Shown here: positions 1 through 40,158 of the stretch, one piece after another
How positions within the stretch are numbered: the stretch's first letter is position 1
Layout of the letters: every line of letters begins with the position of its first letter
From: Patescibacteria group bacterium
GTDB lineage: Bacteria > Patescibacteriota > Minisyncoccia > Moranbacterales > GWC2-37-73
Assembly: GCA_036391995.1 (NCBI GenBank)
Contig: DASVYU010000021.1
Span: 1-40,158 of the forward strand
Length of the DNA: 40,158 bases
Direction of reading: 5' to 3'
Notes under the pieces: generated by a model
Told to the model about the DNA's origin: nothing
The model's input: the letters and a program-made list of their open reading frames with translations, nothing else
Database searches by the model: none
Position numbers and translations under genes: made by a program

Positions 1-625
1 GGAAGTCATCACGGGTCTCATTAAGGCCAATATTCCGACGCGCATCGCTTTCAAAGTCGCAACGCAGATAGATTCACGTACGATTTTGGATGCTGGCGGA
101 GCTGAAAAGCTTTTGGGAAATGGCGACATGTTGTTCTCTTCCGTGGGTGCTAGCGGCATGAGGCGTCTGCAGGGCGTTTATATTTCCGAAAACGAGGTGC
201 ATCGCGTGGTGGAATTCATCAAGAATCAGAAGTTTGACAAAATGGAAGATGACTTGGAAGATGAGATTGTAGACAGTGGTCCGAAGCGCGACAGGAATGG
301 CAATGGCGAAGTCACCAGCGGTTTTTCAGGAGACAAGATAGATTTTGCCGCCATCGCTTCCAATGACCAAGAGGATGCACTCTATGATGATGCCAAGCAG
401 ATTGTGATCCAAATGAAAAAAGCATCCACCTCTCTGTTGCAAAGAAGATTGCGAGTCGGTTATTCGCGCGCTGCAAGGTTGATCGACATGCTGGAGGACA
501 ATGGCATCATTGGGCCGCAGGATGGAGCCAAACCGCGCGAAGTCTTGGTGGCGGATGGCGAGAATCACACCGGCTATGAAGATGCTATGGGAGACCAAAC
601 AATCAGGGATAAGTGGCAAATGTAA
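1..625 (+). CDS. ftsK: DNA translocase FtsK/SpoIIIE, C-terminal part; the 5' end lies outside the window
   Basis: The frame is open from position 2. The translation carries the FtsK motor end and the gamma winged-helix tail (EVITGLIKANIPTRIAFKVATQIDSRTIL ... LYDDAKQIVIQMKKASTSLLQRRLRVGYSRAARLIDMLEDNGIIGP). Stop at 623-625. Confidence 0.85.
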   Translation, partial: EVITGLIKANIPTRIAFKVATQIDSRTILDAGGAEKLLGNGDMLFSSVGASGMRRLQGVYISENEVHRVVEFIKNQKFDKMEDDLEDEIVDSGPKRDRNGNGEVTSGFSGDKIDFAAIASNDQEDALYDDAKQIVIQMKKASTSLLQRRLRVGYSRAARLIDMLEDNGIIGPQDGAKPREVLVADGENHTGYEDAMGDQTIRDKWQM

Positions 626-1647
626 AAGCTGTATATATGGTAGGATTCACGACTAAAAAAATAGATTCACTGACTCTGGGAGAACGGATGAAAAAAATCC
701 GCAACGAGCACCGATTGAGTATCCAGGATGTTTCCAAAAGCACGAAAATACAAGCAAAATACCTTGAATATTTGGAAGAAGGAGAATATTCCAAGCTTCC
801 TGCTGATGTTTATGTCAAAGGCTTCTTGCGCAGTTACGCGATCAATATGGGACTCAATGAAGCTGCCTTGATCAAGCAATTCGAGCGTGAAAAAGGCATT
901 CACAGGAACATCAAGAAAACGGATGAACCTACAAAGTCCAATAAGCCGATCAAGTCTTCCGGCTTCGTGGTTACACCCAAGCTTATCATCGTAACTTCTG
1001 TCATGGTGGTGTCGCTGGCAAGCTTTCTCTACTTGTATAAGGAAGTGGACAGTTTCGTTTCGACTCCGCGTTTGGCAATCCTTACGCCTAGTGACGGAGC
1101 GACTGCTGACGGCAGCAGCGTGCATGTTGCTGGAGTGGCTGAAAAGGATGCCATGGTCTCAATCAATGATCAAGCTGTGCTTGTCAATGAAAAAGGTGAG
1201 TTCAGCGAGGATGTAGGACTTAAGAATGGTCTCAATACCATCATTGTGAAGGCGCGCAATCGCTTCAATAAACAAGCCACGCAATCCATTTCCGTGAATG
1301 CGCATATAGCAGAAGCAGTGGACAACAACAGTCAGCCTGTACAAATTGATCCGCAGCAAGAACAGATAACAAATGACGGAAGTGCTACTCCGTTTACGAT
1401 TGAAGTTTCAGTCAATCCTGATCCGACTTGGTTGTCGATCGAGGCTGACGGAAACTTGGTGTATAGCGGAGTATTGTTGCCAGGATCTAATCAGACTTTT
1501 TCTGCTCAGCAGATGGTCAGTGTGGCTTCAGGCAAAGGCAATGAGACATTTGTCAAAGTCAACGGCAAGGATATGGGTGCTGTAAGCAGTGAACCTGGTT
1601 CTGTTCGGGATATCCAGTTCAATGCAAGCGGCAAAATAAAGAAATAG
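613..1647 (+). CDS. rodZ: RodZ-like cytoskeleton protein: XRE-type HTH, one TM helix, DUF4115-like C-terminal domain
   Basis: N-terminal HTH (LTLGERMKKIRNEHRLSIQDVSKSTKIQAKYLEYLEEGEYSKLPADVYVKGFLRSYA), a single TM segment (IIVTSVMVVSLASFLYLY) and a RodZ C-domain-like tail. Possible starts are GTG 613, ATG 637 or ATG 688. The start overlaps the ftsK stop. Confidence 0.65.
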   Translation: MANVKAVYMVGFTTKKIDSLTLGERMKKIRNEHRLSIQDVSKSTKIQAKYLEYLEEGEYSKLPADVYVKGFLRSYAINMGLNEAALIKQFEREKGIHRNIKKTDEPTKSNKPIKSSGFVVTPKLIIVTSVMVVSLASFLYLYKEVDSFVSTPRLAILTPSDGATADGSSVHVAGVAEKDAMVSINDQAVLVNEKGEFSEDVGLKNGLNTIIVKARNRFNKQATQSISVNAHIAEAVDNNSQPVQIDPQQEQITNDGSATPFTIEVSVNPDPTWLSIEADGNLVYSGVLLPGSNQTFSAQQMVSVASGKGNETFVKVNGKDMGAVSSEPGSVRDIQFNASGKIKK

Positions 1648-1689
1648 ACAATATTAAACAAAGATTCAAAATGTTAAAAAGAAAATAAT

Positions 1690-2706
1690 ATGGCAAAGAA
1701 AACAACAACAACGAAAGAAATAGCGGAGAAAACAGAAAAAAAGAACGTGGATAAGGTTTTGGAAGACATTCAGGAGAAATTCGGTGAAGGCATGATCATG
1801 AAACTGGGAGATCTGCCCAAGGTGGATGTGGAATCCATTCCGACTGGTTCTGTTTCGCTGGACATCGCAATGGGAATCGGCGGTGTGCCTAGAGGTAGGA
1901 TCATTGAAGTTTATGGACCTGAGTCTTCCGGTAAGACGACTCTGGCTTTGCACATCGTGGCCAATGCTCAGAAAAAAGGTGGTACAGCGGCTTTTGTGGA
2001 TGCCGAGCATGCTTTGGATCCGGAATATGCTAAAAAGATAGGCGTCAACATCAATGAATTGCTCATTTCACAGCCTGATGCTGGCGAGCAGGCCCTGGAC
2101 ATTGTAGAGACGCTTGTGCGTTCCAATGCAGTAGATGTGATTGTGGTGGACTCTGTGGCCGCACTGGTGCCTCGCGCTGAAATCGAGGGCGATATGGGCG
2201 ACCAACATGTGGGAAGACAGGCGCGTCTTATGTCGCAAGCACTTAGAAAACTCACCCCAATCGTTTCTAAGACCAATGTGGTGGTGATTTTCATCAATCA
2301 GATCCGTATGAAGATCGGTGTGATGTTTGGCAATCCGGAAACGACGACTGGCGGTCAAGCGCTCAAGTTCTATTCCTCAGTACGCGTGGAAGTTAGAAAA
2401 GCCGCCCAGATCAAGAAAGGTGAAGATGTGGTGGGCAATCGCGTAAAGATTAAGATCGTGAAGAACAAGGTAGCGCCGCCTTTCAAGACTGCGGAATTCG
2501 ACATCATGTATAACGAAGGCATTTCTTTCACAGGGGACCTTTTGGATGCAGGCGTCAAATATGAAGTGCTCAAAAAATCCGGCAATTCTCTGTCTTATGG
2601 CGAGGAAAAACTTGGCGCTGGACGCGAAGCAGCGAAGGCTTATTTGAAGGAAAATCCGAAAACAGCCGACAAGATCTTCAAGGAGATCATGGCCAAGACC
2701 AAATAG
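1690..2706 (+). CDS. recA: Recombinase RecA
   Basis: Walker A ([12 protein letters not shown]), L1/L2 regions and a full RecA core ([37 protein letters not shown]). No SD upstream. Confidence 0.95.
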
Positions 2707-2709
2707 GCT

Positions 2710-2738
2710 TTGACAAAAACATAAAAAAGGAGTATAAT
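2710..2738 (+). promoter_or_regulatory. Perfect-consensus sigma70 promoter: TTGACA, 17 nt spacer, TATAAT
   Basis: TTGACA at 2710-2715, a 17-nt spacer, TATAAT at 2733-2738. The predicted TSS falls at about 2745, which is the A of an ATG. Confidence 0.5.
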
Positions 2739-2744
2739 TGATAT

Positions 2745-2843
2745 ATGCAAATAGTAAAGCGGGCTTGCCTCGCTGAAGTTCTTGAGACGAAAGCGGGTTT
2801 ACCTCGCCGAAGTTAACGAAGGCGGGTGCAAGCCCGCTTTTTT
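2745..2843 (+). ncRNA. Short structured transcript or leader after recA: attenuator-like element, or leaderless 23-codon ORF, ending in an intrinsic terminator
   Basis: Three GCGGG copies (2759-2768 GCGGGCUUGC; about 2793; 2822) compete for a single CCCGC at 2833-2837. The terminator hairpin GCGGGUGCAAGCCCGC plus U6 is at 2822-2843. The alternative is a 10-bp long-range stem GCGGGCUUGC/GCAAGCCCGC. A small ORF, MQIVKRACLAEVLETKAGLPRRS, runs 2745-2816. Confidence 0.35.
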
Positions 2844-2895
2844 CTTTTGGCAAAATATCAGCTATAATAAATCCATAAATCAATAAACAAAAACT

Positions 2896-3786
2896 ATGCC
2901 ACTAATAATCCTGCTGTTCATCATCATTATTGTGTTTATTTTGCCTAACATAAGGATTGTCAAACAGAACACAGTTCTTGTTATTGAGTTTTTGGGAAAA
3001 TACAAGAGAATCATGAGCGCGGGGCTTAATGTGAAAATTCCGCTCTTGGAAAGAGTTGCTAACGAAGTTTCTCTCCGCCAGCAGAATTTTTCAATCGGCG
3101 GCAAATATCCTTCCGCAGACAAAGTTATCGTGGATGTGGCTACCAACCTCATCTATTCTGTTAATCCGACCGAAGAAGGCGTGAAACGCTTTACTTATGT
3201 GTTGCTGGATCCCAAGCAATCCATTGGCGCCATCATTGAAAACTCACTTCGAACATACATTGCCAAGGAAACGCACGAAGGAATCTTGGAGAAAAAAGAA
3301 GAACTGGCCTTGCACATCAAGAGCGATCTGGACAAGCAATTCGCCGAATGGGGTATGCTCATCAGCAGCTTCCAGATCACTAATGTGAATTTCCCATTGG
3401 CCATTACGGACGCCATGTCTGAAGTCGTGGCTTCCCAGCAGCTAAGGAAGGCAGCGGAGAACAAAGGCGAAGCCATCAAAATCCAAGCCATCAAGGAAGC
3501 AGAAGCGGAAAAAGAAAGAAAAAGATTGCAAGGAGAAGGAATTGCGCTGGAACGTGAAGCCATTGCTGAGGGTCTCAAGAAATCCATTGAGACTGTACAG
3601 CAGGTTACCAATCAATCTTCCAGTGAGATTATGGCGATTCTGAGTCTCACTCAATATCTCGATACTTTGAAAGGCGTCGGTTCAAGTGAGAATTCCAAAG
3701 TCATTTTCATGGATACCAACATCCAGAAAACAGGAGATCTCATGCAGCAATTGGTTTCATCTTTGGAGGCTAATAAGCAAAATTAA
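2896..3786 (+). CDS. SPFH/band-7 (stomatin/HflC-like) membrane protein
   Basis: N-terminal TM segment, an SPFH core (VIEFLGKYKRIMSAGLNVKIPLLERV...KVIVDVATNLIYSV...ITNVNFPLAITDAMSEVVASQQLRKAAE) and a coiled-coil tail. Confidence 0.8.
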   Translation: MPLIILLFIIIIVFILPNIRIVKQNTVLVIEFLGKYKRIMSAGLNVKIPLLERVANEVSLRQQNFSIGGKYPSADKVIVDVATNLIYSVNPTEEGVKRFTYVLLDPKQSIGAIIENSLRTYIAKETHEGILEKKEELALHIKSDLDKQFAEWGMLISSFQITNVNFPLAITDAMSEVVASQQLRKAAENKGEAIKIQAIKEAEAEKERKRLQGEGIALEREAIAEGLKKSIETVQQVTNQSSSEIMAILSLTQYLDTLKGVGSSENSKVIFMDTNIQKTGDLMQQLVSSLEANKQN

Positions 3787-3799
3787 TTTTTTTTAAAAA

Positions 3800-4675
3800 A
3801 TGCGAATGCGTAAAATTATTTTGTTTGTTGTGATATTTATAATAATGACTGTGGGCGCAGACAAGTCTAGTGCGTATTATTACGGTTCGCAAGGTTATAG
3901 TTCTACATGGTATCCGGGCGGAATAGGTAGTGGTCTGGATTCTCCTCAGTACACACATTCTTACGGTAGTTCATATTGGAATGCGGCCAATGATCCTACC
4001 TGTGTTTATCATTACTGTTCAAACCCTGGAGAAGATGAACAATACAAAAATGATCAGATCAAATATTATACTGAAAAAGTTACCACTTTTTGTTCTGTCA
4101 CCGGGGATCAGAAAAAATGTGACAAATATTGTGCAAGTTTGAAATCTTATAGTGGCAAAAGTGCGCTTTGTGGAGATGTCATCAAAAAAACATCTCCTGA
4201 CAAAAATGTTGATGCGAACAATGTTTCAACTGAAAAACAGGACAGTGAATCAAAAAAATCGGAAGATGCAAAAAAAGCAGAAGAGGCGAGAAATGCAGAG
4301 ATTGCGCAAAAAGAAAATGATGCGAAAACGGAAGTGCAAAACATGACACAGGAAGGTTCTGATTCAAATGTTCAAGTCACAGATGCGATAAATTCTTTAA
4401 ATAGAACTGGTGCTATTAGAAAGTTTTTTCTGGGCGTTGATATGTCTAAAATTGATAAATTGAAGGAAAGTTTTAGAAAAAACAAAGAAATAATACAACA
4501 GTTAGAATCTGTTTCACAACAAGAAGTTGCAAGTAATAATAGTGAAATAATGAATTCCGTTCAGCAGCAAATTGACGAGCTCAATAAAAGAAATATTTTG
4601 ATAGAAAATGCAATAAATGATAATGAGCTAAAAGTGGGCTTTATTTATTGGTTGAAAGGAATTTTTAGGAAATAA
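3800..4675 (+). CDS. Secreted hypothetical protein: signal peptide, an 8-Cys N-domain, a K/E-rich linker and a coiled-coil C-terminus
   Basis: MRMRKIILFVVIFIIMTVGA signal peptide, then a Cys-rich region (CVYHYCSNPG...FCSVTGDQKKCDKYCASL...ALCGD), then charged, coiled-coil sequence. No recognisable family. Confidence 0.5.
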   Translation: MRMRKIILFVVIFIIMTVGADKSSAYYYGSQGYSSTWYPGGIGSGLDSPQYTHSYGSSYWNAANDPTCVYHYCSNPGEDEQYKNDQIKYYTEKVTTFCSVTGDQKKCDKYCASLKSYSGKSALCGDVIKKTSPDKNVDANNVSTEKQDSESKKSEDAKKAEEARNAEIAQKENDAKTEVQNMTQEGSDSNVQVTDAINSLNRTGAIRKFFLGVDMSKIDKLKESFRKNKEIIQQLESVSQQEVASNNSEIMNSVQQQIDELNKRNILIENAINDNELKVGFIYWLKGIFRK

Positions 4676-4694
4676 TTATTTTTAAAATAAAAAA

Positions 4695-5537
4695 ATGGAA
4701 GAACAGTTTATTCAGCAGGCTGGGGAAAGAAATGGAAACAATAGAATTTTTAAGAGGTTTTTTGAAATCTTCAAGCCTGGTTTTTTAGCTGAAAATTTAG
4801 ACACGATAGACTCTGGCAAGACTTGGAAATTTTGGTTTTTGAGCAACACTTTAGTTGCAATAGTTTTGACAATTATAATAGGATATACCATAAACAAAGG
4901 CATTGATGAAACTGCCAAAGAATTCCTTTTGAAATATCCTAATGCGAAAATATTTGTCAGTGGTGGAAAATTAAGCACTGAGGGCATAGACGAACCAATA
5001 TTTGAAAAATCAGACGATGGATCTGTGTTTGTTTTGGATACGAAAAATCAGAAATACGATGAAACTGTCCTTAGTGATTACAAAAAAGGCGTTTTTATCT
5101 CTTCTGACAAGATTTACAACAAAAAAAGCTCGATAGAAACGCAACAGTATGATATTTCAAAAATAAACAGGAATTTTTCTTTTACTCAAAAAGATCTCCA
5201 ATCAAAAGTTTGGATCTTGAAAGTATTTTTTATAGGCGTAGGCATATTTTTCGGATGGATTTATTTGAATGGTCTTAGATTGATCAGTGCTTTCTGGTGG
5301 GCTTTTTGGTTCTGGCTTCTTGCTGTTATCATGAAAATAGAAGGGGTTGGTTACAAGAATATATATTTTGCCGTGCTTAACTTTTATATCATTCCTCTGG
5401 TAATTTCGCTAGTATTGACGCTGTTTGGTTTGAATGTTGCATTTTTGACAACAATAATATTTTCAATCTTGTTTGTTGTAAATTTCTTGTTTATGAAAAA
5501 AAATCAAAAACAAAAAGAGGTTGTTATTAAAGAGTAA
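4695..5537 (+). CDS. Polytopic membrane protein, hypothetical
   Basis: One TM segment after about 50 aa, a soluble loop of about 120 aa, then 4-5 TM segments (WILKVFFIGVGIFFGWIYL...WWAFWFWLLAVIM...). No family could be assigned with confidence. Confidence 0.5.
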   Translation: MEEQFIQQAGERNGNNRIFKRFFEIFKPGFLAENLDTIDSGKTWKFWFLSNTLVAIVLTIIIGYTINKGIDETAKEFLLKYPNAKIFVSGGKLSTEGIDEPIFEKSDDGSVFVLDTKNQKYDETVLSDYKKGVFISSDKIYNKKSSIETQQYDISKINRNFSFTQKDLQSKVWILKVFFIGVGIFFGWIYLNGLRLISAFWWAFWFWLLAVIMKIEGVGYKNIYFAVLNFYIIPLVISLVLTLFGLNVAFLTTIIFSILFVVNFLFMKKNQKQKEVVIKE

Positions 5538-5611
5538 AATGGGGCGTAAAGAAGTTTTTATTTTATCTTTAAATTAGTTACAATTAATTTATAAATTTTT
5601 AAAACAATAAA

Positions 5612-6646
5612 ATGGAAGAAGGAAATATGGCAAATCCATTCGGAGCGGAGAATGCTTCAGAGGCGCAAACAAGCAGCGAGCAAAAACCTGAGCAAATCGT
5701 GGCGCCGGTTTCACAGGCTGCTGAAGTAAAGTATGCTGGTTTTTGGATTAGGTTGTTAGCTACTATTATAGATTTATTTCTTCCCGGAATTGTTGGAGTT
5801 ATTTTGGGATTTGTGGTTTTGTATATTTCACCAAAAAGTACTGGCAGTATTTATTTGACTATTACAAAGCTTATCATTATATGGGTTTACTATATTTGGA
5901 TGACTAACAAATATCAGGCAACGTTAGGCAAGATGATATTTGGATTAGGGGTTCAAAATAATGAGGGGAAAAAAGTTACTTTGGGGAAAATAGTGCTCAG
6001 GGAAACTATAGGGAAAATTCTTTCATGGATAACTCTTTCAATTGGTTTCATAATGGCTGGATTCACGAGGAGAAAGCAGGCTTTGCATGACAAAATAGCA
6101 GGTACAGTAGTTGTATATAAAGATAGCGGATTCCAGTCTTATTCCGGGCTGGTTTTGGGAGGATTTATTTTGGGAATATTTTCTTTTATTCCAGGTCTCG
6201 GTTTGTTTATTGGAGTTTTGGCTATTATATTTAGCGCAATTGCTTTTTTGGATGCAAAAAAGAATAAAAAACCCGGTAGGCGCATTGCAATAGCTGGAAT
6301 AATTCTTGGAATATTGGGAATAATGTTTACTATAGCACTTTATTCTTCATTGTATTATTTTGGATTTAAGGCTAAATCTGGCCCATTTACTGATATTAAA
6401 ATAGAAACAACAAAAACTATTTTGCAAAATACAGCAGGCTCCTTGGAGCTTTATAAAAAGGAACATGGAAACTATCCTGCTTCCATAAAGGATTTGCAAT
6501 CTGATAACAAAAGCGTTTTTGGAGAAGATTTTTATCAACAGCCACTATATTACAAAGTTTCTGGCGATGGACAATCATACGAGTTAAGAAGTATTGGTCC
6601 AGATGGGCAATATGGAACAGTGGATGATATTATTTTTGGCAAGTAA
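5612..6646 (+). CDS. Fusion protein: RDD-family membrane domain + DUF4190-like TM hairpins + C-terminal type II secretion pseudopilin (GspG-like) globular domain
   Basis: RDD-like N-terminus (YAGFWIRLLATIIDLFLPGIVGVILG). DUF4190-like segments (GLVLGGFILGIFSF...GRRIAIAGIILGILGIMF). The C-terminus matches the GspG C-domain pattern (LELYKKEHGNYPASIKDLQS...YELRSIGPDGQYGTVDDIIF) but has no prepilin leader. The start may be ATG 5627. Confidence 0.6.
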   Translation: MEEGNMANPFGAENASEAQTSSEQKPEQIVAPVSQAAEVKYAGFWIRLLATIIDLFLPGIVGVILGFVVLYISPKSTGSIYLTITKLIIIWVYYIWMTNKYQATLGKMIFGLGVQNNEGKKVTLGKIVLRETIGKILSWITLSIGFIMAGFTRRKQALHDKIAGTVVVYKDSGFQSYSGLVLGGFILGIFSFIPGLGLFIGVLAIIFSAIAFLDAKKNKKPGRRIAIAGIILGILGIMFTIALYSSLYYFGFKAKSGPFTDIKIETTKTILQNTAGSLELYKKEHGNYPASIKDLQSDNKSVFGEDFYQQPLYYKVSGDGQSYELRSIGPDGQYGTVDDIIFGK

Positions 6647-6672
6647 TAAGAAAATACAACTTTATAAACATC

Positions 6673-6702
6673 AAAACCGCTTATTGCAGAGCGGTTTTGT
6701 GT
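6673..6702 (+). terminator. Rho-independent terminator, potentially bidirectional
   Basis: AAAACCGC-ttattgcaga-GCGGTTTT hairpin immediately after the 5612 gene and before the convergent RAYT gene. Confidence 0.5.
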
Positions 6703-7262
6703 TATATGAAGATATTTTCAATGTTGTTTCTGTCACGTTCCCACATTTTGGGATTTGTCTGGATGTATTCGCGGATTTTATTTAACGATTCATCATTACG
6801 GATAATGTGGTCGTAGAAACGTGGTTGCCAGGAGAAATATGTATTGTGCATGGTAGCAAATTTTTTAACGCCCACCTTGAATCCTCTAATAACGGACGCC
6901 AGATTTTCTGATTGTGGTCCAAATTTATTACCATTCACGTGTAGAGACGCAAAATTTTGCGTCTCTACATTTAAATGATTGATGCCATTCCAATTAATTT
7001 TTATAATTCCATGCATGTGGTTTGGCATGATGACAAATTCATCCAAATTTATAAATGGAAAATGGTTTGGAATTTTTTTCCAATATTCTTCTGCAATCTT
7101 TCCAATTTCCGATAGAATAATTTTTCCATCAACAATATCACCGAAAAAATGTTCGCGATCACGCGTACAAATTGTGATGAAATACATTCCATCTTGTGAA
7201 TAATTATATCCTGCCAATCTTGAAGATTTTATTGCGTATTTGTTTTTGAATTTATCATGCAT
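6702..7262 (-). mobile_element. REP-associated tyrosine transposase (RAYT), IS200/IS605-type Y1 HUH transposase
   Basis: HUH motif (MPNHMHGII) and a catalytic Tyr region (WQPRFYDHIIRNDESLNKIREYIQTNP). The N-terminus is typical of RAYTs (RLAGYNYSQDGMYFITICTRDR). The likely start is the ATG at 7262; the ORF tool extended it to 7301. Flanked by REP-like palindromes. Confidence 0.75.
6941..6970. repeat. REP-like 30-bp perfect palindrome, copy A, lying in-frame inside the RAYT CDS
   Basis: tgtagagacgcaaaattttgcgtctctaca, preceded by attcacgtg. It encodes NVETQNFASLHV within the transposase. Confidence 0.8.
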
Positions 7263-7304
7263 AAAAAATAATAAAATCAAAATATATACATATTTTAACA
7301 CAAA

Positions 7305-7330
7305 TAAAATCGGGTTTAAACCCGATTTTA
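7305..7330. repeat. 26-bp perfect palindrome between the RAYT start and efp
   Basis: taaaatcgggtttaaacccgatttta; a hairpin-forming element upstream of the RAYT start. Confidence 0.7.
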
Positions 7331-7336
7331 TTGAAA

Positions 7337-7378
7337 TTCACGTGTGACAGGTAGAGACGCAAAATTTTGCGTCTCTAC
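7337..7378. repeat. REP-like palindrome, copy B, with the same attcacgtg leader
   Basis: attcacgtgtgacag-gtagagacgcaaaattttgcgtctctac. It lies 6 bp from the efp stop codon and could double as the efp terminator hairpin. Confidence 0.8.
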
Positions 7379-7383
7379 AATTA

Positions 7384-7941
7384 TCAGGCGCGGGAAACGT
7401 ACTCTCCTTTTTCCGTGTTGATGATTAACTTGTCTCCTTCGTTGATGAAAAGAGGGGCGCTGACCTTGAGTCCGGTTTCCATGGTCACAACTTTGCCGCC
7501 TGTACCAGCAGTGTCGCCCTTGATTCCTGGAGGAGCTTCCACGACTGTCAGAGTAACTTTGATCGGCAGTTCGATGTTTACTGGATTGCCATTGAAGTTT
7601 AGTACAGTTACTTCGGTGCCTTCCAGAAGATAAAGATAGGCGTCGCCAATCACATCTTTGCTGAAAGTGAACTGCTCATAAGAGCTCATGTCCATGAAGA
7701 CATAACCCTCTGGTTCGTTGTAGAGATATTGAGCTTTGGTTTTGCTCATATCGGCCTCATCTACTTTTTCTGACCCCTGGAAAGTCTTGTCCAACACAGC
7801 TCCAGTCAGCAGGTTTTTGAGCTTGGTACGCAGCACTGCGCCTGCGCGTCCGGTCTTGGAATGCTCATGAGTGAGGACAACATAAGGCTGTCCTTCCCAG
7901 AGAATATTCTTGCCGGATTTGATATCGCTAAGTCCTAGCAT
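7384..7941 (-). CDS. efp: Elongation factor P
   Basis: A full EF-P three-domain sequence (KTGRAGAVLRTKLKNLLTGAVLDKTF...). Confidence 0.9.
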   Translation of the reverse strand: MLGLSDIKSGKNILWEGQPYVVLTHEHSKTGRAGAVLRTKLKNLLTGAVLDKTFQGSEKVDEADMSKTKAQYLYNEPEGYVFMDMSSYEQFTFSKDVIGDAYLYLLEGTEVTVLNFNGNPVNIELPIKVTLTVVEAPPGIKGDTAGTGGKVVTMETGLKVSAPLFINEGDKLIINTEKGEYVSRA

Positions 7942-8042
7942 AGTACTTTTATGTTATGCTAATCCACGAATTTAACACTAATCTGCGAATTACGAATTCG
8001 CAATTAGTGGATTGGCATTTATTTGCGGATTAGTATCTTTGC
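7942..8042. promoter_or_regulatory. Paralogous dyad-symmetric intergenic element E1, upstream of efp
   Basis: Shares a core with 8250-8370 and 8854-8971: atgctaatcNacgaatNNaacactaatctNcgaatt ... aattcgcaNttNgNggattggcatttattNgNggattag. It ends 10-25 nt before the start codon and carries no SD. Confidence 0.6.
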
Positions 8043-8249
8043 TTATTTAACTACAAAAGGTACCAAAGCCATCACGCGAGCGCGCTTGATAGCTTGGGAA
8101 AGCGTTCTTTGGTGCTTCGTGCAGATGCCATGGCGCTTTGGAGGATAGATTTTTCCTTGGCTGTTCATGAAGCGGCGGATGAGGTAAGCATCCTTGTAGT
8201 CGATTTTGTCCATCTTCTGATCACAGAAGTAACAAGTCTTTTTTTCCAT
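8043..8249 (-). CDS. rpsR: 30S ribosomal protein S18
   Basis: The translation (MEKKTCYFCDQKMDKIDYKDAYLIRRFMNSQGKIYPPKRHGICTKHQRTLSQAIKRARVMALVPF) is a full-length S18. Confidence 0.9.
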   Translation of the reverse strand: MEKKTCYFCDQKMDKIDYKDAYLIRRFMNSQGKIYPPKRHGICTKHQRTLSQAIKRARVMALVPFVVK

Positions 8250-8370
8250 AATTCAATGTGATGCTAATCAACGAATGGAACACTAATCTACGAATTGCGA
8301 ATGGATTTCAACAGAATTTATTCGCGATTTGTGGATTGGCATTTATTTGTGGATTCGCATCGTTTATTAT
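8250..8370. promoter_or_regulatory. Paralogous intergenic element E2, upstream of rpsR
   Basis: Same architecture as E1 and E3: two direct ctaatcNacgaat half-sites plus an inverted pair ggattgg/ggattcgca. Confidence 0.6.
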
Positions 8371-8853
8371 TTAAAACGGTACATCCTCGATTCTTACTTC
8401 GTCGGATTCCTCATCCAGATTGATGGTCGGAATCTCTTCTGCTGCTGGAGCTGCAGGTTTGCTAGCAGGCGCTGGAGTCGAGGCTTGTGGGGCAAGGCGA
8501 TTGTAGCTTCCGCTTCCCGCGCCGCTTGGGCGGCTTCCCATTTGCATATTCTCGGCAATTATTTCCGTAGTCCTTCTTTCCACTCCATCTTTGCCAGTGT
8601 AGGCACGTGTCTCTAGGCGTCCTTCGAAATAAGCCTCCTGACCTTTAGTGAGGTATTGGCCGGCTATTTCAGCTAGGCGTCCCCAGATTACGATGTTGTG
8701 GAACTCAGTCTTTTCCTGCTTCTGACCGCTCTTGTCCATCCAGGTGCGTCCGGTGGCTAAACCGACGGTCGCTACCGTCTGTCCTGAAGGAGTGGTGCGG
8801 AGTTCGACGTCACGCGTGAGGCGTCCGATGAGTTGGACTTTGTTCAAATTCAT
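8371..8853 (-). CDS. ssb: Single-stranded DNA-binding protein
   Basis: OB-fold N-domain (MNLNKVQLIGRLTRDVELRTTPSGQTVATVGLATGRTW), a Gly/Pro/Ala-rich linker and an acidic tail ending DEESDEVRIEDVPF. Confidence 0.9.
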   Translation of the reverse strand: MNLNKVQLIGRLTRDVELRTTPSGQTVATVGLATGRTWMDKSGQKQEKTEFHNIVIWGRLAEIAGQYLTKGQEAYFEGRLETRAYTGKDGVERRTTEIIAENMQMGSRPSGAGSGSYNRLAPQASTPAPASKPAAPAAEEIPTINLDEESDEVRIEDVPF

Positions 8854-8971
8854 AGAATTTGTGTGATGCTAATCTACGAATGCAACACTAATCTACGAAT
8901 TGCGAATGGATTCAAGTTTGTTTTATTCGCAATTTGCGGATTGGCATTTATTGGCGGATTAGCATATTTAA
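8854..8971. promoter_or_regulatory. Paralogous intergenic element E3, upstream of ssb
   Basis: gatgctaatctacgaatgcaacactaatctacgaattgcgaatgg ... attcgcaatttgcggattggcatttattggcggattagcata. Confidence 0.6.
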
Positions 8972-9577
8972 TTAGATGTTGAGCAATTCGTCCAGCTGCT
9001 TGTCGATGTCCTTGGACTCGGCTTCTTTCTTGCTCTTTTTTGGAGCTTCTTTCACCTCTTCAACTTTGGTTTCCTCGACTTTTTCTTCTTTGACTTCTTC
9101 CTTAATTTCAGCTATAGGCTTAACTTCCTCTTTGACTGCTTCCTTGGCTTCTGGCTTTGGGGCAGCTTTCTTTTCTGGGCGCTGAGCTTTGACTGGAGCT
9201 TGCTTGGCATTTCCGAGCTCTTGCTCTTTGCGGCGCTGCTTGGCTCCGAGATCTGGCAGATCTTCAGTCTTCACGATCAGGAAGCGGAGCACATCATTGT
9301 TGAGGTTCAGTTTGTTGGTGATGGCTTGGATGCCGAATTCTTTCTCAGCATTCTTTTCGTCAGCCCAATATTCGACCTCAGGAAGTTCGAAACGGCGGGT
9401 GATGTAGGTTCCGCGATTCTGGTGCTTGATTTCATAGGCAAGCTTCCTTTTTTCAACAATCTCTTCTTCGAGTATTGTTGCTCCTTCTTGAGTGAGCATG
9501 GCGCTCACGCTATTGCGGATCGCGTCGAGATTGGCCTCTTGGCGTTCTCCGACGAGATAGAACAGTTCGTACTGCAT
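8972..9577 (-). CDS. rpsF: 30S ribosomal protein S6 with a long K/E/A-rich C-terminal extension
   Basis: The S6 core begins at MQYELFYLVGERQ (ATG at 9577; the ORF tool start at 9592 adds MYNKI). A low-complexity KEEVKEE tail of about 90 aa follows. Confidence 0.85.
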   Translation of the reverse strand: MQYELFYLVGERQEANLDAIRNSVSAMLTQEGATILEEEIVEKRKLAYEIKHQNRGTYITRRFELPEVEYWADEKNAEKEFGIQAITNKLNLNNDVLRFLIVKTEDLPDLGAKQRRKEQELGNAKQAPVKAQRPEKKAAPKPEAKEAVKEEVKPIAEIKEEVKEEKVEETKVEEVKEAPKKSKKEAESKDIDKQLDELLNI

Positions 9578-9598
9578 AATTTTATTATACATTATTTA

Positions 9599-9660
9599 TT
9601 AACGGGTTAACGGGTTAACGCGTTAGGGATTCCAACTCGTGAACTCGTGAACTCGTGAAC
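9599..9660. promoter_or_regulatory. Upstream module, left copy: 3x CCGTTAAC-type tandem octamers and 3x CTCGTGAA tandem octamers; reads toward rpsF
   Basis: ttaacgggttaacgggttaacgcgtta ... aactcgtgaactcgtgaactcgtgaa. The reverse complement is present at 16120-16182. The distance from the GTTAAC repeats to the rpsF ATG is 21 nt. Confidence 0.6.
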
Positions 9661-9735
9661 TGTTGAATAAATAAACCCTCCAATAAAGAAAGCCGCGCCT
9701 TTTGGAGGATTCTTCCGACTTATCCTTTTGTTAAG

Positions 9736-9758
9736 CCCCGAAGGGGTCCCTTCGGGAC
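9736..9758. other. Two adjacent tetraloop-type hairpins in an untranslated region
   Basis: ccccgaagggg followed by gtcccttcgggac, a C(UUCG)G-type loop, between divergent rpsF and the island promoter. Confidence 0.3.
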
Positions 9759-9822
9759 AAAAAAGGCGAGTCAGAATCGGACTTTCTAAATTGTTTAAAT
9801 AGTATACACTATTGACATAATT

Positions 9823-9857
9823 TGTCAAATATGCTAGATTACACAGTTCACATTTTT
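9823..9857 (+). promoter_or_regulatory. Candidate promoter with an overlapping palindromic operator, for the flotillin island
   Basis: TTGACAtaattTGTCAA (an inverted repeat over the -35), a 17-nt spacer, then TAGATT. Further inverted repeats downstream: gagtatttttt/aaaaaatactc and ctggaa-N6-ttccag. Confidence 0.4.
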
Positions 9858-10019
9858 GATCTTTAGAGTATTTTTTGTAGTGCGAAAAAATATAAAAAAT
9901 ACTCTGGAAGTCAATTTCCAGGCTAGCAATCTTTACAACTGAATTAATGAAATGAAAGGAGGGAAAAGGATTTGAGATTGTAAAATCCAAGAGAGGACTG
10001 AGTGGAAGTTAAACATCAA

Positions 10020-11981
10020 CGACAAGAAAAGGAGAGTAAGATGAAAGAAATGATTCCGCATTTGCCCTCATGGATCCCGTACCTGCTGTTTCTTCTGCCC
10101 GTTGCCTTCTGCATCGTCTTCTACCGTCTCGTGATCCGGATCGGCGGAGTGGTCATCATTCCGGAAGATTCCATAGGGATCGTGAACAAGAAGTTTGTGC
10201 TCTGGGGGACAAACAAGAACTTGCCCGACGGCAAGATCATCGCCCTCAATGGCGAGGCTGGCTGGCAGGCCGACGCGCTTGCTCCCGGTGTGCATTACCG
10301 GAAGTGGCCATGGCAGTACGAGATCAAGATTGAGAAGATGTTCGTCGTGCCGGCTGGTAATATCGCTACTGTGTATGCCAGAGACGGCGTCGCGATCGAG
10401 GGAGGCCGAGTTCTCGGCAGGAAGGTTAACTGCGACACATTCCAGGATGCCAGGAAGTTTCTGGTAAACGGAGGGGAGCGCGGTCAGCAGATCGCCTTCA
10501 TTCCCCAGGGAACATACCGTATCAACACCGCTCTGTTTGAAGTAAAGACGGAAAAGGTCTACGAAGTTCCGAGCGGGAAAGTCGGCGTTATCACGACCAA
10601 GGATGGCAAAGAACTGCCCAAGGACGAGATCGCCGGTGAGAAAGTAGATGGGCACGATTCCTACCAGAACGGCCAGGCTTTTATGGACAATGGCGGCTGG
10701 AAAGGGCGTCAGGCGCAGGTCATTCTTGCCGGACGGTATTTTATCAACCCGTTCTTTGCCGAAGTGGAACTGGTCGACATGACGGAGGTTCAGATCGCGC
10801 ATGTAGGCGTCGTCATCCAGCTCTACGGCAAGGCTGGTACCGATGTTTCCGGTGATGATTTCCAGCATGCCAGCCTGGTTGGACAGGGAGAGAAGGGCGT
10901 CTGGAGGGACCCACTTGACCCTGGTCTCTATGCGATCAACCCCTGTACCCACAAGGTTGTCCAGGTGCCCACGCAAAACATCGTCCTTAACTGGGCCGAT
11001 GATACCTTTGAATCGCACAGGTATGACGAAAAACTGAGCTCGATCACTGTCCGTTCCATGGACGGTTTCAGCTTCACGCTGAACGTCAGCCAGATCATCC
11101 ACATTTCCCGTAACTATGCTTCCTACGTGATTGCGCAGTTCGGCAGCGTGGAGAGTCTGGTCAACAACGTGTTGTCGCCGCTGATCGGAAACTACTTTCG
11201 AAACAGTGCGCAGAACAGCAATGTGATCTCTTTCCTGAGCGAGCGCAACCAGCGCCAGGATCAGGCCAAGGACAAGATCCAGGAAGTTTTGACCAAGCAT
11301 CATGTCACTTCGGTCGACACGCTGATTGGCGACATTAATCCGCCGGAAGAACTGCTCGAACCGCTCAAACAGAAACAGATCGCCGAGCAGCAGAAGCTCA
11401 CCTTCGCTGTCCAGCAGGAAGCTCAGGTGGAACGGCAAAAACTGGAACAATCTAGAGCCATGGCTGAAACCCAGGCGAGCGTCGTTTCTTCGGAGCGCCA
11501 GGTGGCGATCAAAAAGTTCGGTGCTGAAGCTGTCCAGGAAGAAGCCAAGGGTACGGCCGGCGCCAAGACGATCAACGCCAAGGCGGACGCTGAGGTGCTG
11601 AAAGTCGTCGGTATGGCCGAGGCTGAGAAAATCAAGGCTGTCGGTGGTGCCGAAGCGGATGTTATCAAGCAGAAGATTGATTCCATGGAAGCCGGTAACT
11701 ATGCCCTGGTTCTCGTGGCGGAACATCTGGCTAAAGCTGGGGTGCCCTTGGTACCGCAGATCACGGCTGGTGGAAGTGGTGGTGCTGAAGGCGGGCTGGT
11801 CAATGTCCTCCTCGGAACGCTGCTTCACGACAACCTGAAAAAGGCGGCTGTAACACCAGCTGCGGCTCCGCAGGCTGCCCATCTCGAAGCCGTAGCAGCT
11901 GCTGAACCGGCTGCAGCACCCGCTGCCTCGGCGTCCGAAGAGAGGAATGAGCCGGCTGCAGGCGAATCTGTCGAGGAATAA
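10020..11981 (+). CDS. Flotillin-like SPFH protein (YqiK/FloT family), in a high-GC island
   Basis: N-terminal TM (IPYLLFLLPVAFCIVFY), an SPFH core, and a flotillin-type C-terminal AEAE region (VVGMAEAEKIKAVGGAEADVIKQKIDSMEAGNYALVLVAEHLAKAGVPLVPQI). Strong SD (aaaaggagag) before ATG 10020. Local GC about 57%. The ORF tool start at 10002 is 6 codons longer. Confidence 0.75.
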   Translation, partial: RQEKESKMKEMIPHLPSWIPYLLFLLPVAFCIVFYRLVIRIGGVVIIPEDSIGIVNKKFVLWGTNKNLPDGKIIALNGEAGWQADALAPGVHYRKWPWQYEIKIEKMFVVPAGNIATVYARDGVAIEGGRVLGRKVNCDTFQDARKFLVNGGERGQQIAFIPQGTYRINTALFEVKTEKVYEVPSGKVGVITTKDGKELPKDEIAGEKVDGHDSYQNGQAFMDNGGWKGRQAQVILAGRYFINPFFAEVELVDMTEVQIAHVGVVIQLYGKAGTDVSGDDFQHASLVGQGEKGVWRDPLDPGLYAINPCTHKVVQVPTQNIVLNWADDTFESHRYDEKLSSITVRSMDGFSFTLNVSQIIHISRNYASYVIAQFGSVESLVNNVLSPLIGNYFRNSAQNSNVISFLSERNQRQDQAKDKIQEVLTKHHVTSVDTLIGDINPPEELLEPLKQKQIAEQQKLTFAVQQEAQVERQKLEQSRAMAETQASVVSSERQVAIKKFGAEAVQEEAKGTAGAKTINAKADAEVLKVVGMAEAEKIKAVGGAEADVIKQKIDSMEAGNYALVLVAEHLAKAGVPLVPQITAGGSGGAEGGLVNVLLGTLLHDNLKKAAVTPAAAPQAAHLEAVAAAEPAAAPAASASEERNEPAAGESVEE

Positions 11982-11997
11982 CGAACCGCAAGGTTCA

Positions 11998-12031
11998 CTG
12001 TCGAGGGGTGGAGCGGATTCGCTTCACCCCT
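11998..12031 (+). other. Compound hairpin between the flotillin gene and the small gene
   Basis: GAGGGGTG-gagcggattcgctt-CACCCCTC; an 8-bp stem enclosing an inner AGCG/CGCT hairpin. Confidence 0.4.
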
Positions 12032-12056
12032 CATTTCATAGGAGGAAAATCTCGCA

Positions 12057-12508
12057 TGAAAAGAGCTCCATTGTTTTGCAAGGGCGTAATCATCGTCTGT
12101 GAAGACTTCCGACTTCATCAGCGCCCTGATGGAAGCAATGTCGTGGCGGAGCTCGTCAAAAAGCTTGGCTACGATTGCGACATCATTACGCGTGGGGGAG
12201 GGATTCTTGATCTCGTTTCTCCTGAAGACGTTGGAGCGGGATTCGACAGATCAATGATGCGTGACATCAAGGTGGCGGAAATTCTTCATCAGGCCGAGGA
12301 AATCACGATCATCGGTCATGAGGACTGCCGCGCCTACGGTTACCGGCATATGCCCACAATGCAGGCTGAACTGAATCTGATTCATGCTGACATGCGTCGT
12401 GGCGCCAGCGTGCTGAAACGTATCTTTCCGAAAGCGAACGTATCTCTCCAGGTTGCAAGACTTCTGGCGGGATCTGTCGACAAGTTTGAACTTACGAAAC
12501 TTGCGTAA
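12057..12508 (+). CDS. Small hypothetical protein with beta-carbonic-anhydrase-like (Cab-type) C-x-D-x-R ... H-x-x-C motifs
   Basis: VIIVCEDFRL ... ITRGGG ... IIGHEDCRAYG. The spacing roughly resembles small beta-class carbonic anhydrases, but the assignment is tentative. SD ggagga before ATG 12057. High GC. Confidence 0.3.
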
Positions 12509-12530
12509 GAATCGACATGCAATTGCAATG

Positions 12531-12561
12531 CCCTACTGAGCAATCGGTAGGGTGTTTTTTT
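12531..12561 (+). terminator. Rho-independent terminator
   Basis: CCCTAC-tgagcaatcg-GTAGGG followed by a T7 run. Confidence 0.6.
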
Positions 12562-12659
12562 ATTCAATAAATATTGACAGATCATTTGATTTATGATACG
12601 TTTTTAAGTTCGCAGTTCGTTGTTATTATCAAAAAACACTCCAAAGGGGGAGCGACCAA

Positions 12660-13781
12660 ATGGCAAACTTGATCAAAGTGTGGTGGAAAAGAAGTTTTTT
12701 CAGAAGAATGTGGCGGGAAACATATGGACATCACTCTTCTGGAAACAATGAATATGTCCAGATGGGCAGCACTAAAGTTGAGAGATCAAGGGAATTGGAG
12801 GGAGAATCTCAGATAAAGTTGTCTGAGCCTCCACAGTCATCTCCCAAACCGATGACTGAATCGGAATTCAGATGTCTGCTCGGAGGAATCAGTGACTTCA
12901 AAGAGCTGAAAAGCCAGTATGACAGCTGTCCTTCACAATTTGATCCGATTATTGGCGAGAGACTGAAAAAAATTCTTTCCAACGTCACGGATATTGAAGA
13001 GTTGGAAGATGCGAGTCAGCTGGACTTCGGCGAATTCAACGAAATTATTGATGAACGATACGAGAAACTCCTCCCTGCTTTTCTTAGGGATGCATCGCTT
13101 GAAGACATCGAAGCGCGTTATGAATATTGCCCTGATCAGGAGCGTTTCGGCGAGCAGATGAAAAAGCGCTATGCAGAACTTCTGGATGAAATTGATTCAT
13201 TTGATGATCTCGAAGAACGCAGAAAGGCATGCCCGGAAGATTTCGCTGAGCTTTTTCGCGTCCCGTATCAGAAGCTTCTCTACGCGATTAGTTCGGTCGA
13301 AGAGCTTGATGATTATTTCGACAATTGTCCGGATGAGTTTGAAGATTTCTATCTAGGACCATATGACAAGTTGCTTGCTGAATTAGAAACGCTTGAAGAT
13401 CTGCAGGGGCTGTATAGAGAGTCCCATGAACACTTCGGCCCATTGTATGGCTACCATTACAAGAGGCTTCTAGAAAAGGAAGAATCTCTTGAAGGCCTTG
13501 AAGGAACATACAATGATTGCAAGGAGGATTTTGATGGACTCATAATCGTTCGCTATTCGCAGCTCCTTTGGAAAGTCGATGGCATAGATGAACTAAGTAA
13601 TCGACTTGATGAATGTCCTGCGGCGTTCAATGGTCTGATATATGCCCGTTGTCGCGAGCTTGTATTCCAGAAAATGCCGAGAATGTCGGCGAGCGAGCGC
13701 GATTCGCTGTGTGAAGACATTGCTGATGATTTCAAACCGATTGCCGTCGCTTGCCGCGATCTGTTGAATTTAGAGAAATAA
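12660..13781 (+). CDS. Novel tandem-repeat protein: 8 repeats of about 33 aa
   Basis: Repeats such as SLEDIEARYEYCPDQERFGEQMKKRYAELLDEI / DSFDDLEERRKACPEDFAELFRVPYQKLLYAI / SSVEELDDYFDNCPDEFEDFYLGPYDKLLAEL give the consensus s-h-E-E/D-L-x3-Y-x2-C-P-x2-F-x7-Y-x-K-L-L. The N-terminus is basic and aromatic (MANLIKVWWKRSFFRRMW). SD aaggggga upstream. Confidence 0.6.
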   Translation: MANLIKVWWKRSFFRRMWRETYGHHSSGNNEYVQMGSTKVERSRELEGESQIKLSEPPQSSPKPMTESEFRCLLGGISDFKELKSQYDSCPSQFDPIIGERLKKILSNVTDIEELEDASQLDFGEFNEIIDERYEKLLPAFLRDASLEDIEARYEYCPDQERFGEQMKKRYAELLDEIDSFDDLEERRKACPEDFAELFRVPYQKLLYAISSVEELDDYFDNCPDEFEDFYLGPYDKLLAELETLEDLQGLYRESHEHFGPLYGYHYKRLLEKEESLEGLEGTYNDCKEDFDGLIIVRYSQLLWKVDGIDELSNRLDECPAAFNGLIYARCRELVFQKMPRMSASERDSLCEDIADDFKPIAVACRDLLNLEK

Positions 13782-13802
13782 TATTTTCCGAAATCGGAAG
13801 CA

Positions 13803-13833
13803 GCCCTACTGGGAAAATAGTAGGGCTTTTTTA
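13803..13833 (+). terminator. Rho-independent terminator
   Basis: AGCCCTAC-tgggaaaata-GTAGGGCT followed by T6; the same CCCTAC/GTAGGG stem family as the terminator at 12531. Confidence 0.65.
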
Positions 13834-13987
13834 TGGACAATTCGGTTGTAGAGTTGTAATATATATAACTAAGTCTAAGTTTTAAATTTTAAGTTTGAAA
13901 TGAGTTTTAAATGACTAAATGTTTTAAAACTTAGGCATTTAGGATTGAATTAAAATTTAAAAATTAGCCCTTAAAACTTGTGTAGTC

Positions 13988-15946
13988 ATGGATTTTGAGA
14001 TTTCTAGCAAATATAAGCCTGCCGGCGATCAGCCGCAGGCCATTGAATTGCTCACATACGGGCTGGAACATCAGCAGAAGTTTCAGACGCTTTTGGGTGT
14101 GACTGGATCGGGCAAGACTTTCACGATTGCCAATGTGATCGAGAATGTGCAGAAGCCCACTTTGGTGATCGCGCCCAACAAGACTTTGGCAGCGCAGCTG
14201 GTGCAAGAATTTCGCACCTTCTTTCCCAAGAACGCTGTGGAATATTTCGTGTCCTATTACGACTATTATCAGCCGGAAGCCTACATCGCTTCGACTGATA
14301 CATATATCGAAAAGGAAGTACAGATCAATGATGAGATCGACAGATTGCGTCATGCTGCAACCTCCGCTTTGCTTTCCAGGCGCGATGTGATCATCGTTGC
14401 ATCGGTTTCCTGCATCTACGGCTTGGGAAGCCCGGACTATTATCGTGAAGGGACTGTTTCGGTTGTTGTCGGAGAAAAAGCTTCACGCGAAGCGATCATG
14501 AAAGGCATGATAGATATGCAATATCATCGCAGTGAGGTTCTGGAGCGCGGCAAGTTCCGCGTGATCGGCGACACGATCGAAGTGATCACGCCTGGCAGAG
14601 AGATCGTGTCACGCATCGAATTGGAAGATGGCTTGGTCAAAAGAATCCAAGAATATGATTTCCTGACGGGCGAAAAACTGGGAGATCTCAAGCAGACGCT
14701 TATTTATCCAGCCAAACATTTTGTGGTGCCAGAACCTGTCATGCAGGCAGCACTGGAAGAGATTGAACAGGAAGCCAAGGAAAGAGTGGAATATTTCAAA
14801 GCCAAAGGCAAGCTTCTGGAAGCGGAGAGGATTTCTCGCAGAACCAAACAGGATCTGGAGATGATGCGCGAGATCGGCTATTGCAATGGCGTGGAGAATT
14901 ATTCGCGCTATCTGACAGGCCGTAATGAAGGCGAGCCGCCATACACTTTGGTGGATTATTTCCCGGAAGATTTTCTTTTGGTGATCGATGAATCGCACGT
15001 GACCATCCCGCAGCTTAGTGCCATGTATAACGGGGATCGTGCCAGAAAAGAAGCGCTGATCGAAAACGGCTTCCGTCTGCCGAGCGCTTTTGACAATCGC
15101 CCGCTCAAATTTCCGGAATTCGAATCGCACATCAACCAGCTCATTTTCACTTCGGCTACTCCTGGAGCATATGAGAAGCAGAATTCTTCCCAGATGGTGG
15201 AACAGATCATCCGCCCGACGGGGCTCATCGACCCGGAGCTCATCATCAGGCCAGCCAAGGGGCAGGTCAAAGATGTGCTGCCTGAAATAGAGAAGGTCAT
15301 CGAGAAAAAGGAACGCGTCTTGATCACGACGCTCACTAAGAAGATGGCGGAGGATCTGGCGGAATTCTTGAAGGAACATGGCATCAAATGCGAGTATCTG
15401 CATTCCAGTGTGGACACTCTGGATCGCATCAGGATATTGGAAGGCCTCAGGCGAGGGGATTTCGACGTGCTGGTGGGAGTCAATCTTCTGCGCGAAGGCT
15501 TGGATCTGCCGGAAGTTTCCCTGGTAGCCATTCTGGATGCGGACAAGGAAGGATTCTTGCGCAGCGAGACTTCGCTCATCCAGACCATAGGCCGCGCCGC
15601 GCGTAACGTGAACGGCAGAGTGCTTCTCTATGCTGACAACATGACCGGCTCCATGCAGAGGGCGATCGATGAGACCAATCGCCGCCGGGAGAAGCAGCTG
15701 GCCTACAACAAGAAGCACGGCATCACCCCTAAGACTATCCAGAAGAACATCAAATCCATCGTGGATCACGAGATCAACCCCCAGGTACCGACTGATTTTT
15801 CACAAGTGGAATCCCTAGAGGACATTGCTGGCTACATCAAACAGAAAGAGAAAGAGATGAAAGACGCGGCCCGTGCCCTGGAGTTCGAGAAAGCGGCTCT
15901 TATCCGCGATGAGATTTCCCAGCTCAGGAAATTGCAAATAAAATAG
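13988..15946 (+). CDS. uvrB: Excinuclease ABC subunit B
   Basis: Helicase motifs (GVTGSGKTF; DESH), a beta-hairpin region and a C-terminal UVR domain ([18 protein letters not shown]). Confidence 0.95.
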
Positions 15947-15954
15947 GCGTTCTT

Positions 15955-16051
15955 GCCCGCACACCAACCCAGGCGTTTTTATTTTGTGTGATTTGTTTTA
16001 TCTGCTTGTATTTATGCAATAAATATCAACATGAAAGGTTGGTGTGTGGGC
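15955..16051 (+). other. Long-range inverted repeat forming a hairpin of about 100 nt downstream of uvrB
   Basis: gcccgcacaccaaccc at 15955-15970 pairs with ggttggtgtgtgggc at 16037-16051, with one mismatch, across a U-rich interior. Confidence 0.35.
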
Positions 16052-16119
16052 TTGCGTACATTTATAATGCCTAGTAAAATACAAGAGACTCAAGGTCTCC
16101 TTTGTAGTTGGTTGAAAAG

Positions 16120-16182
16120 TTCACGAGTTCACGAGTTAGCGGGTTTATTTATCCAACGCGTTAACCCGTTAACCCGTTAACT
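16120..16182. promoter_or_regulatory. Upstream module, right copy: 2x TTCACGAG and 3x GTTAACCC-type octamers; reads toward the DsbA-like gene
   Basis: ttcacgagttcacgag ... aacgcgttaacccgttaacccgttaac is the reverse complement of 9599-9660. It sits 18 nt before ATG 16201, the same geometry as at rpsF. Confidence 0.6.
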
Positions 16183-16200
16183 GAATAATAAATATTCAAT

Positions 16201-17268
16201 ATGGAAAACGAAGACAAAAAGGCAGAAGGGAAAGTTGAGGAGAAAAAAGCAGCATCGACGACATCAGCATCTCCGGCTTGGAGCGACAAGAAGAAAACCT
16301 GCAAAGACAAGCTGTGTGCTTTCTGGGACAAGCATAAGAAAACTGTCTTGGCTGTGCTGGTACTTCTGGTTTTGGTGGGTGGCAGCTTCGCATATAAATA
16401 TTTTCCAAAAAGAACTGACATTGGTCCTGCAGCGGCAAAAACAAAATTGACTGACTTCATTAACAAGAATCTTCTGCAGCCAGGCACGACTGCTGACATA
16501 ACTGAAATCGTGAAAGAAAACGGTCTCTATAAGGTGACGGTCAGCGTGGGATCGCAGAAAATCACCGCTTATTTGACTGAAGATGGCAGCAAGTTCTTTC
16601 CTCAAGTGATTGATCTCGATGCTGCTCCCAAGCAAGACAATCAACAGGCAGCGAATGAAAAAAGCGCACCTGATCAAAAACAGGATGTTCCGGAAGTGAA
16701 ACTTTTCGTGATGAGCTACTGCCCATATGGACTTCAAATGGAAAAAGGATTGTTGCCTGCCATTGAATCTCTTGGTAGCAAGATCAAATTCAGTTTGGAA
16801 TTTGTTGATTACACGCTGCATGGACAGAAGGAAGTTGATGAGAACACTAGACAATACTGTATCCAGAAAACTCAGCCGGCTAAATTGGACAGCTACCTTA
16901 AATGCTTCTGGAAAGATGCTTCCGGCGCGTCTGATGCTTGCATGAAATCTGTTGGCATCAATACTGCCCAGGTTTCCAGCTGCGTAAGCGATACCAATAA
17001 GCAGTTTGCTCTAACAGAGAAAGACTACGGTATCAACAAGGATGACAATGATAAATACGGTGTGCAAGGATCTCCTACGCTTGTGGTCAATGGTACGACT
17101 GTTTCCTCTGGGCGTGATAGCGCTAGCGTGCTGAAAGCTATCTGCAGCGGATTTAATAATGCCCCAAAAGAATGTTCAGCTGCGCTTTCTTCTACTGCGC
17201 CAGCCCCAGGTTTTGATAGCCAGGGAGCAGGCAGCGGATCTGCAAGCTCTGCAGCATCTTGCCACTGA
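16201..17268 (+). CDS. Membrane-anchored DsbA-family thioredoxin-fold protein with a degenerate CPYG active site
   Basis: TM anchor (VLAVLVLLVLVGG). A thioredoxin_4/DsbA-like C-domain with FVMSYCPYG, i.e. a single Cys where CxxC is expected, and a cis-Pro motif VQGSPTLVVNG. Confidence 0.6.
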   Translation: MENEDKKAEGKVEEKKAASTTSASPAWSDKKKTCKDKLCAFWDKHKKTVLAVLVLLVLVGGSFAYKYFPKRTDIGPAAAKTKLTDFINKNLLQPGTTADITEIVKENGLYKVTVSVGSQKITAYLTEDGSKFFPQVIDLDAAPKQDNQQAANEKSAPDQKQDVPEVKLFVMSYCPYGLQMEKGLLPAIESLGSKIKFSLEFVDYTLHGQKEVDENTRQYCIQKTQPAKLDSYLKCFWKDASGASDACMKSVGINTAQVSSCVSDTNKQFALTEKDYGINKDDNDKYGVQGSPTLVVNGTTVSSGRDSASVLKAICSGFNNAPKECSAALSSTAPAPGFDSQGAGSGSASSAASCH

Positions 17269-17283
17269 TCCGAACTTTTTTTG

Positions 17284-17312
17284 AAAGCCATCTGTTGAGG
17301 ATGGCTTTTTTA
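17284..17312 (+). terminator. Rho-independent terminator
   Basis: AAGCCATC-tgttgag-GATGGCTT followed by a T6 run. Confidence 0.6.
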
Positions 17313-17387
17313 TTGCTGAAATTAAAGTTGGCAGGGCATGTATTACATGGCAACGATTTGACCGAAAAAAGAAAAAGGAGGTGTGCC

Positions 17388-17759
17388 ATGAAACCGAAGG
17401 AATTTTCGGACGAGTCATTTTTTCAAGAGATCATTGAAAATGGGCAGCTCAGGGCTGTGATTGTAATCGGAGCCCAATATAGCGCTGACGTGTTCAGAAT
17501 GGTAAATCGCGCCATGCCGGCAATAGCTGAAAGCTACGGAGAAAGGGTGCTTTTCGGTTTTGTATATACGCATGACAGGAGAGGGGAAGTTGTGAATCCC
17601 TTGGTTTTCCAAAGATATCCAATCGGAACACATCCGCTCATACTGGGTTTCAAGAAAGGTATTGAGGTGTGCGGCAGGATAGTGTCCATGGGCAACATTG
17701 ATCAGCAGATGGCTGATCTTAAAATGGTTGCAAGAAGGGTTTTGATGCGGCCGAGATAA
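17388..17759 (+). CDS. Thioredoxin-like small protein without redox cysteines, hypothetical
   Basis: Thioredoxin-like topology (VIVIGAQYSADVFRMV ... PLILGFKKGIEV), with AQYS in place of CxxC. Strong SD (aaaaggagg) and elevated GC, unlike the flanking native genes. The ORF tool start at 17259 is unlikely. Confidence 0.4.
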   Translation: MKPKEFSDESFFQEIIENGQLRAVIVIGAQYSADVFRMVNRAMPAIAESYGERVLFGFVYTHDRRGEVVNPLVFQRYPIGTHPLILGFKKGIEVCGRIVSMGNIDQQMADLKMVARRVLMRPR

Positions 17760-17917
17760 TATATTGTCCCATGCTTGTAATTGGCAGTACTGGCGGTCCT
17801 CCAAAGAAGGGCCGCTTTTTCTTTGCATTGATTTTTAATCCGAGGCGTAGTATTATGGGACATGGTTTTAAATGTATAGCACGCGTGCATTTGCGCGACA
17901 ATTTTCCTTTTTGGCAC

Positions 17918-17948
17918 GCTTTTGGATGAATACACGATATCCAAAAGC
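17918..17948. promoter_or_regulatory. 10-bp perfect inverted repeat upstream of uvrA
   Basis: GCTTTTGGAT-gaatacacgat-ATCCAAAAGC. A perfect GCACGCGTGC palindrome lies nearby at 17879-17888. Confidence 0.3.
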
Positions 17949-18029
17949 TCAAGAGCCGTTACCGCCGGCTATTGGCCAAAAAGAAAAACAGTCGCGCCTA
18001 ATAAAATTCGCAAGTCATGATTTAAACAA

Positions 18030-20948
18030 ATGGAAGACAAGATAATAATCCGCGGGGCAAGGGAACATAATTTGAAGAACATAAACCTTGATCTGCCGCG
18101 AGACAAATTCATAGTGTTTACGGGACTTTCAGGGTCGGGAAAATCGACCCTGGCTTTTGATACGATTTTCGCTGAAGGACAGAGGAGATATTTGGAAAGC
18201 CTTTCAAGCTACGCGCGCCAATTCTTGGGGCAGATGGACAAGCCGGATGTGGATCATATCGAAGGGCTTTCGCCGGCTATCTCCATCGACCAGAAATCTA
18301 CCACGCACAACCCGCGCTCGACCGTGGGAACTGTGACGGAAATCCATGATTATCTGCGTCTGCTCTATGCCAAAATCGGCGTTCCGCATTGTCCGGTCTG
18401 CGGACGTGAGATTTCTAAACTATCCACTGATGAAATCGTGGATCGCATTTTGGAGCTGTCTGAAAAACATTCGCAGACAATTGAGATCCTTGCTCCGGTC
18501 GTGCGCGAAAGGAAAGGTGAATATCTGGCGCTTTTGGATGACATGTGGAAAAGAGGATTTTCCGAGGCGACAGTGGATGGCAAACGCATGCAGCTGGAAG
18601 ATTTCAAGGATATGAAACTTGAACGTTACAAGAAACACAGCATCGACATTGTGGTAGACAAATTGACTGTCAGTGAAGATAGCATCACGCGCATATTCGA
18701 AGGCGTGGAAAGATCGCTTCGCATGGCGGAAGGATTGGTGAAAATAAGATGCATCTCCAATGAAGCTAAAAGCCAAAAGCTAGAAGCTAAAAGCCATTCG
18801 AAGTGTTTTGCGGAGCAGATTTTCAATCAGAAACTTTCCTGTCCGATCCATGACATCCAATTTCCGGAATTGGAGCCGCGTCTTTTCTCTTTCAATTCTC
18901 CCTATGGCGCCTGTGAAGCTTGCGAAGGATTGGGACTCAAGAAGGAGATCGATCCGCATCTGATCATGCCTGACATAAACAAGACGATCGCGGAGGGAGG
19001 TTTTGCTCCTTGGAATTTCAAGAAAAACAACTATTATGGCGGCGTGATACTGTCAGCCGCACGCTTTTTCAATGTGCCCGACAATGTGCGCTTGCGTGAT
19101 CTGCCCAAGAAGAAGCTCAATCTAATGCTCTACGGAACCACCGAAGAAGGCATGGAGGCGACAGAGGAAGATGCTGAGGAGATTCCGATCACCATAAGGG
19201 CCAAGACTGGTACTAATTGGAAATTCTACATGGAATGGCACGGCGTGCTTGGTTTCATGCGAGACAGGTATTTTAAGACCGAGTCAGACACAGTGCGTGC
19301 GAACATGGAGAAATATATGTCGCAGAAGCCTTGCAGTGTCTGCAAAGGCTCACGTTATAAGCGCGATGTGCTTTTGGTGACGGTGGGAGAAAAAAACATC
19401 CATGAAGTCTCCACTTTGAGCGTGTCTGATTCCAAGCAATTCTTCGAAGATTTGAAACTGACCAAAAGAGAAACCATGATTGCGGGCAGGATCCTCAAGG
19501 AAATAAACGCGCGCCTGACATTCTTGAACAATGTGGGCTTGGATTATCTCACGCTGCATCGCGCGGCTTATTCTCTTTCAGGTGGTGAAGCACAGCGCAT
19601 CCGTTTGGCTTCGCAGATCGGCTCGCAATTGGTGGGAGTCTTGTATATCCTGGATGAACCATCGATCGGACTGCATGCGCGTGACAACACCAAGCTCATA
19701 GAGACTCTTAGGCAATTGCAGGAAATAGGCAACACTCTGATCGTGATCGAGCATGATGAAGAAATGATGCGGCATGCAGATTGGTTGGTGGACATCGGAC
19801 CAGGCGCCGGCAAGCATGGCGGCGAAATCATTGCACAAGGCAAACCTGAAGATGTTATCGCAAGCAAGAAATCCCTGACGGGCAAATACCTGCGAGGCGA
19901 ATTGGAAATCGAAATTCCCAAGATGCGCCGCGCAGTCAATAAGAAAAAATTCATCACGGTGAGAAATGCCAGTGAGCATAATCTCAAGAATGTGACAGCG
20001 GAATTTCCGCTTAGAGTTTTCACTTGCGTGACAGGTGTTTCCGGCTCGGGAAAATCGACTTTAGTGGAAGACACTTTGTATAAAGCTTTGGCCAACAAAC
20101 TGCACCGCGCTTTGGATGTGCCTGGCAGGCATCAGGAAATCGTGGGTATCGAGAACATCAACAAAGTCATCATGATCGACCAGTCGCCGATCGGACGCAC
20201 GCCGCGCTCGAATCCTGCGACATATACGGGACTTTTCACGCATATCCGCGAACTGTTCGCGCAGACAAAAGATGCCAAACTCCGAGGCTATGGTCCAGGC
20301 AGGTTCTCATTTAACATTGCCGGCGGGCGCTGTGACAACTGTTCCGGAGAAGGATTCTTGAAAATAGAGATGCAATTCATGCCAGACGTCTATCTGCCTT
20401 GTGATGTCTGCTCAGGTAAGAGATATAACAGTGAGACATTGCAAGTGAAATATAAAGGCAAGAATATTTCCGAAGTTCTTGGCATGACTGTTTCGGAAGG
20501 CGCGGAATTCTTCGCAGCTTTTCCTAAGATCGCTGAACCATTGAAAGTTTTGGAAGATGTAGGATTGGGCTATATCGAGCTAGGGCAGAGCGCAACGACT
20601 CTCTCTGGAGGAGAAGCGCAGAGAATCAAGTTGGCAGCGGAACTTTCGCGCCGTGCGACGGGTGACACGCTGTACATTCTGGACGAGCCAACCACGGGCT
20701 TGCATTTCGATGACATTAAAAAACTTTTGGGAGTATTGAATCGTTTGGTGGATGCTGGCAACACAGTGGTTGTCATTGAGCATAATATGGATGTCATCAA
20801 GACTGCAGACTGGATCATAGACATGGGACCGGAAGGTGGAGATGGCGGAGGACGCATCGTGGTAACAGGCTCGCCGGAAGAAGTCATCAAATATCACAAG
20901 GAAAGCTACACGGCGAAATATCTGAGAGAAGTGCTCAAGAAAAAATAG
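18030..20948 (+). CDS. uvrA: Excinuclease ABC subunit A, full-length class I type
   Basis: Two ABC modules ([10 protein letters not shown]; [12 protein letters not shown]), signature LSGGEAQR twice, zinc-finger and insertion domains. Contains an in-frame tandem-repeat insert at 18762-18800. Confidence 0.95.
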
Positions 20949-21009
20949 AAATGATTATTCCACAAAAAGACGATCGTCTAAAAGTGGGATAATGCTTTGA
21001 GAAGAATAA

Positions 21010-21045
21010 AAAGCTGATGCACGCGTGGGCGCATCAGCTTTTTTG
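21010..21045 (+). terminator. Rho-independent terminator after uvrA
   Basis: AAGCTGATGC-acgcgtgg-GCATCAGCTT followed by T6. Confidence 0.65.
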
Positions 21046-21061
21046 TTACCAGATTCCTGAT

Positions 21062-21469
21062 TCAGGATACTGACTCTAAAAATGTCTTCAGAGAATGATA
21101 GATGACTCTCAGGAAGACCACATTCTCTCCCGGAAGTTTTTTCTCCAGCGTGGCATTTCTGAAGAACTCTTCCAGTGTCACTTTATCGGGAATCTGCTGG
21201 AGTTCTTCGAATTTCATGCCATTGGAGTTGGCAATTTGCGGTATGTATTGGCAGAGCATGTTATCCAGGCGGTCTTTGAGCCTGGAGTCTATGTTCCTGT
21301 TCCAGATGGCAGTCTGGATCTGCTGCAGAAGCTGCTTCACCATCCTGTCGCTGCCCACGAGCCCGACAATAGACGGACAATACTTGCCGAAGCTGACTTG
21401 CTCGAGCATGGGCAAAGCCCTTCGAAAATCATTTCTGCTGGCTGGGCGGTTCATTTTTGCGGCCATCAT
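21062..21469 (-). CDS. Hypothetical protein, 135 aa: gene B of a higher-GC two-gene insert
   Basis: Own SD (aaaggagaag) before ATG ATG. No recognisable domain. GC near 50%. Confidence 0.45.
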   Translation of the reverse strand: MMAAKMNRPASRNDFRRALPMLEQVSFGKYCPSIVGLVGSDRMVKQLLQQIQTAIWNRNIDSRLKDRLDNMLCQYIPQIANSNGMKFEELQQIPDKVTLEEFFRNATLEKKLPGENVVFLRVIYHSLKTFLESVS

Positions 21470-21511
21470 CTTCTCCTTTGGGTTGGTGTTGAAATCATTT
21501 CGTTTTACACA

Positions 21512-21856
21512 TTATTCATGGCTGTCGAGGATTTGCTTCTTGATCGCGTTGATTCTGGAGTCTTCGATGAAACTGAAGTTTTTGAATAAGGAAGTGAGTC
21601 TGTGGTAGAGCTCGTAGAAAGCATCGGACGTAGTTGAGTTGTTGGTATACTTTACGTCGGTATATTTGCCGATAATCTCCAGCATCCGGCATGTTTCTTT
21701 TTCGTGATCCGCAACGACATCATCGGACATCCGGAAATATTTGATGCAGTCCTGGAGCCATTCGTGGTAGGTGCTGCGTTCTGTGGGAAGCAGGAGTGTT
21801 TGTTCGAGATCATCCATGAAATCCCTTCCTTGCGGGGTTAATTTCCACTTGACCAT
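21512..21856 (-). CDS. Hypothetical protein, 114 aa: gene A of the two-gene insert
   Basis: SD aaaggagga 6 nt before the ATG. No recognisable domain. Co-oriented with gene B and 42 bp upstream of it. Confidence 0.45.
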   Translation of the reverse strand: MVKWKLTPQGRDFMDDLEQTLLLPTERSTYHEWLQDCIKYFRMSDDVVADHEKETCRMLEIIGKYTDVKYTNNSTTSDAFYELYHRLTSLFKNFSFIEDSRINAIKKQILDSHE

Positions 21857-21940
21857 AATCCAATCCTCCTTTGCCTTTTTAAGGCAATCAGTTGTAATAT
21901 TCAGTTGGATAGGTACGACATTATATTATACTCCTTTTTT

Positions 21941-23329
21941 ATGAATTTGTCCAGTATAAAGCAAAAAATAGCTCAGTTGCCTCAGAATCCGGGGGTATAT
22001 TTTTTCTGCGACTCGGCAGGGGCAATCCTCTATATAGGCAAGGCGACGAATTTGAGAAGCCGGGTTTCTTCCTATTTCCGTGGTTTTGGTGCGGGGGAGT
22101 TGAGCTCCCAAATGCAAAAAGGGAGCTCAACTCCCTTTGTGGCTGGAAGAAGTGAGTGGATTGGTTTAATGGTTTCGCAAATTGCAAATATTGATTTTCA
22201 AGAAACAGACAGCGTCTTGGAAGCGCTCATTCTGGAAAGCAACCTGATAAAGAAGCATCAGCCCAAATACAACACGCTGGAAAAGGACGACAAGAGCTTT
22301 GCGTATTTTGTGATTACCAAAGAGGATTTTCCACGCATCTTGATTCTTCGAAAAACTGATATTGATTTTGAAAATCTAGAAGCTAAAAGCTATAAGCTAA
22401 AAGCTATCTTCGGCCCATACACAAGCAAATACCAGATGGAAACGGCGCTCAAAATCATGCGCCGGATCTTTCCGTTCCATGCGCTCAAGCAGAAAACAGA
22501 AAAAGGCTGTTTGGATTTCCAGTTGGGCATGTGTCCTGGTCCATATGAAGGCGCGATCTCCAAAGAGGATTACAAAAAGAATATCCGCGGCATCCGGATG
22601 ATCCTGGAAGGCAAGAAAAAAAGATTAGTGACGACATTGGAAAAAGAGATGCAGATCCTTGCCAAAAAAAACGAATTCGAAAAAGCTGCCGAGATTCGCA
22701 ACAAAATATTCGCACTCAATCATATTATGGATATTGCGCTTATGACTAGAGATTTTGATAATTTAGAATTTCCAATTTCGAATTTCGAATCAAATCAGAA
22801 TGACATAATTTCGAAAAATAAATCATTAGAAATTCATTCAAAATTCAAAATTCAAAATTCAAAATTGTTCAGGATTGAGGCATATGATATTTCAAATATT
22901 TCTGGACAAAATGCAGTGGGCTCAATGGCGGTTTTTGAAAATGGAAAACCTGCTAAATCACAATATCGCAAATTCAAGATAAAAACGATTGAAGGCAGCG
23001 ATGATGTGGGCAGCATGCGAGAGGTCTTGTCACGGCGCTTCCACAATGATTGGCCGATGCCTGATCTTATTCTGCTCGATGGTGGGCAAGGGCATTTGAA
23101 TATGGCAACAAAACTGTTATTGGAAGAAATGGGCTTGGCTTTGAATATCGCAGCTGTTGCCAAAGGTCCCACCCGCAAGAAGTTGGATGTGCGAATCGCT
23201 GGATCTGTGCCACCTTCAGTCAAGTATATTCTGGCGGATCAGAATCTTTTGAAGTCCATCATGGATGAAGCGCATCGTTTCGCGATCACATTCCATCGCA
23301 AGCTCCGCCGCAAAAACGCTTTGCAATGA
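21941..23329 (+). CDS. uvrC: Excinuclease ABC subunit C, compact form lacking the C-terminal HhH domain
   Basis: GIY-YIG (GVYFFCDSAGAILYIGKATNLRSRVSSYF ... EALILESNLIKKHQPKYN), a UVR domain (EFEKAAEIRNKIF) and an RNaseH-like endonuclease domain (RIEAYDISN...). Likely start at ATG 21941. Carries three in-frame inserts (22095-22135, 22372-22404, about 22760-22870). Confidence 0.85.
   Translation: MNLSSIKQKIAQLPQNPGVYFFCDSAGAILYIGKATNLRSRVSSYFRGFGAGELSSQMQKGSSTPFVAGRSEWIGLMVSQIANIDFQETDSVLEALILESNLIKKHQPKYNTLEKDDKSFAYFVITKEDFPRILILRKTDIDFENLEAKSYKLKAIFGPYTSKYQMETALKIMRRIFPFHALKQKTEKGCLDFQLGMCPGPYEGAISKEDYKKNIRGIRMILEGKKKRLVTTLEKEMQILAKKNEFEKAAEIRNKIFALNHIMDIALMTRDFDNLEFPISNFESNQNDIISKNKSLEIHSKFKIQNSKLFRIEAYDISNISGQNAVGSMAVFENGKPAKSQYRKFKIKTIEGSDDVGSMREVLSRRFHNDWPMPDLILLDGGQGHLNMATKLLLEEMGLALNIAAVAKGPTRKKLDVRIAGSVPPSVKYILADQNLLKSIMDEAHRFAITFHRKLRRKNALQ
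22095..22135. repeat. Perfect 15-bp-arm palindrome inserted in-frame in the uvrC GIY-YIG region
   Basis: GGGAGTTGAGCTCCC-aaatgcaaaaa-GGGAGCTCAACTCCC. It encodes extra residues (GELSSQMQKGSSTPF) between SYFRG and the conserved MVSQIANIDF. Confidence 0.8.
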
Positions 23330-23426
23330 GCCAAAAAGAAAAAAAGAGCTTTTTCGTATTAATTGATATGTTTGGGCAAAAACTGACGCCGCTTGCTCTT
23401 CGCAGCAAGTGTGTCATAATTGGAAC

Positions 23427-23825
23427 ATGAAAATATTGCGAAAACAATCTGTTGCTGTTTTGGTTCTCATCTCACTGTTTACTTTAGTGAGTGGTCTTTG
23501 TTATGGAACATTTGCGTCTGCTTCTACTTCTGCGCAATATGCTGCCATGCCTGCTATGGACATGTCGCATTGCGGCAATCAAACCGTTTCTTTTGAAAAA
23601 GGCAGCCCTTTGAACAATGCTGTGATGCCATGCTGTGTGGATCGCCATGATGGACAAGCCACAACTCTGCCGACCATTTTGAAAGACAAGGTTAAATTTT
23701 CTGCCGACTTGATTGAAGTGCAACCCTTGCAAACCAGTCTTGATTTTGCTGTGCAATGCAATTCTTTCGCGCATGCTCCGCCGGGGCAGCCGGACATACT
23801 TTCTTCTGTTGTTAAAATAGAATAA
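23427..23825 (+). CDS. Small secreted Met/Cys/His-rich protein, putative metal (copper) binding
   Basis: Signal peptide (MKILRKQSVAVLVLISLFTLVSG) and MPAMDMSHCG / MPCCVDRHD motifs. Sits directly upstream of the copper cluster. Confidence 0.4.
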   Translation: MKILRKQSVAVLVLISLFTLVSGLCYGTFASASTSAQYAAMPAMDMSHCGNQTVSFEKGSPLNNAVMPCCVDRHDGQATTLPTILKDKVKFSADLIEVQPLQTSLDFAVQCNSFAHAPPGQPDILSSVVKIE

Positions 23826-23895
23826 ATTTTCTTCTTGAAGCTCTTGTTTGAAAAAGAGCTGTTTTGGCATAGCTAAGTAATCTTGGATATATTTT

Positions 23896-23985
23896 TGTTT
23901 TTTACCGGGAGCCCTCTTTACGATCTGATTTTTTTCATCAAGGAAGAATCCCCATGTAAAAAACAAAAAATATCCTCGCTCACCT
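23896..23985 (+). promoter_or_regulatory. Conserved upstream element, copy a, before the HMA-permease gene
   Basis: ttttttaccgggagccctct...tcaaggaagaatccccatgtaaaaaacaaaaaatatcctcgct is about 80% identical to 25910-25995. A TTTTGTAGTTTT direct repeat follows at about 23999-24033. Confidence 0.5.
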
Positions 23986-24037
23986 TGGTTAGCATGCACT
24001 TTTGTAGTTTTGTAAATATTAGTCATTTTGTAGTTTT

Positions 24038-25879
24038 ATGAAAAACAAAATAACCGTGCCCATAAGCGGTATGCATTGCCGCTCGTGCGAGATTCTGGTT
24101 GAGGAAAATCTTTTAGAGATTCCTGATGTTGAACGCAGTGTAGTTAATTATAAAAAAGGTACTGCTGAAGTACATTTCAAAGACCGGGAGCCGAACATGC
24201 GAGAAATCGAAAAAGCGATCCGCGAAGCTGGATATTCCATTGGTACCAATGGAAAAAAACCACTGCTCAGCAAAAATCCTGAAGACTACAAGGATTTAGG
24301 AATAGCTCTGATTTTTCTGGTGGGCATATATATCATTCTGAAAAATTTGGGATTCTCGGGAATAAATCCGGGAAACATTTCCAATCCATCTAGCTTGGGA
24401 GTGGTGCTTTTGGTTGGTTTGACTGCGGGAGTGTCATCATGCATGGCTCTTGTGGGTGGACTGATTCTTGGGATATCCGCGCGCCATGCGGAAAAGCATC
24501 CGGAAGCTACTCCTGCGCAGAAATTCAGACCGCATCTTTTCTTCAATTTGGGAAGAATTGGCGGGTATGCTCTTCTGGGTGGCTTGCTTGGGATGATTGG
24601 AAGTGCGGTGCAATTTTCAGGAGGGACACTTGGATTGCTTACGATCGCGGTGGGAGTCGTGATGCTCATGCTTGGAATGAAACTGATTGGTATTTTTCCA
24701 CGCATGGAAAATGGCGGACTGACTTTGCCAAAATCCGTGGCTAAATTTTTCGGAATCAAAAAGGACACCAGAGAATATAGCCATCGCAGTTCCATGATTA
24801 CCGGGGCGCTGACTTTCTTTTTGCCTTGCGGATTTACGCAGGCTATGCAGCTTTATGCTGTTAGCACCGGAAGCTTTATGCGCGGAGCATTGATCATGGG
24901 AGTGTTTGCACTTGGAACTGCGCCAGGACTCCTTGGTGTGGGAGGACTAACTTCTGTCGTTAAGGGAATATTCGCGCAGCGTTTTTTCAAGTTTGCAGGA
25001 ATTTTGGTGATTTTCCTGGCTATGTTCAACATTGCCAATGGCTACAATCTGACAGGTTGGCAAGTTGCTCCGGGTGCACCGCTTGCATCTCAAGCCAGTG
25101 ATTCTAATGTAAAATTGGAAAACGGCGTGCAAGTCGTTTCTATGACGGAAAGTTCCAGGGGATATGCCCCAAACAGTTTCACGGTCAGAAAAGGAGTGCC
25201 TGTGCGTTGGGAAATAGATGCTCAGGATCCATATTCTTGCGCTTCAAGTCTGATTATGAACAAGATGGGCATAAGAAAGACATTGGTTTCAGGAAAAAAT
25301 GTCGTTGAATTTACTCCGACTGAAACAGGAAAAATACCTTTTTCTTGTTCCATGGGTATGTATACAGGATCATTTACGGTTGTGGATGAAAATGGTAATG
25401 GTTCTGGTGTGTCCCAGGGCTCAAATTATGCACCTTCAAGCTCACCATCTGGAACTTGCGGCGGAGGGGCGGCTACTGCAAATGGCCCTGCTACAAGCAG
25501 CTGTGGCGGCTCAGGCGGTGGTTGTGGAGGGTGTGGTGGAGCTGCAAGACAGGTAACACCAACTCAAGGAACAACCCAAACAACTCAAGCGGCAAATAGC
25601 GCCAGTGCACAGGTTGTAAATACTATATATACCTACAGCCAAGACATCCAACCAAACACATTCAAGGTGAAAGCGGGGCAACCTGTTAAGTTTATTGTGG
25701 ATGTTAAGGAAAATGGAGTTGGTTGCATGAGTACGATCATGATTCCTGGTCTTTATAATCAGCCGCAGCAACTCATTGCCGGCAACAAGATAGAGATGGA
25801 TTTTACTCCGACCAAACCTGGAACATATCAGATCACATGCGCCATGGGCGTGCCTAGGGGAACGTTGACTGTAGAATGA
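24038..25879 (+). CDS. HMA-domain membrane permease (DsbD_2/TauE-like TM core) fused to two C-terminal cupredoxin-like domains; putative copper handling
   Basis: N-terminal HMA (ISGMHCRSCE), a 6-8 TM core (LVGLTAGVSSCMALVGG ... FFLPCGFTQAM), a Gly/Cys-rich linker (CGGSGGGCGGCGG), and two beta-sandwich domains ending FSCSMGMYTGSFTVV and ITCAMGVPRGTLTV. Confidence 0.6.
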   Translation: MKNKITVPISGMHCRSCEILVEENLLEIPDVERSVVNYKKGTAEVHFKDREPNMREIEKAIREAGYSIGTNGKKPLLSKNPEDYKDLGIALIFLVGIYIILKNLGFSGINPGNISNPSSLGVVLLVGLTAGVSSCMALVGGLILGISARHAEKHPEATPAQKFRPHLFFNLGRIGGYALLGGLLGMIGSAVQFSGGTLGLLTIAVGVVMLMLGMKLIGIFPRMENGGLTLPKSVAKFFGIKKDTREYSHRSSMITGALTFFLPCGFTQAMQLYAVSTGSFMRGALIMGVFALGTAPGLLGVGGLTSVVKGIFAQRFFKFAGILVIFLAMFNIANGYNLTGWQVAPGAPLASQASDSNVKLENGVQVVSMTESSRGYAPNSFTVRKGVPVRWEIDAQDPYSCASSLIMNKMGIRKTLVSGKNVVEFTPTETGKIPFSCSMGMYTGSFTVVDENGNGSGVSQGSNYAPSSSPSGTCGGGAATANGPATSSCGGSGGGCGGCGGAARQVTPTQGTTQTTQAANSASAQVVNTIYTYSQDIQPNTFKVKAGQPVKFIVDVKENGVGCMSTIMIPGLYNQPQQLIAGNKIEMDFTPTKPGTYQITCAMGVPRGTLTVE

Positions 25880-25909
25880 TTTAAAAAATTTAAGCTCGAA
25901 TATGTTTTA

Positions 25910-25995
25910 ATTTTTTCCGTGGGAGCCCTCTGACATTTGGAAATATGTTCAAGGGAGAATCCCAATGGAAAAAAATTAAAAATATTCTCGCTATT
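25910..25995 (+). promoter_or_regulatory. Conserved upstream element, copy b, before copZ
   Basis: ttttttccgtgggagccctctgacatttgg...tcaagggagaatcccaatggaaaaaaattaaaaatattctcgct. Confidence 0.5.
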
Positions 25996-26003
25996 GGAAT
26001 CAT

Positions 26004-26207
26004 ATGAAAAAAATTAACTTTAAGATAAAAGGCTTCCATTGTGATGCTTGTGTGAAACTTGCTACAATGAAGCTGAAGAAAATAACAGGCGTTGATGCTG
26101 TTGAAGTTGAACCTGATGGACAGGCAACGCTTGAGGTTGAAAGGGAAATCGGTTTTGAAGAGATAGAAAAAGCTCTGGACGGAACAGGTTATGGCGTGGA
26201 AATGTAA
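26004..26207 (+). CDS. copZ: Copper chaperone CopZ-like HMA protein
   Basis: A single 67-aa HMA domain with GFHCDACVKL. Confidence 0.8.
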   Translation: MKKINFKIKGFHCDACVKLATMKLKKITGVDAVEVEPDGQATLEVEREIGFEEIEKALDGTGYGVEM

Positions 26208-26239
26208 CAAGATCTAAAAAACTTCAATAAATAAGTCTT

Positions 26240-29017
26240 ATGAAAAAAAAGATAACACTGGAGATTTCCGGAATGCATTGCTCCTCATGTGAGCTGATCA
26301 CTAGGGAAGAATTGGGGGAAATGGAAGGCGTGAGTGAGATAATGATTGATCATCAAAACGGCACTGGAAGCGTCGTGATTGATGATGAAAAAACATGCAG
26401 TGAGCATGTGATTGCAGCAATAAAGAAGGCTGGCTATGAAGCTAAGGTGGTCAAGGAGGAATCTCTTAAGGAAACTACCGACGACATGCACCAGCTCAAA
26501 CAGGCAGTGCTGGGCATGGCCATTGACGTGAAAGAGCTCAAGAATGCCGTGCTTTCTTCCAGCCCGACTCAAACAAAAGTCAGTCCGACTGCTGCAAATG
26601 CGCCGACTACTGGAGATGCGAACAAAAGAGTGAGTTTGTCGCTTATCGGTATGCACTGCGCGTCTTGCGCCAACATTATTGAGCGCCAGCTCAAGAAGAC
26701 TCCGGGAGTTAAACAGGCTAATGTGAATTTTGCGGCTGAAAAGGCTTCCGTGGTTATGGATGAAAATGCGACAGATATCCAGAAATTGATCGATGCTGTT
26801 TCGCGTGCGGGATATAAAGCTGAAACGGTCGATGCCAAAGATACGGAATATGAAACAAGAAAGCGTGAAAAAGAAATAGCATCCTATTTCAACAAGTTTA
26901 TCTTCGGATTGGTTTTGAGTCTGCCGATGCTATATTTCATGCTGCTCGATTTCTTCAAATGGCTGCCTGGTGAAAAGACGCTGGCTCCATATGTCGGGGT
27001 GTTCTCATTGCTGCTGACCATTCCGGTGCAGTTTATTATTGGCGCAGGATTTTACAAGGGTGCTTGGGCATCATTCAAAATGAAGACGTTCAATATGGAT
27101 AGCTTGATCGCGATCGGAACATCGACAGCTTTCTTTTACAGTTTGTTCAATTTCGCTGCATATGCTGCCAAGAATGGTTCGCTTATAGGTTTGGATGGAA
27201 TGAAAATTCCCAATCTTTATTTTGAAACGGCAGCATATTTGATCACTTTCGTTGTGTTGGGAAAATGGCTGGAAATACGCACCAAAGGCAAGACATCTGA
27301 CGCGATCAAGAAGCTGATGGGATTGCAGGCCAAGACAGCGCGAGTTATCAGAAATGGACAGACACTGGATGTTGCGGTGGACGATGTTTTGCATGGTGAC
27401 ATCGTGATTGTGCGTCCAGGAGAAAAAGTTCCAGTGGATGGAAAAATTACCAAAGGATCTTCAGCTGTGGATGAATCTATGATTACGGGAGAGAGTATCC
27501 CTGTGGAGAAAAATGTCGGAGATTGTGTCATCGGGGGAACAGTCAATAAGACAGGAAGTTTTGAGTTCGAAGCGACCAAAATCGGAAGCGAAACTGCTTT
27601 GGCACAGATAATTCGCTTGATTGAAGAAGCTCAAGGATCCAAAGCGCCAATACAGAATTTTGCTGACAAAATTTCAGCGTGGTTTGTGCCAGTCGTTATT
27701 GGTTTGGCAATCATTACATTTGTGGTTTGGTATTTTGCTCTTGGTGAGACGCTGACATTTGCGCTTATGGCATTCACTTCGGTGATTGTGATTGCTTGTC
27801 CGTGCGCATTAGGGCTAGCTACTCCGACCTCGCTCATGGTTGGAACTGGCAAGGGCGCTGAATATGGAGTGCTGGTCAAAGGCGGGGAGGCTTTGGAGGC
27901 TGCTTCGCATATTGATGCAGTGGTGTTCGACAAAACCGGAACTCTTACGCATGGAAAACCTGAAGTTACGGATATCTTAGCTTTGAGTGATATGGACGAG
28001 GATGAGATATTGGCAGTTGCTGCCAGCTTGGAAAAGCTTTCAGAGCATCCATTGGCGGAAGCCATCTGCAATTATGCCGAAGAAGAGGATGTTGCGCTGG
28101 AAGAAGTCCACAATTTCAATTCGATCACTGGCCGAGGCGTGCAGGGCGATGTGAGTGGGGTGACATATTATGTTGGAACGCGCAAATTGATGATCGAGAC
28201 CCTTGGCTTGGATGTGAAAAAGATTGAACGCAAAATGGCTCGCTTGGAAGAGCAAGGGAAAACCGCAATGCTCTTGGCAACCAAAGAAGGATTGGTTGGA
28301 ATCATCGCAGTGGCTGACACGGTCAAAGAAACTTCGCGCGAAGCTGTGGAAAAACTCAAGAAAATGGGAATTGAAGTTTGGATGATCACGGGAGACAATA
28401 CTCGTACTGCCAAAGCGATCGCTTCGCAAGTCGGCATAACCAATGTGCTTTCGGAGGTTCTGCCCGAGGATAAAGCTAATGCAGTAAGGGCTTTGCAGGG
28501 AGAAAACATTTCTTCTATAAATGAAAATTGGAAATTGAAAATTGAAAATTTAGGAGCGAAGCGACGAGTGGCTATGGTTGGAGATGGCATCAATGATGCT
28601 CCAGCACTTGCTCAAGCCAATGTTGGCATAGCCATGGGAAGCGGCACGGATGTGGCTATGGAAGCAGGTGACATTGTGATTATGAAAAATGATCTCAACG
28701 ATGTTGTTACCAGCTTCCAATTATCCAAGGAGACAATGGGCAAGATCAAACAGAACATGTTCTTTGCTCTTTTCTACAATGTGATCGGTATTCCGATTGC
28801 AGCTCGCGTTTTCTTCGCATTCGGTTTGGTGCTTAAGCCGGAGTTGGCGGGACTAGCCATGGCCATGAGTTCCATTTCAGTGGTGGGAAATTCCTTGCTG
28901 CTTAAGTTGTTTAAGTCAAACAAGCGCAATTGGATTTCCATGGTGGCGCCGATTGTCATGATTGTTATGTTTACTTTGGGATTCATTATGTTTGCGCGTT
29001 TCAGTTCGCAGATGTAA
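26240..29017 (+). CDS. copA: Copper-translocating P1B-type ATPase
   Basis: Two N-terminal HMA domains (SGMHCSSCE; [10 protein letters not shown]), the CPC motif ([11 protein letters not shown]), DKTGTLT and GDGINDAP. An in-frame AT-rich repeat insert at about 28503-28556 encodes [18 protein letters not shown]. Confidence 0.9.
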
Positions 29018-29147
29018 TTCTTGTTCCTGAAAGATCAAGAAGTATGACGCAAATAGCAGCTCCCGCTGATTTGGAGGGTGCTGCTTTTGTGTTATAATGA
29101 AACAACGAATCGCAGTTTTTTATTTGCGGGATTGAAGTTGTCCTTCC

Positions 29148-32100
29148 ATGATCAAATTCAAAAAAAATAAAAACAAAAGAATAAGGTTTATTTTAGAACG
29201 AAAGCGAAATCTGACCGCTTTTGTGTTGGCATTTGCTTTTCTGTTTGCTTTGGGCGCTCATTTTCAGTTGATTTCCAGAATTTTCGCTTCCTCGGCAAGC
29301 TCTGTTACAAAAACGACAGACGTGGACTTTTCGCAGGGCGTTTTTTCTTCCACTGGAGTAAATGGGACCGGGGTTGGTGCAAATGTCCAGTTTTCTGGCA
29401 GCAGTTATCAAGATGCAATATTGGCTACCCCAACTGTTGTCTCTTATTGGAAAATGGATAATGATTGGACTGATAGCAAAGGTAGCAATAATGGAACGCC
29501 TGTTGGCGCAGGTTTCACTTCTCCGCTCATAGGGACTGGAGCCGGTAACTTCAATGGCAGTTCCAAAGTGAGCTTTGCAAACAGTGCCAGTATTAATTTT
29601 ACGGATGATTTTTCGGTTGAATTCGTAATAAAACCAGTTTCTGTGTCGGGAACTACTTCTGTATTGGACAAGGGTGATGGCGCCTCTGTTGCAGGTACGA
29701 GATACTCTGTTCTCATAGAGAACGGGAAAGTTCGATTTATTACGGAAACAGGTTCTACCCAAAACGACTTATATTCCACTCAGACCATTTCTGTTGGCCA
29801 GCAATATCACGTAGTTACCAGGAGAAAGGCTGGCGTTATGGAAATATTCATCAATGGTGTGAGCAGTGGAACGTTGAATGCTCCAGGAGTTTTAAATACG
29901 GAAAATAATCCTTTGGTGGTAGGAGTTTATCCTAATGGCAGCATGTATTATAACGGCGTGCTTGATGAGCTTGCCATGTATAGTTCAGCACTGGATAATG
30001 CCACAATAGCTGCACACGCCAGCTCAGCTAGTCAAGGCGGCGCGCCGATTTCTGGCACTTGGGAATCAGCAACCAATTCCAATGCCATTGAAACACTTGG
30101 CAATGTGGGTTGGGATAACACTGCTGCTCTTACAGCAGATCTGTCGAGCATGTCTGCGTCTGCAACAATCCAGTTTTCTGTGCGCACAGCTGACACAGCT
30201 GCAGGCTTGTCTAGTGCGGCATATTCGAATATCGGCAGTCCTGTCACAACAAACGGTACAACCACGTTTACTGCCAGTAATTTAGGCGCTGTTACTCCGC
30301 GCAGGTTTGTCCAAATCAAAGCGGTCTTTGCGCGTCCAAACGGCGTGACGGTATCGCCTCAACTCAATTCATTCACAATAAACTACAAGAAAGATGTCGT
30401 AGCTCCGGAAGTCAATCTTTCAAGCTTATCCATGAAGCGTACAAATGGGGGGGAGGCGGTGGTTTCCAATGGGTGGACTAATCAGAAATCACCGTATTTT
30501 TCTTGGAACAATGCAGTGGATTCCGAATCTGGTGTGAGAGGCTATTGCATGTATCTCGGAACAGATCCAGCTGGAAATCCGCTTTTATCTTCCGGTATGC
30601 TTTTGAACTCTCCTGTAGATGTGGCAATACTTAAAAAATCCGATGGTTCCCCCCAGTGCCAATTCGCTGTAAATGCGCAGCCTGGTGCAACTTCATCTTT
30701 TGATTTCGGATCAGGAATATATGGGACGAATGGTTTGGCGACATCCACAAACCCTTATTATCTGAATATCGTAGCTATTGATAATGGCAATAATGTAAAC
30801 ACCTCCTTGGTGCAATTCCAGTTTCGTTTTGATAACACTGCTCCTACTAATCCGGCCTACATAACTTTGCCTGGATATTATGTCTCTGATAAGAGCGCTT
30901 CCTTTACATGGCCAACAGGTGGGAACTCTGATTCGGCAAGCGATAATATTTCCGGTCTCAAGGGGTTTCAATACAAAATAGGCGATAACGGAACATGGTA
31001 TGGAAGTTTACATACTGGAAGTCAAGATGCAAGTGATCTTTTGAATCCTGCCGGAGGCATCTATACATTCCAGAATATTCCTGATTTTGCCAATATAAAC
31101 ATCGGATCTAACTATATTTATTTGAGGACTTGGGATAATGCCGGCAATGTCAGTACGCAATATGCTTCGAGTGTTCTTAAATATGATCCAAATCCGTTGT
31201 CTGCACCGCAGAACGTTTCGGCAACGCCATCTGATTCGCAGAGTAACTCCTATAGTTTTTCTTGGCAAGCCCCGGCTCAACTGTCTGGGGAGCATGATTT
31301 TGAACTCAGTTATTGTTATACGGTCAACGTGTTGCCTTCAGCTCAGACATGCTCGTTTACAACTGCAGGCGTGACTTCACTTTCAGCAGATGCTTTCGCT
31401 ACGCAGCCGGGAAAAAATACTTTTTATGTCACCGCAAAAACAAGCGGTGGCAAAATAAATTATGATAACTATGCCTCAGTTGATTTCACATATTCAGGAT
31501 CAGCTCCTGGTGTTCCACGTAATCCGGATATTTCGGATATTTCCATTAAAACCACTGCCAATTGGAAATTGGCTCTCACTTGGGATGAACCAAGTGATAA
31601 AGGCGCGGGCATAAACACATATAAGATTTTCCGCAGTGAGAATAATGTGCCTTGTCTTGGCAATTCCAGTGCTTATTCGGAAGTTGGTTCAACTTCTGGA
31701 ACTTCCTATGTTGATTCGGGATTGTCCCAAAAGAATTATTATTATTGCATACGGGCTTGCGACAGTGCCAATAGCTGCGGAGCCTCTTCTGCAACGGTTA
31801 CGAAATATCCGACAGGCAAATTCACTTCACCGGCTAACATTGTTTCGGGTCCTGATGTTACGGGTGTATCTACTCGCAAAGCCTCCATTTTTTGGTCTAC
31901 CGACAGAAGCAGTGATTCCAAGATTTCCTATGGTACGAAATCGGGAGAATATTATCATGAAGAGCCTTCTGTGGCGGATCAAACGACGGATCATGCCATT
32001 TCGCTTTCCAATCTTGATCCTGATACTGCTTATTATTATCGCGCCAAATGGACTGATGAAGATGGCAACACTGGATCTTCTGAAGAAAAGGCTTTCAAGA

Positions 32101-33065
32101 CCGACCCAGCCCCTACTGTGAAGGATGCAAGCGTGGATAGCGTCGGCATATCTTCAGCCGTAATCCACTTCAATGTCAAAGGAGCAGGCAAGGTTAAGGT
32201 TTATTATGGACAAAGCTCCCAATTCGGAGGTTCGAAGGAGGTCCAGACTTCATATTCGGGAGGTAATTACACTGTAGAACTGAAAGATCTGAATGATGAT
32301 ACTAAATATTATTACAGAATAAATGCTTTCGATGCTGATGGCAATGAATATGATGGAACGACTCTGGATTTCACGACGCTTCCGCGCCCTCGCATTTCCA
32401 ATGTGAAGATCCAGGATGTGCAAGATTCTGCTCAGTCGACGATAGAGATAGATTGGTCGACAAACACGGAAACATCATCCATTGTTTCTTATTATAGACA
32501 GGGTGATGCGGGAAGTGCTCGCAATCAGATGGATGCTGATTTCAAAGCAGGTGATCATACGATGAAGATCGCTGGACTTTTGGCTAAGACGCCATATGTT
32601 GTCGTTGTCAAAGGACGCGACAAGATTGGTAATGAAACTCAATCTGATCAATACACATTTACGACAGCAACTGACACGCGCCCGCCTTTGATTTCAAATC
32701 TGGATGTCGAAGGCATGATTTCCAAGGATGCACAATCAAAAGATAGCAGTGCTCAACTGGTCATCTCATGGGATACTGACGAACCTTCAACTTCACAAGT
32801 GGAATTTGGGGAAGGTTCCGGCGATAATTATTCCCAGCAAACCCAGGAAGACGGCAATCTGACATATAATCATATCGTAGTTATTTCAGGGCTCACGCCT
32901 TCCAAGGTGTATCATGTCCGAGCCCTTTCAAAAGATGATTCGAATAATATTGCTCGTTCTGTGGACACGGTAACGATCGCCCCTAAAGCGGTGGATAATG
33001 CGCTTGATCTGGTTGTTTCCAATCTGCAACAGATTTTCGGATTCATCGGCGGTCTTGGTAATTAA
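29148..33065 (+). CDS. Giant cell-surface protein: signal anchor, LamG/ConA-like domain, and multiple FN3 / purple-acid-phosphatase-N-like domains
   Basis: LamG-like block (FSVEFVIKPVSVSGTTSVLDKG ... GVLDELAMYSSALD). Repeated FN3-like units (SIFWSTDRSSDSKISYGTKSGEYYHEEPS...DPDTAYYYRAKWTDEDGN, etc.). Confidence 0.7.
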   Translation: MIKFKKNKNKRIRFILERKRNLTAFVLAFAFLFALGAHFQLISRIFASSASSVTKTTDVDFSQGVFSSTGVNGTGVGANVQFSGSSYQDAILATPTVVSYWKMDNDWTDSKGSNNGTPVGAGFTSPLIGTGAGNFNGSSKVSFANSASINFTDDFSVEFVIKPVSVSGTTSVLDKGDGASVAGTRYSVLIENGKVRFITETGSTQNDLYSTQTISVGQQYHVVTRRKAGVMEIFINGVSSGTLNAPGVLNTENNPLVVGVYPNGSMYYNGVLDELAMYSSALDNATIAAHASSASQGGAPISGTWESATNSNAIETLGNVGWDNTAALTADLSSMSASATIQFSVRTADTAAGLSSAAYSNIGSPVTTNGTTTFTASNLGAVTPRRFVQIKAVFARPNGVTVSPQLNSFTINYKKDVVAPEVNLSSLSMKRTNGGEAVVSNGWTNQKSPYFSWNNAVDSESGVRGYCMYLGTDPAGNPLLSSGMLLNSPVDVAILKKSDGSPQCQFAVNAQPGATSSFDFGSGIYGTNGLATSTNPYYLNIVAIDNGNNVNTSLVQFQFRFDNTAPTNPAYITLPGYYVSDKSASFTWPTGGNSDSASDNISGLKGFQYKIGDNGTWYGSLHTGSQDASDLLNPAGGIYTFQNIPDFANINIGSNYIYLRTWDNAGNVSTQYASSVLKYDPNPLSAPQNVSATPSDSQSNSYSFSWQAPAQLSGEHDFELSYCYTVNVLPSAQTCSFTTAGVTSLSADAFATQPGKNTFYVTAKTSGGKINYDNYASVDFTYSGSAPGVPRNPDISDISIKTTANWKLALTWDEPSDKGAGINTYKIFRSENNVPCLGNSSAYSEVGSTSGTSYVDSGLSQKNYYYCIRACDSANSCGASSATVTKYPTGKFTSPANIVSGPDVTGVSTRKASIFWSTDRSSDSKISYGTKSGEYYHEEPSVADQTTDHAISLSNLDPDTAYYYRAKWTDEDGNTGSSEEKAFKTDPAPTVKDASVDSVGISSAVIHFNVKGAGKVKVYYGQSSQFGGSKEVQTSYSGGNYTVELKDLNDDTKYYYRINAFDADGNEYDGTTLDFTTLPRPRISNVKIQDVQDSAQSTIEIDWSTNTETSSIVSYYRQGDAGSARNQMDADFKAGDHTMKIAGLLAKTPYVVVVKGRDKIGNETQSDQYTFTTATDTRPPLISNLDVEGMISKDAQSKDSSAQLVISWDTDEPSTSQVEFGEGSGDNYSQQTQEDGNLTYNHIVVISGLTPSKVYHVRALSKDDSNNIARSVDTVTIAPKAVDNALDLVVSNLQQIFGFIGGLGN

Positions 33066-33862
33066 TGAAAACAATGAGAAGCAGGAATACAAAAATAAAA
33101 CCGAAAATGCGCACCCTGATCGATGTGTGCAACGTGTTCAAATCATTTCAGGTGGGGGTGCAGAACATTCCGGTCTTGAAGGATGTTTCTTTTGAGGTGA
33201 AGGAAAGGGATTTTGTGATCATTCACGGTCCTTCTGGCTGTGGGAAATCGACTTTGCTCTACACCTTGCTGGGGCTGGAAGTGCCAACCGGCGGTTTTGT
33301 TTATTTTTTCGACACCGATTTTTATAAAGAAACAAACGAGGATCAGCGGGCCATGATGCGCAAAAAGCATATCGGGATGGTTTATCAGCAATCGAACTGG
33401 GTAAAATCACTGAATGTTTTGGATAATGTCGCATTGCCGCTCTTGCTTAAGGGAGCTTCCCAGCAGGAAGCCCGCATCCAAGCTGTCAAAATGCTGCAAG
33501 TGGTCCATATGGATCAATGGGCTTATTACCATCCAACGGAACTGTCCAGTGGGCAACAGCAGAAAGTAGCTGTTGCTAGGGCTTTAATTACCGACCCTGA
33601 CATTATTGTGGCAGATGAGCCGACGGGTAATCTTGATTACGAATCCGGCATGGACGTGCTGCATCTGCTCGGCGATTTGAATCACTTGGGAAAAGCTGTG
33701 GTGATGGTTACGCACGACTTGGAATATCTTAAATATGCCAAGACGATTGTGAAAATGAAAGACGGTCAGATTGTGGAGATTTACGACGAGTCTTCAAAGA
33801 GAAATGTTTCAGTGGAAGATCAATGCAAGAAATTGGAACGTTTCTGCGCTGTGAAAAAATAA
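33065..33862 (+). CDS. ABC transporter ATP-binding protein, MacB/LolD/FtsE type
   Basis: Walker A (GPSGCGKSTLL), signature LSSGQQQKVAVARAL, Walker B (IIVADEPTGNLD). The start may be internal (MRTLIDV at about 33107). Overlaps the preceding stop. Confidence 0.85.
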   Translation: MKTMRSRNTKIKPKMRTLIDVCNVFKSFQVGVQNIPVLKDVSFEVKERDFVIIHGPSGCGKSTLLYTLLGLEVPTGGFVYFFDTDFYKETNEDQRAMMRKKHIGMVYQQSNWVKSLNVLDNVALPLLLKGASQQEARIQAVKMLQVVHMDQWAYYHPTELSSGQQQKVAVARALITDPDIIVADEPTGNLDYESGMDVLHLLGDLNHLGKAVVMVTHDLEYLKYAKTIVKMKDGQIVEIYDESSKRNVSVEDQCKKLERFCAVKK

Positions 33863-33878
33863 TCGTAAAAATTCAATC

Positions 33879-35399
33879 ATGGACATCATCAAAAAAACAG
33901 AACCGCGACTGCGCAGAGATTTTTCGCCCAAACAGGAAAGTCGCTTGTTGAAATTTTTCAAGGCACCCTTTGTTTTTTTTAATGTTGTCATCTGGCACAC
34001 ATTGGGATTCACTTTGACGCTCTTTCTTTATTTGGCTGTGAATCTCGTTTATTTTGTCTTGGCAAAGCTGCTTTTCTTGAAAAAAACCGGTGCTGTTGTC
34101 CATGAAAAGGGCATGGCTTTTTGCAAGAGATTCTCTCTGATTTTTTTCCGATCCACAATCGAGTCGATCAGTCAGGTTGATTTGATAAATCTGGCAGTAT
34201 CTAATCTGCGCATCAAGAAGACAAGGACTTTTGTCACTGTGGGAGGTATGATGATGGGTATCGGCGCAATCGTTTTCTTGGTTTCCATCGGTTATGGCTT
34301 GCAGAATCTTGTGATTTCGCGCGTGGCTAAGTTGGAGGAAATGCGCCAAGCGGATGTGGTGATGCAAACAGGCAGGCAAGTGAAGATAACTGACAAGACA
34401 GTGGAGGATTTCAAGCAGATTTCAGGAGTGGATGCGGCTCTTCCTTTGATTTCCGTTGTGGGCAAAGTTAGTTTCAATAGCTCAGTGGCTGATATGGCTG
34501 TTTATGGAGTACCGGCCGATTATCTGAAAAATTCCGCGATCCATCCCACTAGTGGCGCATTATTTGACAGCAATGAGACAAGTCTGACCGACGTCCAGCC
34601 TGCAAGCAGTGGGGAGCGCCAAGCGGTGGTGAATAAGCCGATGCTCAGCATCTTGGGAATCCAAGAAGATGAAGCGATCGGCAAGACTTTTTCTGTTTCC
34701 TTTATTGCACCAAAAGAACTCCTGGATGATGATCAGGCCAAGATAGAATCCAGCCCGATGGAATATAAGATTGTGGGCGTCGTGCAAGAGGGGGCAATTC
34801 CCTTGTTCTATGTGCCGTTTTTGGATCTTCGCTCACTGGGAATATATAATTACTCGCAAATCAAAGTCGTGGCCAATTCGCAGCCCAGTCTGGATCTCGT
34901 ACGCAAGAAAATCGAAGCTATGGGCTATGTGACGCATTCGGTTGTGGACACTGTCAATCAGATCAATAATCTGTTCACGAACATGCGCCTGGGCTTGGCA
35001 TTGATCGGCATGATCGCTCTGGGAGTGGCTGCTTTGGGCATGTTCAATACATTGACAGTATCGCTCTTGGAAAGGACGCGCGAAGTTGGCCTTTTGAAAT
35101 CCATGGGCATGAGTTCTTCGGAAGTGCGCAAACTTTTCTTGACGGAATCAATGACAATGGGATTTTTCGGTGGAATCATGGGAATTCTGGCTGGCTATTT
35201 GGCTGGCAAAGGCGCTGGACTTATGCTGAGCATGATAGCGCTTACCAAAGGGGTTGGCATGGTAGACGTTTCTTCTGTCCCTTGGAAGCTATCGGTCAGT
35301 GTCGTGCTTCTTTCGGTGATTGTCGGATTTTTGACAGGACTTTATCCGGCTCGTCGCGCCACCCGCATCTCAGCACTGGACGCCCTGCGTTATGAATAG
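33879..35399 (+). CDS. ABC transporter permease, FtsX/MacB-like
   Basis: MacB-type N-terminus (NLRIKKTRTFVTVGGMMMGIGAIVFLVSIG), a periplasmic domain of about 200 aa, and a C-terminal FtsX domain (LGLALIGMIALGVAALGMFNTLTVSLLERTREVGLLKSMGMS). Confidence 0.75.
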   Translation: MDIIKKTEPRLRRDFSPKQESRLLKFFKAPFVFFNVVIWHTLGFTLTLFLYLAVNLVYFVLAKLLFLKKTGAVVHEKGMAFCKRFSLIFFRSTIESISQVDLINLAVSNLRIKKTRTFVTVGGMMMGIGAIVFLVSIGYGLQNLVISRVAKLEEMRQADVVMQTGRQVKITDKTVEDFKQISGVDAALPLISVVGKVSFNSSVADMAVYGVPADYLKNSAIHPTSGALFDSNETSLTDVQPASSGERQAVVNKPMLSILGIQEDEAIGKTFSVSFIAPKELLDDDQAKIESSPMEYKIVGVVQEGAIPLFYVPFLDLRSLGIYNYSQIKVVANSQPSLDLVRKKIEAMGYVTHSVVDTVNQINNLFTNMRLGLALIGMIALGVAALGMFNTLTVSLLERTREVGLLKSMGMSSSEVRKLFLTESMTMGFFGGIMGILAGYLAGKGAGLMLSMIALTKGVGMVDVSSVPWKLSVSVVLLSVIVGFLTGLYPARRATRISALDALRYE

Positions 35400-35423
35400 A
35401 AACCGTTCTTGTTTTTAGTCTTA

Positions 35424-35449
35424 AAAACAGAGCAGGGCTCTGTTTTTTT
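35424..35449 (+). terminator. Rho-independent terminator
   Basis: CAGAGC-agg-GCTCTG followed by T7. Confidence 0.6.
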
Positions 35450-35471
35450 GTTACGTAACATGTTACGTAAC
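35450..35471. promoter_or_regulatory. Tandem pair of the 10-bp perfect palindrome GTTACGTAAC
   Basis: gttacgtaac-at-gttacgtaac, immediately after the terminator and about 175 bp upstream of the second uvrA. Confidence 0.4.
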
Positions 35472-35644
35472 GACTGCAAATAGACTGTCTTTACTTTTCA
35501 GGTTTTTTCTGGTACCATGTGTTATTAGCAAATCATAAATCTGAATTTATAAGTCCTAAGTGTAATAGGTTTAAAAATACGGGCTTTCTCGGGTTTTGAA
35601 TTTATTTAGAAATTAGGATTTAGAAATTAGAAATTTTATTTATT

Positions 35645-38479
35645 ATGCCTCTCAAAAAAGCTGCTTCCAAAAACGACAACGAGATCGTGATAAAAGGTGC
35701 CAGGGTGAATAATCTAAAAAACATCGACGTCAATGTGCCGCGTGACAAATTCGTGGTAATCACAGGCCTTTCAGGGTCGGGAAAATCTTCTTTGGCTTTC
35801 GACACCATTTATGCCGAAGGCAATCGACGCTACATGGAAGGACTTTCCTCGTATGCGCGCAATTTTTTGGATCCTTCCGTGAAGCCGGATGTGGATAAGA
35901 TTGAAAATCTTTCGCCTCCGATCTCCATTGATCAGAAAAGCATCTCACGCTCCCCGCGTTCAACAGTGGGCACGCTGACGGAAGTGTATGACTATCTTCG
36001 CATTCTATATGCCAAGGTGGGAGTGTTGCATTGTCCGAATTGCGGTGCATCCATGCAAAGAAGAAGCAACAAAGAAATTTTGGATGATATTCTGGCTTTG
36101 CCGCATCATACTCAGATTGCAATCCTTGCTAAACCGAAAGAGAACCTGGTTGGAAAGGATCTTTTGAAACATATCCAGCAATTGGGTTATGCACGGGTGC
36201 GTATGGGCGGGCCTGCCTCGACTCGCGAAGACGCATCGTCGACGCGAGGCGGGAAGATGCTGACTGTGGCTGAAGCTTTGATGTTTGAAGAGCAGGAGAT
36301 GAGCCAAGACATCGACATGGTAATCGATCGTGTGATTTTGGATATCAAAAATCCGGACACTGAACGCATGGTGGACTCAATTGAAACAGCTATGAAAGTC
36401 GGTGGCGGCGCCATGAAGATGCTGATCGACAATAGTGAAGAGAGATCGTATAATCAGGACTTCTTCTGTTCTAATTGCGGCGTGAAAATCAAGGAAGTTA
36501 CTCCGCGCCACTTTTCTTTCAATAGTCCCGAAGGAGCGTGCGACAATTGCTCTGGTTTGGGATATACCTTGAAAGTCAACGAAGAGCTTGTGATTCCAAA
36601 CAAGAACCTGTCGCTTCTGGAAGGCGCGATCCAGCCTTGGAGCAAATCCGGAGGCAAGATCAATGGGCAAAGCAGCCAGATCCAGATGCTCAAGGATATT
36701 GCTAAGAAATATAAATTTTCCGTCAGCGTGCCTGTGAAAAAACTTACCAAGCAGCAATTGGACATAGTACTGGATGGCAAGGATGGTTTTGAAGGTGTTA
36801 TTCCTGCTTTGGAAGAAAAATATGCCCAGACCAAATCGGAATATATGCGCACGGAAATCGAGAAATATATGACTGCACATGTGTGCGGCAGCTGCATGGG
36901 CAAACGTCTCAAGAAAGAATTCTTGGCTGTCGAGATCCAGGGCCAAGGCATTGATGATCTGGTAAATATGGGAGTGACCAAGCTCAAGGAATTTTTCGAG
37001 GGCGCTGAAAATTGGCAACAGACTTTACAGGAAAAAGAAATTACGCGGCCAATCGTGCGCGAGATGCTCAGTCGTCTCAGAGCTTTGGAAAACGTGGGCT
37101 TGGAATATCTGAATCTGGGACGTTCTGCTCAGACCATTTCCGGCGGAGAAGCGCAGCGCATCCGTTTGGCTGCCCAATTGAATTCTCAACTCATGGGCAT
37201 CGTGTATGTTTTGGATGAACCGTCTATTGGTTTGCATAATCGCGACACGGAAAAACTCATCAAGACCATGCAATCTTTGCAAGGGGTTGGTAATTCCTTG
37301 GTGGTGGTTGAGCATGATGAAGCTATCATTAAATCGGCAGATTGGATCATCGATATGGGACCCGGTGCAGGTGAGGAAGGCGGCATTGTGGTTTTTGAAG
37401 GAGACTACAAGAAGCTGCTCAAATCCAAGAATCTTACTGCGCAATATATTTCCAGAAAAAAGAAAGTTTCCGACAAAAAATCCTATCGCAAAGGCTCTGG
37501 CCAACATATCGAGATCATCGGCGCAGAGGAACACAATCTTAAGAATGTGGATGTGTCCATTCCGCTGGAAAAATTCGTAGCAATCTGCGGCGTGTCAGGC
37601 TCAGGCAAGTCCACGCTTGTCAAAGACATTCTCTCCAAAGCGCTTTCGCGTCATTTCTATGGCACCAAGGATCTGCCTGGTAAGCACAAGAAGATCAAAG
37701 GTTTTGAACATGTCAAAAAAGTCATTTCCATCAATCAGAATCCGATCGGACGCACGCCGCGCTCCAATGCGGCAACCTACACTGGAGTGTTCTCATATAT
37801 CCGTGATCTTTTTGCGCAGACGGAAGAATCCAAGAATCGTGGCTATACTGCCAGCCGTTTCAGTTTCAATATGAAAGGCGGACGCTGCGAGGTTTGTCAG
37901 GGAGAAGGCTACAAGAAGATCGAGATGCATCTTTTGCCTGACATGTATGTTAAATGTGAAGCATGTGACGGAACGCGTTTTTCCAAGAAGACTTTGGAGA
38001 TTGAATACAAGGGTTACAATATAGCGCAGGTCCTGGATATGGATGTGCGGTTCGCTCTCAGATTCTTTGCGCGCCATCCTTTGATTGCGGAAAAACTCAA
38101 GACCATGGAAGATGTGGGATTGGGATATTTGAAACTGGGGCAAAGCGCAACAAATCTTTCAGGTGGTGAGGCTCAGCGCATCAAGCTGGCCACGGAACTG
38201 GCTAGAAAATCTACAGGCAACACCTTGTATATCTTGGATGAACCGACAGCTGGTCTGCATTTCGATGACATACGCAGATTATTGGTTGTACTCAATGCTT
38301 TGGTAGACAAAGGCAATACGGTTTTGGTGGTGGAGCATAACCTGGATGTTGTGCGTGACGCTGATTGGGTGATTGAGTTGGGACCGGATGGCGGAGACAA
38401 AGGCGGCTATGTCAATTTCGAAGGTACACCGGAAAAGCTCAAGAAGGATAAGGAAAGTTGGACAGCGAAGTATCTGTAG
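35645..38479 (+). CDS. uvrA: Second full-length UvrA paralog
   Basis: [10 protein letters not shown] / [19 protein letters not shown] twice, and the zinc-finger and UvrB-binding-region-length insertions all present (944 aa). It lacks the repeat insert seen in the first uvrA. Confidence 0.9.
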   Translation: MPLKKAASKNDNEIVIKGARVNNLKNIDVNVPRDKFVVITGLSGSGKSSLAFDTIYAEGNRRYMEGLSSYARNFLDPSVKPDVDKIENLSPPISIDQKSISRSPRSTVGTLTEVYDYLRILYAKVGVLHCPNCGASMQRRSNKEILDDILALPHHTQIAILAKPKENLVGKDLLKHIQQLGYARVRMGGPASTREDASSTRGGKMLTVAEALMFEEQEMSQDIDMVIDRVILDIKNPDTERMVDSIETAMKVGGGAMKMLIDNSEERSYNQDFFCSNCGVKIKEVTPRHFSFNSPEGACDNCSGLGYTLKVNEELVIPNKNLSLLEGAIQPWSKSGGKINGQSSQIQMLKDIAKKYKFSVSVPVKKLTKQQLDIVLDGKDGFEGVIPALEEKYAQTKSEYMRTEIEKYMTAHVCGSCMGKRLKKEFLAVEIQGQGIDDLVNMGVTKLKEFFEGAENWQQTLQEKEITRPIVREMLSRLRALENVGLEYLNLGRSAQTISGGEAQRIRLAAQLNSQLMGIVYVLDEPSIGLHNRDTEKLIKTMQSLQGVGNSLVVVEHDEAIIKSADWIIDMGPGAGEEGGIVVFEGDYKKLLKSKNLTAQYISRKKKVSDKKSYRKGSGQHIEIIGAEEHNLKNVDVSIPLEKFVAICGVSGSGKSTLVKDILSKALSRHFYGTKDLPGKHKKIKGFEHVKKVISINQNPIGRTPRSNAATYTGVFSYIRDLFAQTEESKNRGYTASRFSFNMKGGRCEVCQGEGYKKIEMHLLPDMYVKCEACDGTRFSKKTLEIEYKGYNIAQVLDMDVRFALRFFARHPLIAEKLKTMEDVGLGYLKLGQSATNLSGGEAQRIKLATELARKSTGNTLYILDEPTAGLHFDDIRRLLVVLNALVDKGNTVLVVEHNLDVVRDADWVIELGPDGGDKGGYVNFEGTPEKLKKDKESWTAKYL

Positions 38480-38648
38480 TTTTCTGTTTAATATTTAGCA
38501 AAAAATACAAATTTTTCTGCGAATTAAACTCGAACCCATATTTTCTAGCTGAAATTTTTCGTGGTCAAAAATGGGAAACAAAAAATTTCAGAGAAAAGAA
38601 GGGTTCTCAGACAGAAATTCTCGAAAAATTTTATTTTTCACTAAAGTA

Positions 38649-39107
38649 TCAAAGTAACATAAGTACGATTGCCAATATTGAAAAGATGATGTCGTTTCTG
38701 CCATTTCGTAGATTCCAATCATAACGTTTGTCGCCTTTGGGGTAGGGGTGGACCCAAGCATGGAACTGGAAAAGCTTGTAGAGTAATTTGAAATTAAGTT
38801 TCCAATAAAGCACAGTGAGCAGGTCGGGAAACATGGAAGCAAAAGTTCCAATCAGGATGTTTCTGATGATTAAGATGGTAGGGTGAAAAAGCAGAATATA
38901 TGCACCCACAATGGAAAGACCAGCAACAAGATCGATTGCGACTTTCCACCAAGTGTTGGCAAATGTGGATTTGCGATTGAGATATTCTCCGTGGCGAAAA
39001 CTATCCAAAAAGAAATGTAGTGGCAAAGCAATGAGTATTATTAGCCAAGGGTTGGAAACATGTTTTCCCAAGGCAGCGCCGACCAAGGCATGAGTGGTGA
39101 GGATCAT
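38649..39107 (-). CDS. Membrane protein, possibly a YdjM/DUF457-like membrane-bound metal-dependent hydrolase
   Basis: Starts MILTTHALVGAALG, then 3-4 TM helices. The family assignment is tentative. Confidence 0.4.
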   Translation of the reverse strand: MILTTHALVGAALGKHVSNPWLIILIALPLHFFLDSFRHGEYLNRKSTFANTWWKVAIDLVAGLSIVGAYILLFHPTILIIRNILIGTFASMFPDLLTVLYWKLNFKLLYKLFQFHAWVHPYPKGDKRYDWNLRNGRNDIIFSILAIVLMLL

Positions 39108-39246
39108 AGGGATTAAATTTTCAATTTATAATTTTTAATTTTCAAACAATGTTCAATTTTTCAATGATTCAAATTTCAAACATTTAGAAGTTTGGTCATT
39201 GGAAATTGTTTAGAAATTGAAAATTGAAAATTAGAAATTCATTTTT
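39108..39246. repeat. AT-rich heptamer-repeat divergent intergenic region of the (GAAAATT)n / (AATTTTC)n family
   Basis: The left half is rich in aattttcaa units and the right half in gaaattg/gaaaatt units, making an imperfect large dyad between the divergent YdjM-like gene and rsmI. Similar tagaaatt repeats lie at 35581-35644. Confidence 0.6.
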
Positions 39247-39960
39247 ATGAATAAAAATGGAACATTATATATCGTCGCGACTCCCATCGGCAATCTGGAA
39301 GACATCACTTTCAGGGCCGTGAGGATTTTGGGCGAAGTTGATCTGGTTGCCTGCGAAGACACGCGTGTGACCAGCAAACTTCTTTCGCATTATAGCATAT
39401 CCAAACCGCTCATTTCTTTGCATCATCACAGCGGCAAAGCTCAATTTGAAAAGATCGTTGCGGAGCTGGAAAACGGAAAAAATGTCGCTTATTGCTCTGA
39501 TGCTGGCACGCCCGGAGTGTCTGATCCGGGAAACAGGCTTGTGGAAGATGCGCTGCAAAGCAATATTGCTGTCGTACCGATTCCTGGAGTCTCTGCTCTA
39601 ACGGCTCTTGTGAGCGTGGCTGGTATGGATATGCAGAACTTCTCTTTTGCCGGCTTTCCTCCACACAAGAAAGGCAGGGAGACTTTTTTTAGGAAAATCG
39701 TGAACACCCAGGAACCTGTCATTTATTATGATTCTCCGCACAGGGTAATCAAGAACATCCAATTGCTAAAAGAATTGACTGAAAAAGAAAAGAATGTCTC
39801 TGATCTCGCGGCCGGCACTTTTGGCAAGCAAATCATCATCGGTCGCGAGCTGACAAAGATGTTCGAACAGATCGTCAGAGGCAATATGGGCGATGTCATC
39901 GCCTATTTTTCCGAGCATCCAGATAAGCTCAAGGGCGAATTCGTTATTATTGCTTATTGA
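39247..39960 (+). CDS. rsmI: 16S rRNA (cytidine1402-2'-O)-methyltransferase RsmI, tetrapyrrole-methylase fold
   Basis: LYIVATPIGNLEDITFRAVRILGEVDLVACEDTRVTSKLL ... a typical RsmI. Confidence 0.85.
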   Translation: MNKNGTLYIVATPIGNLEDITFRAVRILGEVDLVACEDTRVTSKLLSHYSISKPLISLHHHSGKAQFEKIVAELENGKNVAYCSDAGTPGVSDPGNRLVEDALQSNIAVVPIPGVSALTALVSVAGMDMQNFSFAGFPPHKKGRETFFRKIVNTQEPVIYYDSPHRVIKNIQLLKELTEKEKNVSDLAAGTFGKQIIIGRELTKMFEQIVRGNMGDVIAYFSEHPDKLKGEFVIIAY

Positions 39961-40158
39961 AGCCTAAAATGGCCGAATTTGGCAATGAATTTTTGCTGTT
40001 ATAATTATTTATCCACACCTGTTTGGTGCGGATTTTATTTTGTGGTATAATCATGGCAATGGATTTTTTTCTTTAATTTTTTTAAACATAAACAAAATAA
40101 ACATGAAAGCTTTCTTCAAAAGGAATGCAAAAAAGACGGGGTATGTCTTCGGCATAGT

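Follow-up and report, generated by a model that had tools for sequence, protein, structure and literature searches.

A conserved promoter and hairpin cassette near recA in Moranbacteria, a candidate short RNA unit

Background

The sRNA ligands of the ProQ/FinO type are characterised by a terminator hairpin with an A-rich 5' flank that is able to pair with the U tail. Bacteria of the candidate phyla radiation cannot be grown alone, and no regulatory RNAs of this group were found described in the literature searched. A short RNA is also made at lambda/Stx PR'-tR', the source of 6S RNA and StxS. There the promoter is constitutive, transcription is terminated immediately downstream and the Q antiterminator is needed for read-through (PMC7547250).

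In the window analysed here (the whole 40,158-nt stretch of a Patescibacteria contig), a comparable combination of promoter, hairpin and terminator is located between recA and a gene for an SPFH protein. This feature, which we refer to as the cassette, is real, conserved and absent from Rfam. Its architecture is a familiar one, and the readings of it as a switch or as the source of a leader peptide fail.

Results

Locus and gene order

The features of the locus, counted from the first letter of the window, are the following.

1690-2706, + strand: recA (Pfam RecA, E 8e-140)
2710-2715, + strand: -35 hexamer TTGACA of promoter P1 (promoter scan; TTGAC invariant in 11 cassettes)
2729-2738, + strand: GGAG followed by the P1 -10 hexamer TATAAT (2733-2738); spacer 17 nt
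2745, + strand: predicted transcription start, A (promoter geometry, 7 nt past the -10)
2745-2816, + strand: 23-codon micro-ORF MQIVKRACLAEVLETKAGLPRRS (ORF list; judged not to be a gene)
2756-2789, + strand: repeat unit 1, AAAGCGGGCTTGCCTCGCTGAAGTTCTTGAGACG (direct-repeat family D1, inverted repeat I2, MFE fold)
2790-2818, + strand: repeat unit 2, AAAGCGGGTTTACCTCGCCGAAGTTAACG (repeat search, MFE fold)
2822-2837, + strand: local terminator hairpin GCGGGU-GCAA-GCCCGC (sequence, terminator scan)
2828-2840, + strand: 3' arm of the outer stem, GCAAGCCCGCTTT, 13 bp with 2756-2768 (MFE fold, inverted repeat I2)
2838-2848, + strand: U tract, T6 then CTTTT, with the predicted RNA 3' end at about 2843 (sequence, terminator scan)
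2863-2868, + strand: candidate P2 -10 hexamer TATAAT, AGCTATAAT, between the terminator and the SPFH gene
2896-3786, + strand: gene for an SPFH/Band_7 (HflK-like) membrane protein (Pfam Band_7, E 2e-27)

The recA gene is the last of an ftsK-rodZ-recA run. Its stop codon TAG (2704-2706) is separated by 3 nt from the -35 hexamer, and no terminator was found between this stop codon and the cassette hairpin. That an SPFH gene comes next and that recX is missing had been noted initially and is borne out by the Band_7 match and by the absence of a RecX domain from all window ORFs scanned against Pfam. The NCBIfam HflK match of the SPFH protein falls below the cut-off, and no PADLOC model matches this protein. 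Its gene starts 52 nt past the terminator, in the place that a small ORF occupies in the relatives. ARAGORN detected no tRNA or tmRNA in the window.

The nearest relatives of the RecA of the window are found in Moranbacteria. Among relatives the order ftsK, rodZ-like gene, recA, a variable interval, then efp, rpsR, ssb and rpsF (opposite strand) is kept, and the content of the recA-efp interval varies in nearly every one of them (SPFH, RDD, DUF975, DUF7847, a 644-aa protein).

Occurrence of the cassette

Relatives were taken from the genome collection and were supplemented with contigs encoding RecA homologues of 81-87% identity and with one small-ORF homologue. The cassette was present in ten distinct relatives (L001, L082, L083, L086, L089, L092, L093, L094, L099 and L100), whose RecA is 76-87% identical where measured, and this recurrence of promoter plus hairpin points to more than chance. 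Each copy consists of TTGAC[AT], a 17-nt spacer, TATAAT (TATACT in L100), a purine-rich leader of 10-15 nt and a hairpin of the type ACGGGTG...CCCGT followed by five to seven T. In three RecA relatives at 78-81% identity (L002, L003, L097) the cassette is absent and the usual order of terminator then promoter is found. A scan of viral contigs with the cassette pattern gave 0 matches.

In seven of the ten relatives only the short form exists, with a predicted RNA of 35-45 nt made up of the leader, one ACGGGUG...CCCGU hairpin and the U tract. In the other three (L083, L092, L099) the apex contains a further nested hairpin of 13 bp that is A+U-rich, TTAGAAAT...ATTTCTAA. This A+U hairpin is absent from the window, which has two 34-nt units instead. 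In the MFE fold all variants form one extended hairpin, the base of which lies directly at the U tract.

Promoter P1 and predicted start

P1 matches the consensus at 12 of 12 positions (TTGACA-17-TATAAT, 2710-2738) and has the sequence pattern of a sigma-70 promoter (spacing of 17 +/- 1 nt). The perfect promoter of the initial annotation is thus upheld, together with its placing of the transcription start on the A of an ATG, as A2745, 7 nt past the -10, does open such a triplet. No other 12/12 match exists within positions 1-8000, and with up to one mismatch allowed there are 3 matches in the 40-kb window versus 0.21 expected.

Promoter-like matches are nevertheless common here (27 observed versus 19.6 expected in 8 kb), and the cassette might accordingly be an ordinary recA terminator joined to a fortuitous promoter-like sequence in A+T-rich DNA, without any dedicated function. 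We regard this as very improbable, because the 12/12 match is unique and because the hexamers, their spacing and the +1 A are kept in 11 lineages with unalignable flanks. Across the aligned 11 cassettes, little or no variation is seen in the -35 TTGAC, in the 17-nt spacing, in GGnGTATA-T and at the +1 A; the invariant columns include G30, G31, G33, T34-A37 and T39, and an A is found at the predicted +1 distance in 10 of the 11. The usual promoters of these genomes have the form TGnTATAAT and lack a -35 element, which places P1 in a distinct and stronger class. We infer that P1 is active as a promoter.

Hairpin, repeats and terminator

Three GCGGG segments (2759-2763, 2793-2797 and 2822-2826), a single CCCGC (2833-2837) and a hairpin followed by U6 (2838-2843) had been described for the locus, and all of them were found where they had been placed. 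In the terminator scan the stem spans 2818-2841 and a T run comes after it, which classifies as an intrinsic (Rho-independent) terminator. An RNA of about 100 nt that ends in a canonical terminator, as predicted initially, is therefore in keeping with both the promoter and the stem with its U tract, each of which is conserved in relatives. For the predicted 104-nt RNA an MFE of -43.5 kcal/mol was obtained (z = -3.8; 0 of 200 shuffles as stable). In the MFE fold the first 13 nt of unit 1, AAAGCGGGCUUGC (2756-2768), are the 5' arm of a long outer stem and are perfectly complementary to GCAAGCCCGCUUU (2828-2840); the remainder is nested within, repeat unit 2 forming an apical GCGGG/CUCGC hairpin. 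Termination at this hairpin is presumably efficient.

The GCGGG segments are held in a tandem direct repeat that the initial annotation had overlooked. With a spacing of 34 nt, 2756-2780 and 2790-2814 are 88% identical over 25 nt, and the local hairpin at 2822-2837 is a partial third copy, equivalent to the single hairpin of the relatives. The unit motif was found at the cassette locus alone in the 40-kb window. One unit of about 70% identity (hand alignment) exists in L083, while the 34-nt units and the additional GCGGG segments are missing from the other nine of the ten relatives. From this comparison, the extra 59 nt of the window are best seen as a recent tandem duplication which put two 34-nt units inside the apex of the ancestral hairpin.

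A layout in which a promoter and a terminator enclose two to three tandem RNA repeats of about 34 nt, and a protein gene follows, recalls the type III toxin-antitoxin loci ToxIN, CptIN and TenpIN (PMC3401426), in which case the repeats would be the antitoxin and the next gene the toxin. The probability of this is close to negligible, given that the downstream protein is SPFH/HflK-like, is matched by no PADLOC model and is not an endoribonuclease of the ToxN/AbiQ type, and that the repeats reach no more than 88% identity over 25 nt and are absent from nine of the ten cassette-bearing relatives.

Several other identities for the repeat were considered and rejected. TIGR-Tas guide arrays, long series of repeats with variable spacers beside a Tas protein that has a Nop domain, do not fit two near-identical units only, and a Nop domain is absent from the window ORFs scanned. 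REP elements associated with RAYT, which are GTAG-headed palindromes in many copies, were discarded since the unit motif is confined to a single locus in 40 kb and is not dispersed; a RAYT-like gene does exist at 6702-7301, and its palindromes differ from the cassette unit. A 12-nt match of unit 1 to the recA coding motif ALKF (other phyla; E of about 0.7) was treated as chance and not as descent from recA. Finally, a CGAAC-N14-GTTCG palindrome that could suggest a LexA/Cheo box occurs in L083 alone and has the wrong spacing.

Terminator versus anti-terminator

It had been proposed that the GCGGG segments compete for the CCCGC and thereby give terminator and anti-terminator alternatives. Competition among the segments does exist, yet it results in a terminator whichever of them wins: in the low-energy folds, long-range as well as local, CCCGC is always part of a stem adjoining the U tract, the local alternative GCGGGU-GCAA-GCCCGC included. 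If CCCGC is forced to be unpaired, the energy is -24.9 versus -42.4 kcal/mol, and at this cost of 17.5 kcal/mol a thermodynamic anti-terminator is absent. A fold into three separate hairpins reaches -12.2 kcal/mol. The anti-terminator is also contradicted by the distribution of the additional GCGGG segments, since the initial annotation had made its proposal depend on conservation of the pairing segments in relatives.

In folded prefixes of 83-86 nt, GGCGGG pairs transiently with CCUCGCC before the 3' arm emerges. According to this modelling, the pairing is the sole candidate for something that could delay the formation of the terminator kinetically. For the short forms, whose leader comprises 10-15 nt, there is no alternative structure.

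Leader peptide and micro-ORF

The ATG at the predicted +1 opens the 23-codon ORF, and an ATG is found at this position in L083 as well, where the peptide contains CL[AG]EV in frame. These two observations would suit a leader-peptide attenuator, in which translation of the micro-ORF from a 5'-terminal AUG chooses between terminator and anti-terminator. Of the 11 cassettes, however, four have ATG as the triplet at the predicted start, six have ATA and one has ACA. The start codon is thus missing from seven, including L099, which has the same three-hairpin RNA as L092 and yet no ATG. Where start-site peptides do exist (MELKNELCLGEVRADRGG, MELKKRVICPIRN, MRMEKRVAKPVFY), they differ in length and sequence and their stops in position, with 18 aa in L083, 13 aa in L092 and an ORF that extends through the U tract in L093. 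The CLxEV shared by the peptides of the window and L083 is due to the nucleotide homology of the 34-nt unit, and in the window the two units are translated in different frames, 34 not being a multiple of 3. As in addition the nearest anti-terminator lies more than 17 kcal/mol above the terminator fold, control by a leader peptide is hardly credible, and the leaderless micro-ORF of the initial annotation is rejected with it. Small ORFs starting from an AUG in the hairpin loop (L082, L089) are not conserved, and a Shine-Dalgarno-like reading of GGGUGAU was rejected on account of its wrong spacing to any start codon and the absence of a conserved ORF.

Searches for known RNA families

A scan with Infernal/Rfam had been suggested as a check, and it disclosed no known family: at gathering thresholds, Rfam 15 gave no match in the whole window and none in 9 relatives. 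When E <= 10 was admitted for positions 2600-3000, only noise appeared, the best match being NsiR8 on the opposite strand with 28 bits versus a gathering threshold of 61. SRP RNA and 6S RNA were rejected because the GGAA-loop domain IV motif is missing, the short forms have 40 nt and there is no Rfam match.

A structured RNA between a promoter and a terminator with a gene downstream is also what one would expect of a metabolite riboswitch, or of another ligand-sensing leader, that controls SPFH. Such a role is extremely unlikely here. Rfam gave nothing beyond noise, a conserved aptamer core is lacking, the short forms have no aptamer and most relatives have no room for one, the additional 59 nt of the window are a recent tandem duplication, and the downstream gene differs among genomes.

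Sequence constraint on the hairpin

CGGGTG is kept in 11 of 11 cassettes. In six genomes the cassette hairpins share a mean pairwise identity of 0.75 (core 0.65), as compared to 0.59 (core 0.44) for an orthologous terminator located after the small ORF of the same six genomes. This difference suggests, at the level of sequence identity, that the constraint on the hairpin exceeds what termination needs, and it speaks for an RNA that is itself recognised, for instance by a protein. In the MFE structures of the short forms a loop of only 4-7 nt is exposed, leaving little room for a base-pairing seed.

Compensatory changes, the search for which had been proposed as a further check, were seen at two stem pairs and keep the stem intact (one with A-U and C-G three times each, the other with A-U or G-C), and one pair of the window stem is G-C where A-U stands in most relatives. 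Covariation as such was not significant among seven related short forms, as 72 of 500 shuffles reached the observed score. For the very first nucleotides of the RNA, a tendency to pair downstream of the U tract was noted (Fisher P = 0.016, with lineages that are not independent and a signal weakly above composition), a pairing that would be relevant in read-through transcripts only.

Taken one step further, the hairpin RNA could be a regulatory RNA of Moranbacteria that is recognised in a sequence-specific manner, either as a protein-sequestering or protein-binding sRNA or as the target of a hairpin-binding antiterminator that gates the expression of the variable recA-efp slot. We consider this unlikely. 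If true, the recognised RNA would be transcribed from a promoter of the class that is strongest in these tiny genomes, and the window would have amplified the hairpin to three tandem copies, two of GCGGG-N5-CUCGC and the terminator, in the manner of multi-site decoy RNAs. The 34-nt units may add function, e.g. by providing more copies of a recognised GCGGG hairpin.

Downstream genes and a second promoter

In all ten relatives the cassette is followed by a small ORF of 46-51 aa with an N-terminal CxxC and a C-terminal membrane helix (e.g. MEKKYKCPRCSKRHK...LVPLLVFTLFGQWGLF), which begins 55-147 nt past the U tract. No Pfam family was found for it, and its database homologues are few. By tblastn and motif search it is absent from the window, where the cassette is nevertheless intact and has a perfect promoter. 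L093 has recA, SPFH, cassette and small ORF in this order, and the SPFH protein of that genome is non-orthologous to that of the window (21% identity). Since the cassette there comes after another SPFH gene, it is tied neither to the recA stop codon nor to SPFH; this placement and the small ORF behind every cassette of the relatives speak against the specific link to recA and SPFH that had been drawn from the window.

A perfect TATAAT is found in the interval between terminator and gene at 6 of 11 loci, the window with its hexamer at 2863-2868 among them, versus 1.8 expected (P = 0.0025), two of these six having the form TGnTATAAT. At the other five a second promoter is not evident, and the downstream ORF may there rely on read-through from P1, which favours a role of the cassette in cis.

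P1 could accordingly serve to transcribe the gene that follows (SPFH in the window, the small ORF in the relatives), with a promoter-proximal terminator acting in cis and the short RNA as a by-product. Either a constant fraction of polymerases would read through, or possibly a fraction raised by an antiterminator protein that binds the hairpin, and the hairpin would in addition be a 5' stabiliser of the read-through mRNA. The cassette is always co-oriented with a gene 52-147 nt downstream, in the relatives with the small ORF throughout, and at five loci its interval shows no separate -10. A sequence-constrained hairpin would suit a binding protein, the transient GGCGGG/CCUCGCC pairing could slow terminator formation in the window, and the complementarity between leader and trailer past the U tract gives weak additional support. 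A precedent exists in PR', which is terminated at once downstream and yields StxS (PMC7547250). On the other hand, the terminators are canonical and strong, and the short forms offer neither an alternative structure nor more than a very short leader. Furthermore, a perfect TATAAT stands past the terminator at six loci, and the cassette outlives the loss of the small ORF. No consistent -10-like hexamer that might serve as a pause element was found across the 11 leaders, and Pfam scans of the 40-kb window detected no Q-like domain or other antiterminator gene. A cis-acting terminator is the main rival of the explanation preferred below but, in our judgement, rather doubtful.

Discussion

As is expected of a stand-alone sRNA gene, the cassette has its own promoter and terminator, is conserved in relatives and contains no conserved ORF. 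The option of an sRNA, mentioned last in the initial annotation, is now the leading one. Our preferred explanation, to which we give not quite even confidence, is a clade-specific short hairpin RNA unit that consists of the full-consensus sigma-70 promoter P1 and an intrinsic terminator directly behind it, SPFH being expressed via P2 and/or by read-through.

RNA polymerase would start at about A2745, copy the purine-rich leader and then the G+C-rich hairpin with its U tract, and most transcripts would end near 2843. The product would be a stable hairpin RNA with almost all bases paired, about 100 nt long here and 35-45 nt long in most relatives. The same hairpin, as the sole terminator available to ftsK-rodZ-recA, would close that operon too. 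The two tandem 34-nt units would lengthen the apex of the hairpin without making a switch, and expression of the SPFH gene would come from the -10 hexamer in front of it (2863-2868), from those P1 transcripts that escape termination, or from both. Both the retention of the cassette despite the loss of the small ORF and the separate TATAAT at 6 of 11 loci point to independence from the downstream gene, and it would be the short RNA, rather than the read-through transcript, that selection maintains.

The cassette provides a concrete candidate for an sRNA or attenuator that can be sought in metatranscriptomes, a first view of a promoter of maximal strength in this lineage (TTGACA-17-GGnGTATAAT) and a marker for a variable gene slot near recA. 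Should it be a mere transcription-unit boundary, it would be ordinary, and the value of the analysis would lie in the removal of a false riboswitch and leader-peptide lead.

Comparison with known systems

Like the leader-peptide attenuators trp and pyrBI, the cassette has a promoter with a short leader, complementary segments that recur, and a terminator in front of a gene. Unlike them, it lacks a conserved leader ORF, regulatory codons and a stable anti-terminator, and its additional segments are a lineage-specific duplication. The type III toxin-antitoxin loci ToxIN, CptIN and TenpIN (PMC3401426) resemble it in the succession of a promoter, tandem short RNA repeats, a terminator and a protein gene; they differ from it in that SPFH is not an endoribonuclease and in that the repeats exist in the window alone, apart from one unit in L083.

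A further comparison is with the lambda/Stx PR'-tR' arrangement (PMC7547250). In both cases a strong promoter leads directly into a terminator, a short RNA is the by-product and genes follow downstream. The cassette, in contrast, is chromosomal and syntenic near recA, is accompanied by no Q-like gene in the window, gives a much shorter transcript and has leaders without a consistent -10-like pause element.

Stand-alone bacterial sRNA genes, which combine an orphan promoter with a Rho-independent terminator, and among them those for ligands of the ProQ/FinO type in particular, differ from the cassette insofar as most of its copies are very short (35-45 nt) and contain almost no single-stranded seed. 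The cassette is also not in Rfam 15 and belongs to a candidate-phyla-radiation lineage for which the literature searched yielded no sRNAs. Like the cassette, these genes have a strong promoter, contain no conserved ORF, end in a G+C hairpin and its U tract, are A-rich on the 5' flank and show a conservation that is restricted to one clade.

Gene content between recA and efp

Between recA and the convergent efp, gene content differs in almost every relative, with SPFH, RDD, DUF975, DUF7847 and a 644-aa protein among the products encoded there. The corresponding interval of the window has the following features, and its G+C content falls to 32% at 4001-6000:

2707-7384, recA-efp interval, with genes for SPFH, an unknown secreted-looking protein, DUF1189, RDD-DUF4190 and a RAYT-like protein
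6702-7301, minus strand, ORF resembling genes of REP-associated tyrosine transposases (RAYT-like; hit to NCBIfam NF047646 at E 5e-17, short of the cut-off)
6941-6968 and 7351-7379, two copies of a 28-nt perfect palindrome headed by GTAG, GTAGAGACGCAAAATTTTGCGTCTCTAC

The interval appears to be a local gene-turnover hotspot. One palindrome copy lies within the predicted RAYT-like ORF and the other upstream of it, and neither shows any sequence relation to the 34-nt units, the two tandem repeats of the predicted cassette RNA. Within unit 1, CGCTGAAGTTCT at 2771-2782 perfectly matches, over 12 nt, the codons that specify the conserved ALKF motif in recA of several unrelated bacteria; at an E of about 0.7, this match was treated as chance and a derivation from recA was not adopted.

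Short, tandemly arranged A+T-rich motifs (AAATTGAAAATTG, AACGGGTTAACGGGTT, GAACTCGTGAACTCGT and AATCCACGAATT) take up the intergenic regions of the window; these include blocks of ~100 nt which are repeated between efp, ssb and rpsF, and an inverted 69-nt pair separated by 6.4 kb. Relatives carry comparable filler downstream of recA.

7952-8050, 8257-8374 and 8862-8979, A+T-rich repeats
9586-9667 versus 16112-16201, A+T-rich repeats
22826-22866, 28525-28550, 35595-35635 and 39199-39239, A+T-rich repeats

DNA-repair genes, recA among them, cluster in the window, and a second SPFH protein is encoded as well:

8371-8853, ssb
10002-11981, second SPFH protein (659 aa)
13988-15946, uvrB
18030-20948, uvrA
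21905-23329, uvrC
35645-38479, second uvrA paralogue

A small ORF behind the cassette in relatives

In all ten relatives carrying the cassette (L001, L082, L083, L086, L089, L092-L094, L099 and L100) it is followed on its 3' side by a conserved ORF of 46-51 aa (e.g. L086 3845-3985), which is rarely annotated, matched no Pfam family and is not present in the window. The product has a CxxC at its N-terminal end and a membrane helix (...LVPLLVFTLFGQWGLF) at its C-terminal end, and a conserved hairpin, TGCTCGGGGGAGCA, precedes the ORF in L082, L093, L094 and L100.

A second promoter and the GGnG element

Divergent from uvrC lies a second promoter resembling P1, the promoter behind recA:

21925-21953, minus strand, second promoter TGGACAAATTCATAAAAAAGGAGTATAAT, 25/27 identity to P1
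21856..21512 and 21469..21062, minus strand, two ORFs with no assigned function (no match in Pfam or NCBIfam)

From this promoter, transcription would reach the two ORFs through a 5' UTR that contains a small hairpin and an AGGAGG. Both promoters share the spacer end CATAAAAAAGGAGTATAAT entirely. Since the spacers of P1 orthologues differ from that of P1, the second promoter appears to have arisen recently by copying or conversion within the genome.

Directly 5' of TATAAT, GGnG is invariant in the 11/11 aligned P1 promoters (window 2729-2738) and in the window's second copy. Ordinary promoters of these genomes have a TGn extended -10 instead, and GGnG may represent a lineage-specific promoter element.

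Follow-up and report, generated by a model that had tools for sequence, protein, structure and literature searches.

A dispersed palindromic repeat family in the intercistronic gaps of a patescibacterial rpsF-ssb-rpsR-efp operon

Three imperfect palindromes between the operon genes

In the window (the whole 40,158-nt stretch of DNA that was analysed), every gap of the rpsF-ssb-rpsR-efp cluster holds a similar dyad-symmetric element, which raises the question of what these elements are and how they came to lie there. A preliminary description offered three readings: multi-site operators, ribosomal-protein autoregulatory leader RNAs, or a domesticated MITE that now supplies translation-initiation context. 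All genes of the cluster are on the minus strand, namely rpsF (8972..9577, the ORF being listed to 9592), the first operon gene, which encodes an S6 with a long Lys/Glu-rich C-terminal tail; ssb (8371..8853); rpsR (8043..8249), which encodes S18; and efp (7384..7941), the last gene. These are housekeeping genes, syntenic in eight relatives, and the SSB protein of the source genome was found only in the window and in two short Logan contigs. The probable operon promoter is a strong sigma-70-like sequence about 225 nt upstream of rpsF (9801..9828, minus strand; TTGACA-16-TATACT, 11/12, a consensus match only), and the probable operon terminator, past the end of efp, is a perfect hairpin with a T-rich tail behind it (7303..7332, minus strand), which our terminator scan did not flag. 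Ordinary intrinsic terminators are present elsewhere in the window, most window genes have no Shine-Dalgarno (SD) sequence, and a tRNA/tmRNA scan gave no match.

The three intergenic gaps (7942-8042, 101 nt; 8250-8370, 121 nt; 8854-8971, 118 nt) each contain one of three paralogous elements, as had been described, and these are imperfect palindromes of 85-106 nt. Copy 1, in the rpsR-efp gap (7952..8036, minus strand; family HMM E=1.4e-20), is the shortest and has a 3-nt apical loop; copy 2 lies in the ssb-rpsR gap (8257..8362, minus strand; E=2.3e-22) and copy 3 in the rpsF-ssb gap (8862..8965, minus strand; E=6.7e-24). Arm identity between the window copies is 78-96%, the upper value being that of the left arm of copy 2 against copy 3. 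The half-site layout first proposed holds in that each element has two exact CTAATCNRCGAAT sites and then two degenerate inverted ones, but the half-sites as originally written sit on the strand antisense to the genes. Exact CTAATCNRCGAAT has six matches in the 40-kb window, all inside the three operon gaps; allowing up to two mismatches raises the count to 19, whereas 7.0 ± 2.6 would be expected and none of 100 shuffles gave as many. No further element copies were found in the window by nhmmer. The palindromes begin 6-8 nt past the upstream stop codon and end 7-14 nt before each ATG, not 10-25 nt as claimed earlier, and the residual spacers lack a GGAGG-like Shine-Dalgarno sequence, in agreement with the original observation. 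Two independent Logan assemblies (L073 and L074) carry identical element copies, and the element set is thus not an assembly artefact.

Each window element folds as one long hairpin, with sense-strand folding energies of -24.4, -26.0 and -30.2 kcal/mol for copies 1-3 (z-scores -3.4 to -5.3). In the predicted folds the stems are long enough for the class of RNase III sites, in which a transcribed stem of at least about 20 bp of double-stranded RNA is cleaved with 2-nt staggered ends. Because the sense-strand hairpins contain many A·C mismatches, RNase III should act on them less well than on the near-perfect copies of other genomes (e.g., JAGLYP01).

The operon gaps are not the only places in the window with such structures. 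Directly upstream of rpsF lies a second, unrelated periodic-repeat hairpin family, (AGTTCACG)x3 ... (AACCCGTT)x3 (9592..9674, minus strand; orthologous copy in L111), which is the same phenomenon as the operon elements in a different family. Its second copy stands upstream of a thioredoxin-like gene starting at 16201 (16118..16183, plus strand), in the same gene-relative orientation. Unrelated window hairpin families (13875-13979, 16118-16183, 39113-39239 and 9592-9674) end 7-20 nt before an ATG without an SD, and the same is seen in relatives.

Distribution and sequence of the family

The same architecture occurs in dozens of CPR genomes (Parcu-, Moran-, Falkow-, Sungii- and Roizmanbacteria). 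Scanning genome contigs for two direct 13-mers gave 72 loci, against about 0.4 chance matches by our own estimate; about 43 of the 72 show the same arm or hairpin architecture and lie in CPR MAGs, and metagenomes supplied 30 more loci. Single genomes can hold several (10 in JAGLYP01, at least 5 in JACPBG01), and none were found in phage and viral collections. The records assign some loci to Gammaproteobacteria or Bdellovibrionales; these may be mis-binned CPR contigs. Copies almost always lie in tight gaps of co-directional genes, beginning 0-10 nt after a stop codon and finishing 3-16 nt before an ATG, and the genes that flank them are unrelated (mreB/glycosyltransferase, scpA, rpsL-rpsG, rpsH-rplF, rpsE-rplO, oxidoreductase subunits, response regulator, ligA, HIT, rtcB, recA). 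In-frame half-copies are also found within uvrC ORFs, one each in L019 and L046, and the window uvrC contains a hairpin of another family. The preliminary description had named dispersed copies as a refuting condition, and such copies were found, at unrelated genes: the family is a dispersed palindromic repeat at many unrelated genes in CPR/Patescibacteria, not a ribosomal-protein control element.

In the family arm, about five GC(T/G)AAT hexamers follow one another at a spacing of 7-10 nt and read as two CTAATCNNCGAAT 13-mers plus TGCGAAT; two such arms are inverted around a short variable loop, with termini (A)TGTGATGC...GCATCACA(T). As an imperfect palindrome over its full length, the element has terminal inverted repeats, a trait of MITEs. 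Arms differ in their number of hexamer units (L101-L103), and single arms are also found alone. The consensus element is symmetric, so that the element has no defined orientation. Across phyla the core of the hexamer does not change, and variation is seen at the K position and in the NN spacers. An alignment of 28 copies has 84% of its cells paired, and this is register-specific (at most 42% when the register is slid), but the pairing is not above that of column shuffles, of which 180 of 500 reach the observed value; the palindrome is thus a property of the family consensus, and copies decay. RNAalifold on the aligned copies showed a few both-sided changes, but an explicit count of co-variation between arms was not above the shuffle control, with no clear compensation; structure-driven compensation, i.e., covariation as proof of a selected RNA structure, was dropped for this reason. 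Orthologous rpsL-rpsG copies (L043 and L056) differ at about 6% of sites, compared with 35% at four-fold sites of the flanking genes, indicating that the element sequence is constrained or homogenised. Invariant hexamers without clear arm co-variation suggest recognition by a protein, and their constancy across phyla in copies that decay without clear compensation implies that a conserved protein, most plausibly a mobilising enzyme, would recognise the family sequence.

A search with the family HMM across eight syntenic Moranbacteria loci located the family ahead of rpsF in L106, L109 and L112; in L106 it also occupies the ssb-rpsR gap, and in L108 the rpsR-efp gap. The remaining gaps in the eight relatives hold different periodic hairpin families or are empty (e.g., rpsR-efp in L105, 9 nt; ssb-rpsR in L109, 38 nt), a pattern that indicates turnover. 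Nearly every operon gap in these relatives bears some hairpin, and the gaps within one genome tend to share copies of one family. Local spread could give rise to this, but selection favouring a hairpin between cistrons, or a site for a shared regulator, could do so equally well.

Origin and possible function

We consider it probable, with some reserve, that the three elements are copies of a new non-autonomous interspersed palindromic repeat, resembling REPINs, MITEs and RPEs, that is widespread in CPR/Patescibacteria and has spread locally into the operon; an already diverged copy would have spread into all three tiny intercistronic gaps. Among the three readings offered at the outset, the MITE-like one comes closest to the evidence. 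The flanks of about 40 copies show no consistent direct repeat that would mark a target-site duplication. Inspection of about 110 loci of up to 8 kb revealed no transposase enclosed by inverted arms, and no clean filled-versus-empty site pair was found, so that mobility is deduced from distribution only. The sole transposase-like gene nearby is a RAYT-like Y1 ORF at 6702-7268, 640 nt from copy 1. A separate GTAG-type REP (GTAGAGACGCAAAATTTTGCGTCTCTAC; 6941-6968 and 7351-7378) flanks this ORF and lies within it, and tblastn of the ORF against the approximately 110 element-bearing loci returned its self match only. We rejected it as the mobiliser because it has its own GTAG-REP and no homologue in other element-bearing loci.

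As a plausible course of events, the copies are most likely transcribed within one polycistronic mRNA that starts at the promoter near 9801-9828 and extends to the hairpin after efp, and in which they would fold into imperfect intercistronic hairpins (-24 to -30 kcal/mol) without a U-tract. Their likely effect is generic rather than gene-specific: the hairpins may block RNases or be cut by them (RNase III, 3' exonucleases), leading to segmental processing and stability of the mRNA, and could decouple translation of adjacent cistrons. Actions of this kind have known precedents in REP, Correia and ERIC elements and in the intercistronic RNase III sites of phage T7. Two further roles were considered. 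The elements are not intrinsic terminators: the sense strand downstream of them reads CACA(N)5-10ATG without a T-run, and the single match of the sense-strand terminator scan within the elements, the apical stem of copy 1 (8003-7983), has the tail ATTAGTGTTA and no clean T-run. A promoter cassette, in which TAGCAT, 8-14 nt upstream of the ATG, would serve as the -10 box, is an unsupported candidate, there being no convincing -35 box, the element being symmetric and the other hairpin families lacking the motif.

That the hairpins form an intercistronic punctuation or translation module is, in our estimation, unlikely. Here, fast-evolving periodic-repeat hairpins of interchangeable families would be placed upstream of start codons for a selected function, with RNase III-type cleavage at the hairpin base, or insulation, yielding near-leaderless or unstructured initiation in genomes with little SD. 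This would fit the several unrelated families that stop 7-20 nt before an ATG without an SD in the window and in relatives, the hairpin of some kind in nearly every operon gap of the eight relatives, the second family's constant orientation and ATG distance at two unrelated genes and an orthologue, and the lack of an SD in most window genes. However, short distances on both sides are predicted by insertion into gaps of 10-20 nt, certain gaps are empty in relatives, copies also occur within coding regions, the symmetric consensus leaves orientation undefined, and compensatory evolution does not exceed the shuffle control. As to the proposal that the element would supply translation-initiation context, the short, near-constant ATG distance does not single out that role; it is equally expected if a 100-nt element enters gaps only about 10-20 nt long (cf. 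the 9-nt rpsR-efp gap in L105). The broader conjecture that CPR/Patescibacteria systematically punctuate compact, SD-poor operons with interchangeable, fast-turnover hairpins, which a conserved protein would recognise and which would be processed (e.g., by RNase III) to give near-leaderless or insulated starts, we hold to be rather improbable; if true, it would amount to a lineage-wide alternative organisation of polycistronic expression, of which the GC(T/G)AAT family would be the most conserved member. A multi-site operator, also improbable, would treat the GC(T/G)AAT arrays as double-stranded DNA (or RNA) binding sites of a conserved CPR regulator or nucleoid protein coordinating many operons, the dyad symmetry mirroring a multimeric protein and not a hairpin. 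The invariant hexamer cores, with K and NN varying without significant arm-to-arm co-variation, the variable number of hexamers per arm, the lone arms and the conservation of the orthologous copy beyond four-fold sites all agree with such binding. Yet no candidate protein was found, the 7-10 bp spacing is out of helical phase, copies lie within ORFs and between functionally unrelated genes, and in a conserved regulon one would not expect orthologous gaps to be taken over so rapidly by unrelated families.

The two remaining explanations fare worse. Because the plus strand of the window elements folds much better (-29.9/-49.9/-41.0 kcal/mol), owing to G·U pairs, an antisense structured RNA or a single-stranded-DNA hairpin might act on that strand, and the only matches of a promoter scan of the elements are weak, outward and on the plus strand (8012-8039 and 8941-8968). 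But all hairpin-bearing gaps of the window fold better on the plus strand in either gene orientation, the GC skew of the plus strand is positive throughout the window, the skew of the rpsF sense strand is negative in 8 of 8 syntenic loci, and the asymmetry is inconsistent among copies in other genomes. The pattern is explained by transitions that are biased by strand, with C to T and A to G changes on the leading one; we therefore prefer replication-strand mutation bias, reject the antisense-RNA idea drawn from the G·U asymmetry, and regard action on the plus strand as very unlikely. Ribosomal-protein autoregulatory leaders, with S6:S18 or similar feedback sites before each cistron, are hardly credible. 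The elements do sit in a ribosomal-protein operon, as do copies in other genomes (rpsL-rpsG, rpsH-rplF, rpsE-rplO). This proposal is refuted by Rfam, whose ribosomal-protein leaders gave no match (the whole window at the gathering threshold, and 7300-10000 at E<=5, yielded only spurious weak matches of miRNA-precursor or Phe-leader-like type), by the same element at mreB, ligA, recA, rtcB, HIT, oxidoreductase and other genes, and by orthologous gaps in relatives that hold unrelated sequence or nothing; ssb and efp, neither of which is a ribosomal-protein gene, are also preceded by the element.

Relation to known elements and implications

The preferred reading, a dispersed repeat that spread locally, can be set beside several known systems. 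Like REP/REPIN (BIME) elements, the family consists of short, extragenic, multi-copy palindromes, often within operons, whose inverted-arm doublets form a larger hairpin while singlets also occur. REP/REPIN elements are co-transcribed and have a known effect on mRNA stability and on translation of the upstream gene. In contrast to them, our elements have no GTAG/GTGG head, carry their own termini and GC(T/G)AAT arrays as arms, measure about 100 nt versus 20-40 nt per REP unit, and have no cognate RAYT, the RAYT-like ORF of the window going with the GTAG-REP. The Correia/NEMIS elements of Neisseria, ERIC/IRU, RUP and BOX-type MITEs share the long terminal inverted repeats and the position in operon gaps near start codons; they are 100-150 nt long, their transcribed hairpins are cut by RNase III or RNase E, and their ends can be promoter-like. 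For our family no TA or other target-site duplication could be shown and no parent IS with matching ends was found in the inspected loci; it also differs in its CPR host range and in its internal periodic hexamer structure. Rickettsia palindromic elements (RPE) are likewise palindromes, about 100-150 nt long, from bacteria that depend on a host and have reduced genomes, and they lie between genes and in-frame in protein genes (cf. the uvrC half-copies), but their sequence is unrelated, they belong to other phyla, and our copies are mostly intercistronic.

For the possible action of the elements, the closest functional analogy is the intercistronic RNase III sites of phage T7, which are paralogous imperfect hairpins in successive gaps of a polycistronic transcript, shortly upstream of start codons; the T7 sites, however, are not dispersed repeats, and the window copies are rich in sense-strand A·C mismatches. 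Integron attC sites (e.g., Vibrio VCRs) are also paralogous imperfect palindromes, of about 60-140 nt, between consecutive co-oriented genes. They were rejected on the absence of R''/R' core sites (RYYYAAC/GTTRRRY) and on the presence of core housekeeping genes in conserved synteny, and no integrase was found in the window. TIGR-Tas arrays comprise tandem 36-nt (or stem-loop) units with variable dual spacers and box C/D flanks and adjoin a Nop-domain Tas gene (PMC12045711; bioRxiv 10.64898/2026.09.09.750476). They were rejected as well, our elements being single hairpins with conserved, not variable, arms; no Nop/Tas domain was found among the window ORFs scanned.

Much is known of interspersed palindromic repeats from Proteobacteria, Neisseria, pneumococci and Rickettsia; for CPR/Patescibacteria, the searchable literature yielded no description of them. 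In annotation, the elements can be mistaken for small ORFs or regulatory RNAs or show up as odd insertions in proteins, and they may serve as strain markers. In CPR genomes, which are tiny and gene-dense, some 100 nt of seemingly selfish DNA in each gap comes at a cost, and its placement between stop and start codons, sometimes in-frame, together with its quick turnover in an essential operon, bears on how operon expression is organised in these bacteria.

Palindromic elements in the rpsF-ssb-rpsR-efp gaps

The genes rpsF (8972-9577), ssb (8371-8853), rpsR (8043-8249) and efp (7384-7941), all on the minus strand and identified from open reading frames and Pfam matches, are separated by gaps of 118, 121 and 101 nt, each nearly filled by an imperfect palindrome: copy 3 (8862-8965) between rpsF and ssb, copy 2 (8257-8362) between ssb and rpsR, and copy 1 (7952-8036) between rpsR and efp. 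The paralogous dyad-symmetric element posited for every gap in the preliminary description is present in all three, with arms 78-96% identical (copies 2 and 3 being the closest pair), and the spacers left between elements and ATGs indeed lack Shine-Dalgarno-like sequence. The half-site order given there, with a pair of exact CTAATCNRCGAAT sites ahead of two degenerate inverted ones, holds, although it was read on the plus strand, antisense to the genes. The elements do lie close to the next ATG, but end 7-14 nt ahead of it rather than 10-25 nt; they begin 6-8 nt past the upstream stop codon. All six exact CTAATCNRCGAAT matches in the 40 kb window fall within the three gaps, and allowing up to two mismatches yields 19 matches against 7.0 ± 2.6 expected, a count reached by 0 of 100 shuffles. 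Identical copies 1-3 are present in two independent Logan assemblies.

Each element folds into one long hairpin, with sense-strand energies of -24.4, -26.0 and -30.2 kcal/mol and z-scores of -3.4 to -5.3. The plus-strand folds are far stronger (-29.9, -49.9 and -41.0 kcal/mol), because most sense-strand mismatches are A·C and are read as G·U on the opposite strand. All hairpin-bearing gaps in the window fold better on the plus strand, whichever strand carries the genes, and the GC skew of this strand is positive across the whole window; the skew of the rpsF sense strand is negative in 8/8 syntenic loci of relatives. Copies in other genomes have no consistent strand asymmetry, many being near-perfect palindromes. 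Most simply, the palindromes would have undergone strand-biased transitions, C to T and A to G on what is probably the leading strand, which leaves no case for an antisense RNA; we rejected that reading since the bias is common to every hairpin gap of the window and thus not element-specific.

Dispersal and anatomy of the family

Further copies, which the preliminary description had suggested looking for, are absent from the rest of the window (nhmmer, 40 kb) and present at dozens of loci in other genomes. A pattern of two direct 13-mers, with 22 bases specified, matched 72 loci when one genome per species was scanned; by our own estimate about 0.4 matches would arise by chance. About 43 of them hold the same arm or the whole hairpin (ATGCTAATCnnCGAAT-aaat-GCTAATCnnCGAAT-TGCGAAT, a loop, then the inverse), in MAGs labelled Parcubacteria, Moranbacteria, Falkowbacteria, Sungiibacteriota, Roizmanbacteria, Buchananbacteria or Patescibacteria group, with several loci per genome (10 in JAGLYP01, at least 5 in JACPBG01); a few family-bearing records are labelled, as deposited, Gammaproteobacteria or Bdellovibrionales. 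A stricter pattern added 30 loci from metagenomes and found zero copies in viral contigs and phage records, and further full and half copies turned up within the same 8 kb stretches when all retrieved loci were searched with a profile.

The remaining loci, about 29, belong to Bacteroidota, Acidobacteriota and others and consist of tandem 8/16-nt arrays, which have a 13-mer in common with the CPR element yet may be unrelated to it. A 16-nt unit, (CTAATCCTCGAATCTG)n, forms long tandem arrays at five Bacteroidota loci (L015, L016, L018, L065 and L072); those in the Bacteroidales MAG of L065 (3895-4655) flank a small ORF (4242-4619), by eye like a four-helix-bundle/23S-IVS protein, inserted in an ars operon. 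In the window, a small hairpin at 29090-29125 (CGAATCGCAG...TTTGCGGGATTG), undetected by the family HMM, resembles one unit pair of the GC(T/G)AAT family; it is part of the leader of the gene at 29148 (1305 aa), and a box resembling an extended -10 element (TGTTATAAT) lies upstream of it.

Nearly all copies occupy tight gaps between co-directional genes, with the upstream stop codon 0-10 nt ahead of the element; read in the direction of the downstream gene, its last bases are ...GATTAGCAT(C/T)A(C/T)A, with the ATG 3-16 nt further on. The flanking genes are mutually unrelated: mreB with a glycosyltransferase, scpA, 2-oxoacid oxidoreductase subunits, a response regulator, ligA, HIT-family genes, rtcB and recA, besides the r-protein pairs rpsL-rpsG (two genomes), rpsH-rplF and rpsE-rplO. 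Half-copies also lie within uvrC ORFs of two other MAGs (L019, 7493-7536; L046, 1553-1603), the latter translated as ...TRINANDANMRMVANGNAGE... in the GIY-YIG region. Given this spread among unrelated genes and uvrC frames, and with Rfam giving no match to a known RNA family, we discard the proposed r-protein autoregulatory leader; the element is very probably a dispersed palindromic repeat instead.

Because the consensus of 28 aligned copies (nnATnATGCTAATCCGCGAATAAATGCTAATCTGCGAATTGCGAATAA...ATTCGCAATTCGCAGATTAGCATTnTATTCGCAGATTAGCATnATA) is symmetrically palindromic, the family lacks an orientation of its own. Its arms are most aptly seen as runs of about five GC(T/G)AAT hexamers each, at spacings of 8, 10, 8 and 7 nt; longer copies reach out to (A)TGTGATGC...GCATCACA(T), some (at loci L101-L103) have more hexamers per arm, and single arms also exist. 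The suggested covariance and fold analysis upheld the hairpin and not the covariation: in an explicit 45-pair hairpin, 84.3% of cells, counted over the alignment, are paired, falling to at most 42% once the partner is shifted by 1-3 columns, but column shuffles pair equally well (84.1 ± 0.5%, 180/500 reaching the observed value), and the covariation score is 0.108 against 0.103 in shuffles, so that we claim no structure-driven covariation. RNAalifold reports some both-sided changes at NN spacers, and the two arms often fail to pair at the K position of their hexamers. The palindromic form therefore belongs to the family consensus, and single copies degrade with no clear compensation. Across phyla the hexamers do not vary, and about 6% of positions differ between the orthologous rpsL-rpsG copies of L043 and L056, compared with 35% of four-fold sites in the flanking genes, which points to a sequence that may be recognised by a conserved protein, homogenised among copies, or both.

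Orthologous operons and other hairpin families

By its SSB homologues, the window falls within or near Candidatus Moranbacteria. In eight syntenic rpsF-ssb-rpsR-efp loci (SSB identity 78-85%), the gaps hold hairpins of about 60-165 nt made of short periodic repeats, their content varying by genome. The family HMM detects GC(T/G)AAT copies upstream of rpsF in L109 (E=7e-23), L112 and L106, the last also in its ssb-rpsR gap, and in the rpsR-efp gap of L108. Other gaps hold CAGAA/TTCTG, CACGGAT/ATCCGTG, GTTAAC-based, TGTTATAT/ATATAACA or AATTTCCA/TTGAAAAT repeats, and some are empty (rpsR-efp of L105, 9 nt; ssb-rpsR of L109, 38 nt).

The window has other hairpins as well. A second family, (AGTTCACG)x3...(AACCCGTT)x3, whose stem is mismatched at every fourth position, lies upstream of rpsF (9592-9674, minus strand) and of the unrelated thioredoxin-like gene 16201 (16118-16183, plus strand), in the same orientation and at a similar distance from the ATG; it is kept upstream of rpsF in L111 (230-338; SSB identity 85%). 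AT-rich hairpins occur at 13875-13979 and 39113-39239. The window's uvrC (21905-23329, plus strand) carries an in-frame AT-rich insertion of about 110 nt (22752-22872), in the linker joining the UVR and endonuclease domains, with 7-8-nt periodic repeats (AATTTCG..., ATTCAAA x4.4; peptide NLEFPISNFESNQNDIISKNKSLEIHSKFKIQNSKL). This insertion, apparently a member of the hairpin family seen at 39113-39239, calls to mind the palindromic elements found within Rickettsia genes, and it folds weakly (-18.5 kcal/mol, z-score -1.9, 7/200 shuffles folding at least as well). DNA-repair genes are abundant in the window (uvrB, two uvrA paralogues, uvrC, recA), which also holds two SPFH/Band-7 genes and a copper P-type ATPase with HMA-domain partners (intervals for these groups: 13988-15946, 18030-20948, 21905-23329, 35645-38479 and 1690-2706).

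The closest known kinds are REP/REPIN elements, Correia-type MITEs and Rickettsia palindromic elements; our searches of the literature found no description of such palindromic repeats in CPR. The GTAG head and the RAYT that would put the element in REP/REPIN are both missing, no RAYT being associated with it in the element-bearing loci, and its membership among MITEs is incomplete because neither a TSD nor a parent IS could be demonstrated. Integron attC and TIGR array readings failed specific membership tests. The window has a RAYT-like Y1 transposase ORF at 6702-7268 (minus strand; weak Pfam Y1_Tnp match, HUH-like motif NHMHG) and a GTAG-type REP, the perfect palindrome GTAGAGACGCAAAATTTTGCGTCTCTAC, at 6941-6968, inside this frame (translated ...VETQNFASL...), and at 7351-7378, just upstream of the ORF and between it and efp.

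Transcription, start sites and possible roles

A strong sigma-70-like promoter by consensus match (TTGACA-16-TATACT) lies at 9828-9801, from which the operon would be transcribed through all three elements to hairpins after efp, so that intercistronic RNA hairpins would form. The leader of about 225 nt from promoter to rpsF (region 9680-9800, minus strand) holds a GC-rich structured segment (..GTCCCGAAGGGACCCCTTCGGGGC..) and could be the operon's real regulatory leader; against Rfam it gave nothing beyond one chance-level match. Most gene starts in the window (e.g., 1690, 3800, 4695, 5612, 33879) follow AT-rich spacers without Shine-Dalgarno sequence, and clear GGAG-type sites precede a few genes (10041, 12008, 12660). 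Boxes resembling -10 elements 7-12 nt ahead of several ATGs (for rpsF, TGTATAAT at 7 nt) hint at leaderless or short-leader mRNAs.

That many unrelated families all end shortly before SD-less start codons makes a selected intercistronic punctuation or translation module attractive, but an insertion into a gap 10-20 nt long would give just such short distances, certain gaps are empty, ORFs contain copies too and the element itself is symmetric; a lineage-wide punctuation system in CPR has a low probability. An operator built of hexamer arrays is compatible with the missing covariation, but has no candidate protein and matches poorly the rapid replacement by other families. The terminator reading failed on specific sequence-feature tests, terminator features being absent from the elements.

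Hairpins of REP, Correia and ERIC elements and of phage T7 RNase III sites are exonuclease barriers or endonuclease targets, and those no more than about 15 nt from a stop codon can influence the upstream cistron too. By analogy with these, the T7 intercistronic sites being the closest functional one, we favour a generic mechanism in which the dispersed repeats, co-transcribed with the operon, would act likewise within the mRNA, a specific effect on its processing or stability being a tentative proposal that we hold at somewhat less than even chances. Neighbouring gaps of one genome tend to share one family, which fits turnover of these repeats with local spread within a conserved essential operon.

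Follow-up and report, generated by a model that had tools for sequence, protein, structure and literature searches.

Organization and boundaries of the inserted block

Three genes lie on the plus strand between rpsF and uvrB in the window, by which we mean the whole 40,158-nt stretch of DNA that was analysed. They encode a long SPFH-domain protein (646 aa; 10041..11981), a mini beta-carbonic-anhydrase-like protein, hereafter CA-like (150 aa; 12056..12508), and an alpha-solenoid repeat protein, REP373 (12660..13781). The host contig belongs to Candidatus Moraniibacteriota (Moranbacteria, candidate phyla radiation, CPR), and its UvrB is 83–86% identical to those of Moraniibacteriota MAGs. The gene order efp-rpsR-ssb-rpsF followed by uvrB-uvrA (in fuller form, recA..efp-rpsR-ssb-rpsF followed by uvrB-trx-uvrA) was kept in 12 close relatives, whose rpsF-to-uvrB gap measured 275–1430 bp versus 4395 bp here. 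The SPFH, CA-like and REP genes were absent from all 12 relatives according to tblastn, and no orthologues were found at the same locus. Instead, the gap of the relatives carried other cargo, namely a cold-shock-like gene and unknown ORFs led by Shine-Dalgarno (SD) sites, and another relative (L023) had a 3.1-kb gap with a probable M23 peptidase. The conserved synteny and the lack of the three genes in the 12 relatives place the inserted block (9829..13833, plus strand) in a variable hotspot, and support a lineage-specific insertion between two core genes.

This accessory block of about 4 kb occupies the hotspot between conserved back-to-back native promoters, and is flanked by their two divergent -35 boxes. 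The minus-strand TTGCCA and the uvrB TGGACA boxes are down to about 13 nt apart in relatives (L017) versus 4 kb here. The left boundary is marked by a native minus-strand promoter outside the island (TTGACA-N16-TATACT; 9801..9828; 11 of 12 consensus positions), which serves a leader or small RNA that is conserved ahead of rpsF. It aligned with TTGCCA-N17-TATAAT in the 15 relatives of the alignment, each of which had TTGCCA or a near variant as its -35 box. On the right, the consensus scan recovered the native uvrB promoter (TGGACA-N17-TAATAT; 13834..13862, plus strand), also outside the island; TGGACA...TAGTAT/TAATAT was present upstream of uvrB in most relatives inspected. The block showed neither an integrase nor a transposase ORF, and searches for a target-site duplication, terminal inverted repeats and flanking direct or inverted repeats were negative.

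A first-pass annotation of this DNA had assigned the island its own promoter with a TTGACA-N5-TGTCAA operator palindrome. The sequence is present (TTGACA at 9812-9817, TGTCAA at 9823-9828), but the operator reading is not retained, because the TGTCAA half serves the native minus-strand promoter as its -35 box. A promoter-like site was indeed predicted on the plus strand at 9812..9840 (TTGACA-N17-TAGATT, with a TG extension before the second hexamer; 10 of 12 consensus positions in the scan, the sequence also being read directly), from which the SPFH and CA-like genes are probably transcribed. Its -35 box lies between the two hexamers of the native promoter on the minus strand, and the site is a hybrid straddling the island junction. 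The 5' leader of the SPFH gene, of about 200 nt, contains an AT-rich inverted repeat (9856..9914, plus strand; arms 9856-9879 and 9891-9914, 79% complementary) that matched no family in an Rfam search. A 13-bp hairpin (12003..12032, plus strand; 92% complementary) without a T-run occupies the interval between the SPFH and CA-like genes.

Two intrinsic terminators were identified on the plus strand, as annotated earlier. The former (12527..12563) consists of a CCCTAC...GTAGGG stem (12527-12556) and a T-run, and the latter (13802..13833), which closes the island on the right, of a AGCCCTAC...GTAGGGCT stem (13802-13827) and a T-run. They have 39 nt in common at 72% identity, and the CCCTAC-N-GTAGGG pattern occurs only in these two places in the window, versus 0 expected occurrences. 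The block thus comprises two cassettes, each closed by a related terminator: promoter-SPFH-CA-like-terminator and REP-terminator. A weak candidate promoter for the REP gene (TTGACA-N17-TACGTT with a TG extension; 12574..12602, plus strand) was read by eye and was not picked up by the consensus scan; it is possible that the REP gene has its own promoter there.

Composition and gene starts

The GC content in 500-nt windows rose from 0.388 at 9501-10000 to 0.542, 0.550, 0.530, 0.592 and 0.516 over 10001-12500, and fell to 0.406 at 12501-13000, with values of about 0.42–0.50 elsewhere in the window. The GC jump reported between 10.0 and 12.5 kb was thus recovered, at 0.52–0.59. The anomaly in codon usage was restricted to one gene, however, and the description of the whole region as a high-GC alien island holds for the SPFH gene (GC3 0.665, codon-usage z = 18.6), while the CA-like gene was marginal (GC3 0.536, z = 3.0) and the REP gene host-like (GC 0.445, GC3 0.447, z = 1.5), against a GC3 of 0.509 +/- 0.059 in the native genes. 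Among the three genes, foreign composition is therefore confined to the SPFH gene. Its amino-acid composition accounts for part of the GC excess (GC1 0.63), and in its relatives on L006 and on a phage contig (L001) the GC of the gene exceeded the overall GC of the host even where its GC3 equalled that of the host.

All three genes have an SD site, as first reported: AAGGAG, AGGAGG and AGGGGGAG upstream of the ATGs at 10041, 12056 and 12660, respectively. A comparable site preceded only one of the 27 other genes of the window (21062-21469, minus strand; Fisher p = 0.001). The SPFH and REP genes were again mostly SD-led in the SD-poor hosts of three related loci (L004, L006 and L097), which are probably CPR, judging from the style of their gene starts.

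The three proteins and their relatives

The SPFH protein starts with a transmembrane helix and continues with two beta modules (about 75 aa each), the SPFH domain, a long coiled coil and an Ala/Pro-rich tail; its membrane topology was taken from the positive-inside rule only. It belongs to the SPFH/Band 7 superfamily (Pfam PF01145, Band_7; 106.3 bits versus a cut-off of 23.6; residues 280-478). In the structure model, of moderate confidence (pLDDT 62), a long helix follows the SPFH alpha/beta fold, an arrangement known from cage-forming members, and the fold matched QmcA, HflC, stomatin and flotillin. The first-pass name flotillin was not borne out. The protein had no match to Pfam Flot (PF15975) at E <= 0.1 and none at all in NCBIfam, FloT included, and the family profile matched the flotillin-2 coiled coil weakly (E = 2e-4). 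The transmembrane helix and the SPFH domain are about 240 residues apart, with the two beta modules in between, a layout different from that of flotillin, and no NfeD-like ORF was detected at 9600-14000, nor an NfeD partner in the window. On these grounds we rejected a canonical flotillin. The 604-aa ORF noted earlier on the minus strand (10068..11882) is present antisense to the Band_7 ORF; it overlaps the strongly supported SPFH frame, and we judged it spurious. A similar antisense ORF of 345 aa was observed in the SPFH copy of L004.

The named best matches of the SPFH protein came from Betaproteobacteria (49–57% identity in the hit table, 54–59% over the trimmed alignment) and also from Gammaproteobacteria, e.g. 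Niveibacterium, Ralstonia, Uliginosibacterium and Steroidobacteraceae. However, a 73-column deletion was common to five sequences (the window, L004, L006, P0007 and the phage contig L001) and absent from the 116 other top matches, which were Proteobacteria wherever named. The corresponding bipartition appeared in 50 of 50 bootstraps (NJ). Within a long SPFH family, the gene belongs to the clade with two modules, which occurs on SD-poor contigs, probably of CPR, and on many large phage contigs. Horizontal transfer, as proposed initially, agrees with the absence of the insertion from the 12 relatives; best matches in a different phylum were found as anticipated, but naming another phylum as the donor would be too simple, given that the two-module clade itself is found on SD-poor and phage contigs. 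The viral copies have the two-module form, and included 109 relatives in IMG/VR, many on contigs of 100–675 kb, a copy on L001, a phage-like contig with a Peptidase_S77 gene, and a copy of 47% identity in a 642-kb uncultured phage (LR756502.1).

In comparison, the long YqiK-like proteobacterial proteins (670–699 aa; Niveibacterium, Ralstonia, Uliginosibacterium) belong to the same family, with 49–57% identity over >80% of their length and an identical succession of domains, but they have three N-terminal beta modules instead of two. Their genes were found without REP or CA-like genes: the one of Niveibacterium stands alone, and that of Ralstonia lies among mostly unannotated short genes, one of which matches CagX (type IV secretion) and may mark a mobile element. 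The SPFH proteins encoded by large or huge phages (LR756502.1 and IMG/VR contigs) share the two-module form at 42–58% identity; unlike in the window, their gene neighbours are phage metabolic genes, with no REP or CA-like gene. As for the major vault protein (MVP), sequence similarity was absent: neither vault-repeat nor MVP-shoulder signatures were seen, there was no Pfam Vault match, and a profile of the N-terminal modules found no MVP in the PDB. The SPFH protein also differs in having two modules only and a membrane anchor; the model is of moderate confidence, and MVP is a lead and not a membership.

The CA-like protein contains the motifs CxDxR (C15-E-D17-F-R19) and HxxC (H88-E-D-C91), which are the zinc and catalytic-dyad motifs of beta-carbonic anhydrases (beta-CAs). 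Only five homologues were detected, with C15, D17, R19, H88 and C91 invariant. The protein scored below the Pfam cut-offs of both Pro_CA_2 (24.5 bits; cut-off 30) and Pro_CA (14.9; cut-off 25.7), although close homologues have precomputed PF20393 (Pro_CA_2) matches. Its profile weakly matched small, Cab-type beta-CAs in the PDB, with 3las at the top (E = 0.007), then 1ylk (M. tuberculosis Rv1284) and 1g5c (M. thermoautotrophicum Cab), and its motifs aligned to CMDSR and HTDCG of 3las, retaining the Cys-His-Cys site and the Asp-Arg dyad. At 150 aa it is close in size to these enzymes (164–172 aa), and any CO2 hydration activity is putative.

REP373 begins with a conserved N-terminal helix (W18, E20, Y22, G23) and a disordered linker, followed by about eight helical hairpins of 32–33 aa each, most with a Cys-Pro turn, and has no signal peptide. 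It matched none of the known helical-repeat families searched (TPR, Sel1, HEAT, ankyrin and others), either by sequence profile or by specific fold. With 14 matches among 1.8 billion representatives and no relatives in IMG/VR, REP373 represents a new, very rare alpha-solenoid family.

Gene linkage and origin of the block

The REP gene adjoins an SPFH gene in four of the five loci with flanks, so that the pairing of a membrane SPFH gene with a repeat protein, suggested for this locus, was recovered in the synteny search. Besides the window, these are L004 (SPFH636 followed by REP373), L006 (REP362 followed by SPFH634) and L097 (REP471, an NfeD-like gene, a Flot-type SPFH570 and a CA-like174); the gene arrangement takes three different forms, the SPFH genes come from two unrelated subfamilies, and the flanking genes vary from locus to locus. 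The LepA proteins of L006 and L097 fall into one 90% cluster, and the two contigs share the MurJ..LepA locus, yet their SPFH types differ. In the fifth locus (L098), a distant REP relative of 36% identity had no SPFH gene within 6 kb. A CA-like gene was found next to an SPFH gene three times, in the window, in L097 and on an ERZ1426727 contig in which SPFH640 precedes CA162 by 36 bp; two distant relatives (P0127, P0128) had no adjoining SPFH gene. We know of no previously described gene link between beta-CAs and SPFH proteins.

The partners in the window are therefore non-canonical, as initially claimed. Like the SPFH-NfeD operons (QmcA-YbbJ and YqiK-YqiJ of E. coli; FloA/FloT with NfeD in Bacillus and Staphylococcus), the block encodes, beside a few partners, an SPFH/Band 7 protein with a membrane anchor and a long coiled coil at its C-terminal side, and in L097 the REP gene even stands beside a canonical pair of NfeD-like and Flot-type genes, though that NfeD-like gene goes with a different SPFH type from that of the window. 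The window departs from these operons in lacking NfeD, in its partners (a new alpha-solenoid and a mini beta-CA-like protein) and in its SPFH protein, with the domain behind two extra beta modules and no Flot/FloT match. Neighbouring SPFH and REP genes turn up again in other, probably CPR, genomes, and so suggest a new SPFH partnership of narrow distribution, a putative functional link based on about five loci, some of common ancestry. The SPFH gene still shows foreign codon usage next to a host-like REP gene and a CA-like gene of z = 3.0; the block is thus a mosaic and no single recent import from a high-GC phylum. Overall, we favour, as reasonably probable, an accessory module of SPFH and REP, together with the CA-like gene, that was acquired at the uvrB hotspot. 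By analogy with the solved HflK/C, QmcA-YbbJ, flotillin, erlin and prohibitin assemblies, the SPFH protein would be anchored by its N-terminal helix and oligomerize on the cytoplasmic membrane face into a ring or cage, with a wall made taller by the two extra beta modules. REP could be a peripheral adaptor or client docking on these assemblies, because it keeps an SPFH neighbour despite the swapped SPFH type, and the CA-like protein, with its Zn site, might be an accessory enzyme or client.

Alternatively, the three genes could be unrelated cargo piled up in an insertion hotspot, their neighbourhood being coincidental. The different cargo in the relatives, the separate terminators and codon usage of the cassettes, by which these could be independent, and the REP and CA-like relatives without SPFH neighbours all fit with this reading. 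We consider it unlikely, because REP lies beside SPFH in four of five flanked loci, across three arrangements and two unrelated SPFH subfamilies, and the CA-like gene in three. A small genome carries about 1–3 SPFH genes, for which a chance adjacency of about 1% would be expected. That the block came from a phage and serves in membrane protection, superinfection exclusion or anti-phage defence, being retained because it alters the membrane of infected cells, appears quite unlikely: the abundance of the two-module clade on viral contigs, the variable-hotspot position and the SD-led genes, as in phages, agree with it, but none of the three proteins had a match in PADLOC-DB 2.0, REP has no IMG/VR relative, and the viral SPFH genes neighbour metabolic genes (NadV-like and Prs-like, called by eye from representative sequences, with no family search) and no REP or CA-like gene.

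A recent direct transfer of the whole block from a high-GC proteobacterium would explain the named best matches, the high GC3 and the outlying codon usage of the SPFH gene. It is very improbable, given the modest identities to those matches by either measure, the lack of the third beta module present in all 116 other top matches, and the grouping with phage and SD-poor contigs; moreover, REP had three matches and the CA-like protein five, none attributed to Proteobacteria, with compositions of z = 1.5 and 3.0. An assembly or binning chimera, in which contaminant DNA was fused to a CPR contig, is suggested by the abrupt GC shift and the proteobacterial best matches, but we regard it as hardly credible: the block fits exactly into the space between two native promoters and the codon usage of REP is host-like. 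Finally, the Logan assemblies of two separate runs were 100% identical to the window; the independent L015 (SRR10159350) crosses both block junctions and L016 (SRR10159353) covers 9935-13916, inside the block, which is therefore real and no assembly artefact.

Insertion between rpsF and uvrB

We compared the window with Candidatus Moraniibacteriota MAGs, to whose UvrB sequences its own was 83–86% identical. The gene order recA ... efp-rpsR-ssb-rpsF / uvrB-trx-uvrA was conserved in 12 of the closest relatives, and rpsF and uvrB were separated by 4395 bp in the window versus 275–1430 bp in the relatives. The additional sequence contains three plus-strand genes, encoding a 646-aa long SPFH protein (SPFH646; 10041–11981), a 150-aa mini beta-CA-like protein (CA150; 12056–12508) and an alpha-solenoid repeat protein (REP373; 12660–13781). 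None of the three proteins had a tblastn match in the 12 relatives. Because orthologues are absent from the same locus in close relatives (0 of 12), the block is a lineage-specific insertion, with limits that we place by alignment at about 9829–13833. The horizontally acquired island proposed in the first-pass annotation was thus confirmed in a refined form, and its "flotillin", "operator" and "foreign phylum" details were corrected.

The right edge of the island is the uvrB promoter (TGGACA-N17-TAATAT; 13834–13862), conserved with relatives. In one relative (L017), the −35 box of the minus-strand promoter and that of uvrB lie about 13 nt apart, compared with 4 kb in the window. ORF and repeat searches around the block detected no integrase, target-site duplication or terminal repeats, and a tRNA scan found no tRNA gene in the window, hence no tRNA-linked integration site. 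In relatives the same site carries other cargo, such as a cold-shock-like gene and SD-led ORFs without an assigned family; L023 encodes a membrane protein there, together with what its sequence motifs mark as a probable M23 peptidase. The rpsF-uvrB site is an insertion hotspot, and the block probably entered by recombination between homologous flanks. It is not an assembly chimera, since Logan assemblies from two separate runs matched the window at 100% identity: one (SRR10159350) over 7351–15900, spanning both junctions, and the other (SRR10159353) over 9935–13916, within the block. The locus is a clean case of gene gain by a streamlined CPR genome at a defined two-promoter hotspot.

A second insertion appears to lie between recA and efp (2896–7301), where the gap is 4.7 kb in the window versus about 0.5–2 kb in relatives. 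It includes a second SPFH protein, HflK/stomatin-like and 296 aa long (2896–3786), and a low-GC block (3800–7300; GC 0.32–0.36) whose genes had codon-usage z values of 6–14. The products of this block are a 291-aa protein of no named family, a DUF1189 protein and an RDD/DUF4190 protein, together with a 199-aa ORF that weakly matches an IS200-like Y1 transposase.

Composition and expression signals

In 500-nt windows, GC was 0.388 at 9501–10000, 0.53–0.59 over 10001–12000, 0.516 at 12001–12500 and 0.406 at 12501–13000, and mostly 0.42–0.50 elsewhere in the window. The GC rise described earlier at 10.0–12.5 kb is therefore real, but not a uniform 57% GC, since only the SPFH646 gene is clearly foreign. 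This gene had a GC3 of 0.665 and the highest codon-usage z in the window (18.6); the values were 0.536 and 3.0 for the CA150 gene, and 0.447 and 1.5 for the REP373 gene. GC3 was 0.509 ± 0.059 in the native genes (n = 22), and the top annotated core gene by codon-usage z was uvrB (7.5). The block is a mosaic in composition. Amino-acid composition accounts for part of the GC rise, as GC1 of the SPFH646 gene was 0.63; the SPFH homologues of contig L006 and phage contig L001 matched their hosts in GC3 yet still exceeded them in overall GC. The reported 604-aa antisense ORF (10068–11882, minus strand) was recovered opposite the 646-aa ORF, which has a strong SPFH match.

Shine-Dalgarno (SD) sites were found where they had been annotated, AAGGAG, AGGAGG and AGGGGGAG preceding the ATGs at 10041, 12056 and 12660, respectively, and a comparable site occurred in one of the 27 other genes of the window (Fisher p = 0.001). 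The acquired genes retain these sites though the host's own genes mostly lack them. The sole other strong SD site in the window (AAAGGAGAAG) belongs to a 135-aa ORF between uvrA and uvrC (21062–21469, minus strand; GC3 0.64; no Pfam match), which may be another acquired gene. The upstream regions of efp (7942–7966), rpsR (8250–8274) and ssb (8854–8878) lack an SD and carry a GATTAGCAT[C/A]ACA motif about 12–17 nt before the ATG, and uvrB of relatives starts 8 nt downstream of its −10 box; together these suggest that native genes are typically expressed from short leaders or without a leader.

Two terminator hairpins (12527–12556 and 13802–13827) share the CCCTAC...GTAGGG stem noted previously, a pattern restricted to these two places in the window (0 expected). 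Over 39 nt, the sites are 72% identical to each other. TTGACA (9812–9817), five bases and TGTCAA (9823–9828) are also present as described, though we dropped their reading as an operator palindrome. Alignment of the rpsF-uvrB spacers of 15 relatives with the window identified TGTCAA as the −35 box of the native minus-strand promoter; the plus-strand TTGACA sits within the spacer of that promoter and is paired with an extended −10 towards the island (TGcTAGATT, last base at 9840). Since both halves are overlapping divergent −35 boxes, no operator is needed.

The native promoter (9801–9828, minus strand; TTGCCA or TTGACA, N16–17, TATAAT or TATACT) precedes a conserved RNA upstream of rpsF (9667–9795, minus strand), present at 16 Moranbacteria loci. 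The promoter is followed by an invariant AGAAAGUCC box, a stem with compensatory changes at 8 of 13 pairs, a terminator hairpin with a U-run, a variable spacer and rpsF; in the window, the apical loop of this stem-loop RNA carries one more GC hairpin, 23 nt long. The RNA could act as a leader of the attenuator type for the rpsF-ssb-rpsR operon, or it could be a small RNA. No Rfam family matched it or the 5' leader (window at gathering thresholds; 9560–10060 by E-value), and the best match, Phe_leader at 23 bits, was rejected as chance. Within the operon, two 105-nt intergenic stretches (rpsR-ssb, 8257–8360; ssb-rpsF, 8862–8965) with 87% mutual identity are a repeated element. The leaders of rpsF (9600–9668) and uvrB (13863–13987) contain short tandem and inverted AT-rich repeats (TAACGGGT about 2.5 times, GAACTCGT three times, and imperfect TTTTAAA...TTTAAAA-type palindromes), and similar low-complexity inserts were seen in relatives (e.g. 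L018, L026 and L029).

The three proteins and their recurrent linkage

SPFH646 has a Band_7 domain at residues 280–478, preceded by an N-terminal transmembrane helix and a pair of beta modules, each about 75 aa long; its C-terminal part comprises a long helix (436–548) and an Ala/Pro-rich tail. It matched neither Pfam Flot nor NCBIfam FloT, so the name flotillin was too specific. When the three proteins were searched against PADLOC, PHROGs and NCBIfam, the sole match was that of SPFH646 to phrog_200 ("lipoprotein"). CA150 scored under the Pro_CA_2 and Pro_CA cut-offs; all five of its homologues keep the CxDxR and HxxC motifs without change, and both motifs align to small beta-CAs from the PDB. 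Our literature search returned nothing on PF20393.

REP373 had no match in Pfam, PADLOC, PHROGs or NCBIfam. A search of 5.8 billion proteins recovered 3 homologues, and a profile search of 1.84 billion representatives gave 14 matches; IMG/VR yielded none, and JGI metagenome contigs two loci only. In the structural model (pLDDT 81), a disordered linker connects an N-terminal helix to about eight helical hairpins. The hairpins are 32–33 aa long, and most of them share a conserved Cys-Pro turn. A fold search against the PDB gave generic solenoids only.

The SPFH646-CA150-REP373 order of the window recurred in part elsewhere. We found SPFH636-REP373 with different flanks in L004, MurJ-REP362-SPFH634-LepA in L006 (10001–13287), and MurJ, a 297-aa ORF, REP471, NfeD-like198, Flot-type SPFH570, CA-like174 and LepA in L097 (5467–10183); in ERZ1426727 contigs, SPFH640 and CA162 are 36 bp apart. 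SPFH570 of L097 has no sequence relationship to SPFH646, and CA-like174 matched the CA150 family profile (86% probability, E = 5e-6). The LepA proteins of L006 and L097 fall in the same 90% cluster and both contigs have the MurJ...LepA locus with REP; they are close relatives in which REP stayed at one locus and its SPFH partner was replaced. In the SD-poor hosts L004, L006 and L097, too, most SPFH and REP genes were SD-led. The REP family and its recurring SPFH partnership are the new element of the locus.

It is unlikely that the block is unrelated cargo gathered in the hotspot. Alongside the recurrent pairings stand counter-examples, namely a REP relative at 36% identity without an SPFH neighbour (L098) and two more distant CA-like genes in other contexts. 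To our knowledge, SPFH scaffolds are universal and few of their bacterial partners or clients are known; NfeD is the canonical partner. REP, a very rare alpha-solenoid family lacking annotation, adjoins SPFH genes even as the SPFH type changes, which makes it a concrete candidate for a new partner. The pairing would be a narrowly distributed variation on the SPFH-partner theme, and its scope is a handful of loci; the function proposed below is inferred.

Origin of the SPFH gene and possible function

The best named matches of SPFH646 were from Betaproteobacteria and Gammaproteobacteria (49–57% identity). The closest sequences (61–62%) were P0019, on the 54-kb contig L004; P0007, from contigs roughly 3 kb long; and P0005, on a 58-kb phage-like contig (GC 0.26) with a Peptidase_S77 gene. 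These three share with the window and the L006 copy a 73-column deletion, i.e. one beta module fewer than all other top matches (116 of 116; Proteobacteria wherever named), and the split was recovered in 50 of 50 NJ bootstraps. Viral SPFH copies likewise have two modules. This group of SD-poor and phage contigs, apart from the three-module proteobacterial matches, argues against a donor that is simply another phylum, and a proteobacterium is unlikely as direct donor. The source was most likely a gene pool common to phages and CPR-type (SD-poor) contigs, and the pool appears common to CPR and large phages. IMG/VR contains 109 relatives, many on contigs of 100–675 kb, and a 642-kb uncultured phage carried a copy at 47% identity. 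Besides the viral copies, the long-SPFH family has more than 7,800 members. In Proteobacteria, the long SPFH gene was solitary or amid mostly unannotated short genes including a CagX (type IV secretion) match, a neighbourhood that is possibly a mobile element. In P. aeruginosa, most accessory SPFH genes are reported to have been acquired horizontally (PMC13086221).

A phage-derived exclusion or defence function is rather improbable. A literature search found nothing connecting SPFH proteins with anti-phage defence, nor anything on SPFH proteins in Patescibacteria. In our proposed arrangement, SPFH646 would form a cage on the cytoplasmic face, with REP as a peripheral adaptor or client whose conserved N-terminal helix would dock onto the cage or membrane while the solenoid offers a binding surface, and CA150 would be an accessory Zn enzyme or client. 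We regard as very doubtful a CPR and large-phage nanocompartment in which a membrane-anchored, vault-like SPFH cage has REP as dedicated cargo adaptor and the CA-like enzyme as an enclosed or tethered client. The vault-like reading was suggested because the beta-module wall of the long SPFH protein resembles that of major vault protein (MVP), a predicted likeness at fold level only, without sequence signal; a profile of the N-terminal beta modules retrieved neither MVP nor anything meaningful among PDB sequences. If correct, it would represent an unrecognised SPFH-based membrane nanocompartment system, common to CPR bacteria and their large phages.

Finally, in viral contigs from IMG/VR (L102–L181), the long SPFH gene was often near NadV-like (nicotinamide phosphoribosyltransferase), ribose-phosphate pyrophosphokinase-like and nucleoside deoxyribosyltransferase-like genes, as identified by visual inspection of representative sequences. 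Of these IMG/VR loci, 26 contain the NadV-like gene cluster.

Follow-up and report, generated by a model that had tools for sequence, protein, structure and literature searches.

Canonical Shine-Dalgarno motifs on a minority of accessory genes in a Moranbacteria contig whose conserved genes lack them

Results

Six genes with an SD occupy variable slots in the shared backbone

The window analysed here is a whole 40-kb contig (40,158 nt; GC 44%) from a metagenome-assembled genome of Candidatus Moranbacteria (Patescibacteria/CPR; Parcubacteria group), an uncultured, tiny-celled bacterium. We expressed the strength of Shine-Dalgarno (SD) motifs as the duplex energy against the anti-SD CACCUCCUUU, the canonical tail that the host 16S rRNA presumably carries; neither the contig nor the fetched loci contained a 16S rRNA. 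Six starts, ATG 10041, 12056, 12660 and 17388 on the forward strand and 21469 and 21856 on the reverse strand (genes SD1 to SD6, in this order), showed canonical SDs with energies of -8.9 to -15.6 kcal/mol, compared to an internal-ATG control rate of 2.9% at ≤-8 kcal/mol. A sequence-only reading had listed six strong SDs and all six were found, with the true starts at 10041 (10020 lies in the 5'UTR) and 12056 (not 12057). The backbone around these genes is common to 17 relatives, and synteny placed all six in its variable slots; in the window, 6 of 13 non-backbone genes and 0 of 17 backbone genes were SD-led (Fisher p = 0.003). Promoter-like and terminator-like sites, called by consensus match only, bracket the SD-led units, a promoter-like site being present in 2 of 4 units.

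An island between rpsF and uvrB contains SD1, SD2, and SD3

An island of ~4 kb (9829..13832), made up of SD1 to SD3, is inserted between two divergent promoters, those of rpsF and uvrB. The match to the rpsF-uvrB spacer of the relatives ends at 9806-9828, the left edge being uncertain from 9807 to 9829, and restarts at ~13833 in the native promoter region of uvrB; the -35 boxes of rpsF and uvrB are ~12 nt apart in L012 and L013. A sigma-70-like promoter candidate for SD1 (TTGACA-17-TAGATT, 9812..9840, + strand; 10/12 consensus matches) is followed by a 5'UTR of ~200 nt, and a similar ATTGACA...TGCTATGCT arrangement precedes the SPFH gene of L084. SD1 (10041..11981, +) encodes an SPFH/Band 7 protein of 646 aa (YqiK-like flotillin; Pfam PF01145, 2e-30); its AGGAG (10030..10034, +) lies 6 nt before the ATG (-9.4 kcal/mol), and the homologous loci L084 and L086 keep it as AAAAGGAGA. 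SD2 (12056..12508, +), probably co-transcribed with SD1, has AGGAGG (12040..12045, +) 10 nt before its ATG (-10.2 kcal/mol) and encodes a 150-aa putative carbonic anhydrase, the Pro_CA_2 match being weak (2.4e-5; 24.9 bits, below the Pfam cut-off of 30); it is weakly similar (3e-4) to the SD-led L011_12490, which lies downstream of uvrB. A terminator-like hairpin with a T-run (12527..12556, +; 13 pairs, then TTTTTAT) ends the SD1-SD2 unit. SD3 (12660..13781, +), preceded at 7 nt by GGGGGAG (12646..12652, +; -10.9 kcal/mol) and followed by a predicted terminator-like hairpin (13802..13827, +), encodes an acidic repeat protein of 373 aa with recurring C-P-x-x-F motifs and no known family (no match in Pfam or NCBIfam). 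A TTGACA/TATGAT pair 5' of SD3 was rejected as a promoter, the spacing being only 12 nt. SD3 has only 3 homologues among 5.8e9 proteins, 2 of which adjoin an SPFH homologue (L084 and L086) and have AAGGAG or AAAGGAGGA as SD; three genomes have the SPFH-SD3 pair, each at another site.

SD1 has a GC of 56% and a GC3 of 0.67 versus about 0.51 (+0.16 above the backbone), with a synonymous codon-usage z of -8.1. Its best matches are 53-62% identical (named Betaproteobacteria 53-57%, a phage-like contig 62%, another SD-less genome 61%), Ralstonia megaplasmids and an uncultured phage of 642 kb carry further homologues, and the gene is absent in the 17 syntenic relatives. Composition and sequence affinity make SD1 a convincing import, clearly foreign. 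A gene of 56% GC in a 44% GC contig from a metagenome-assembled genome could also point to an artefact, with the SDs being chance purine runs or the island being proteobacterial DNA misassembled into a CPR contig as a chimera. This is extremely improbable, as there are six correctly spaced SDs against a 2.9% background, the motif is conserved in homologues, and the island fits precisely into the gap between two native promoters and is flanked by backbone left and right, which in a chimera would take two junctions. Moreover, two further SD-poor genomes have the SPFH-SD3 pair embedded in their sequence, and at 53-57% identity the closest named proteobacterial proteins are below contamination level.

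SD4, SD5, and SD6 belong to families found in or beside the same slots

The upstream edge of the SD4 unit is a terminator-like hairpin (17283..17309, +) after a native thioredoxin-like gene (16201-17268). SD4 (17388..17759, +) encodes a 123-aa protein with a predicted thioredoxin fold, assigned by homology and by family profile (5e-12 against PDB thioredoxins); it is without a CxxC motif and has AQYSADV at the family's WCGPC position. Its SD, AAGGAGGTG (17376..17384, +; GGAGG core 6 nt before the ATG), is the strongest in the window (-15.6 kcal/mol), and a predicted terminator-like hairpin (17792..17816, +) ends the unit. SD-led homologues L010_2277 (3e-8) and L012_12094 (3e-5) both lie directly upstream of uvrA, and further homologues, in L020 and L025, lie downstream of uvrB.

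SD6 and SD5 form a putative operon (21062-21856) on the reverse strand, with a sigma-70-like promoter candidate (TGGACA-17-TATAAT, 21925..21953, -; 11/12) divergent from uvrC. SD6 (21512..21856, -), whose AGGAGG (21865..21870, -) is 8 nt before the ATG (-11.8 kcal/mol), encodes a 114-aa helical orphan protein (AF2 model unreliable, pLDDT 49). Its single match among 5.8e9 proteins, L007_17158 (E 2e-20, 35% identity), occupies the same slot in the same orientation, adjoins uvrC, and shares GCAAAGGAGGA at the SD. SD5 (21062..21469, -) encodes a helical protein of 135 aa that belongs to a small unnamed family with a conserved PSxVGxxGS...PQxA..NG pattern (AF2 pLDDT 74; no PDB fold match for the model); AGGAG (21473..21477, -; -8.9 kcal/mol) is 3 nt before ATG 21469 and 6 nt before a second ATG at 21466. 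A bidirectional terminator-like hairpin (21008..21043; 15 pairs, T-runs on both sides) separates SD5 (-) from uvrA1 (+). The homologue in the Moranbacteria relative L087 is 62% identical (dN 0.26, dS saturated), has CCAAAGGAGAG at the SD site and, like the window copy, lies tail-to-tail with uvrA. Outsiders, at 22-37% identity, are on contigs of 47-60% GC and are SD-led in 5/5 cases whose DNA was examined.

SD4 and the two genes at 21062-21856 had been taken for additional insertions, which is not simply the case, since relatives have SD4 homologues upstream of uvrA (L010, L012), SD6 beside uvrC (L007) and SD5 convergent with uvrA (L087). SD4 and SD6 share only 29-35% identity with their slot-mates, compared to 80-82% for the flanking uvrA, and may have been replaced by alleles from an outside pool instead of descending vertically.

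The SD was present at about -3 to -14 in all 30 homologue-family members examined, the remaining upstream sequence being unalignable. Among five homologue pairs, three had a saturated dS and two a dS of about 2, with dN of 0.26-0.79. Synonymous sites at or near saturation next to a kept SD argue for long residence and for selection on the SD, which thus appears to be held by selection rather than being a fossil of recent origin. Conserved canonical SDs reaching AAGGAGGTGAT in relatives suggest that the canonical 16S tail is still present in these genomes, and the SDs would pair with it in the host.

Conserved genes initiate without an SD across the lineage

The starts of recA, efp, rpsR, ssb, rpsF, uvrB, uvrA (both copies), uvrC, copA, and rsmI, and those of the surface protein and the ABC permease, had energies of +3.6 to -1.6 kcal/mol. 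The lowest values belonged to copZ (-3.3 kcal/mol) and the ABC ATPase (-6.2 kcal/mol; a weak GGT..GGTAA where two genes overlap by 4 nt), which bears out the earlier remark that native genes are without GGAGG-type SDs. Conserved-gene leaders in the window are A-rich and G-poor, at 0 to -1.6 kcal/mol.

We surveyed 50 Moranbacteria loci, all surrounding uvrB, scoring the first ATG at ≤-8 kcal/mol; the conserved class comprises 34 families from this one neighbourhood. SDs preceded 4/361 conserved genes (1.1%) and 48/414 rare ORFs (11.6%; p = 5e-10), many of the latter, from home-made gene calling, probably not being genes. By the same method 43% of starts in Firmicutes loci were SD-led, and low GC is not the cause of SD absence because Firmicutes loci of 33-39% GC reach 33-70% at ≤-9 kcal/mol. 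Among the families in ≥4 loci 0/34 were SD-led, versus 8/43 of the families in two or three loci (p = 0.008) and 32/314 of the singletons; lineage-wide, the SD-led share of rare families was about 10-19%. No hidden SD was found at alternative starts of conserved genes (6.6% over all candidate starts versus 6.8% in the interior control). Apparent SDs within conserved genes were rejected as coding EKED/ELEG codons. SD-like 5-mers inside conserved coding sequences had an observed/expected ratio of 0.82, and their reverse complements were lower still (0.65), so a DNA-level cause is possible. Conserved genes had an A-rich leader at -13..-3 with G almost absent, U at -1 in 65% and G in 4%, while SD-led genes had G at -10 in 75% and U at -1 in 17%.

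Such A-rich, almost SD-free core leaders resemble those of Bacteroidia as described in the cited part of PMC13000453, and could reflect a regulated second channel in which the anti-SD, as in Bacteroidia, is normally masked on the ribosome and the SD-led mRNAs, whatever the origin of their genes, are a native conditional regulon (stress, host contact), translated only in certain conditions or by a subset of the ribosomes. The SD-led genes of relatives include some for cold-shock-domain and thioredoxin proteins, the SD is conserved over diverged homologues, and the C-terminal tail of bS6 is unusually long in the window. However, ~30/42 SD-led proteins are orphans with no common function, the SD-led genes are poorly conserved, unlike a core regulon, and Flavobacterium johnsoniae has, in the same part of that source, one strong-SD gene (rpsU) and not dozens. 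We consider such a regulon quite improbable.

SD presence does not track composition

Five genes without SD occupy 2896..7301, a non-syntenic block that the relatives do not have between recA and efp. They are a second SPFH gene, an IS200/Y1-like gene, and three genes for low-GC membrane or secreted proteins. Their start contexts are A/T-rich (+0.6 to +2.7 kcal/mol), and the genes at 3800-7301 have a GC of 32-36% and codon-usage z of -2.3 to -4.1. The sequence-only reading had held all six SD-led genes to be compositionally atypical. This is clear for SD1, marginal for SD6 (p = 0.006), SD5 (p = 0.029), and SD4 (p = 0.049), and wrong for SD2 and SD3, whose codon usage is typical; the genes at 3800-7301 are atypical without an SD.

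These data bear on the proposal that the SD is a relic of the donor lineage, which would make all six genes recent insertions from SD-using bacteria and let the SD separate acquired from native genes. Part of it stands: conserved genes are without SD, all six genes occupy non-backbone slots, SD1 is foreign in affinity and composition, the rest of the SD5 family is SD-led on 47-60% GC contigs, and the codon usage of SD4-SD6 is marginally atypical. As a sorting of native from acquired genes it fails, because the non-syntenic 2896-7301 block, with its strongly atypical composition, and 81-90% of rare families have no SD and the composition of SD2 and SD3 is typical. SD complementarity had been expected to follow GC3; SDs were uncommon in conserved genes over the 50 loci, but the SD-led rare genes were host-like in GC3 (median shift -0.007), and the SPFH-SD3 pair of L086 keeps its SD at a fully host-like GC3 (0.35). 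The homologues of SD4-SD6 in or beside the same slots, with SDs kept at or near dS saturation, speak against it as well; for SD5 the homologue in a conserved slot already weakens it. We therefore regard the donor origin of all six SDs as unlikely.

Discussion

Conserved genes without SD contrast with six SD-led genes in the window; these occupy variable slots, one has clear foreign affinity, and their SDs are retained in diverged homologues. The explanation that we favour, and hold to be reasonably probable overall, is an SD-independent core with SDs on a portable accessory class of differing histories. In this lineage, conserved genes would initiate translation without SD, via an A-rich leader, and the canonical SD would be left only on a minority of small, poorly conserved, fast-evolving accessory genes in variable slots. 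The six window genes would belong to such compact units, made of an SD and a terminator-like hairpin, with a promoter-like site in 2 of 4. SD-using bacteria or phages may have been the source of the SD1-SD3 island, or its route, and the island may also circulate in other CPR-like genomes poor in SD. The families of SD4, SD5, and SD6 are already represented in related Moranbacteria, in or beside the same slots, and at least SD5 would have entered before the window and L087 lineages split. Portability, a cassette expressible in any host, could be the reason for the SD on this class. The SD would then flag in one direction only: a gene with an SD is very probably non-core, while an SD-less gene may be core or acquired.

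Among known systems, horizontally acquired genomic islands, as detected by composition, resemble SD1-SD3 in their absence at the orthologous site in 17 relatives and in the GC-rich SD1 with its foreign best matches. They differ in that an integrase, a tRNA target, and flanking (direct) repeats were not found at SD1-SD3, 4 of 6 SD-led genes are without strong compositional signal (two none, two with p = 0.03-0.05), and no SD occurs in 3800-7301, which by composition is the clearest island of the window. Phage morons are autonomous promoter-gene-terminator units inserted between conserved genes. The SD-led units are similarly compact, with an SD and a terminator-like hairpin between conserved neighbours, and vary in presence among relatives. 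Their backbone, however, is chromosomal housekeeping DNA (recA, ribosomal proteins, uvrABC) and not a prophage, and PHROG and PADLOC gave no signal beyond cold-shock proteins.

Tsurumaki et al. 2022 (RNA, PMC9297842) reported one Parcubacteria subgroup without the CCTCCT motif, which concerns the same broad clade and agrees with SD pairing not being the default in parts of CPR; that work examined rRNA rather than mRNA starts or gene classes, and Moranbacteria are unmentioned. Loss of the motif in that subgroup weighs against the canonical 16S tail presumed here. The SD-independent initiation of Bacteroidia (SD-blind ribosomes; GeneMarkS-2 'group B') is similar in its conserved genes without SD and its A-rich leaders. 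There too, according to the cited parts of the sources, a small gene minority keeps a strong canonical SD (PMC13000453, PMC9976891; bioRxiv 10.1101/193490), as found here. Moranbacteria belong to another phylum (Parcubacteria group) and have a strong U preference at -1, and masking of the anti-SD by bS21/bS18/bS6 is for them a supposition by analogy. Finally, the SD-led minority in Moranbacteria consists of many small, mostly orphan accessory genes and not of one autoregulated rpsU.

Six SD-led genes lie in gaps of a conserved gene order

The UvrB protein of the window is 83-86% identical to MAG proteins of Candidatus Moranbacteria/Moraniibacteriota, a phylum within the Parcubacteria group of Patescibacteria; several TPA records titled 'uncultured Bdellovibrionales' grouped with Moranbacteria by identity and gene order and were taken as mislabelled. 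From its left end the window carries the ftsK C-terminus, a gene for a 344-aa membrane protein and recA, followed by a variable block (2896-7301) and by efp, rpsR, ssb and rpsF on the minus strand. Three genes led by a Shine-Dalgarno (SD) motif, SD1 to SD3, precede uvrB, a gene for a thioredoxin/DsbA-like secreted protein (16201), the SD-led gene SD4 and uvrA, and two more, SD5 and SD6, lie on the minus strand between uvrA and uvrC. After uvrC come genes for a DsbD_2/cupredoxin/HMA protein, copZ, copA and a 1305-aa surface protein, and the right end holds an ABC ATPase and permease, a second uvrA and rsmI. Both uvrA paralogues are full-length (18030-20948 and 35645-38479), and both are kept in the comparison loci L007, L012 and L015. 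No tRNA was found in the window and no Rfam family reached the gathering score; at a relaxed threshold Rfam gave only hairpin-like chance matches.

All six starts that the sequence-only reading had singled out carry a canonical SD, as judged by a standard of 4-5 or more nt complementary to 3'-UCCUCC-5' some 4-10 nt before the start; the sites lie 3-10 nt from their ATGs, and their duplex energies against the anti-SD CACCUCCUUU range from -8.9 to -15.6 kcal/mol. Two of the start coordinates were corrected, from 10020 to an ATG at 10041 for SD1, in agreement with a 646-aa NCBI protein, and from 12057 to 12056 for SD2, while those of SD3 (12660), SD4 (17388), SD5 (21469, minus strand) and SD6 (21856, minus strand) stand. 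The accompanying statement that other genes are without an SD was also borne out, since all other credible starts scored between +3.6 and -1.6 kcal/mol except copZ (-3.3 kcal/mol) and the ABC ATPase (-6.2 kcal/mol, at a 4-nt overlap). Start energies in the window are bimodal rather than graded.

Seventeen relatives have in common the order ftsK, membrane protein, recA, efp, rpsR, ssb, rpsF, uvrB, (thioredoxin-like), uvrA, uvrC, DsbD-like, copA. Taking as backbone every gene with an orthologue in the relatives' loci and all others as non-backbone, none of the 17 backbone genes of the window is SD-led compared to 6 of the 13 non-backbone genes (Fisher p = 0.003), and all six fall in gaps of the backbone. 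Between the divergent promoters of rpsF and uvrB, relatives have about 12 nt and the window about 4 kb, which holds SD1 to SD3; these three genes are missing at the orthologous site in 17/17 syntenic loci. SD4 is missing from most relatives and present in L010 and L012. SD5 and SD6 are missing in L004 and L012, where uvrA and uvrC lie 20-85 bp apart compared to 990 bp in the window, and have homologues in L007 and L087. Other small SD-led genes occupy equivalent slots in relatives: cold-shock-domain proteins between rpsF and uvrB (L005, L006), assorted genes of 106-185 aa after uvrB (L006, L008, L010, L011, L012), as well as a single gene or a pair on the minus strand between uvrA and uvrC (L003, L007, L013, L017, L021).

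Judged by consensus matches only, each SD unit is flanked by terminator-like hairpins, and two units have good sigma-70-like promoter candidates. TTGACA/TATGAT boxes before SD3 were discounted as a promoter because their spacer is 12 nt. At the borders of the SD1-SD3 island (about 9829 and 13832) we found no integrase, tRNA or flanking direct repeats, and the one transposase-like gene, at 6702-7301, is in the SD-less block after recA.

Several non-coding elements were seen in the same region. A 16-nt unit, ATTCGTnGATTAGCAT, occurs in 9 copies (0.14 expected) in both orientations, only in the three spacers of rpsF-ssb-rpsR-efp (7956-8018, 8261-8360 and 8866-8965), where its copies fold into long hairpins that stop some 12 nt short of each start codon; a few copies occur in L007, L012, L021, L022 and L025, and Rfam gave only a chance 'miRNA precursor' match. 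Just upstream of rpsF (9593-9675) lies a palindromic element of about 70 nt with TTAACGGGTTAACGGGTTAACGCG, repeated inverted (82% identity) at 16112-16194 upstream of the thioredoxin-like gene at 16201 and kept in L014 and L021; it may serve as an operator or represent a repeat element. Upstream of the first uvrA, at 17890-17992, about 100 nt of conserved non-coding sequence contain internal inverted repeats and have no Rfam match; copies of 80-84% identity precede other genes in L013, L008 (twice) and L004.

SD motifs are rare in the conserved genes of the lineage

SD use was assessed in about 22 kb around uvrB from 80 genomes, that is, in one genomic neighbourhood, by scoring the first ATG of each long ORF called with a simple, home-made greedy caller. 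At a cut-off of -8 kcal/mol or lower, 6.7% of ORFs in 50 Moranbacteria-like loci were positive compared to 2.9% of internal ATGs, and in 16 Firmicutes loci the corresponding values were 43% and 3.2%. Firmicutes loci of 33-39% GC were also high-scoring at -9 kcal/mol or lower, so that low GC does not cause the absence of SD motifs. Among Moranbacteria ORFs the SD-led fraction varied with conservation, being 4/361 (1.1%) for those with homologues in at least 3 other loci, 16/105 for those with homologues in 1-2 loci and 32/309 for unique ones (p = 5e-10). Because orthologues are not independent, the test was repeated with families as units. An SD led 0/34 of the widely conserved families, 8/43 of those in 2-3 loci and 32/314 of the singletons (p = 0.008 and 0.036); many singletons are probably not genuine genes.

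Allowing any candidate start in the first 50 codons revealed no hidden SDs, as conserved genes scored 6.6% against 6.8% in the interior control. The apparent SDs of conserved genes were rejected on inspection: the EKED and ELEG cases are internal coding sequence, that of the L038 uvrA falls within a palindrome preceding an extended ORF, and that of the L046 recA is mis-spaced at 12 nt. The base profiles of the two groups also differ. Conserved starts (357, from the window and L002-L050) have 42-55% A and 8-13% G at -13 to -3, with U at 65% and G at 4% at position -1, while SD-led starts show a G peak of 75% at -10, and only 17% of them have U at -1. These differing profiles indicate two distinct start-site classes, and the conserved-gene context, U at -1 and an A-rich stretch, looks like a Kozak-like signal specific to the lineage.

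The SD-led genes of the lineage are small (median 127 aa), and about 30/42 have no Pfam match, most being without a family; beyond the cold-shock proteins, no phage or defence signal was found in them with PHROGs and PADLOC.

Origins of the SD-led genes of the window

According to the sequence-only reading all six genes were compositionally atypical. With a model of synonymous codon use that was trained on the backbone genes and set against nulls of matched length, we found this to hold for SD1, whose codon usage is extreme (z = -8.1; GC3 0.67), and marginally for SD6 (p = 0.006), SD5 (p = 0.029) and SD4 (p = 0.049), whereas SD2 and SD3 are ordinary (not significant). Across the uvrB loci of the lineage, SD-led genes proved host-like in GC3, with a median shift of -0.007.

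SD1 encodes an SPFH/YqiK-type protein whose best matches, at 53-57% identity, come from Proteobacteria, among them Niveibacterium, Uliginosibacterium and Ralstonia. The SPFH gene at 8001-9842 of L082 (JGI Ga0268283_1000180) shares 62% identity with SD1; L082 is a 30%-GC phage-like contig with a prohead protease, many tiny unannotated ORFs and AAAGGA(G)-type SDs on most genes, and may act as a vector of the gene family. The copy of an uncultured phage of 642 kb is 47% identical, and DNA identity to Ralstonia megaplasmids is about 64%. Judged by this similarity and codon usage, an import of SD1 is credible. Within the SPFH leaders of about 200 nt, a strong SD is followed by a mini-ORF of 3-4 codons, in the window at 9955-9985 (GGAGGG..TTG AGA TTG TAA) and in L084 at 7905-7940 (GGAGAAGGAGGTG..ATG ATG GCG TAG), which could reflect leader-peptide control or coincidence.

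Among 5.8 billion proteins SD3 has three homologues only, on CPR-like contigs, and two of them adjoin an SPFH homologue. In L084 (43% GC; other genes without SD) the SPFH and SD3 homologues are ordered as in the window, and in L086 (38% GC) the order is reversed and the site different. The L084 SPFH gene has a high GC3 (0.63), while both L086 homologues have the GC3 of their host (0.35) yet retain AAAGGAG(G)A. The pair is thus a mobile module of two genes in SD-poor genomes, with an SD that outlasts compositional amelioration. For SD2 we found weak relatives only, all SD-led, 3' of uvrB in L011 and L008.

SD4, whose CxxC motif is lost, falls in a family with the thioredoxin fold (search of PDB with the family profile, 5e-12). 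In L010 and L012 a homologue likewise lies directly upstream of uvrA, and the nearest relatives of SD4 are Moranbacteria. The one known homologue of SD6, in L007 (E 2e-20; 35% identity), has the same slot and orientation beside uvrC. SD5 has a 62% identical homologue in L087, a Moranbacteria fragment with an 82%-identical uvrA, again tail-to-tail with uvrA. More distant SD5 relatives (22-37% identity) occur in other contigs, and the five whose DNA was examined have 47-60% GC and are all SD-led. Since the Moranbacteria copies of SD5 are far closer to each other than to the outsiders and occupy a common slot, the comparison points to a single entry predating the divergence of the window and L087 lineages.

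Searches of SD3 to SD6 against Pfam, NCBIfam, PHROGs and PADLOC gave no matches, and a phage origin of these genes was set aside as no relatives appeared in IMG/VR; JGI metagenomes held no relatives of SD6. The single-sequence structure model of SD6 was of low, unreliable confidence, and the SD5 model, of fairly good confidence, matched no PDB fold (best E 0.9). No kinship of SD5 with the slot-mate family of L007 and L013 was detected, the hhalign probability being negligible. At 21062-21500 the codon model is ambiguous, a plus-strand ORF (21095-21589) scoring higher, and the minus strand is favoured because homologues, SD, a promoter-like site and a terminator-like hairpin all agree.

An SD-less block and the limits of the SD as a marker

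Relatives lack the five-gene block between recA and efp (2896-7301), which is without SD motifs and includes an IS200/Y1-like gene and palindromes. Four of its genes are low-GC, and those at 3800-7301 (GC 32-36%; z -2.3 to -4.1) are far more atypical than the ordinary or marginal SD-led genes. The stretch 3800-7383, missing in all relatives, encodes three membrane or secreted proteins and the IS200/Y1-transposase-like protein (6702-7301, minus strand), and perfect palindromes lie beside it at 7302-7383, with copies at 6940-6973. The low-GC block was probably acquired separately, as a mobile insertion, from a donor poor in SDs.

The claim that an SD sorts acquired from native genes therefore fails, as the recA-efp block and most rare families are without SD and, of the six SD-led genes, at least one and perhaps as many as three have long been resident. 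What the SD provides, in the window and the lineage sample, is a good positive flag for non-core genes: 48/52 SD-positive first-ATG ORFs of the sample are rare or unique. The related idea that the motif records the translation system of the donor agrees with SD1 and perhaps with the deep history of SD5, and would also fit the low-GC block if that came from another SD-poor lineage, but the motif persists long after entry.

Retention of the SD and the search for an anti-SD

In ten families an SD lies at about -3 to -14 in 30/30 genes, while the remaining upstream sequence is unalignable. For five window-gene pairs dS was saturated in three and about 2 in two (dN 0.26-0.79), indicating that neutral sequence is largely randomised, and chance is not a credible explanation for a retained SD. 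This leaves selection for SD function in the hosts or repeated fresh import. Selection is favoured for SD5 by the common slots, and less strongly for SD4 and SD6, which are only 29-35% identical to their slot-mates against 64-85% for the flanking genes, so that these two may stem from alleles swapped in from a pool.

No rRNA gene was found in the window, and 16S/23S signature motifs were found neither there nor in 94 loci; nor was a release-factor gene present in which a prfB frameshift SD might be seen. SD-like 5-mers in conserved coding sequences occur at 0.82 of the synonymous-shuffle expectation and their reverse complements at 0.65; because this depletion is not strand-specific, we set it aside as evidence for a working anti-SD. 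The value of 0.65 refers to CCTCC, CTCCT and ACCTC in conserved coding sequences of the window and L002-L050 (Firmicutes loci, 0.93), and restriction avoidance or selection on antisense transcripts are possible reasons. A 16S 3' end of ...GAUCACCUCCUUU would favour functional SD pairing, and a tail without CCUCC would make the SDs relics, favouring a fossil reading. The literature found on SD/anti-SD in CPR consists of one study, on rRNA only, in which a Parcubacteria subgroup overlapping the uL1-lacking group is without the CCTCCT motif and Moranbacteria are unmentioned (Tsurumaki 2022, PMC9297842). The rpsF product of the window (bS6; 8972-9592, minus strand) has 206 aa, about twice the usual length, with a long C-terminal tail rich in Lys, Glu, Ala and Pro; in Bacteroidia, bS6 contributes to masking of the anti-SD.

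Two possible initiation codes and comparison with known systems

A speculative reading, which we consider rather unlikely, is that Moranbacteria, and perhaps many Patescibacteria, use two initiation codes in parallel, an SD-independent one for the core and the universal SD, under purifying selection, for the accessory pool. The SD-independent code (A-rich leader, U at -1) would be lineage-specific and serve the inherited core genome, and the SD code would serve a hypervariable set of small accessory genes that are traded with phages and other bacteria. Were access to the anti-SD regulated, as by bS21 in Bacteroidia, the SD would be a channel that can be switched, serving the mobile or 'social' fraction of a minimal genome. 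Whether CPR ribosomes retain an accessible anti-SD for only a minority of their genes is a testable question. Should the pattern be genome-wide, accessory genes in CPR genomes could be flagged cheaply by their SD, independently of composition, where composition-based detection of gene transfer misses genes already drifted to host composition, and start calling would improve, as callers with a single RBS model would mis-call one of the two classes.

The cassette layout is like that of phage morons, with the difference that the backbone in Moranbacteria is a housekeeping chromosome. In the uvrB-centred loci, Moranbacteria match two features of SD-independent lineages, having SDs at or below background in conserved genes and an A-rich, G-poor leader. 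The closest parallel is Bacteroidia (GeneMarkS-2 group B), for which published work describes SD-ignoring ribosomes and A-rich leaders and, in Flavobacterium johnsoniae, a single gene, rpsU, that retains a strong SD for autoregulation (PMC13000453, PMC9976891). Neither the window nor the loci contain rpsU. The core phenotype is common to both; unlike Bacteroidia, Moranbacteria belong to another phylum, prefer U at -1 and have a sizeable SD-led class of accessory cassettes.

Follow-up and report, generated by a model that had tools for sequence, protein, structure and literature searches.

The window analyzed here is a complete 40,158-bp MAG contig (neighboring proteins HEX8974329, HEX8974336, and HEX8974339), and it holds, at the position and on the strand given in the first-pass annotation, a complete open reading frame of 373 amino acids for a repeat protein, preceded by a Shine-Dalgarno-like sequence (see the table). 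Judging from orthologues at 41 to 49% identity, which keep both its length and its repeat register, this is a real gene. Its surroundings are ordinary chromosomal genes. On its 5' side lie a gene for an SPFH/Band_7 membrane protein and a gene for a small carbonic anhydrase-like (CA-like) protein, and it is followed, in this order, by the genes for UvrB, a thioredoxin-like protein, UvrA, UvrC, and a DsbD-family protein; the genes for ribosomal protein S6, SSB, and EF-P lie upstream on the opposite strand. An Rfam scan of the whole window found no RNA family. An origin of the repeat protein in a defense system or a phage was considered and rejected, given that neither PADLOC nor PHROG gave a match, and the chromosomal housekeeping flanks (S6, SSB, EF-P, and UvrABC) also disfavor such an origin.

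Two terminator-like hairpins with the same stem flank the repeat gene. Given the hairpin upstream of the repeat gene and the intervening CA-like gene, the SPFH and repeat genes of the window do not look cotranscribed. At the homologous locus L001, a terminator and a near-consensus promoter precede the repeat gene and another terminator follows it, and at L002 and L005, perfect or near-perfect TTGACA-17-TATAAT promoters lie about 90 bp upstream of the repeat gene. By these signals, the repeat gene looks monocistronic, with no operon-level coupling to SPFH.

Table. Features of the locus, in window coordinates
Feature	Coordinates	Strand	Remarks
SPFH/Band_7 membrane protein	10002..11981	+	659 aa as listed; start probably M14 at 10041; Pfam Band_7 E = 2.4e-30
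CA-like small protein	12008-12508		Between Band_7 gene and repeat gene; sub-threshold Pro_CA_2 match
Terminator-like hairpin	12527..12556	+	13-bp stem plus T-run; between the Band_7/CA-like pair and the repeat gene
Shine-Dalgarno-like sequence AAGGGGGAG	12644..12652	+	7 nt 5' of ATG; read directly from the sequence
Repeat-protein ORF	12660..13781	+	Complete; 373 aa plus stop
N-terminal basic/aromatic segment (aa 1-24)	12660..12731	+	pI 11.6; predicted helical, low confidence
Linker (aa 25-66)	12732..12857	+	Predicted disordered; 30% mean identity among orthologues
N-terminal capping helix (aa 67-76, EFRCLLGG)	12858..12887	+	Resembles end of helix B; helix 67-75 in the AF2 model
Unit 1 (aa 77-108)	12888..12983	+	C90-P91
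Unit 2 (aa 109-144)	12984..13091	+	36-aa long variant with LPAFL extension; without Cys
Unit 3 (aa 145-177)	13092..13190	+	C157-P158 within CPDQERFGE
Unit 4 (aa 178-209)	13191..13286	+	C191-P192
Unit 5 (aa 210-241)	13287..13382	+	C223-P224
Unit 6 (aa 242-273)	13383..13478	+	S-H replaces C-P
Unit 7 (aa 274-305)	13479..13574	+	C287-K288
Unit 8 (aa 306-337)	13575..13670	+	C319-P320
Degenerate C-terminal unit/cap (aa 338-373)	13671..13778	+	C351 and C365 conserved among orthologues
Terminator-like hairpin	13802..13827	+	Directly 3' of the repeat gene; stem (CCCTACTG...GTAGGG) same as in hairpin at 12527
Thioredoxin-like gene	16201-17268
DsbD-family gene	24038-25879

The repeat array and its predicted fold

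At the protein level, the repeat is real and is significant by two noncircular tests. The BLOSUM62 autocorrelation of residues 71 to 373 peaks at a lag of 32 (0.68), with an echo at 64, whereas 500 shuffles gave no value above -0.26 at any lag. A unit HMM trained on ten distant proteins only, with the window protein and its orthologues left out to avoid circularity, scores the window protein at 75.4 bits against a maximum of 6.4 bits in 1000 shuffles and places eight units in register (79-106, 111/125-138, 146-175, 180-207, 212-239, 245-271, 276-303, and 309-334). The first-pass annotation had described eight tandem copies of about 33 residues. The eight copies stand as clear units, to which a ninth, degenerate unit (338-373) and a capping helix (67-75) are to be added; the period needs correction, in that the modal value is 32 residues, a length that six of the nine units have exactly, with units 2, 3, and 9 at 36, 33, and 36 residues. 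Taken over 97 units drawn from 17 proteins, the consensus reads SLEELEERYNNCPEEFEPLILARYQELL plus a 4-residue linker, and the signature of the unit can be written S-x-x-E ... C-P-E-x-F ... R-Y-x-E-L-L.

No tandem repeat was found in the gene at the DNA level, and the units are therefore old and diverged; for the same reason, a recent DNA-level duplication is rejected as the origin of the array. One homologue, P0004 (471 aa), resembles P0003 but has units 1 to 3 in duplicate, and the array evidently evolves by block duplication. Among the orthologues, conservation is highest in units 3 to 5 (66 to 73% identity versus 44 to 59% elsewhere). Unit 4 is the most conserved, with 14 of its 32 positions invariant, and the CPDQERFGE stretch of unit 3 varies among the four closest sequences only at its D, which is G in one of them.

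An AlphaFold2 (AF2) model of the full repeat protein, built from a four-sequence alignment, has a mean pLDDT of 77.7 and a pTM of 0.60, with block means of 83 to 94 from residue 70 to about residue 330. It contains twenty helices, in which short (8- to 10-residue) and long (15- to 20-residue) helices alternate, two per unit; the N-terminal helix (residues 2 to 22) is of low confidence, and a disordered stretch with pLDDT below 50 runs from residue 16 through residue 61. Stacked helix-turn-helix units predicted at high confidence are what one expects of an alpha-solenoid, and they are what the model contains; as modeled, then, the repeat protein is an alpha-solenoid. When the AF2 helix boundaries are set against the unit alignment, the column-1 residue (S, D, T, or G) immediately precedes helix A in all eight units, and together with the E three residues later it makes up the classical S-x-x-E capping box of helix A (as in "SLEEL").

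The highest 19-residue Kyte-Doolittle mean of the protein is 0.71; by hydropathy there is no transmembrane segment, nor is there an obvious N-terminal signal sequence. The pI is 4.5 for the whole protein, 4.3 for the solenoid, and 11.6 for the first 24 residues. From these properties, we read the repeat protein as cytoplasmic and soluble. The N-terminal WWKRSFFRRMW stretch, on which the first-pass annotation had based a suggestion of membrane association, is specific to the window sequence when the four closest sequences are compared, only W18, E20, Y22, and G23 being conserved among them; membrane association of the N terminus would be plausible.

The Cys-Pro dipeptide had been taken as invariant in every unit, which it is not: it is present in five units (C90, C157, C191, C223, and C319), is Cys-Lys in a sixth (C287), and has no Cys counterpart in units 2 and 6. 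Likewise, the Y-x2-C-P-x2-F motif proposed for the family occurs in its strict form only once and holds in a relaxed form, [YFWLR]-x2-C-[PK]-x2-F, five times. Across the family, 87 of the 97 units have a residue at the Cys column; it is Cys in 70 of these 87, with Pro at the following column in 56 of 87. The Cys column ranks second in conservation within the unit; S, A, and M account for most of its replacements in the 97-unit set, and five Cys positions of the repeat core do not vary among the four closest sequences. In five of the six Cys-bearing units of the AF2 model, helix B has its first helical residue directly after the Pro and two residues after the Cys; unit 3 departs from this pattern because it carries a two-residue insertion. 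That the Cys and the column-1 residues stand at helix starts is enough to account, on structural grounds, for a small residue with Pro after it; the preference for Cys is left unexplained. Cys is, moreover, an unusual residue for a turn or cap, a point against a purely structural role. The CC-type LRRs offer a precedent, for they are solenoids in which every unit has a conserved Cys at a fixed position, serving structural packing rather than a chemical role; LRRs differ in being beta-alpha solenoids of 23 to 29 residues per unit, with no sequence or fold relationship to the repeat protein.

The repeat class had been put forward as unlike TPR, Sel1, HEAT, or PPR, and the HMM scans bear this out: no significant Pfam or NCBIfam family, and no confident Pfam match to an established repeat family, was found for the window protein. 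At E <= 1, a Pfam-A hmmscan returned only Tricorn_C1 (0.077) and LPD39 (0.24), both below the cutoff, and scans with NCBIfam, PADLOC, and PHROG gave no match. Among the 25 Pfam families most frequently matched by 17 members of the family, none was a TPR, Sel1, HEAT, or PPR model. Sequence profile searches of the PDB with full-length and two-unit alignments yielded nothing below E = 0.05, and Foldseek against the PDB and viral predicted structures yielded no match at E <= 0.001, with TM-scores of about 0.2. Repeat lengths are 34 residues for TPR, 36 to 44 for Sel1, about 37 to 47 for HEAT, about 42 for ARM, and 35 for PPR, and the 32-residue period fits none of them. Matches of distant relatives to VPS51, Zw10, COG5, and TRCF were set aside as compositional, reflecting an E/L-rich helix A, and weak Pfam matches of these relatives in general were rejected because no single stretch was significant and the scores arose only by summation. 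So it is with DUF2396 (PF09654), which matches only the distant relative P0007, at 29.9 bits by summed weak stretches, and does not match the window protein at E <= 1. In total, the fold class is known, generic two-helix alpha-solenoids (HEAT/ARM-like, HEAT-like PBS, and designed helical repeats) being among the closest known systems, and no named repeat family can be assigned by the HMM, PDB-profile, and Foldseek tests. The claim of an unrecognized repeat class thus stands at the level of the sequence family, as a variant within the well-known alpha-solenoid class.

A rare family beside SPFH genes

The repeat family is very rare: about a dozen sequences are known, all from uncultured organisms. 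In 5.8 billion clusters, a word-indexed search turned up three homologues, at 41 to 48% identity. With an exhaustive HMMER profile search over 1.84 billion representatives, the yield at E <= 0.001 was 14 proteins, of which five reached E <= 1e-30. A pattern-plus-tblastn scan based on the orthologue alignment found no relatives in one genome per GTDB species (185,579) and none in JGI metagenome contigs. A degenerate DNA pattern for unit 4 (C-P-[DE]-[DE]-F...P-Y-Q-K-L-L) retrieved only the already known L008 contig from JGI and nothing from viral contigs. A two-unit profile gave no matches in the word-index search, a method apparently unsuited to short profiles, and the distant relative P0007 used as a query retrieved only itself. 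The distant relatives (P0007 to P0016) are short proteins with two to nine copies of the repeat unit; where their context can be read, it looks like that of Patescibacteria, and they come from the same samples as the close homologues.

The gene upstream had been described as an adjacent flotillin. It does encode an SPFH protein, one that is noncanonical (FloT model E = 0.17), and it is not directly adjacent, the CA-like gene separating the two. The protein is a member of a distinct family of long SPFH proteins that carry GEAGWQAD and WPWQY motifs, and it is the candidate partner of the repeat protein; in L003, the gene call is 646 aa. Its topology by the positive-inside rule comes out contradictory among orthologues, and a single-sequence AF2 model of it (pLDDT 38.7) is unusable.

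Contexts of the repeat gene were read for six independent homologues, and in four of them an SPFH gene lies within two genes of it. The order is Band_7 gene, CA-like gene, repeat gene in the window (with L003/L004); Band_7 gene, repeat gene in L001; repeat gene, Band_7 gene in L002; and repeat gene, NfeD gene, Band_7 gene in L005/L006. The co-occurrence across genomes is partial: no SPFH gene is found within 8 kb in the remaining two contexts, L007 (P0005) and L008 (P0006, on a 220-kb contig), and the adjacency is not universal. As for the suggestion that the protein is a scaffold partner, it is the link to the SPFH gene that gains backing, from adjacency in four of six contexts with differing gene orders. 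Comparison of the window, L001, and L002 shows no relationship among the genes that flank the pair. The L002 and L005 loci, by contrast, are syntenic, with MurJ upstream and LepA downstream, yet their SPFH proteins differ: that of L002 is of the long type (634 aa, 53% identical to the window SPFH protein), and that of L005 is a nonorthologous, flotillin-type protein of 568 aa (20% identity; FloT model E = 2.6e-77) that comes with NfeD. The independent arrangements of the repeat gene with SPFH number only three.

How much weight can such adjacency bear? The long SPFH family is found at no fewer than 502 tblastn-confirmed loci/GTDB species (that is, at least 502) in many phyla, and in 80 of these loci no repeat protein lies within 6 kb of the long SPFH gene. 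Because the long SPFH family is widespread without the repeat gene, the repeat protein is not a general SPFH partner. The same 80 loci serve as a control, in that any neighbor family of the long SPFH gene recurs in at most 3 of them; against this background, it is unlikely to be due to chance that, within its own clade, the repeat gene adjoins each of the three long-type SPFH genes and, in a fourth genome, a replacement SPFH gene. Assuming a genome of about 1000 genes with at most three SPFH genes, the chance that a gene would lie within two genes of one of them would be about 1%. We regard the evidence for a link between the repeat protein and SPFH scaffolds as moderate.

A useful point of comparison is NfeD, the classical operon partner of the prokaryotic SPFH1, SPFH2, and SPFH5 proteins; the other SPFH subfamilies have no known partner (PMC2636767). 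Like NfeD, the repeat gene adjoins SPFH genes, which makes its product a candidate accessory of an SPFH assembly. Unlike the NfeD gene, which is typically cotranscribed with the SPFH gene, the repeat gene has its own promoter and terminator. Moreover, NfeD is a membrane protein whose soluble domain has an OB fold (PMC4208085), whereas the repeat protein appears to be a soluble alpha-solenoid without sequence similarity to it, limited to a handful of Patescibacteria sequences; a search of the repeat protein for NfeD features found no Pfam NfeD match, no hydrophobic segment, and an all-alpha model.

Competing explanations and a proposed role

Several readings compete with a role at SPFH assemblies. 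Could the alpha-solenoid have a function unrelated to SPFH, acting on some other cytoplasmic client, with the adjacency amounting to synteny inherited in a few related genomes? We consider this, the main rival reading, somewhat unlikely. It would account for the two of six contexts without any SPFH neighbor, for the repeat gene having its own promoter and terminators, for the wide occurrence of the SPFH family without the repeat protein, and for the unrelated contexts (UvrD/KsgA and alanyl-tRNA synthetase) of the distant relatives P0012 and P0008; it would account less well for a pair that persists through three gene orders with otherwise unrelated flanks and outlasts the swap of one SPFH type for another, or for an SPFH gene that has no other recurrent neighbor in 80 genomes. 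A different question is whether the protein belongs to one of the established helical repeat families (TPR, Sel1, HEAT, ARM, or PPR/HPR-like) but has diverged too far for sequence-to-profile searches to detect it. A weak Arm_3 match (E = 0.016) in one distant relative points that way, but the window protein matches no Pfam or NCBIfam repeat model at E <= 1, TPR, Sel1, HEAT, and PPR are absent from the frequently matched families described above, and the 32-residue period and the signature of the unit are unlike the signatures of TPR, Sel1, PPR, and HEAT/ARM. The acidic pI further speaks against an RNA-binding role of the PPR/HPR kind, and we hold such membership to be quite improbable.

The row of Cys or Cys-Pro residues could also be functional chemistry, that is, heme ligands like those of heme-regulatory motifs (HRMs), thiolate metal ligands, or a redox thiol stripe, making the protein a sensor or buffer that possibly reports to the SPFH assembly. 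Classical HRMs lie in flexible segments and usually have a hydrophobic residue next. In the repeat protein, the dipeptide sits within a confidently folded helix-helix turn of the AF2 model, is followed by acidic residues, and is missing from three of the eight clear units, with Ser, Ala, or Met replacing the Cys elsewhere; these features set it apart from HRMs. Also against this reading, Patescibacteria generally lack, to our knowledge, heme biosynthesis and respiratory chains, and their heme metabolism would be limited. Successive units would place their Cys residues roughly one solenoid rise from each other, a distance too great for tetrahedral metal sites to be shared, and the metal-binding role raised in the first-pass annotation is, with one Cys per unit, geometrically doubtful. 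None of these arguments is decisive. In favor of chemistry, the five Cys-Pro dipeptides in a single polypeptide recall the HRM proteins Irr, IRP2, HO-2, and Bach1 (PMC11442138 and PMC2742820), the classical HRM being defined by a Cys-Pro whose Cys ligates the heme iron and whose Pro stabilizes it (PMC11442138). The frequency of Cys at its column and the invariance of the five core positions among the closest sequences point the same way, as do the thiol-redox genes nearby, namely, the thioredoxin-like and DsbD-family genes of the window and, in L001, a DsbD-thioredoxin gene that precedes the SPFH gene by two genes. On balance, we judge functional Cys chemistry rather improbable. Its most specific form, in which reactive Cys residues on the turns between helix A and helix B form a stripe that makes the protein a redox, heme, or soft-metal sensor or buffer tethered to an SPFH cage and modulating it, strikes us as very improbable.

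Our preferred reading, held tentatively and at a little below an even chance, is that the repeat protein is a lineage-specific, cytoplasmic alpha-solenoid that serves alongside an SPFH assembly as an adaptor or scaffold within one small patescibacterial clade. In this model, nine helix-turn-helix units of 32 to 36 residues, eight clear and one degenerate, would stack into a rod or superhelix. The Ser, Asp, or Thr of each unit would cap helix A, the Cys-Pro would make a tight turn into helix B and so have a purely structural role, and the conserved Leu, Phe, and Tyr residues would form the core of the unit. We posit that a flexible linker of roughly 40 residues joins the solenoid to the short basic/aromatic N-terminal helix (core W18-x-E20-x-Y22-G23), which would dock on the membrane surface or on a partner. 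Units 3 to 5, the most conserved, are the probable binding surface of the solenoid. We infer that the adaptor would have as its partner an SPFH (stomatin/prohibitin/flotillin/HflKC) membrane-microdomain assembly, the bulk of which would lie in the cytoplasm.

What would such a protein mean? The family is small, it is confined to uncultured organisms, and its role is predicted, so its reach is limited; it deserves a family entry, would not surprise a specialist, and is probably not fundamentally new. It adds to the catalog of alpha-solenoids a compact 32-residue unit whose capping rules are clear and whose Cys-Pro turn is conserved, and protein designers may find this of interest. If the Cys stripe were to prove functional, SPFH proteins would gain an accessory of a new kind, and Cys-Pro motifs a new structural context. 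We know of few accessory proteins of prokaryotic SPFH/flotillin scaffolds beyond NfeD, and a soluble repeat adaptor found beside two SPFH types would, if our preferred reading is true, provide a testable lead on what SPFH assemblies organize in the reduced cells of Patescibacteria.

The long SPFH family and its setting

The window's SPFH protein, a Band_7 neighbour of the repeat gene, belongs to a long family of about 570-680 aa that carries GEAGWQAD and WPWQY motifs on an N-terminal extension and is scored poorly by the FloT and HflC models. Its gene is listed at 10002-11981 with a GTG start, but the true start probably lies 13 codons further in, at M14 (10041), because orthologues and the gene call in L003, a locus of the window's own lineage, begin there. 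The family is spread over at least 502 GTDB species in many phyla, one Methanoregulaceae archaeal MAG (L053) being among its carriers, and no conserved gene neighbour was found across its loci L010-L089.

Two loci of repeat-protein homologues, L002 and L005, are syntenic (MurJ ... repeat gene ... LepA), yet they hold different SPFH systems at the equivalent position (see the table), which looks like non-orthologous replacement. P0006, the homologue at L008, is one of two homologues without an SPFH neighbour.

Features at the repeat-protein loci
Feature	Location	Description
P0006 region	L008 7656-8747	frame open from 7656
L002 SPFH system	L002	long SPFH type
L005 SPFH system	L005	NfeD + flotillin-type SPFH + 174-aa unknown protein
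P0004	L005 8001-9416	471 aa, 11 units
Intervening ORF	window 12008-12508	166 aa (150 aa by other gene calls); between SPFH and repeat genes
Thioredoxin-like protein	window 16201-17268	
DsbD_2-HMA-cupredoxin fusion	window 24038-25879	
DsbD-thioredoxin fusion	L001 5209-6945	2 genes upstream of SPFH gene

Extent and growth of the repeat array

In the homologue P0004, a three-unit block (units 1-3) has been duplicated in tandem to give the 11 units, and the repeat array therefore grows by multi-unit duplication. A distant relative with nine units, P0007, lies on a 1.8 kb contig. It scores 29.9 bits against Pfam DUF2396 (whole-protein cut-off 21), a match that passed only through summed weak stretches; one segment of that profile, positions 73-111, may resemble the repeat unit. 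The gene call for P0006 (248 aa) is too short, as a first repeat unit (EYASCPEQFNELVLKRFQKL) sits 5' of the called start. This upstream region overlaps a called 75-aa gene (L008 7783-8010), the product of which is apparently a small membrane-anchored protein, and P0006 seems to be without the N-terminal W-x-E-x-Y-G peptide.

Immediate flanks of the repeat gene

Terminator-like hairpins flank the repeat gene at 12527-12556 and 13802-13827, with an identical stem (CCCTACTG ... GTAGGG) followed by a T-run. The stem occurs in the window in these 2 copies and nowhere else, against a chance expectation of 0. The pair could reflect a duplicated terminator, or the repeat gene could have been inserted as a cassette 3' of the Band_7 operon. 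Against Pro_CA_2 ("putative carbonic anhydrase") the intervening ORF reaches 24.5 bits, short of the cut-off of 30. It is confined to the window lineage (L003/L004), and the remaining SPFH-repeat loci have no counterpart.

Thiol-redox genes near the SPFH-repeat pair

At two loci, the window and L001, thiol-redox genes lie close to the SPFH-repeat pair. This proximity may be a coincidence; these neighbours are relevant, all the same, to the possible role of the repeat-protein cysteines.

Follow-up and report, generated by a model that had tools for sequence, protein, structure and literature searches.

Heptamers are the commonest class among long simple sequence repeats in prokaryotes, and polymerase slippage has been proposed as their cause, according to a 2007 survey as cited in later work (PMC4692102; PMC4679880). 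Heptamer direct repeats with the unit TAACTGA are known from marine Beggiatoaceae, cyanobacteria, and Bacteroidetes, and a translational role has been proposed for them (PMC4679880); STRR heptamers of cyanobacteria have been reported for Calothrix, as cited in PMC4692102. Repeats located within reading frames include neuO of E. coli K1, in which 3–53 perfect heptanucleotide units bring about ON/OFF switching (PMC13001214), and the Rickettsia palindromic elements, palindromes of approximately 105–146 nt that are inserted in frame into genes for proteins (Ogata, 2000, as reviewed in PMC3184786). In this study we compare these systems with two sites in a 40,158-nucleotide stretch of DNA, hereafter the window, and with loci fetched from its relatives (designated by L-numbers). 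The source contig belongs to Candidatus Moranbacteria (Patescibacteria). Both sites are probably short interrupted AAAAGCT tandem arrays belonging to a family of 7-nt (in some cases 8-nt) direct-repeat cassettes common across Moranbacteria, where they would represent in-frame survivors of slipped-strand or template-switch remodelling.

The first array lies in uvrA (18030..20948, plus strand), whose 972-aa product carries the Pfam domains UvrA_inter and UvrA_DNA-bind and matches solved UvrA structures over its full length. At 18762–18797 on the same strand, gaagctaaaagccaaaagctagaagctaaaagccat, whose letters are as the original prediction gave them, encodes twelve residues in frame, and TRF resolves it as approximately 4.6 copies with a period of 7 (18763–18794), no two neighboring units being identical. 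The array is placed in the loop that connects the UvrB-binding domain with the Zn module, and appears as a 16-residue gap in alignments with the solved Bacillus UvrA structure 2R6F and with UvrA2, the second uvrA paralog of the window, which was rightly said to lack the repeat. The second array lies in uvrC (21941..23329, plus strand), a gene that hosts three arrays and encodes 462 aa (identical protein P0001; AlphaFold2 mean pLDDT 80.5) with GIY-YIG, UVR, and RNase H-like domains identified by Pfam and no HhH domain. This array (22371..22407, plus strand) consists of approximately 5.1 interrupted AAAAGCT units encoding (N)LEAKSYKLKAI directly ahead of the conserved FGPY, and TRF reports it with a period of 7 at 22371–22406 and also with a period of 14 (2.6 copies) at 22371–22407. 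The original prediction was right about its sequence and frame and misplaced it by 4 nt (22372–22404), as ctagaagctaaaagctataagctaaaagctat, which is read from the ATG at 21941 as LEAKSYKLKAI, occupies 22376–22407. The proposed tandem unit of 15–17 nt has to be replaced by a 7-nt unit at both sites, with 82–84% matches in the uvrA and uvrC arrays. What stands is that the two sites carry one short repeat, read alike in frame, and that both arrays are insertions at sites which the conserved folds do not need, as seen from the gaps against 2R6F and UvrA2. Part of the uvrC array is modelled with confidence: AlphaFold2 places YKLKAIFGPY in strand E151–160 with a pLDDT of approximately 90. In this predicted structure the array has been absorbed into the protein and half of it forms the beta-strand before FGPY. 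The segment AAGCTAAAAGCT encodes KLKA in the UvrC hairpin ahead of FGPY.

The other two arrays of uvrC are found in its linker, of which residues 267–306 have a pLDDT below 50 and hold an AATTTCS array of 4.4 units (22760..22790, plus strand, by TRF) that encodes NLEFPISNFES and is a reverse-orientation relative of the TTGGAAA family; ISNFQFPISNF cassettes are found in relatives. The other is a perfect ATTCAAA array of 4.4 units (22836..22866, plus strand, 100% matches in TRF), encoding HSKFKIQNSKL in the disordered linker, and the peptide NSKFKIQNSKL also occurs in L004 and L031. Elsewhere in Moranbacteria, UvrC loops contain the TAACTGA-related units TCAGTAA and TCAGTCA, translated as SVISNQ and SSVISH. 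An internal promoter candidate across the uvrC array that recurs in relatives (TTGAAA-N17-TATAAG) was dropped because it is explained by the F-E and Y-K codons.

Comparison with relatives shows that both AAAAGCT arrays are ancient and inherited, so the proposal that the repeat had "recently" seeded two repair genes is refuted. The peptide LEAKSYKLKAI(F/Y)GPY is fixed across one subclade, in approximately 20 of 120 homologues at the protein level and in 11 species at the DNA level, with peptide and DNA common to the window, L001, L003, L081, L089, and L161–168; a metagenome scan added only two further loci of this LEAKSYKLKA clade. A Vogelbacteria-labelled genome whose UvrC is only 40% identical also has an AAAAGCT array at the equivalent site, and presence in orthologs of distant lineages is what the original prediction had itself named as evidence against it. 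The UvrC and UvrA proteins of the window each stand alone in their cluster and are known from one contig, the nearest UvrC being 71% identical. Orthologous uvrA arrays, alike in register and codons, are carried by L170, L171, L003, L004, L005, and L031, and the array is present in species with UvrA 79–80% identical to that of the window; the closest relative, L169, has a uvrA without array. Loops resembling KAKS-x-KLKAKS are found in approximately 25 of 120 UvrA homologues. The uvrA copy sits in a hypervariable loop in which arrays are replaced or deleted between species. A supposed window-specific 21-nt duplication in uvrA (GAAGCTAAAAGCCAA / GAAGCTAAAAGCCAT) was retracted, as L170 carries GCTAAAAGCCAAAAGCTAAAAGCTAAAAGC too.

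The two arrays belong to a much larger population, and the claim that one short repeat family has populated several genes of this lineage holds. In the window there are 11 period-7 arrays against 0.83 expected, none of 100 shuffles has more than 4, and this 13-fold excess is not due to chance. The density is 3.79 per 10 kb in Moranbacteria (543 kb of loci from 35 related species) against 0.37 in shuffles, and 0.77 against 0.29 in other Patescibacteria. Within 583 kb, 118 of 209 arrays are coding (0.23 per kb) and 91 are intergenic (1.2 per kb), with approximately 30 ending no more than 15 nt ahead of a start codon. By gene, uvrC is the richest with 13.2 arrays per 10 kb, followed by uvrA (2.5) and copA (2.35), and the values are 0.84 for other genes and 0.19 for uvrA2. 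The repertoire comprises 86 unit classes among 206 arrays, with no one or few favored heptamers. Unit lengths in the family are mostly 7 nt and sometimes 8 nt.

The remaining arrays of the window illustrate both settings. On the plus strand of the Cu-ATPase gene copA (26240–29017), TRF finds a TGAAAAT/TTGGAAA-type array of 4.1 units at 28522..28550, within an 18-residue insertion (lying before a 14-residue segment) that is a gap relative to solved Cu-ATPases; arrays are present at this site in L004, L006, L007, L008, L009, L085, and L166 and absent in L005 and L089. Between genes, a TTAGAAA array (35606..35635, plus strand, by TRF) ends 10 nt ahead of the uvrA2 start codon at 35645, and an AAATTGA array (39214..39239, plus strand, by TRF) ends approximately 8 nt ahead of the ATG at 39247 and has an exact 22-nt stretch in common with the copA array (matches at 28530 and 39212). 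An A/T heptamer array (39116..39142, minus strand, by TRF) is located 9 nt upstream of the minus-strand ORF 38649–39107, and two weak A/T-rich period-7 arrays (13876–13901 and 13948–13966, plus strand, TRF scores 31) precede the uvrB ATG at 13988.

Both AAAAGCT arrays, being head-to-tail copies of one unit in the size range of 5–11 nt and of a kind that exceeds compositional expectation in the window and in Moranbacteria, agree with the long simple sequence repeats of prokaryotes, and the Moranbacteria family likewise consists of short head-to-tail 7-nt arrays that are enriched in a lineage and mostly intergenic; slippage is the source proposed for those repeats. The family differs from them in that many arrays are in frame in conserved genes, with 3–5 copies that are often fixed, many A-rich units occur side by side, and synonymous sites are conserved. 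With TAACTGA and STRR repeats it shares a copy number of 2–6 heptamers, a typical position immediately ahead of start codons, units whose stop codons restrict their placement in genes, and a distribution among lineages without known mechanism. In contrast to TAACTGA, where one heptamer is favored, the units here are highly diverse, and although the lineage overall concentrates its arrays upstream of start codons, the uvrA and uvrC arrays are coding and not part of a leader.

According to the preferred explanation, slipped-strand or template-switch events acting on units of 7 nt would create and remodel the arrays. The cassettes reach their highest density between genes, where many stop within approximately 15 nt of a start codon, and in-frame cassettes also occupy a small number of loops in conserved proteins that tolerate mutation, chiefly in UvrC, followed by UvrA and CopA. 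Inside genes, the survivors would be those that keep the frame, their length changing by a multiple of 3 nt (or, where whole units are concerned, of 21 nt), and that lack stops. A perfect (AAAAGCT)n runs into TAA every 21 nt whichever frame is read, and therefore the surviving copies bear single-base patches exactly there: the imperfect positions fall where an in-frame TAA would occur, the codons found instead being CAA, CAT, TAT, and GAA, and the residues E, Q, Y, H, N, and K. A stop-free consensus unit is seen in 84 of 118 coding arrays versus 30 of 91 intergenic ones. The tolerant loops vary by 0–45/60 residues between species. Remodelling is visible as well: homogenised variants one or two substitutions apart occur within arrays (AAAATCT in L006, AAAGTSR in L001, GAAAGTT in L008), and L004 and L031, with uvrA 96% identical in DNA, have entire uvrC loops replaced.

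Simple slippage, however, does not explain the constant lengths, the periodicity at synonymous sites, and the identical cassettes at different sites. Although loops change in length and content between species, the AAAAGCT arrays are constant in length within their clades. Codon identity in uvrC is 77% in the array versus 46% elsewhere in the gene, and the rare Leu codon CTA accounts for 8 of 17 array Leu codons versus 17 of 342 elsewhere. Compared with what peptide and codon usage predict, the period-7 score is 22 versus 11.2 for the uvrA array (P = 0.0002) and 23 versus 11.4 for the uvrC AAAAGCT array (P < 0.0002); P ≤ 0.01 is reached by 8 of 11 uvrC arrays, 6 of 6 uvrA arrays, and 3 of 250 control windows, all three of which are arrays. 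Other arrays, unlinked to repair, show synonymous conservation too. Copies of the sister cassette (TTGGAAA)x4.3 are found in either orientation, lying in copA, in several loops of uvrC, and in another ORF, with a fixed length of 30 nt at no fewer than five different sites and 15 of 16 matches inside long ORFs; some copies adjoin a short hairpin.

These observations leave some room, with a chance of perhaps one in five, for a copy-and-paste origin, by which the uvrA and uvrC arrays would be two copies of one cassette of approximately 30 nt (CTA-A/G-AAGCTAAAAGCTATAAGCTAAAAGCT, encoding LKAKSYKLKA) that spread anciently by a mobile or ectopic-templating mechanism comparable with the Rickettsia palindromic elements. 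As with those elements, one short repeat is in frame in unrelated conserved genes (AAAAGCT in uvrA and uvrC; TTGGAAA as above), at surface sites or loops tolerated by the fold, as indicated by the gaps against UvrA and Cu-ATPase structures and the low-confidence uvrC linker, and its presence or absence differs between close species. The likeness between the sites is considerable: the uvrA of L004 and the uvrC of the window agree in 29 of 30 nt by manual count, and in frame, TAT patch, and ends, and GAAGCTAAAAGCCAAAA in the uvrC of L166 is the same as the 17-mer of the window's uvrA. Within the window the two sites match by eye at 18 of 20 positions, and the exact 15-mer CTAGAAGCTAAAAGC is found nowhere in it except at 18780 and 22376. 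Of 18 AAAAGCT-array matches in 2.0 Mb of fetched DNA, 17 fall in the two loops, each of them in sense orientation, and the fixed-length sister cassette adds to this picture. However, most of the 18 matches are orthologous copies of only two sites, and the position of the patch is forced, given one unit and one frame. The 15-nt identity itself arises because one unit is read in one frame, and possibly also from an old common origin of a single LKAKSYKLKA cassette. One exact 15-mer common to two sites of the window is expected by chance, as dinucleotide shuffles contain an average of 1.9 such pairs separated by over 200 nt, and 76% of the shuffles contain one or more. The repertoire is also narrow enough that by our own arithmetic two arrays share a class at approximately 2–3%, and the roughly 45 array pairs in the window should include about one such pair. 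Whereas the Rickettsia elements are palindromes of ~100–150 nt, the arrays here are tandem direct heptamers of 30–37 nt; no terminal inverted repeats, target-site duplications, associated transposase, or other sign of transposition were seen, and a hairpin stands beside some sister cassettes only. An artificial KLEAKSYKLKAKS... peptide query for other protein families with translated AAAAGCT arrays gave one weak match among 462 candidates.

It is improbable that (AAAAGCT)n is instead a conserved DNA or RNA signal in both excision-repair genes, such as an array bound by a regulator or an RNA-binding protein. Such a signal, if real, would account for the periodicity kept at synonymous sites, and it draws on the retained CTA codon, on the restriction of the AAAAGCT unit, within the loci fetched, to uvrA and uvrC, and on the related heptamer arrays just upstream of start codons, which recall the TAACTGA repeats (PMC4679880). 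Against it, the uvrA array is lost or replaced in many members of the clade including the closest relative, the window has no AAAAGCT array in uvrB or uvrA2, and arrays unconnected with repair are equally conserved at synonymous sites. Rfam gives no match anywhere in the window, and promoter-like sites in the scan are at chance level (12 versus 8.3 ± 2.6).

We regard it as very unlikely that the arrays act as contingency loci, in which gain or loss of one 7-nt unit would shift the frame and switch nucleotide-excision repair reversibly ON and OFF as in neuO (PMC13001214). As in neuO, the repeat is coding, three units correspond to seven residues, and only a multiple of three preserves the frame; the remaining frames meet TAA at once, and uvrC does hold a perfect array of 4.4 units at 22836–22866. 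But in comparison with the 3–53 perfect units of neuO, the AAAAGCT arrays are short and interrupted, that of uvrA without two adjacent identical units and neither with a long uninterrupted tract, they do not vary in length between species, and purifying selection acts on the uvrC peptide; the split uvrA ORFs of L030 and L035 (also L058) are not broken at the loop. Equally improbable is pure coincidence between two low-complexity loops rich in Lys, Ala, and Ser with no repeat process, which is compatible with the frequency of shared 15-mers in shuffles and conflicts with the excess of period-7 arrays in the window, with periodicity beyond that given by peptides and codon usage, and with like arrays in many independent assemblies.

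The preferred reading, in which tolerant loops hold a simple-sequence repeat of old date and no recent event is involved, makes the finding itself largely ordinary. The background is less so: one candidate-phylum lineage has approximately 10 times the expected heptanucleotide arrays and tolerates them in the reading frames of DNA-repair and transporter proteins, and in this lineage whole loop contents are swapped between genomes with 96% identical uvrA DNA while repeat structure is kept at silent sites. More speculatively, and with a likelihood we put on the low side, the heptamer cassettes of Moranbacteria could be discrete elements and not passive microsatellites, either a new class of selfish in-gene insertions of approximately 30 nt or a nucleotide-level signal carried within reading frames, with the AAAAGCT cassette as the version found in two excision-repair genes. 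In practice, the variation in protein length among Patescibacteria is inflated by array loops, which can also lead alignment, clustering, and domain calls astray. Should a mechanism of copying or a function at the nucleotide level lie behind the arrays, a very small gene-invading repeat would join the known kinds, and Moranbacteria would offer a tractable case for why 7-nt units dominate the long repeats of bacteria.

The uvrA (18030-20948, plus strand) and uvrC (ATG at 21941 to 23329, plus strand) genes of the window, a complete contig of 40,158 nt, each host an array of the heptamer AAAAGCT; on the best-supported reading, these arrays are two ancient heptanucleotide cassettes residing in tolerant loops. 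Positions 18762-18797 hold the uvrA string, which translates to a 12-residue peptide, and the uvrC string, at 22376-22407, encodes LEAKSYKLKAI; both strings of the original prediction are real, but the uvrC one is shifted 4 nt rightward from the position first assigned to it. The repeat unit, taken at first to be 15-17 nt, is 7 nt at both sites according to TRF (uvrA, AAGCTAA x4.6, 18763-18794; uvrC, AAAAGCT x5.1, 22371-22406, or alternatively a 14-nt unit x2.6). The exact 15-mer CTAGAAGCTAAAAGC occurs in the window only at 18780 and 22376. Such sharing had been regarded as notable, but it is insignificant by itself, since dinucleotide shuffles of the window hold a mean of 1.9 shared exact 15-mer pairs and at least one pair in 76% of cases; unlike the period-7 arrays, it carries little weight. 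The earlier observation is genuine yet was wrongly described.

Both AAAAGCT arrays are insertions at tolerated places. The uvrA array is a 16-residue insertion, exactly there, relative to the solved Bacillus UvrA structure 2R6F, and UvrA2, the product of the second uvrA (35645-38479), misses the same 16 residues, as had been predicted. The further proposal, that the conserved domains need neither position, is supported. In an AlphaFold2 model of UvrC built from 116 homologues (mean pLDDT 80.5), the second half of the array, YKLKAIFGPY, forms the confident strand E151-160 (pLDDT ~90), so that on this model the uvrC array would no longer be a dispensable loop. UvrC itself has 462 residues and terminates past the RNase H-like domain, without the C-terminal helix-hairpin-helix domain; its best 120 homologues span 403-587 residues. 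The neighborhood also includes uvrB (13988-15946), a Cu-ATPase gene, copA (26240-29017), and genes for a DsbD/cupredoxin protein, a large secreted protein and an ABC transporter, and the order uvrA-uvrC-(copA)-uvrA2 is kept among relatives. The UvrC matches in genome and metagenome collections place the organism in Candidatus Moranbacteria/Moraniibacteriota. A sigma-70-like site on the minus strand (11/12, TGGACA-17-TATAAT) overlaps the uvrC start at 21925-21953, and 27 nt of it recur inverted (93%) at 2712-2738.

TRF gives 11 rows of period 7 in the window where 0.83 would be expected, and no more than 4 in any of 100 shuffles; rows of period 8 number 7, with 0.94 expected. Further period-7 arrays found by TRF lie in coding sequence of uvrC (22760-22790 and 22836-22866) and of the Cu-ATPase (28522-28550), where the array makes up part of an 18-residue segment that solved Cu-ATPases lack. 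Others are intergenic and just ahead of start codons, at 35606-35635, 39116-39142, 39214-39239 and in the region 13876-13966. The two additional uvrC arrays fall within a linker (residues 267-306) modeled by AlphaFold2 with pLDDT <50. The second of them, a perfect ATTCAAA x4.4 array lying in frame in this disordered linker, is the most likely of the window's arrays to slip, in that a 7-nt change would truncate UvrC; its peptide, NSKFKIQNSKL, is also found in two related species (L004 and L031). Among repeats of other kinds, an inverted 69-nt pair (9599-9667 and 16112-16180, 83% complementary) is composed of the 8-nt tandem arrays TTAACGGG x3.4 and AACTCGTG x3.5. Its copies stand directly upstream of rpsF (minus strand) and of an ORF starting at 16201 (plus strand), and the pair looks like a candidate common leader or promoter module. 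The perfect 29-nt palindrome TGTAGAGACGCAAAATTTTGCGTCTCTACA, present at 6940-6968 and 7351-7379 with 382 nt between the copies, resembles a REP-like or terminator hairpin, and a ~100-nt intergenic repeat (7952-8050, 8257-8374 and 8862-8979; 78-96% identity; repeat families D3 and D7) sits among the minus-strand genes efp, ssb and rpsF.

The peptide LEAKSYKLKAI(F/Y)GPY was found in ~20 of the best 120 UvrC homologues, and at the DNA level in 11 species. The uvrA array is common to six related loci, L170 (GCTAAAAGCCAAAAGCTAAAAGCTAAAAGC), L171, L003, L004, L005 and L031, in identical register and codons, and roughly 25 of 120 UvrA homologues have KAKS-x-KLKAKS-like loops; the array is missing from L169, the closest relative (UvrA 85% identical), whose loop is short. 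Since the arrays are spread over many homologues and reach a Vogelbacteria-labelled genome (UvrC 40% identical) at the same UvrC site, they are old. This distribution, extending to an orthologue of a distant lineage, contradicts the original proposal that the two repair genes were recently seeded, and does so on the refuting terms which that proposal itself had named. Of the 18 AAAAGCT-array matches in the 2.0 Mb of DNA covered, 17 fall in the two loops of uvrA and uvrC, and the remaining match lies between genes, immediately 3' of L004 uvrC. Most matches are orthologues of the two sites and so represent few independent events. The chance of two arrays sharing a unit class is roughly 2-3% (arithmetic from 86 classes among 206 arrays), so that the ~45 possible pairings of arrays in the window should yield about one same-class pair; a second such pair does exist, between the leader array at 39214 and that in copA.

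Period-7 arrays are a clade trait of Moranbacteria, with 3.79 per 10 kb (543 kb, 35 species) against 0.37 in shuffles, compared with 0.77 against 0.29 in other Patescibacteria (651 kb, n=45). Our census comprised 209 non-overlapping arrays, window included. Intergenic sequence, 13% of the total, holds 91 (1.2 per kb), about 30 of which finish within 15 nt of a start codon, and coding sequence holds 118 (0.23 per kb). Per 10 kb, the arrays number 13.2 in uvrC, 2.5 in uvrA, 2.35 in copA (all at one site), 0.19 in uvrA2 and 0.84 in other genes. The consensus unit is free of sense-strand stops in 84 of the 118 coding arrays, compared with 30 of the 91 intergenic ones. AAAAGCT is among the minority of units with a stop, for a perfect array places TAA in every frame once per 21 nt. 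At the would-be TAA codon, the window deviates from the perfect array (AGC-CAA and AGC-CAT in uvrA, AGC-TAT in uvrC), and relatives have CAA, CAT, TAT or GAA, the residues being E, Q, Y, H, N or K.

Between species, the loop in UvrA and two loops in UvrC range over 0-45 and 0-60 residues, and they contain period-7 arrays of differing units and, in some species, translated palindromic elements. From one species to another, the units at a single site (at the UvrA site AAAAGCT, AAAATCT, AAAGTSR and GAAAGTT) show one or two substitutions, which have propagated through the array, as is characteristic of concerted evolution. L004 and L031 share 96% DNA identity in uvrA, yet entire UvrC loops are swapped for unrelated cassettes. 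Over L004 4245-5800 and L031 6442-8165 several UvrC loops carry entirely different inserts, among them an 18-nt tandem (ESALGG x2) and peptides derived from palindromes, a pattern suggestive of very rapid turnover or of an exchange of cassettes. GC-rich palindromic repeats are translated in frame in the UvrC loops of L008 (~10445-10610), L007, L009, L014, L017 and L032 (e.g., LDSRLRGNDK and YLPTGQAG), so hairpin-type repeats seem to colonize the same loops as heptamer arrays.

Retention of the 7-nt period at silent sites (22373-22408, 18762-18797 and orthologues) is well above what peptide conservation and codon usage predict. Where residues are identical, 77% of codons in the uvrC array also match those of the window, compared with 46% in the remainder of the gene. 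CTA, a rare codon that makes up 2-10% of Leu codons, is used at 8 of 17 Leu positions within the array, compared with 17 of 342 outside it. When each peptide was re-encoded with the codon usage of its own genome, the observed period-7 score reached P<=0.01 for 8 of 11 uvrC and 6 of 6 uvrA arrays; only 3 of 250 control windows did so, all three being the uvrC arrays. Shared ancestry makes these cases less independent, but the gene is otherwise near synonymous saturation. Cassettes also recur. L004 uvrA and window uvrC match at 29 of 30 nt by our count, with frame, patch and ends identical. The same 2.0 Mb contain 16 instances of a 30-nt (TTGGAAA)x4.3 cassette (e.g., L004 10037-10066, L031 7151-7180, L164 5781-5810, L019 433-462 and L022 6881-6910), 15 of them within long ORFs; its sites include copA, three different UvrC loops and one other ORF. 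Free of stops in all six frames, it sits in frame in either orientation (giving LFGNWKLEIGN or ISNFQFPISNF), at times adjoins a short hairpin such as CTCGCCAAAGGCGAG, and is still perfect in species where about half of the flanking codons have changed. Simple slippage fails to account for this periodicity and recurrence, which together keep alive a copy-and-paste or nucleotide-level reading of the cassettes.

Among the long simple repeats of prokaryotes, heptamers are described as the most abundant, and polymerase slippage has been proposed as their source (PMC4692102, PMC4679880). In Beggiatoaceae and cyanobacteria, TAACTGA repeats occupy sites immediately before start codons; the stop codons that they contain restrict their sites within genes, and they are not known to have a spreading mechanism (PMC4679880). 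The coding heptanucleotide repeat of neuO is in frame for multiples of three only (PMC13001214), and small repeats are fused in frame into protein genes of Rickettsia and other bacteria (PMC3184786). The Moranbacteria arrays bring these features together, with a variety of A-rich heptamers that occupy leaders and also lie in frame within loops of conserved proteins; we found no report of such arrays in Patescibacteria in the open-access full-text literature. As an ancient pair in tolerant loops, the uvrA and uvrC cassettes would be part of a Moranbacteria-wide repeat habit, moulded by the constraints of frame and stop codons.

Follow-up and report, generated by a model that had tools for sequence, protein, structure and literature searches.

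What are two small genes doing on the opposite strand between uvrA and uvrC of a patescibacterial chromosome, and did they arrive there as a foreign insert? A preliminary description of this DNA, made from the letters alone, had read them as a foreign two-gene cassette that would fit a toxin-antitoxin (TA) or small defence module. The window analyzed here, a complete contig of 40,158 bp, comes from a Patescibacteria MAG, whose nearest UvrC relatives among the GTDB species representatives belong to Candidatus Moraniibacteriota, at no more than 65% identity.

Organization and coding status of the gene pair

The surroundings of the pair are core chromosome. The gene order was SPFH protein, uvrB, thioredoxin-like membrane protein, uvrA, the gene1-p135 pair, uvrC, copper-handling genes, and a second UvrA paralogue. 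The arrangement given in the preliminary description, two co-oriented genes of 114 and 135 aa antisense between uvrA and uvrC, was confirmed on the minus strand to the exact coordinates (Table 1), as were the strong Shine-Dalgarno (SD) sequences, AGGAGG (21870-21865) lying 8 nt ahead of the ATG of gene1 and GGAG (21476-21473) lying 3 or 6 nt ahead of the two candidate ATGs of gene2. In the NCBI annotation, gene2 starts at the second of these (21466), where the SD spacing is better; its product is probably the resulting protein of 134 aa. For uvrC, the TTG at 21905 chosen by the ORF lister was rejected, and the ATG at 21941 is the probable start according to alignment with relatives. With a spacer of 42 nt, an SD for each gene, a single promoter and a single terminator, gene1 and gene2 appear to form a separate antisense operon between uvrA and uvrC. 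Hairpins similar to the predicted terminator were found 3' of gene2 in locus L004 and 3' of gene1 in L093 and L098.

Table 1. Features of the uvrA-uvrC region, in positions of the window
Feature	Position	Strand	Description
uvrB	13988-15946		Upstream of the uvrA-pair-uvrC stretch
uvrA	18030..20948	+	Left flank of the slot, conserved
Intrinsic terminator, bidirectional (predicted)	21008..21043	both	Stem (13-15 bp) bordered on both sides by A- and T-runs (inverted repeat I2); would serve the convergent uvrA and gene2
gene2 (p135)	21062..21469	-	135 aa, NCBI VF817_02530; based on ORF, homologues, frame conservation
gene1	21512..21856	-	114 aa, NCBI VF817_02535; based on ORF and SD, homologues, AF2 model, dN/dS, pI
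Operon 5' leader (inferred, including the transcription start)	21857..21918	-	From sequence only
uvrC promoter (inferred)	21871..21900	+	Inside the gene1 leader: TTGCCT (21871-21876), 18 nt, TAATAT (21895-21900)
Sigma-70-type promoter of the gene1-gene2 operon (predicted)	21925..21953	-	TGGACA (21953-21948), 17 nt, TATAAT (21930-21925)
uvrC	21941..23329	+	Right flank, conserved; start ATG 21941 (MNLSSIKQK...) from alignment with relatives

The GC content of about 50% noted in the preliminary description was roughly right (45.5% and 48.8% for the two genes), but it held no foreign signature, since the contig has 44.5% and uvrA 48.3%. Over the whole 795-bp segment, GC was 0.468 (z = +0.47 against same-size windows of the contig) and the 3-mer distance fell at the 48th percentile of such windows. 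The composition of the gene1-gene2 segment is native.

In terms of codon-usage log-odds, the annotated minus frame was the best of six for both ORFs, though weakly, with scores per codon of 0.08 (0.079) for p135 and 0.01 for gene1, compared with 0.16-0.49 in 18 long genes of the contig. A 164-aa ORF on the opposite strand of p135 (21095..21589, plus) scored 0.040, which is near the value of p135, and automatic gene calls on two short identical Logan contigs (L001 and L002) had selected this ORF. Against its being the true gene stand the strong SD of p135 and its operon with gene1. Moreover, homologues keep the p135 frame better than its antisense shadow (48% identity to the homologue in L094, E 4e-36, against 33%), and 2-7 stops were present in every antisense frame of the p135 homologues in L094 and L089. 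Antisense ORFs of 164 and 168 aa were broken by stops at the homologous loci. A plus-strand gene in place of p135 is therefore so improbable that it can practically be set aside. Among close relatives, dN/dS was 0.14-0.26 for gene1 and 0.10 for the partner of the L004 type; these values, along with the conservation of frame in homologues, argue that gene1 and p135 are both genuine protein-coding genes.

The uvrA-uvrC junction and its resident promoter

The junction was surveyed in 80 GTDB loci fetched with the UvrC of the window. In Patescibacteria, uvrA lay directly upstream of uvrC almost everywhere, and the two genes overlapped or were at most about 30 bp apart in approximately 25 loci examined. 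Tight adjacency represents the ancestral state in Patescibacteria, which bears out the view of the pair as an insertion between uvrA and uvrC. Across the survey, the distance ranged from -46 to +5084 bp, and unrelated ORFs occupied the gap in L004-L014 and L032-L035. In the clade nearest the window (C-terminal part of UvrA at least 87% identical), gaps of 128, 467, 670, 765, 801, 828, 911, 1023, 1494, and 2140 bp were found. Adjacency free of any insert, which the preliminary description had proposed to look for in relatives, was found in the same clade, where the junction is still tight in L008, L019, and L020, and in the outgroup clades, where it is tight throughout.

The gap cargo consisted mostly of small antisense ORFs that were mutually unrelated, including a family of three-TM proteins (L010 and L006), small secreted proteins (L006 and L007), and other orphans. 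A methyltransferase gene was present in the gap of L014. In L009, the gap contained an IS transposase (rve), the only IS transposase found in a gap, together with a stand-alone GIY-YIG gene. Dispersed palindromic repeats were observed among the gap contents in some genomes. In L003, the neighbour of the window in the UvrA tree, the 128-bp gap retained the TATAAT region of the promoter, the palindrome of the leader, and a degenerate SD with an ATG, immediately after which came a terminator. This gap is a deletion scar, which shows the cassette to be old in this lineage and to have been lost in place.

The operon promoter agreed with the consensus at 11 of 12 positions in a promoter scan, and the initial uvrC codons, on the opposite strand, overlap its -35 element. 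The arrangement TTGAC(A)-17-TATAAT was kept in all eight gene1 loci aligned (8/8). In addition, the same promoter and leader stood ahead of unrelated first genes in L005, L006, L007, L010, and L032. The conserved form of the leader reads TATAATATAA..CGT.C....ACAAC...GCC-loop-GGCAAA..GGAG. In the window, a palindrome, TTGCCTT-AAA-AAGGCAA (21887-21871), is located immediately 5' of the SD of gene1, and most relatives had a stem of GCC/GGC or CCC/GGG in the corresponding position. Some of the changes in it were compensatory, one pair being U-A, C-G, or A-U. This hairpin was recurrent, yet its folding z-scores were weak, and it was not accepted as a statistically convincing structure. Scans for Rfam families and tRNAs, which covered this region, the whole window, and four or six related loci, returned nothing.

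On the plus strand, the 10-mer GTTGTAATAT (21891-21900) had only one other exact copy in the window, located in the promoter region of uvrB (13853-13862), where it supplies the -10 element of a TGGACA-17-TAATAT promoter. We infer that the copy at 21891-21900 is likewise the -10 region of a uvrC promoter (TTGCCT-18-TAATAT), which was absent from the calls of the consensus promoter scan. Since this putative promoter and that of the operon would lie within each other's leaders, transcriptional interference between them is plausible.

The comparison of loci shows a junction that was opened in the ancestral lineage of a single Moranbacteria subclade, and a slot that, with its predicted resident promoter, hosts small orphan genes differing from genome to genome.

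The gene1 family and its alternative partners

Word-indexed protein searches gave only self-matches for each of the window proteins. The first homologue of gene1, 36% identical and at the same position in L004, was detected by tblastn against the fetched loci. A two-sequence profile then gave two further members, and the four-sequence profile was scored against 1.84 billion representatives, with 12 matches at E ≤ 0.001, of which one was spurious. The homologues listed were P0003-P0012, P0014, and P0015. Metagenome and viral scans yielded no further loci. The gene1 family thus found is tiny and restricted to Moranbacteria.

Gene1 was found in the gap that separates uvrC from uvrA, on the strand opposite these two genes, in the window, L004, L083, L084, L085-88, L089, the contig of P0009, L093, L094, and L098. 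As L004 has close relatives in L083 and L084, the tally is given by lineage: gene1 occupied the uvrA-uvrC gap in nine of the 11 lineages examined, all within one Moranbacteria subclade. In L095, its place was next to uvrB, still within the NER cluster, and among the contexts fetched only L090-92 carried it outside a NER context. Of the 80 GTDB loci fetched with the window UvrC, 79 lacked gene1, the sole carrier being L004, and the UvrA tree showed carriers intermingled with genomes that lack the gene. The preliminary description had held that native composition and conserved presence across relatives would speak against its reading; this was partly borne out, as the composition proved native and gene1 has been kept in the subclade.

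Relatives of gene1 were 24-47% identical to the window protein. Between the window and L098, the N-terminal 282 aa of UvrC were 70% identical, the 5' part of uvrC was 72% and the spacer 74% identical at the nucleotide level, whereas gene1 showed 57% nucleotide and 24% amino acid identity in a collinear alignment. Judged from these alignments and the dN/dS values, gene1 diverges much faster than its surroundings while being under purifying selection over short distances. The pairwise divergence of gene1 was not correlated with that of the UvrC N-terminus, a noisy segment of 100 aa (rho -0.27, not significant), so that this comparison favoured neither vertical descent nor exchange by flanking homology.

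The gene1 product is acidic (pI 5.3) and cytoplasmic, and members of its family have about 100 aa. An AF2 model built on the four-sequence alignment (pLDDT 84, pTM 0.74) had helices at residues 8-20, 29-43, 51-65, 74-92, and 100-113, with a short beta pair formed by the N- and C-terminal ends. The predicted fold is a generic up-down helical bundle. Its matches to four-helix-bundle proteins, such as Avd of diversity-generating retroelements, UPF0147, and the helical part of YicC, were those expected of any up-down bundle (Foldseek E of at least 1.4, identity 3-14%); unlike in Avd retroelements, no reverse transcriptase or repeats were noticed beside the pair on incidental view. In an alignment of 13 gene1 sequences, the residues that never or hardly ever varied were those of the hydrophobic core and one Thr, and no catalytic-looking set was present.

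The p135 product is basic (pI 9.4) and predicted to be helical. Its single-sequence AF2 model was all helix, with a pLDDT of 52, too poor for a structure search. Only two relatives were detected with search tools of low sensitivity: one downstream of gene1 in L094 (3626-4033; 48% identity, E 5e-40, or 4e-36 in the comparison of frames) and the other upstream of gene1 in L089 (7408-7824; 27-28% identity over the full length). The three members have an invariant C-terminal motif, LR[VI]xxH[SC]L, in the last helix.

Other gene1 loci contained other partners. Those in L004, L083, and L084 have 149-162 aa, and the L004 partner overlaps gene1 by 4 nt. No homology links p135 to the L004-type partner of 149 aa, or gene1 to either of them (BLASTP E 1.1, hmmsearch -0.3 bits, hhalign probability <1%). 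The L085 partner has 95 aa, extra genes of 127 and 110 aa were present in L089 and L094, respectively, and gene1 stood without a partner in L093, L095, and L098. Partners of the p135 and L004 types were seen only with gene1, which for p135 means three cases from low-sensitivity searches. The gene1 products were mostly acidic (pI 4.9-6.4); p135, L094_135, and L004_149 were basic (pI 9.1-9.7), and the partners L085, L089, and L094_110 were acidic. An acidic upstream product was followed by a basic downstream one in the window, L094, L004, and L083. Across these loci, gene1 is the persistent member and p135 one of several alternative partners.

The preliminary description had recognized no family for either product, and this held: Pfam, NCBIfam, PADLOC, and PHROGs gave no credible match for the window proteins, all 13 gene1 relatives, or the alternative partners, with zero PADLOC matches for both window proteins. 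L094_135 matched the helical part of an oligonucleotide cyclase weakly in PADLOC (E 8.7e-4, 16 bits), which is regarded as noise because p135 and L089_138 do not have it in common. Sequence-profile searches of the PDB gave weak helical or coiled-coil noise, the best being a viral phosphoprotein (E 0.0012). Structure prediction and profile searches, as proposed in the preliminary description, thus yielded a confident model for gene1, a poor one for p135, and no informative family match. No relatives of the pair were found in phage and plasmid collections (tblastn) or in viral collections, and a literature search on such genes found nothing. Neither homology to the NER machinery (UvrABCD, Mfd, Cho) nor co-occurrence with it across taxa was found. 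The gene1 and p135 products are not repair enzymes.

Nature and possible function of the pair

Variable accessory islets and hotspots between conserved core genes have been described for defence islands and integration hotspots. The uvrA-uvrC junction resembles them in having conserved flanks, cargo that is unrelated from one relative to another, patchy occurrence within the clade and, in some genomes, an IS element, a methyltransferase, or dispersed repeats as cargo. It differs in that the cargo is merely one to three tiny orphan genes, with no recognized defence genes among them, and in that all of it would be driven by one conserved resident promoter and leader overlapping the start of uvrC. 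Signs of site-specific integration were not found: no integrase, tRNA, attachment repeats, or other flanking direct or inverted repeats were detected in the window, and an IS transposase occurred in the gap of L009 alone. The variable contents of the junction, with the IS element and GIY-YIG gene in one relative and the methyltransferase in another, and the weak cyclase match of L094_135, could be taken to suggest a recent foreign mobile cassette or a small anti-phage system at a hotspot. That reading is very unlikely, given the native GC and 3-mer composition, the window free of mobility signs, the lack of PADLOC matches for the window proteins and of phage, plasmid, or viral relatives, the conserved promoter and the long time that the operon has spent at this one site, and a cyclase match that is missing from p135 and L089_138 and comes with no nucleotidyltransferase core. 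Native composition, the same gap in nine of 11 lineages, and the L003 scar argue that the insertion is old and that gene1 was kept or lost in place. The word foreign in the preliminary description does not stand, and the idea of a recent, foreign origin is largely refuted. The comparative evidence instead gives good support to a native, old, clade-restricted accessory operon in a variable slot.

The most probable explanation in our assessment, at somewhat less than an even chance, is that this native operon encodes an interacting pair of an acidic and a basic protein with TA-like or adaptor-effector logic. As a specific mechanism, a TA-like acidic/basic pair would be the leading candidate, although a doubtful one. 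In such a scheme, the strong outward promoter over the uvrC start would read into the gap and drive the genes in the slot, so that both products would come from one promoter. The constant acidic gene1 product would bind or neutralize the variable, often basic, downstream partner, in the manner of type II TA or adaptor-effector systems. Because the leader of the operon would contain the putative uvrC promoter and the uvrC leader that of the operon, transcription of the operon would probably interfere with, or be coordinated with, the expression of uvrC.

In type II TA operons, the antitoxin gene comes first and the toxin gene second. The pair shares with Phd/Doc, RelBE, and HigBA the small co-transcribed genes of 114 and 135 aa with their own predicted promoter and terminator, the order of acidic upstream and basic downstream products, the close spacing or 4-nt overlap (L004), and an upstream gene that is also found alone and whose partners vary among relatives. 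These features (sizes, operon layout, acid/base order, tight spacing, solo gene1, and partner swapping) give circumstantial support to the TA or defence proposal of the preliminary description. On the other side, neither protein is homologous to any toxin, antitoxin, or defence family, and the model of gene1 is a bundle of long helices with no HTH, RHH, AbrB, or Phd/YefM DNA-binding fold. Unlike typical mobile TA loci, the pair is single-copy, is confined with few exceptions to a single junction of the chromosome in one subclade, and was not found on mobile elements. The gene order is reversed in L089, and some partners are acidic.

HEPN toxins (HepT of MNT-HEPN and the Rx4-6H RNases) are a further point of comparison. 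As in these, p135 has about 135 aa, is predicted to be all-helical, follows a gene of about 100 aa, and belongs to a family whose last helix has an invariant Arg and an invariant His. A regular-expression search, however, found R-x3-H (RVIYH, RVIHH, and RIMSH) in the three members of the p135 family in place of the Rx4-6H motif, and the HEPN and NTase_sub_bind profiles of Pfam matched neither p135 at E ≤ 10 nor its relatives at E ≤ 0.1. NCBIfam likewise gave no HEPN match, the p135 model is of low confidence, and the gene1 bundle lacks the GSx10DxD nucleotidyltransferase motif of MNT.

Two other explanations concern the position and the rapid turnover of these genes. One is that gene1, with or without a partner, is a lineage-specific accessory factor or regulator of NER that binds UvrA or UvrC or tunes uvrC expression. 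Its placement in the uvrA-uvrC gap in nine of 11 lineages and beside uvrB in a tenth (L095), the interleaving of the operon promoter with both the start and the inferred promoter of uvrC, and the 10-mer in common with the uvrB promoter region would suit this role. The constant position is, however, explicable by plain inheritance in a syntenic clade, and the simplest reading of the common 10-mer is that of a -10 promoter element. Most sister genomes, some of them with a tight junction, lack gene1, which must therefore be dispensable for NER; in the L090-92 lineage it stands in a non-NER context; and drift of a binding partner to 24-47% identity would be unexpected beside so conserved a UvrA (87-90% identity in the C-terminal part). 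A repair factor is accordingly unlikely. Somewhat less so, although still improbable, is that the two are orphan genes, either young or under weak constraint, that serve no specific module, and that the gap is a permissive transcribed site in which small ORFs arise, drift, and get replaced. The orphan status and tiny family, the low codon-usage scores (0.01-0.08 against 0.16-0.49 in housekeeping genes), the very fast divergence of gene1, its generic helical fold, and the unrelated orphan ORFs behind the same promoter in sister genomes are all in line with this. It has to contend with dN/dS values of 0.10-0.26, which indicate selection on the protein sequence, with a gene1 family that persists across lineages whose UvrC is about 59-70% identical to that of the window, and with conservation at motif and hydrophobic-core positions and a fold that could be predicted confidently from just four sequences.

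Within the accessory-operon explanation that we prefer, a more elaborate version would be a new two-protein module of a TA-like or immunity-like family, in which a four-helix-bundle neutralizer is combined with swappable small effectors. The module would reside in a fixed expression slot of the chromosome, and through the interlocking of the slot and uvrC promoters its firing would be coupled to expression of the repair nuclease. The odds of this version are low, on a par with those of the repair factor.

The pair is a new pair of tiny families in a known setting, a variable islet between core genes, and what is unusual about it is the conserved resident promoter and leader. At present, its value is mostly descriptive, as it reveals that in one Moranbacteria subclade the uvrA-uvrC junction is a slot with a conserved promoter and leader in which orphan genes turn over fast, and it corrects the impression of a foreign insert. 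If the pair is TA-like or coupled to repair, it would represent a new family of small proteins in the CPR bacteria, a group that is poorly understood, and an example of an accessory operon that splits and rewires a conserved repair operon.

Promoter element and leader stem

An exact 10-mer, GTTGTAATAT, had just two copies in the window, one in front of uvrB and the other in front of uvrC, in identical orientation (table below). In the uvrB region it supplied the -10 element of a putative TGGACA-17-TAATAT promoter, and it may be a promoter or regulatory element common to the repair genes. In addition, a small GC stem with an A/U loop was located immediately 5' of the Shine-Dalgarno sequence (SD) of the first gene in the uvrA-uvrC slot, whichever gene this was. 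GCC was paired with GGC or CCC with GGG, and the next pair was U-A, C-G or A-U. The stem was found at the same position as in the window in loci of relatives (L003, L005, L006, L007, L010, L032, L089, and L098). Its folding z-scores were weak, and it could act as a hairpin in the RNA or as a palindrome bound by a protein.

Coordinates of features in the window and in loci of relatives (L handles)
Feature	Locus	Position (strand)	Context
10-mer	Window	13853-13862 (+)	Upstream of uvrB
10-mer	Window	21891-21900 (+)	Upstream of uvrC
Leader stem	Window	21871-21887	5' of SD
SPFH/Band-7 gene, 659 aa	Window	10002-11981 (+)	
604-aa ORF	Window	10068-11882 (-)	Antisense to SPFH/Band-7 gene
UvrA paralogue, 944 aa	Window	35645-38479 (+)	
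Small secreted protein, MPCCV[DE]R cysteine motif	Window; L089	23409-23825 (+); 4207-4653 (-)	
Orphan family, ~150 aa	L089; L094	5383-5838 (+); 1356-1826 (+)	Just past uvrC
Stand-alone GIY-YIG protein and IS transposase (rve and HTH domains)	L009	7950-9998	uvrA-uvrC gap
SAM methyltransferase	L014	1345-2127	uvrA-uvrC gap
~100-aa protein, three predicted TM segments	L010; L006	4978-5289 (-); 9018-9320 (-)	Slot cargo
Small proteins, N-terminal hydrophobic segment	L006; L007	9528-9899 (-), 8546-8992 (-); 9593-9922 (-)	Slot cargo
Dispersed repeats	L005; L032; L009; L007; L006	3409-3780; 5454-5860; 2010-2096, 8406-8466; 9320-9357; 17100-18098	
Gene-free gap	L003	9873-10020	uvrA-uvrC gap

Antisense open reading frames

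The SPFH/Band-7 gene of the window was covered over nearly its whole length by an antisense ORF, so an extended shadow ORF is no rarity on this contig. Two further ORFs of this type, 164 and 168 aa in length, lie antisense to p135, the 135-aa gene of the cassette. Two short Logan contigs from separate sequencing runs (L001, SRR10159350; L002, SRR10159353) exhibited no amino-acid difference from the window region by tblastn. The automatic gene calls of both contained the antisense shadow ORF in place of p135, which is probably a misannotation in that resource.

Neighbors beyond uvrC

The MPCCV[DE]R protein was conserved between the window and L089 (30% identity, E 2e-20). Its gene was flanked by uvrC and by HMA/DsbD/cupredoxin and copper P-type ATPase genes, and the product may be a copper-handling accessory protein. 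The ~150-aa orphans of L089 and L094, both carriers of gene1 (the 114-aa cassette gene), shared 39% identity, and no such gene was found at the corresponding position in the window. This same neighborhood encoded a second UvrA paralogue, with UvrA_DNA-bind and UvrA_inter domains, in the window as well as in many relatives from the Moranbacteria; in L004, L012, L013, L016 and others, its distance downstream from uvrC was ~4.4 kb. The relatives' copies showed about 46-48% identity to the window's UvrA.

Cargo and deletion at the uvrA-uvrC junction

The three-TM proteins of L010 and L006 shared 27% identity, and the small slot proteins of L006 and L007 carried HEPR/HHPKK-like motifs at the C-terminal end. 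The dispersed repeats were short (~40-170 bp), partly palindromic and REP- or MITE-like, and were located both in the gap and elsewhere; none was present in the window. The repeats produce conserved but spurious "ORFs" on both strands. The junction is used by mobile DNA, as seen from the cargo of L009 and L014. In L003, the nearest neighbor of the window in the UvrA tree, the gap was 128 bp without genes. The TATAAT region and leader palindrome persisted there, as did a degenerate SD with its ATG, followed directly by the terminator. This gap is the deletion scar of the cassette.
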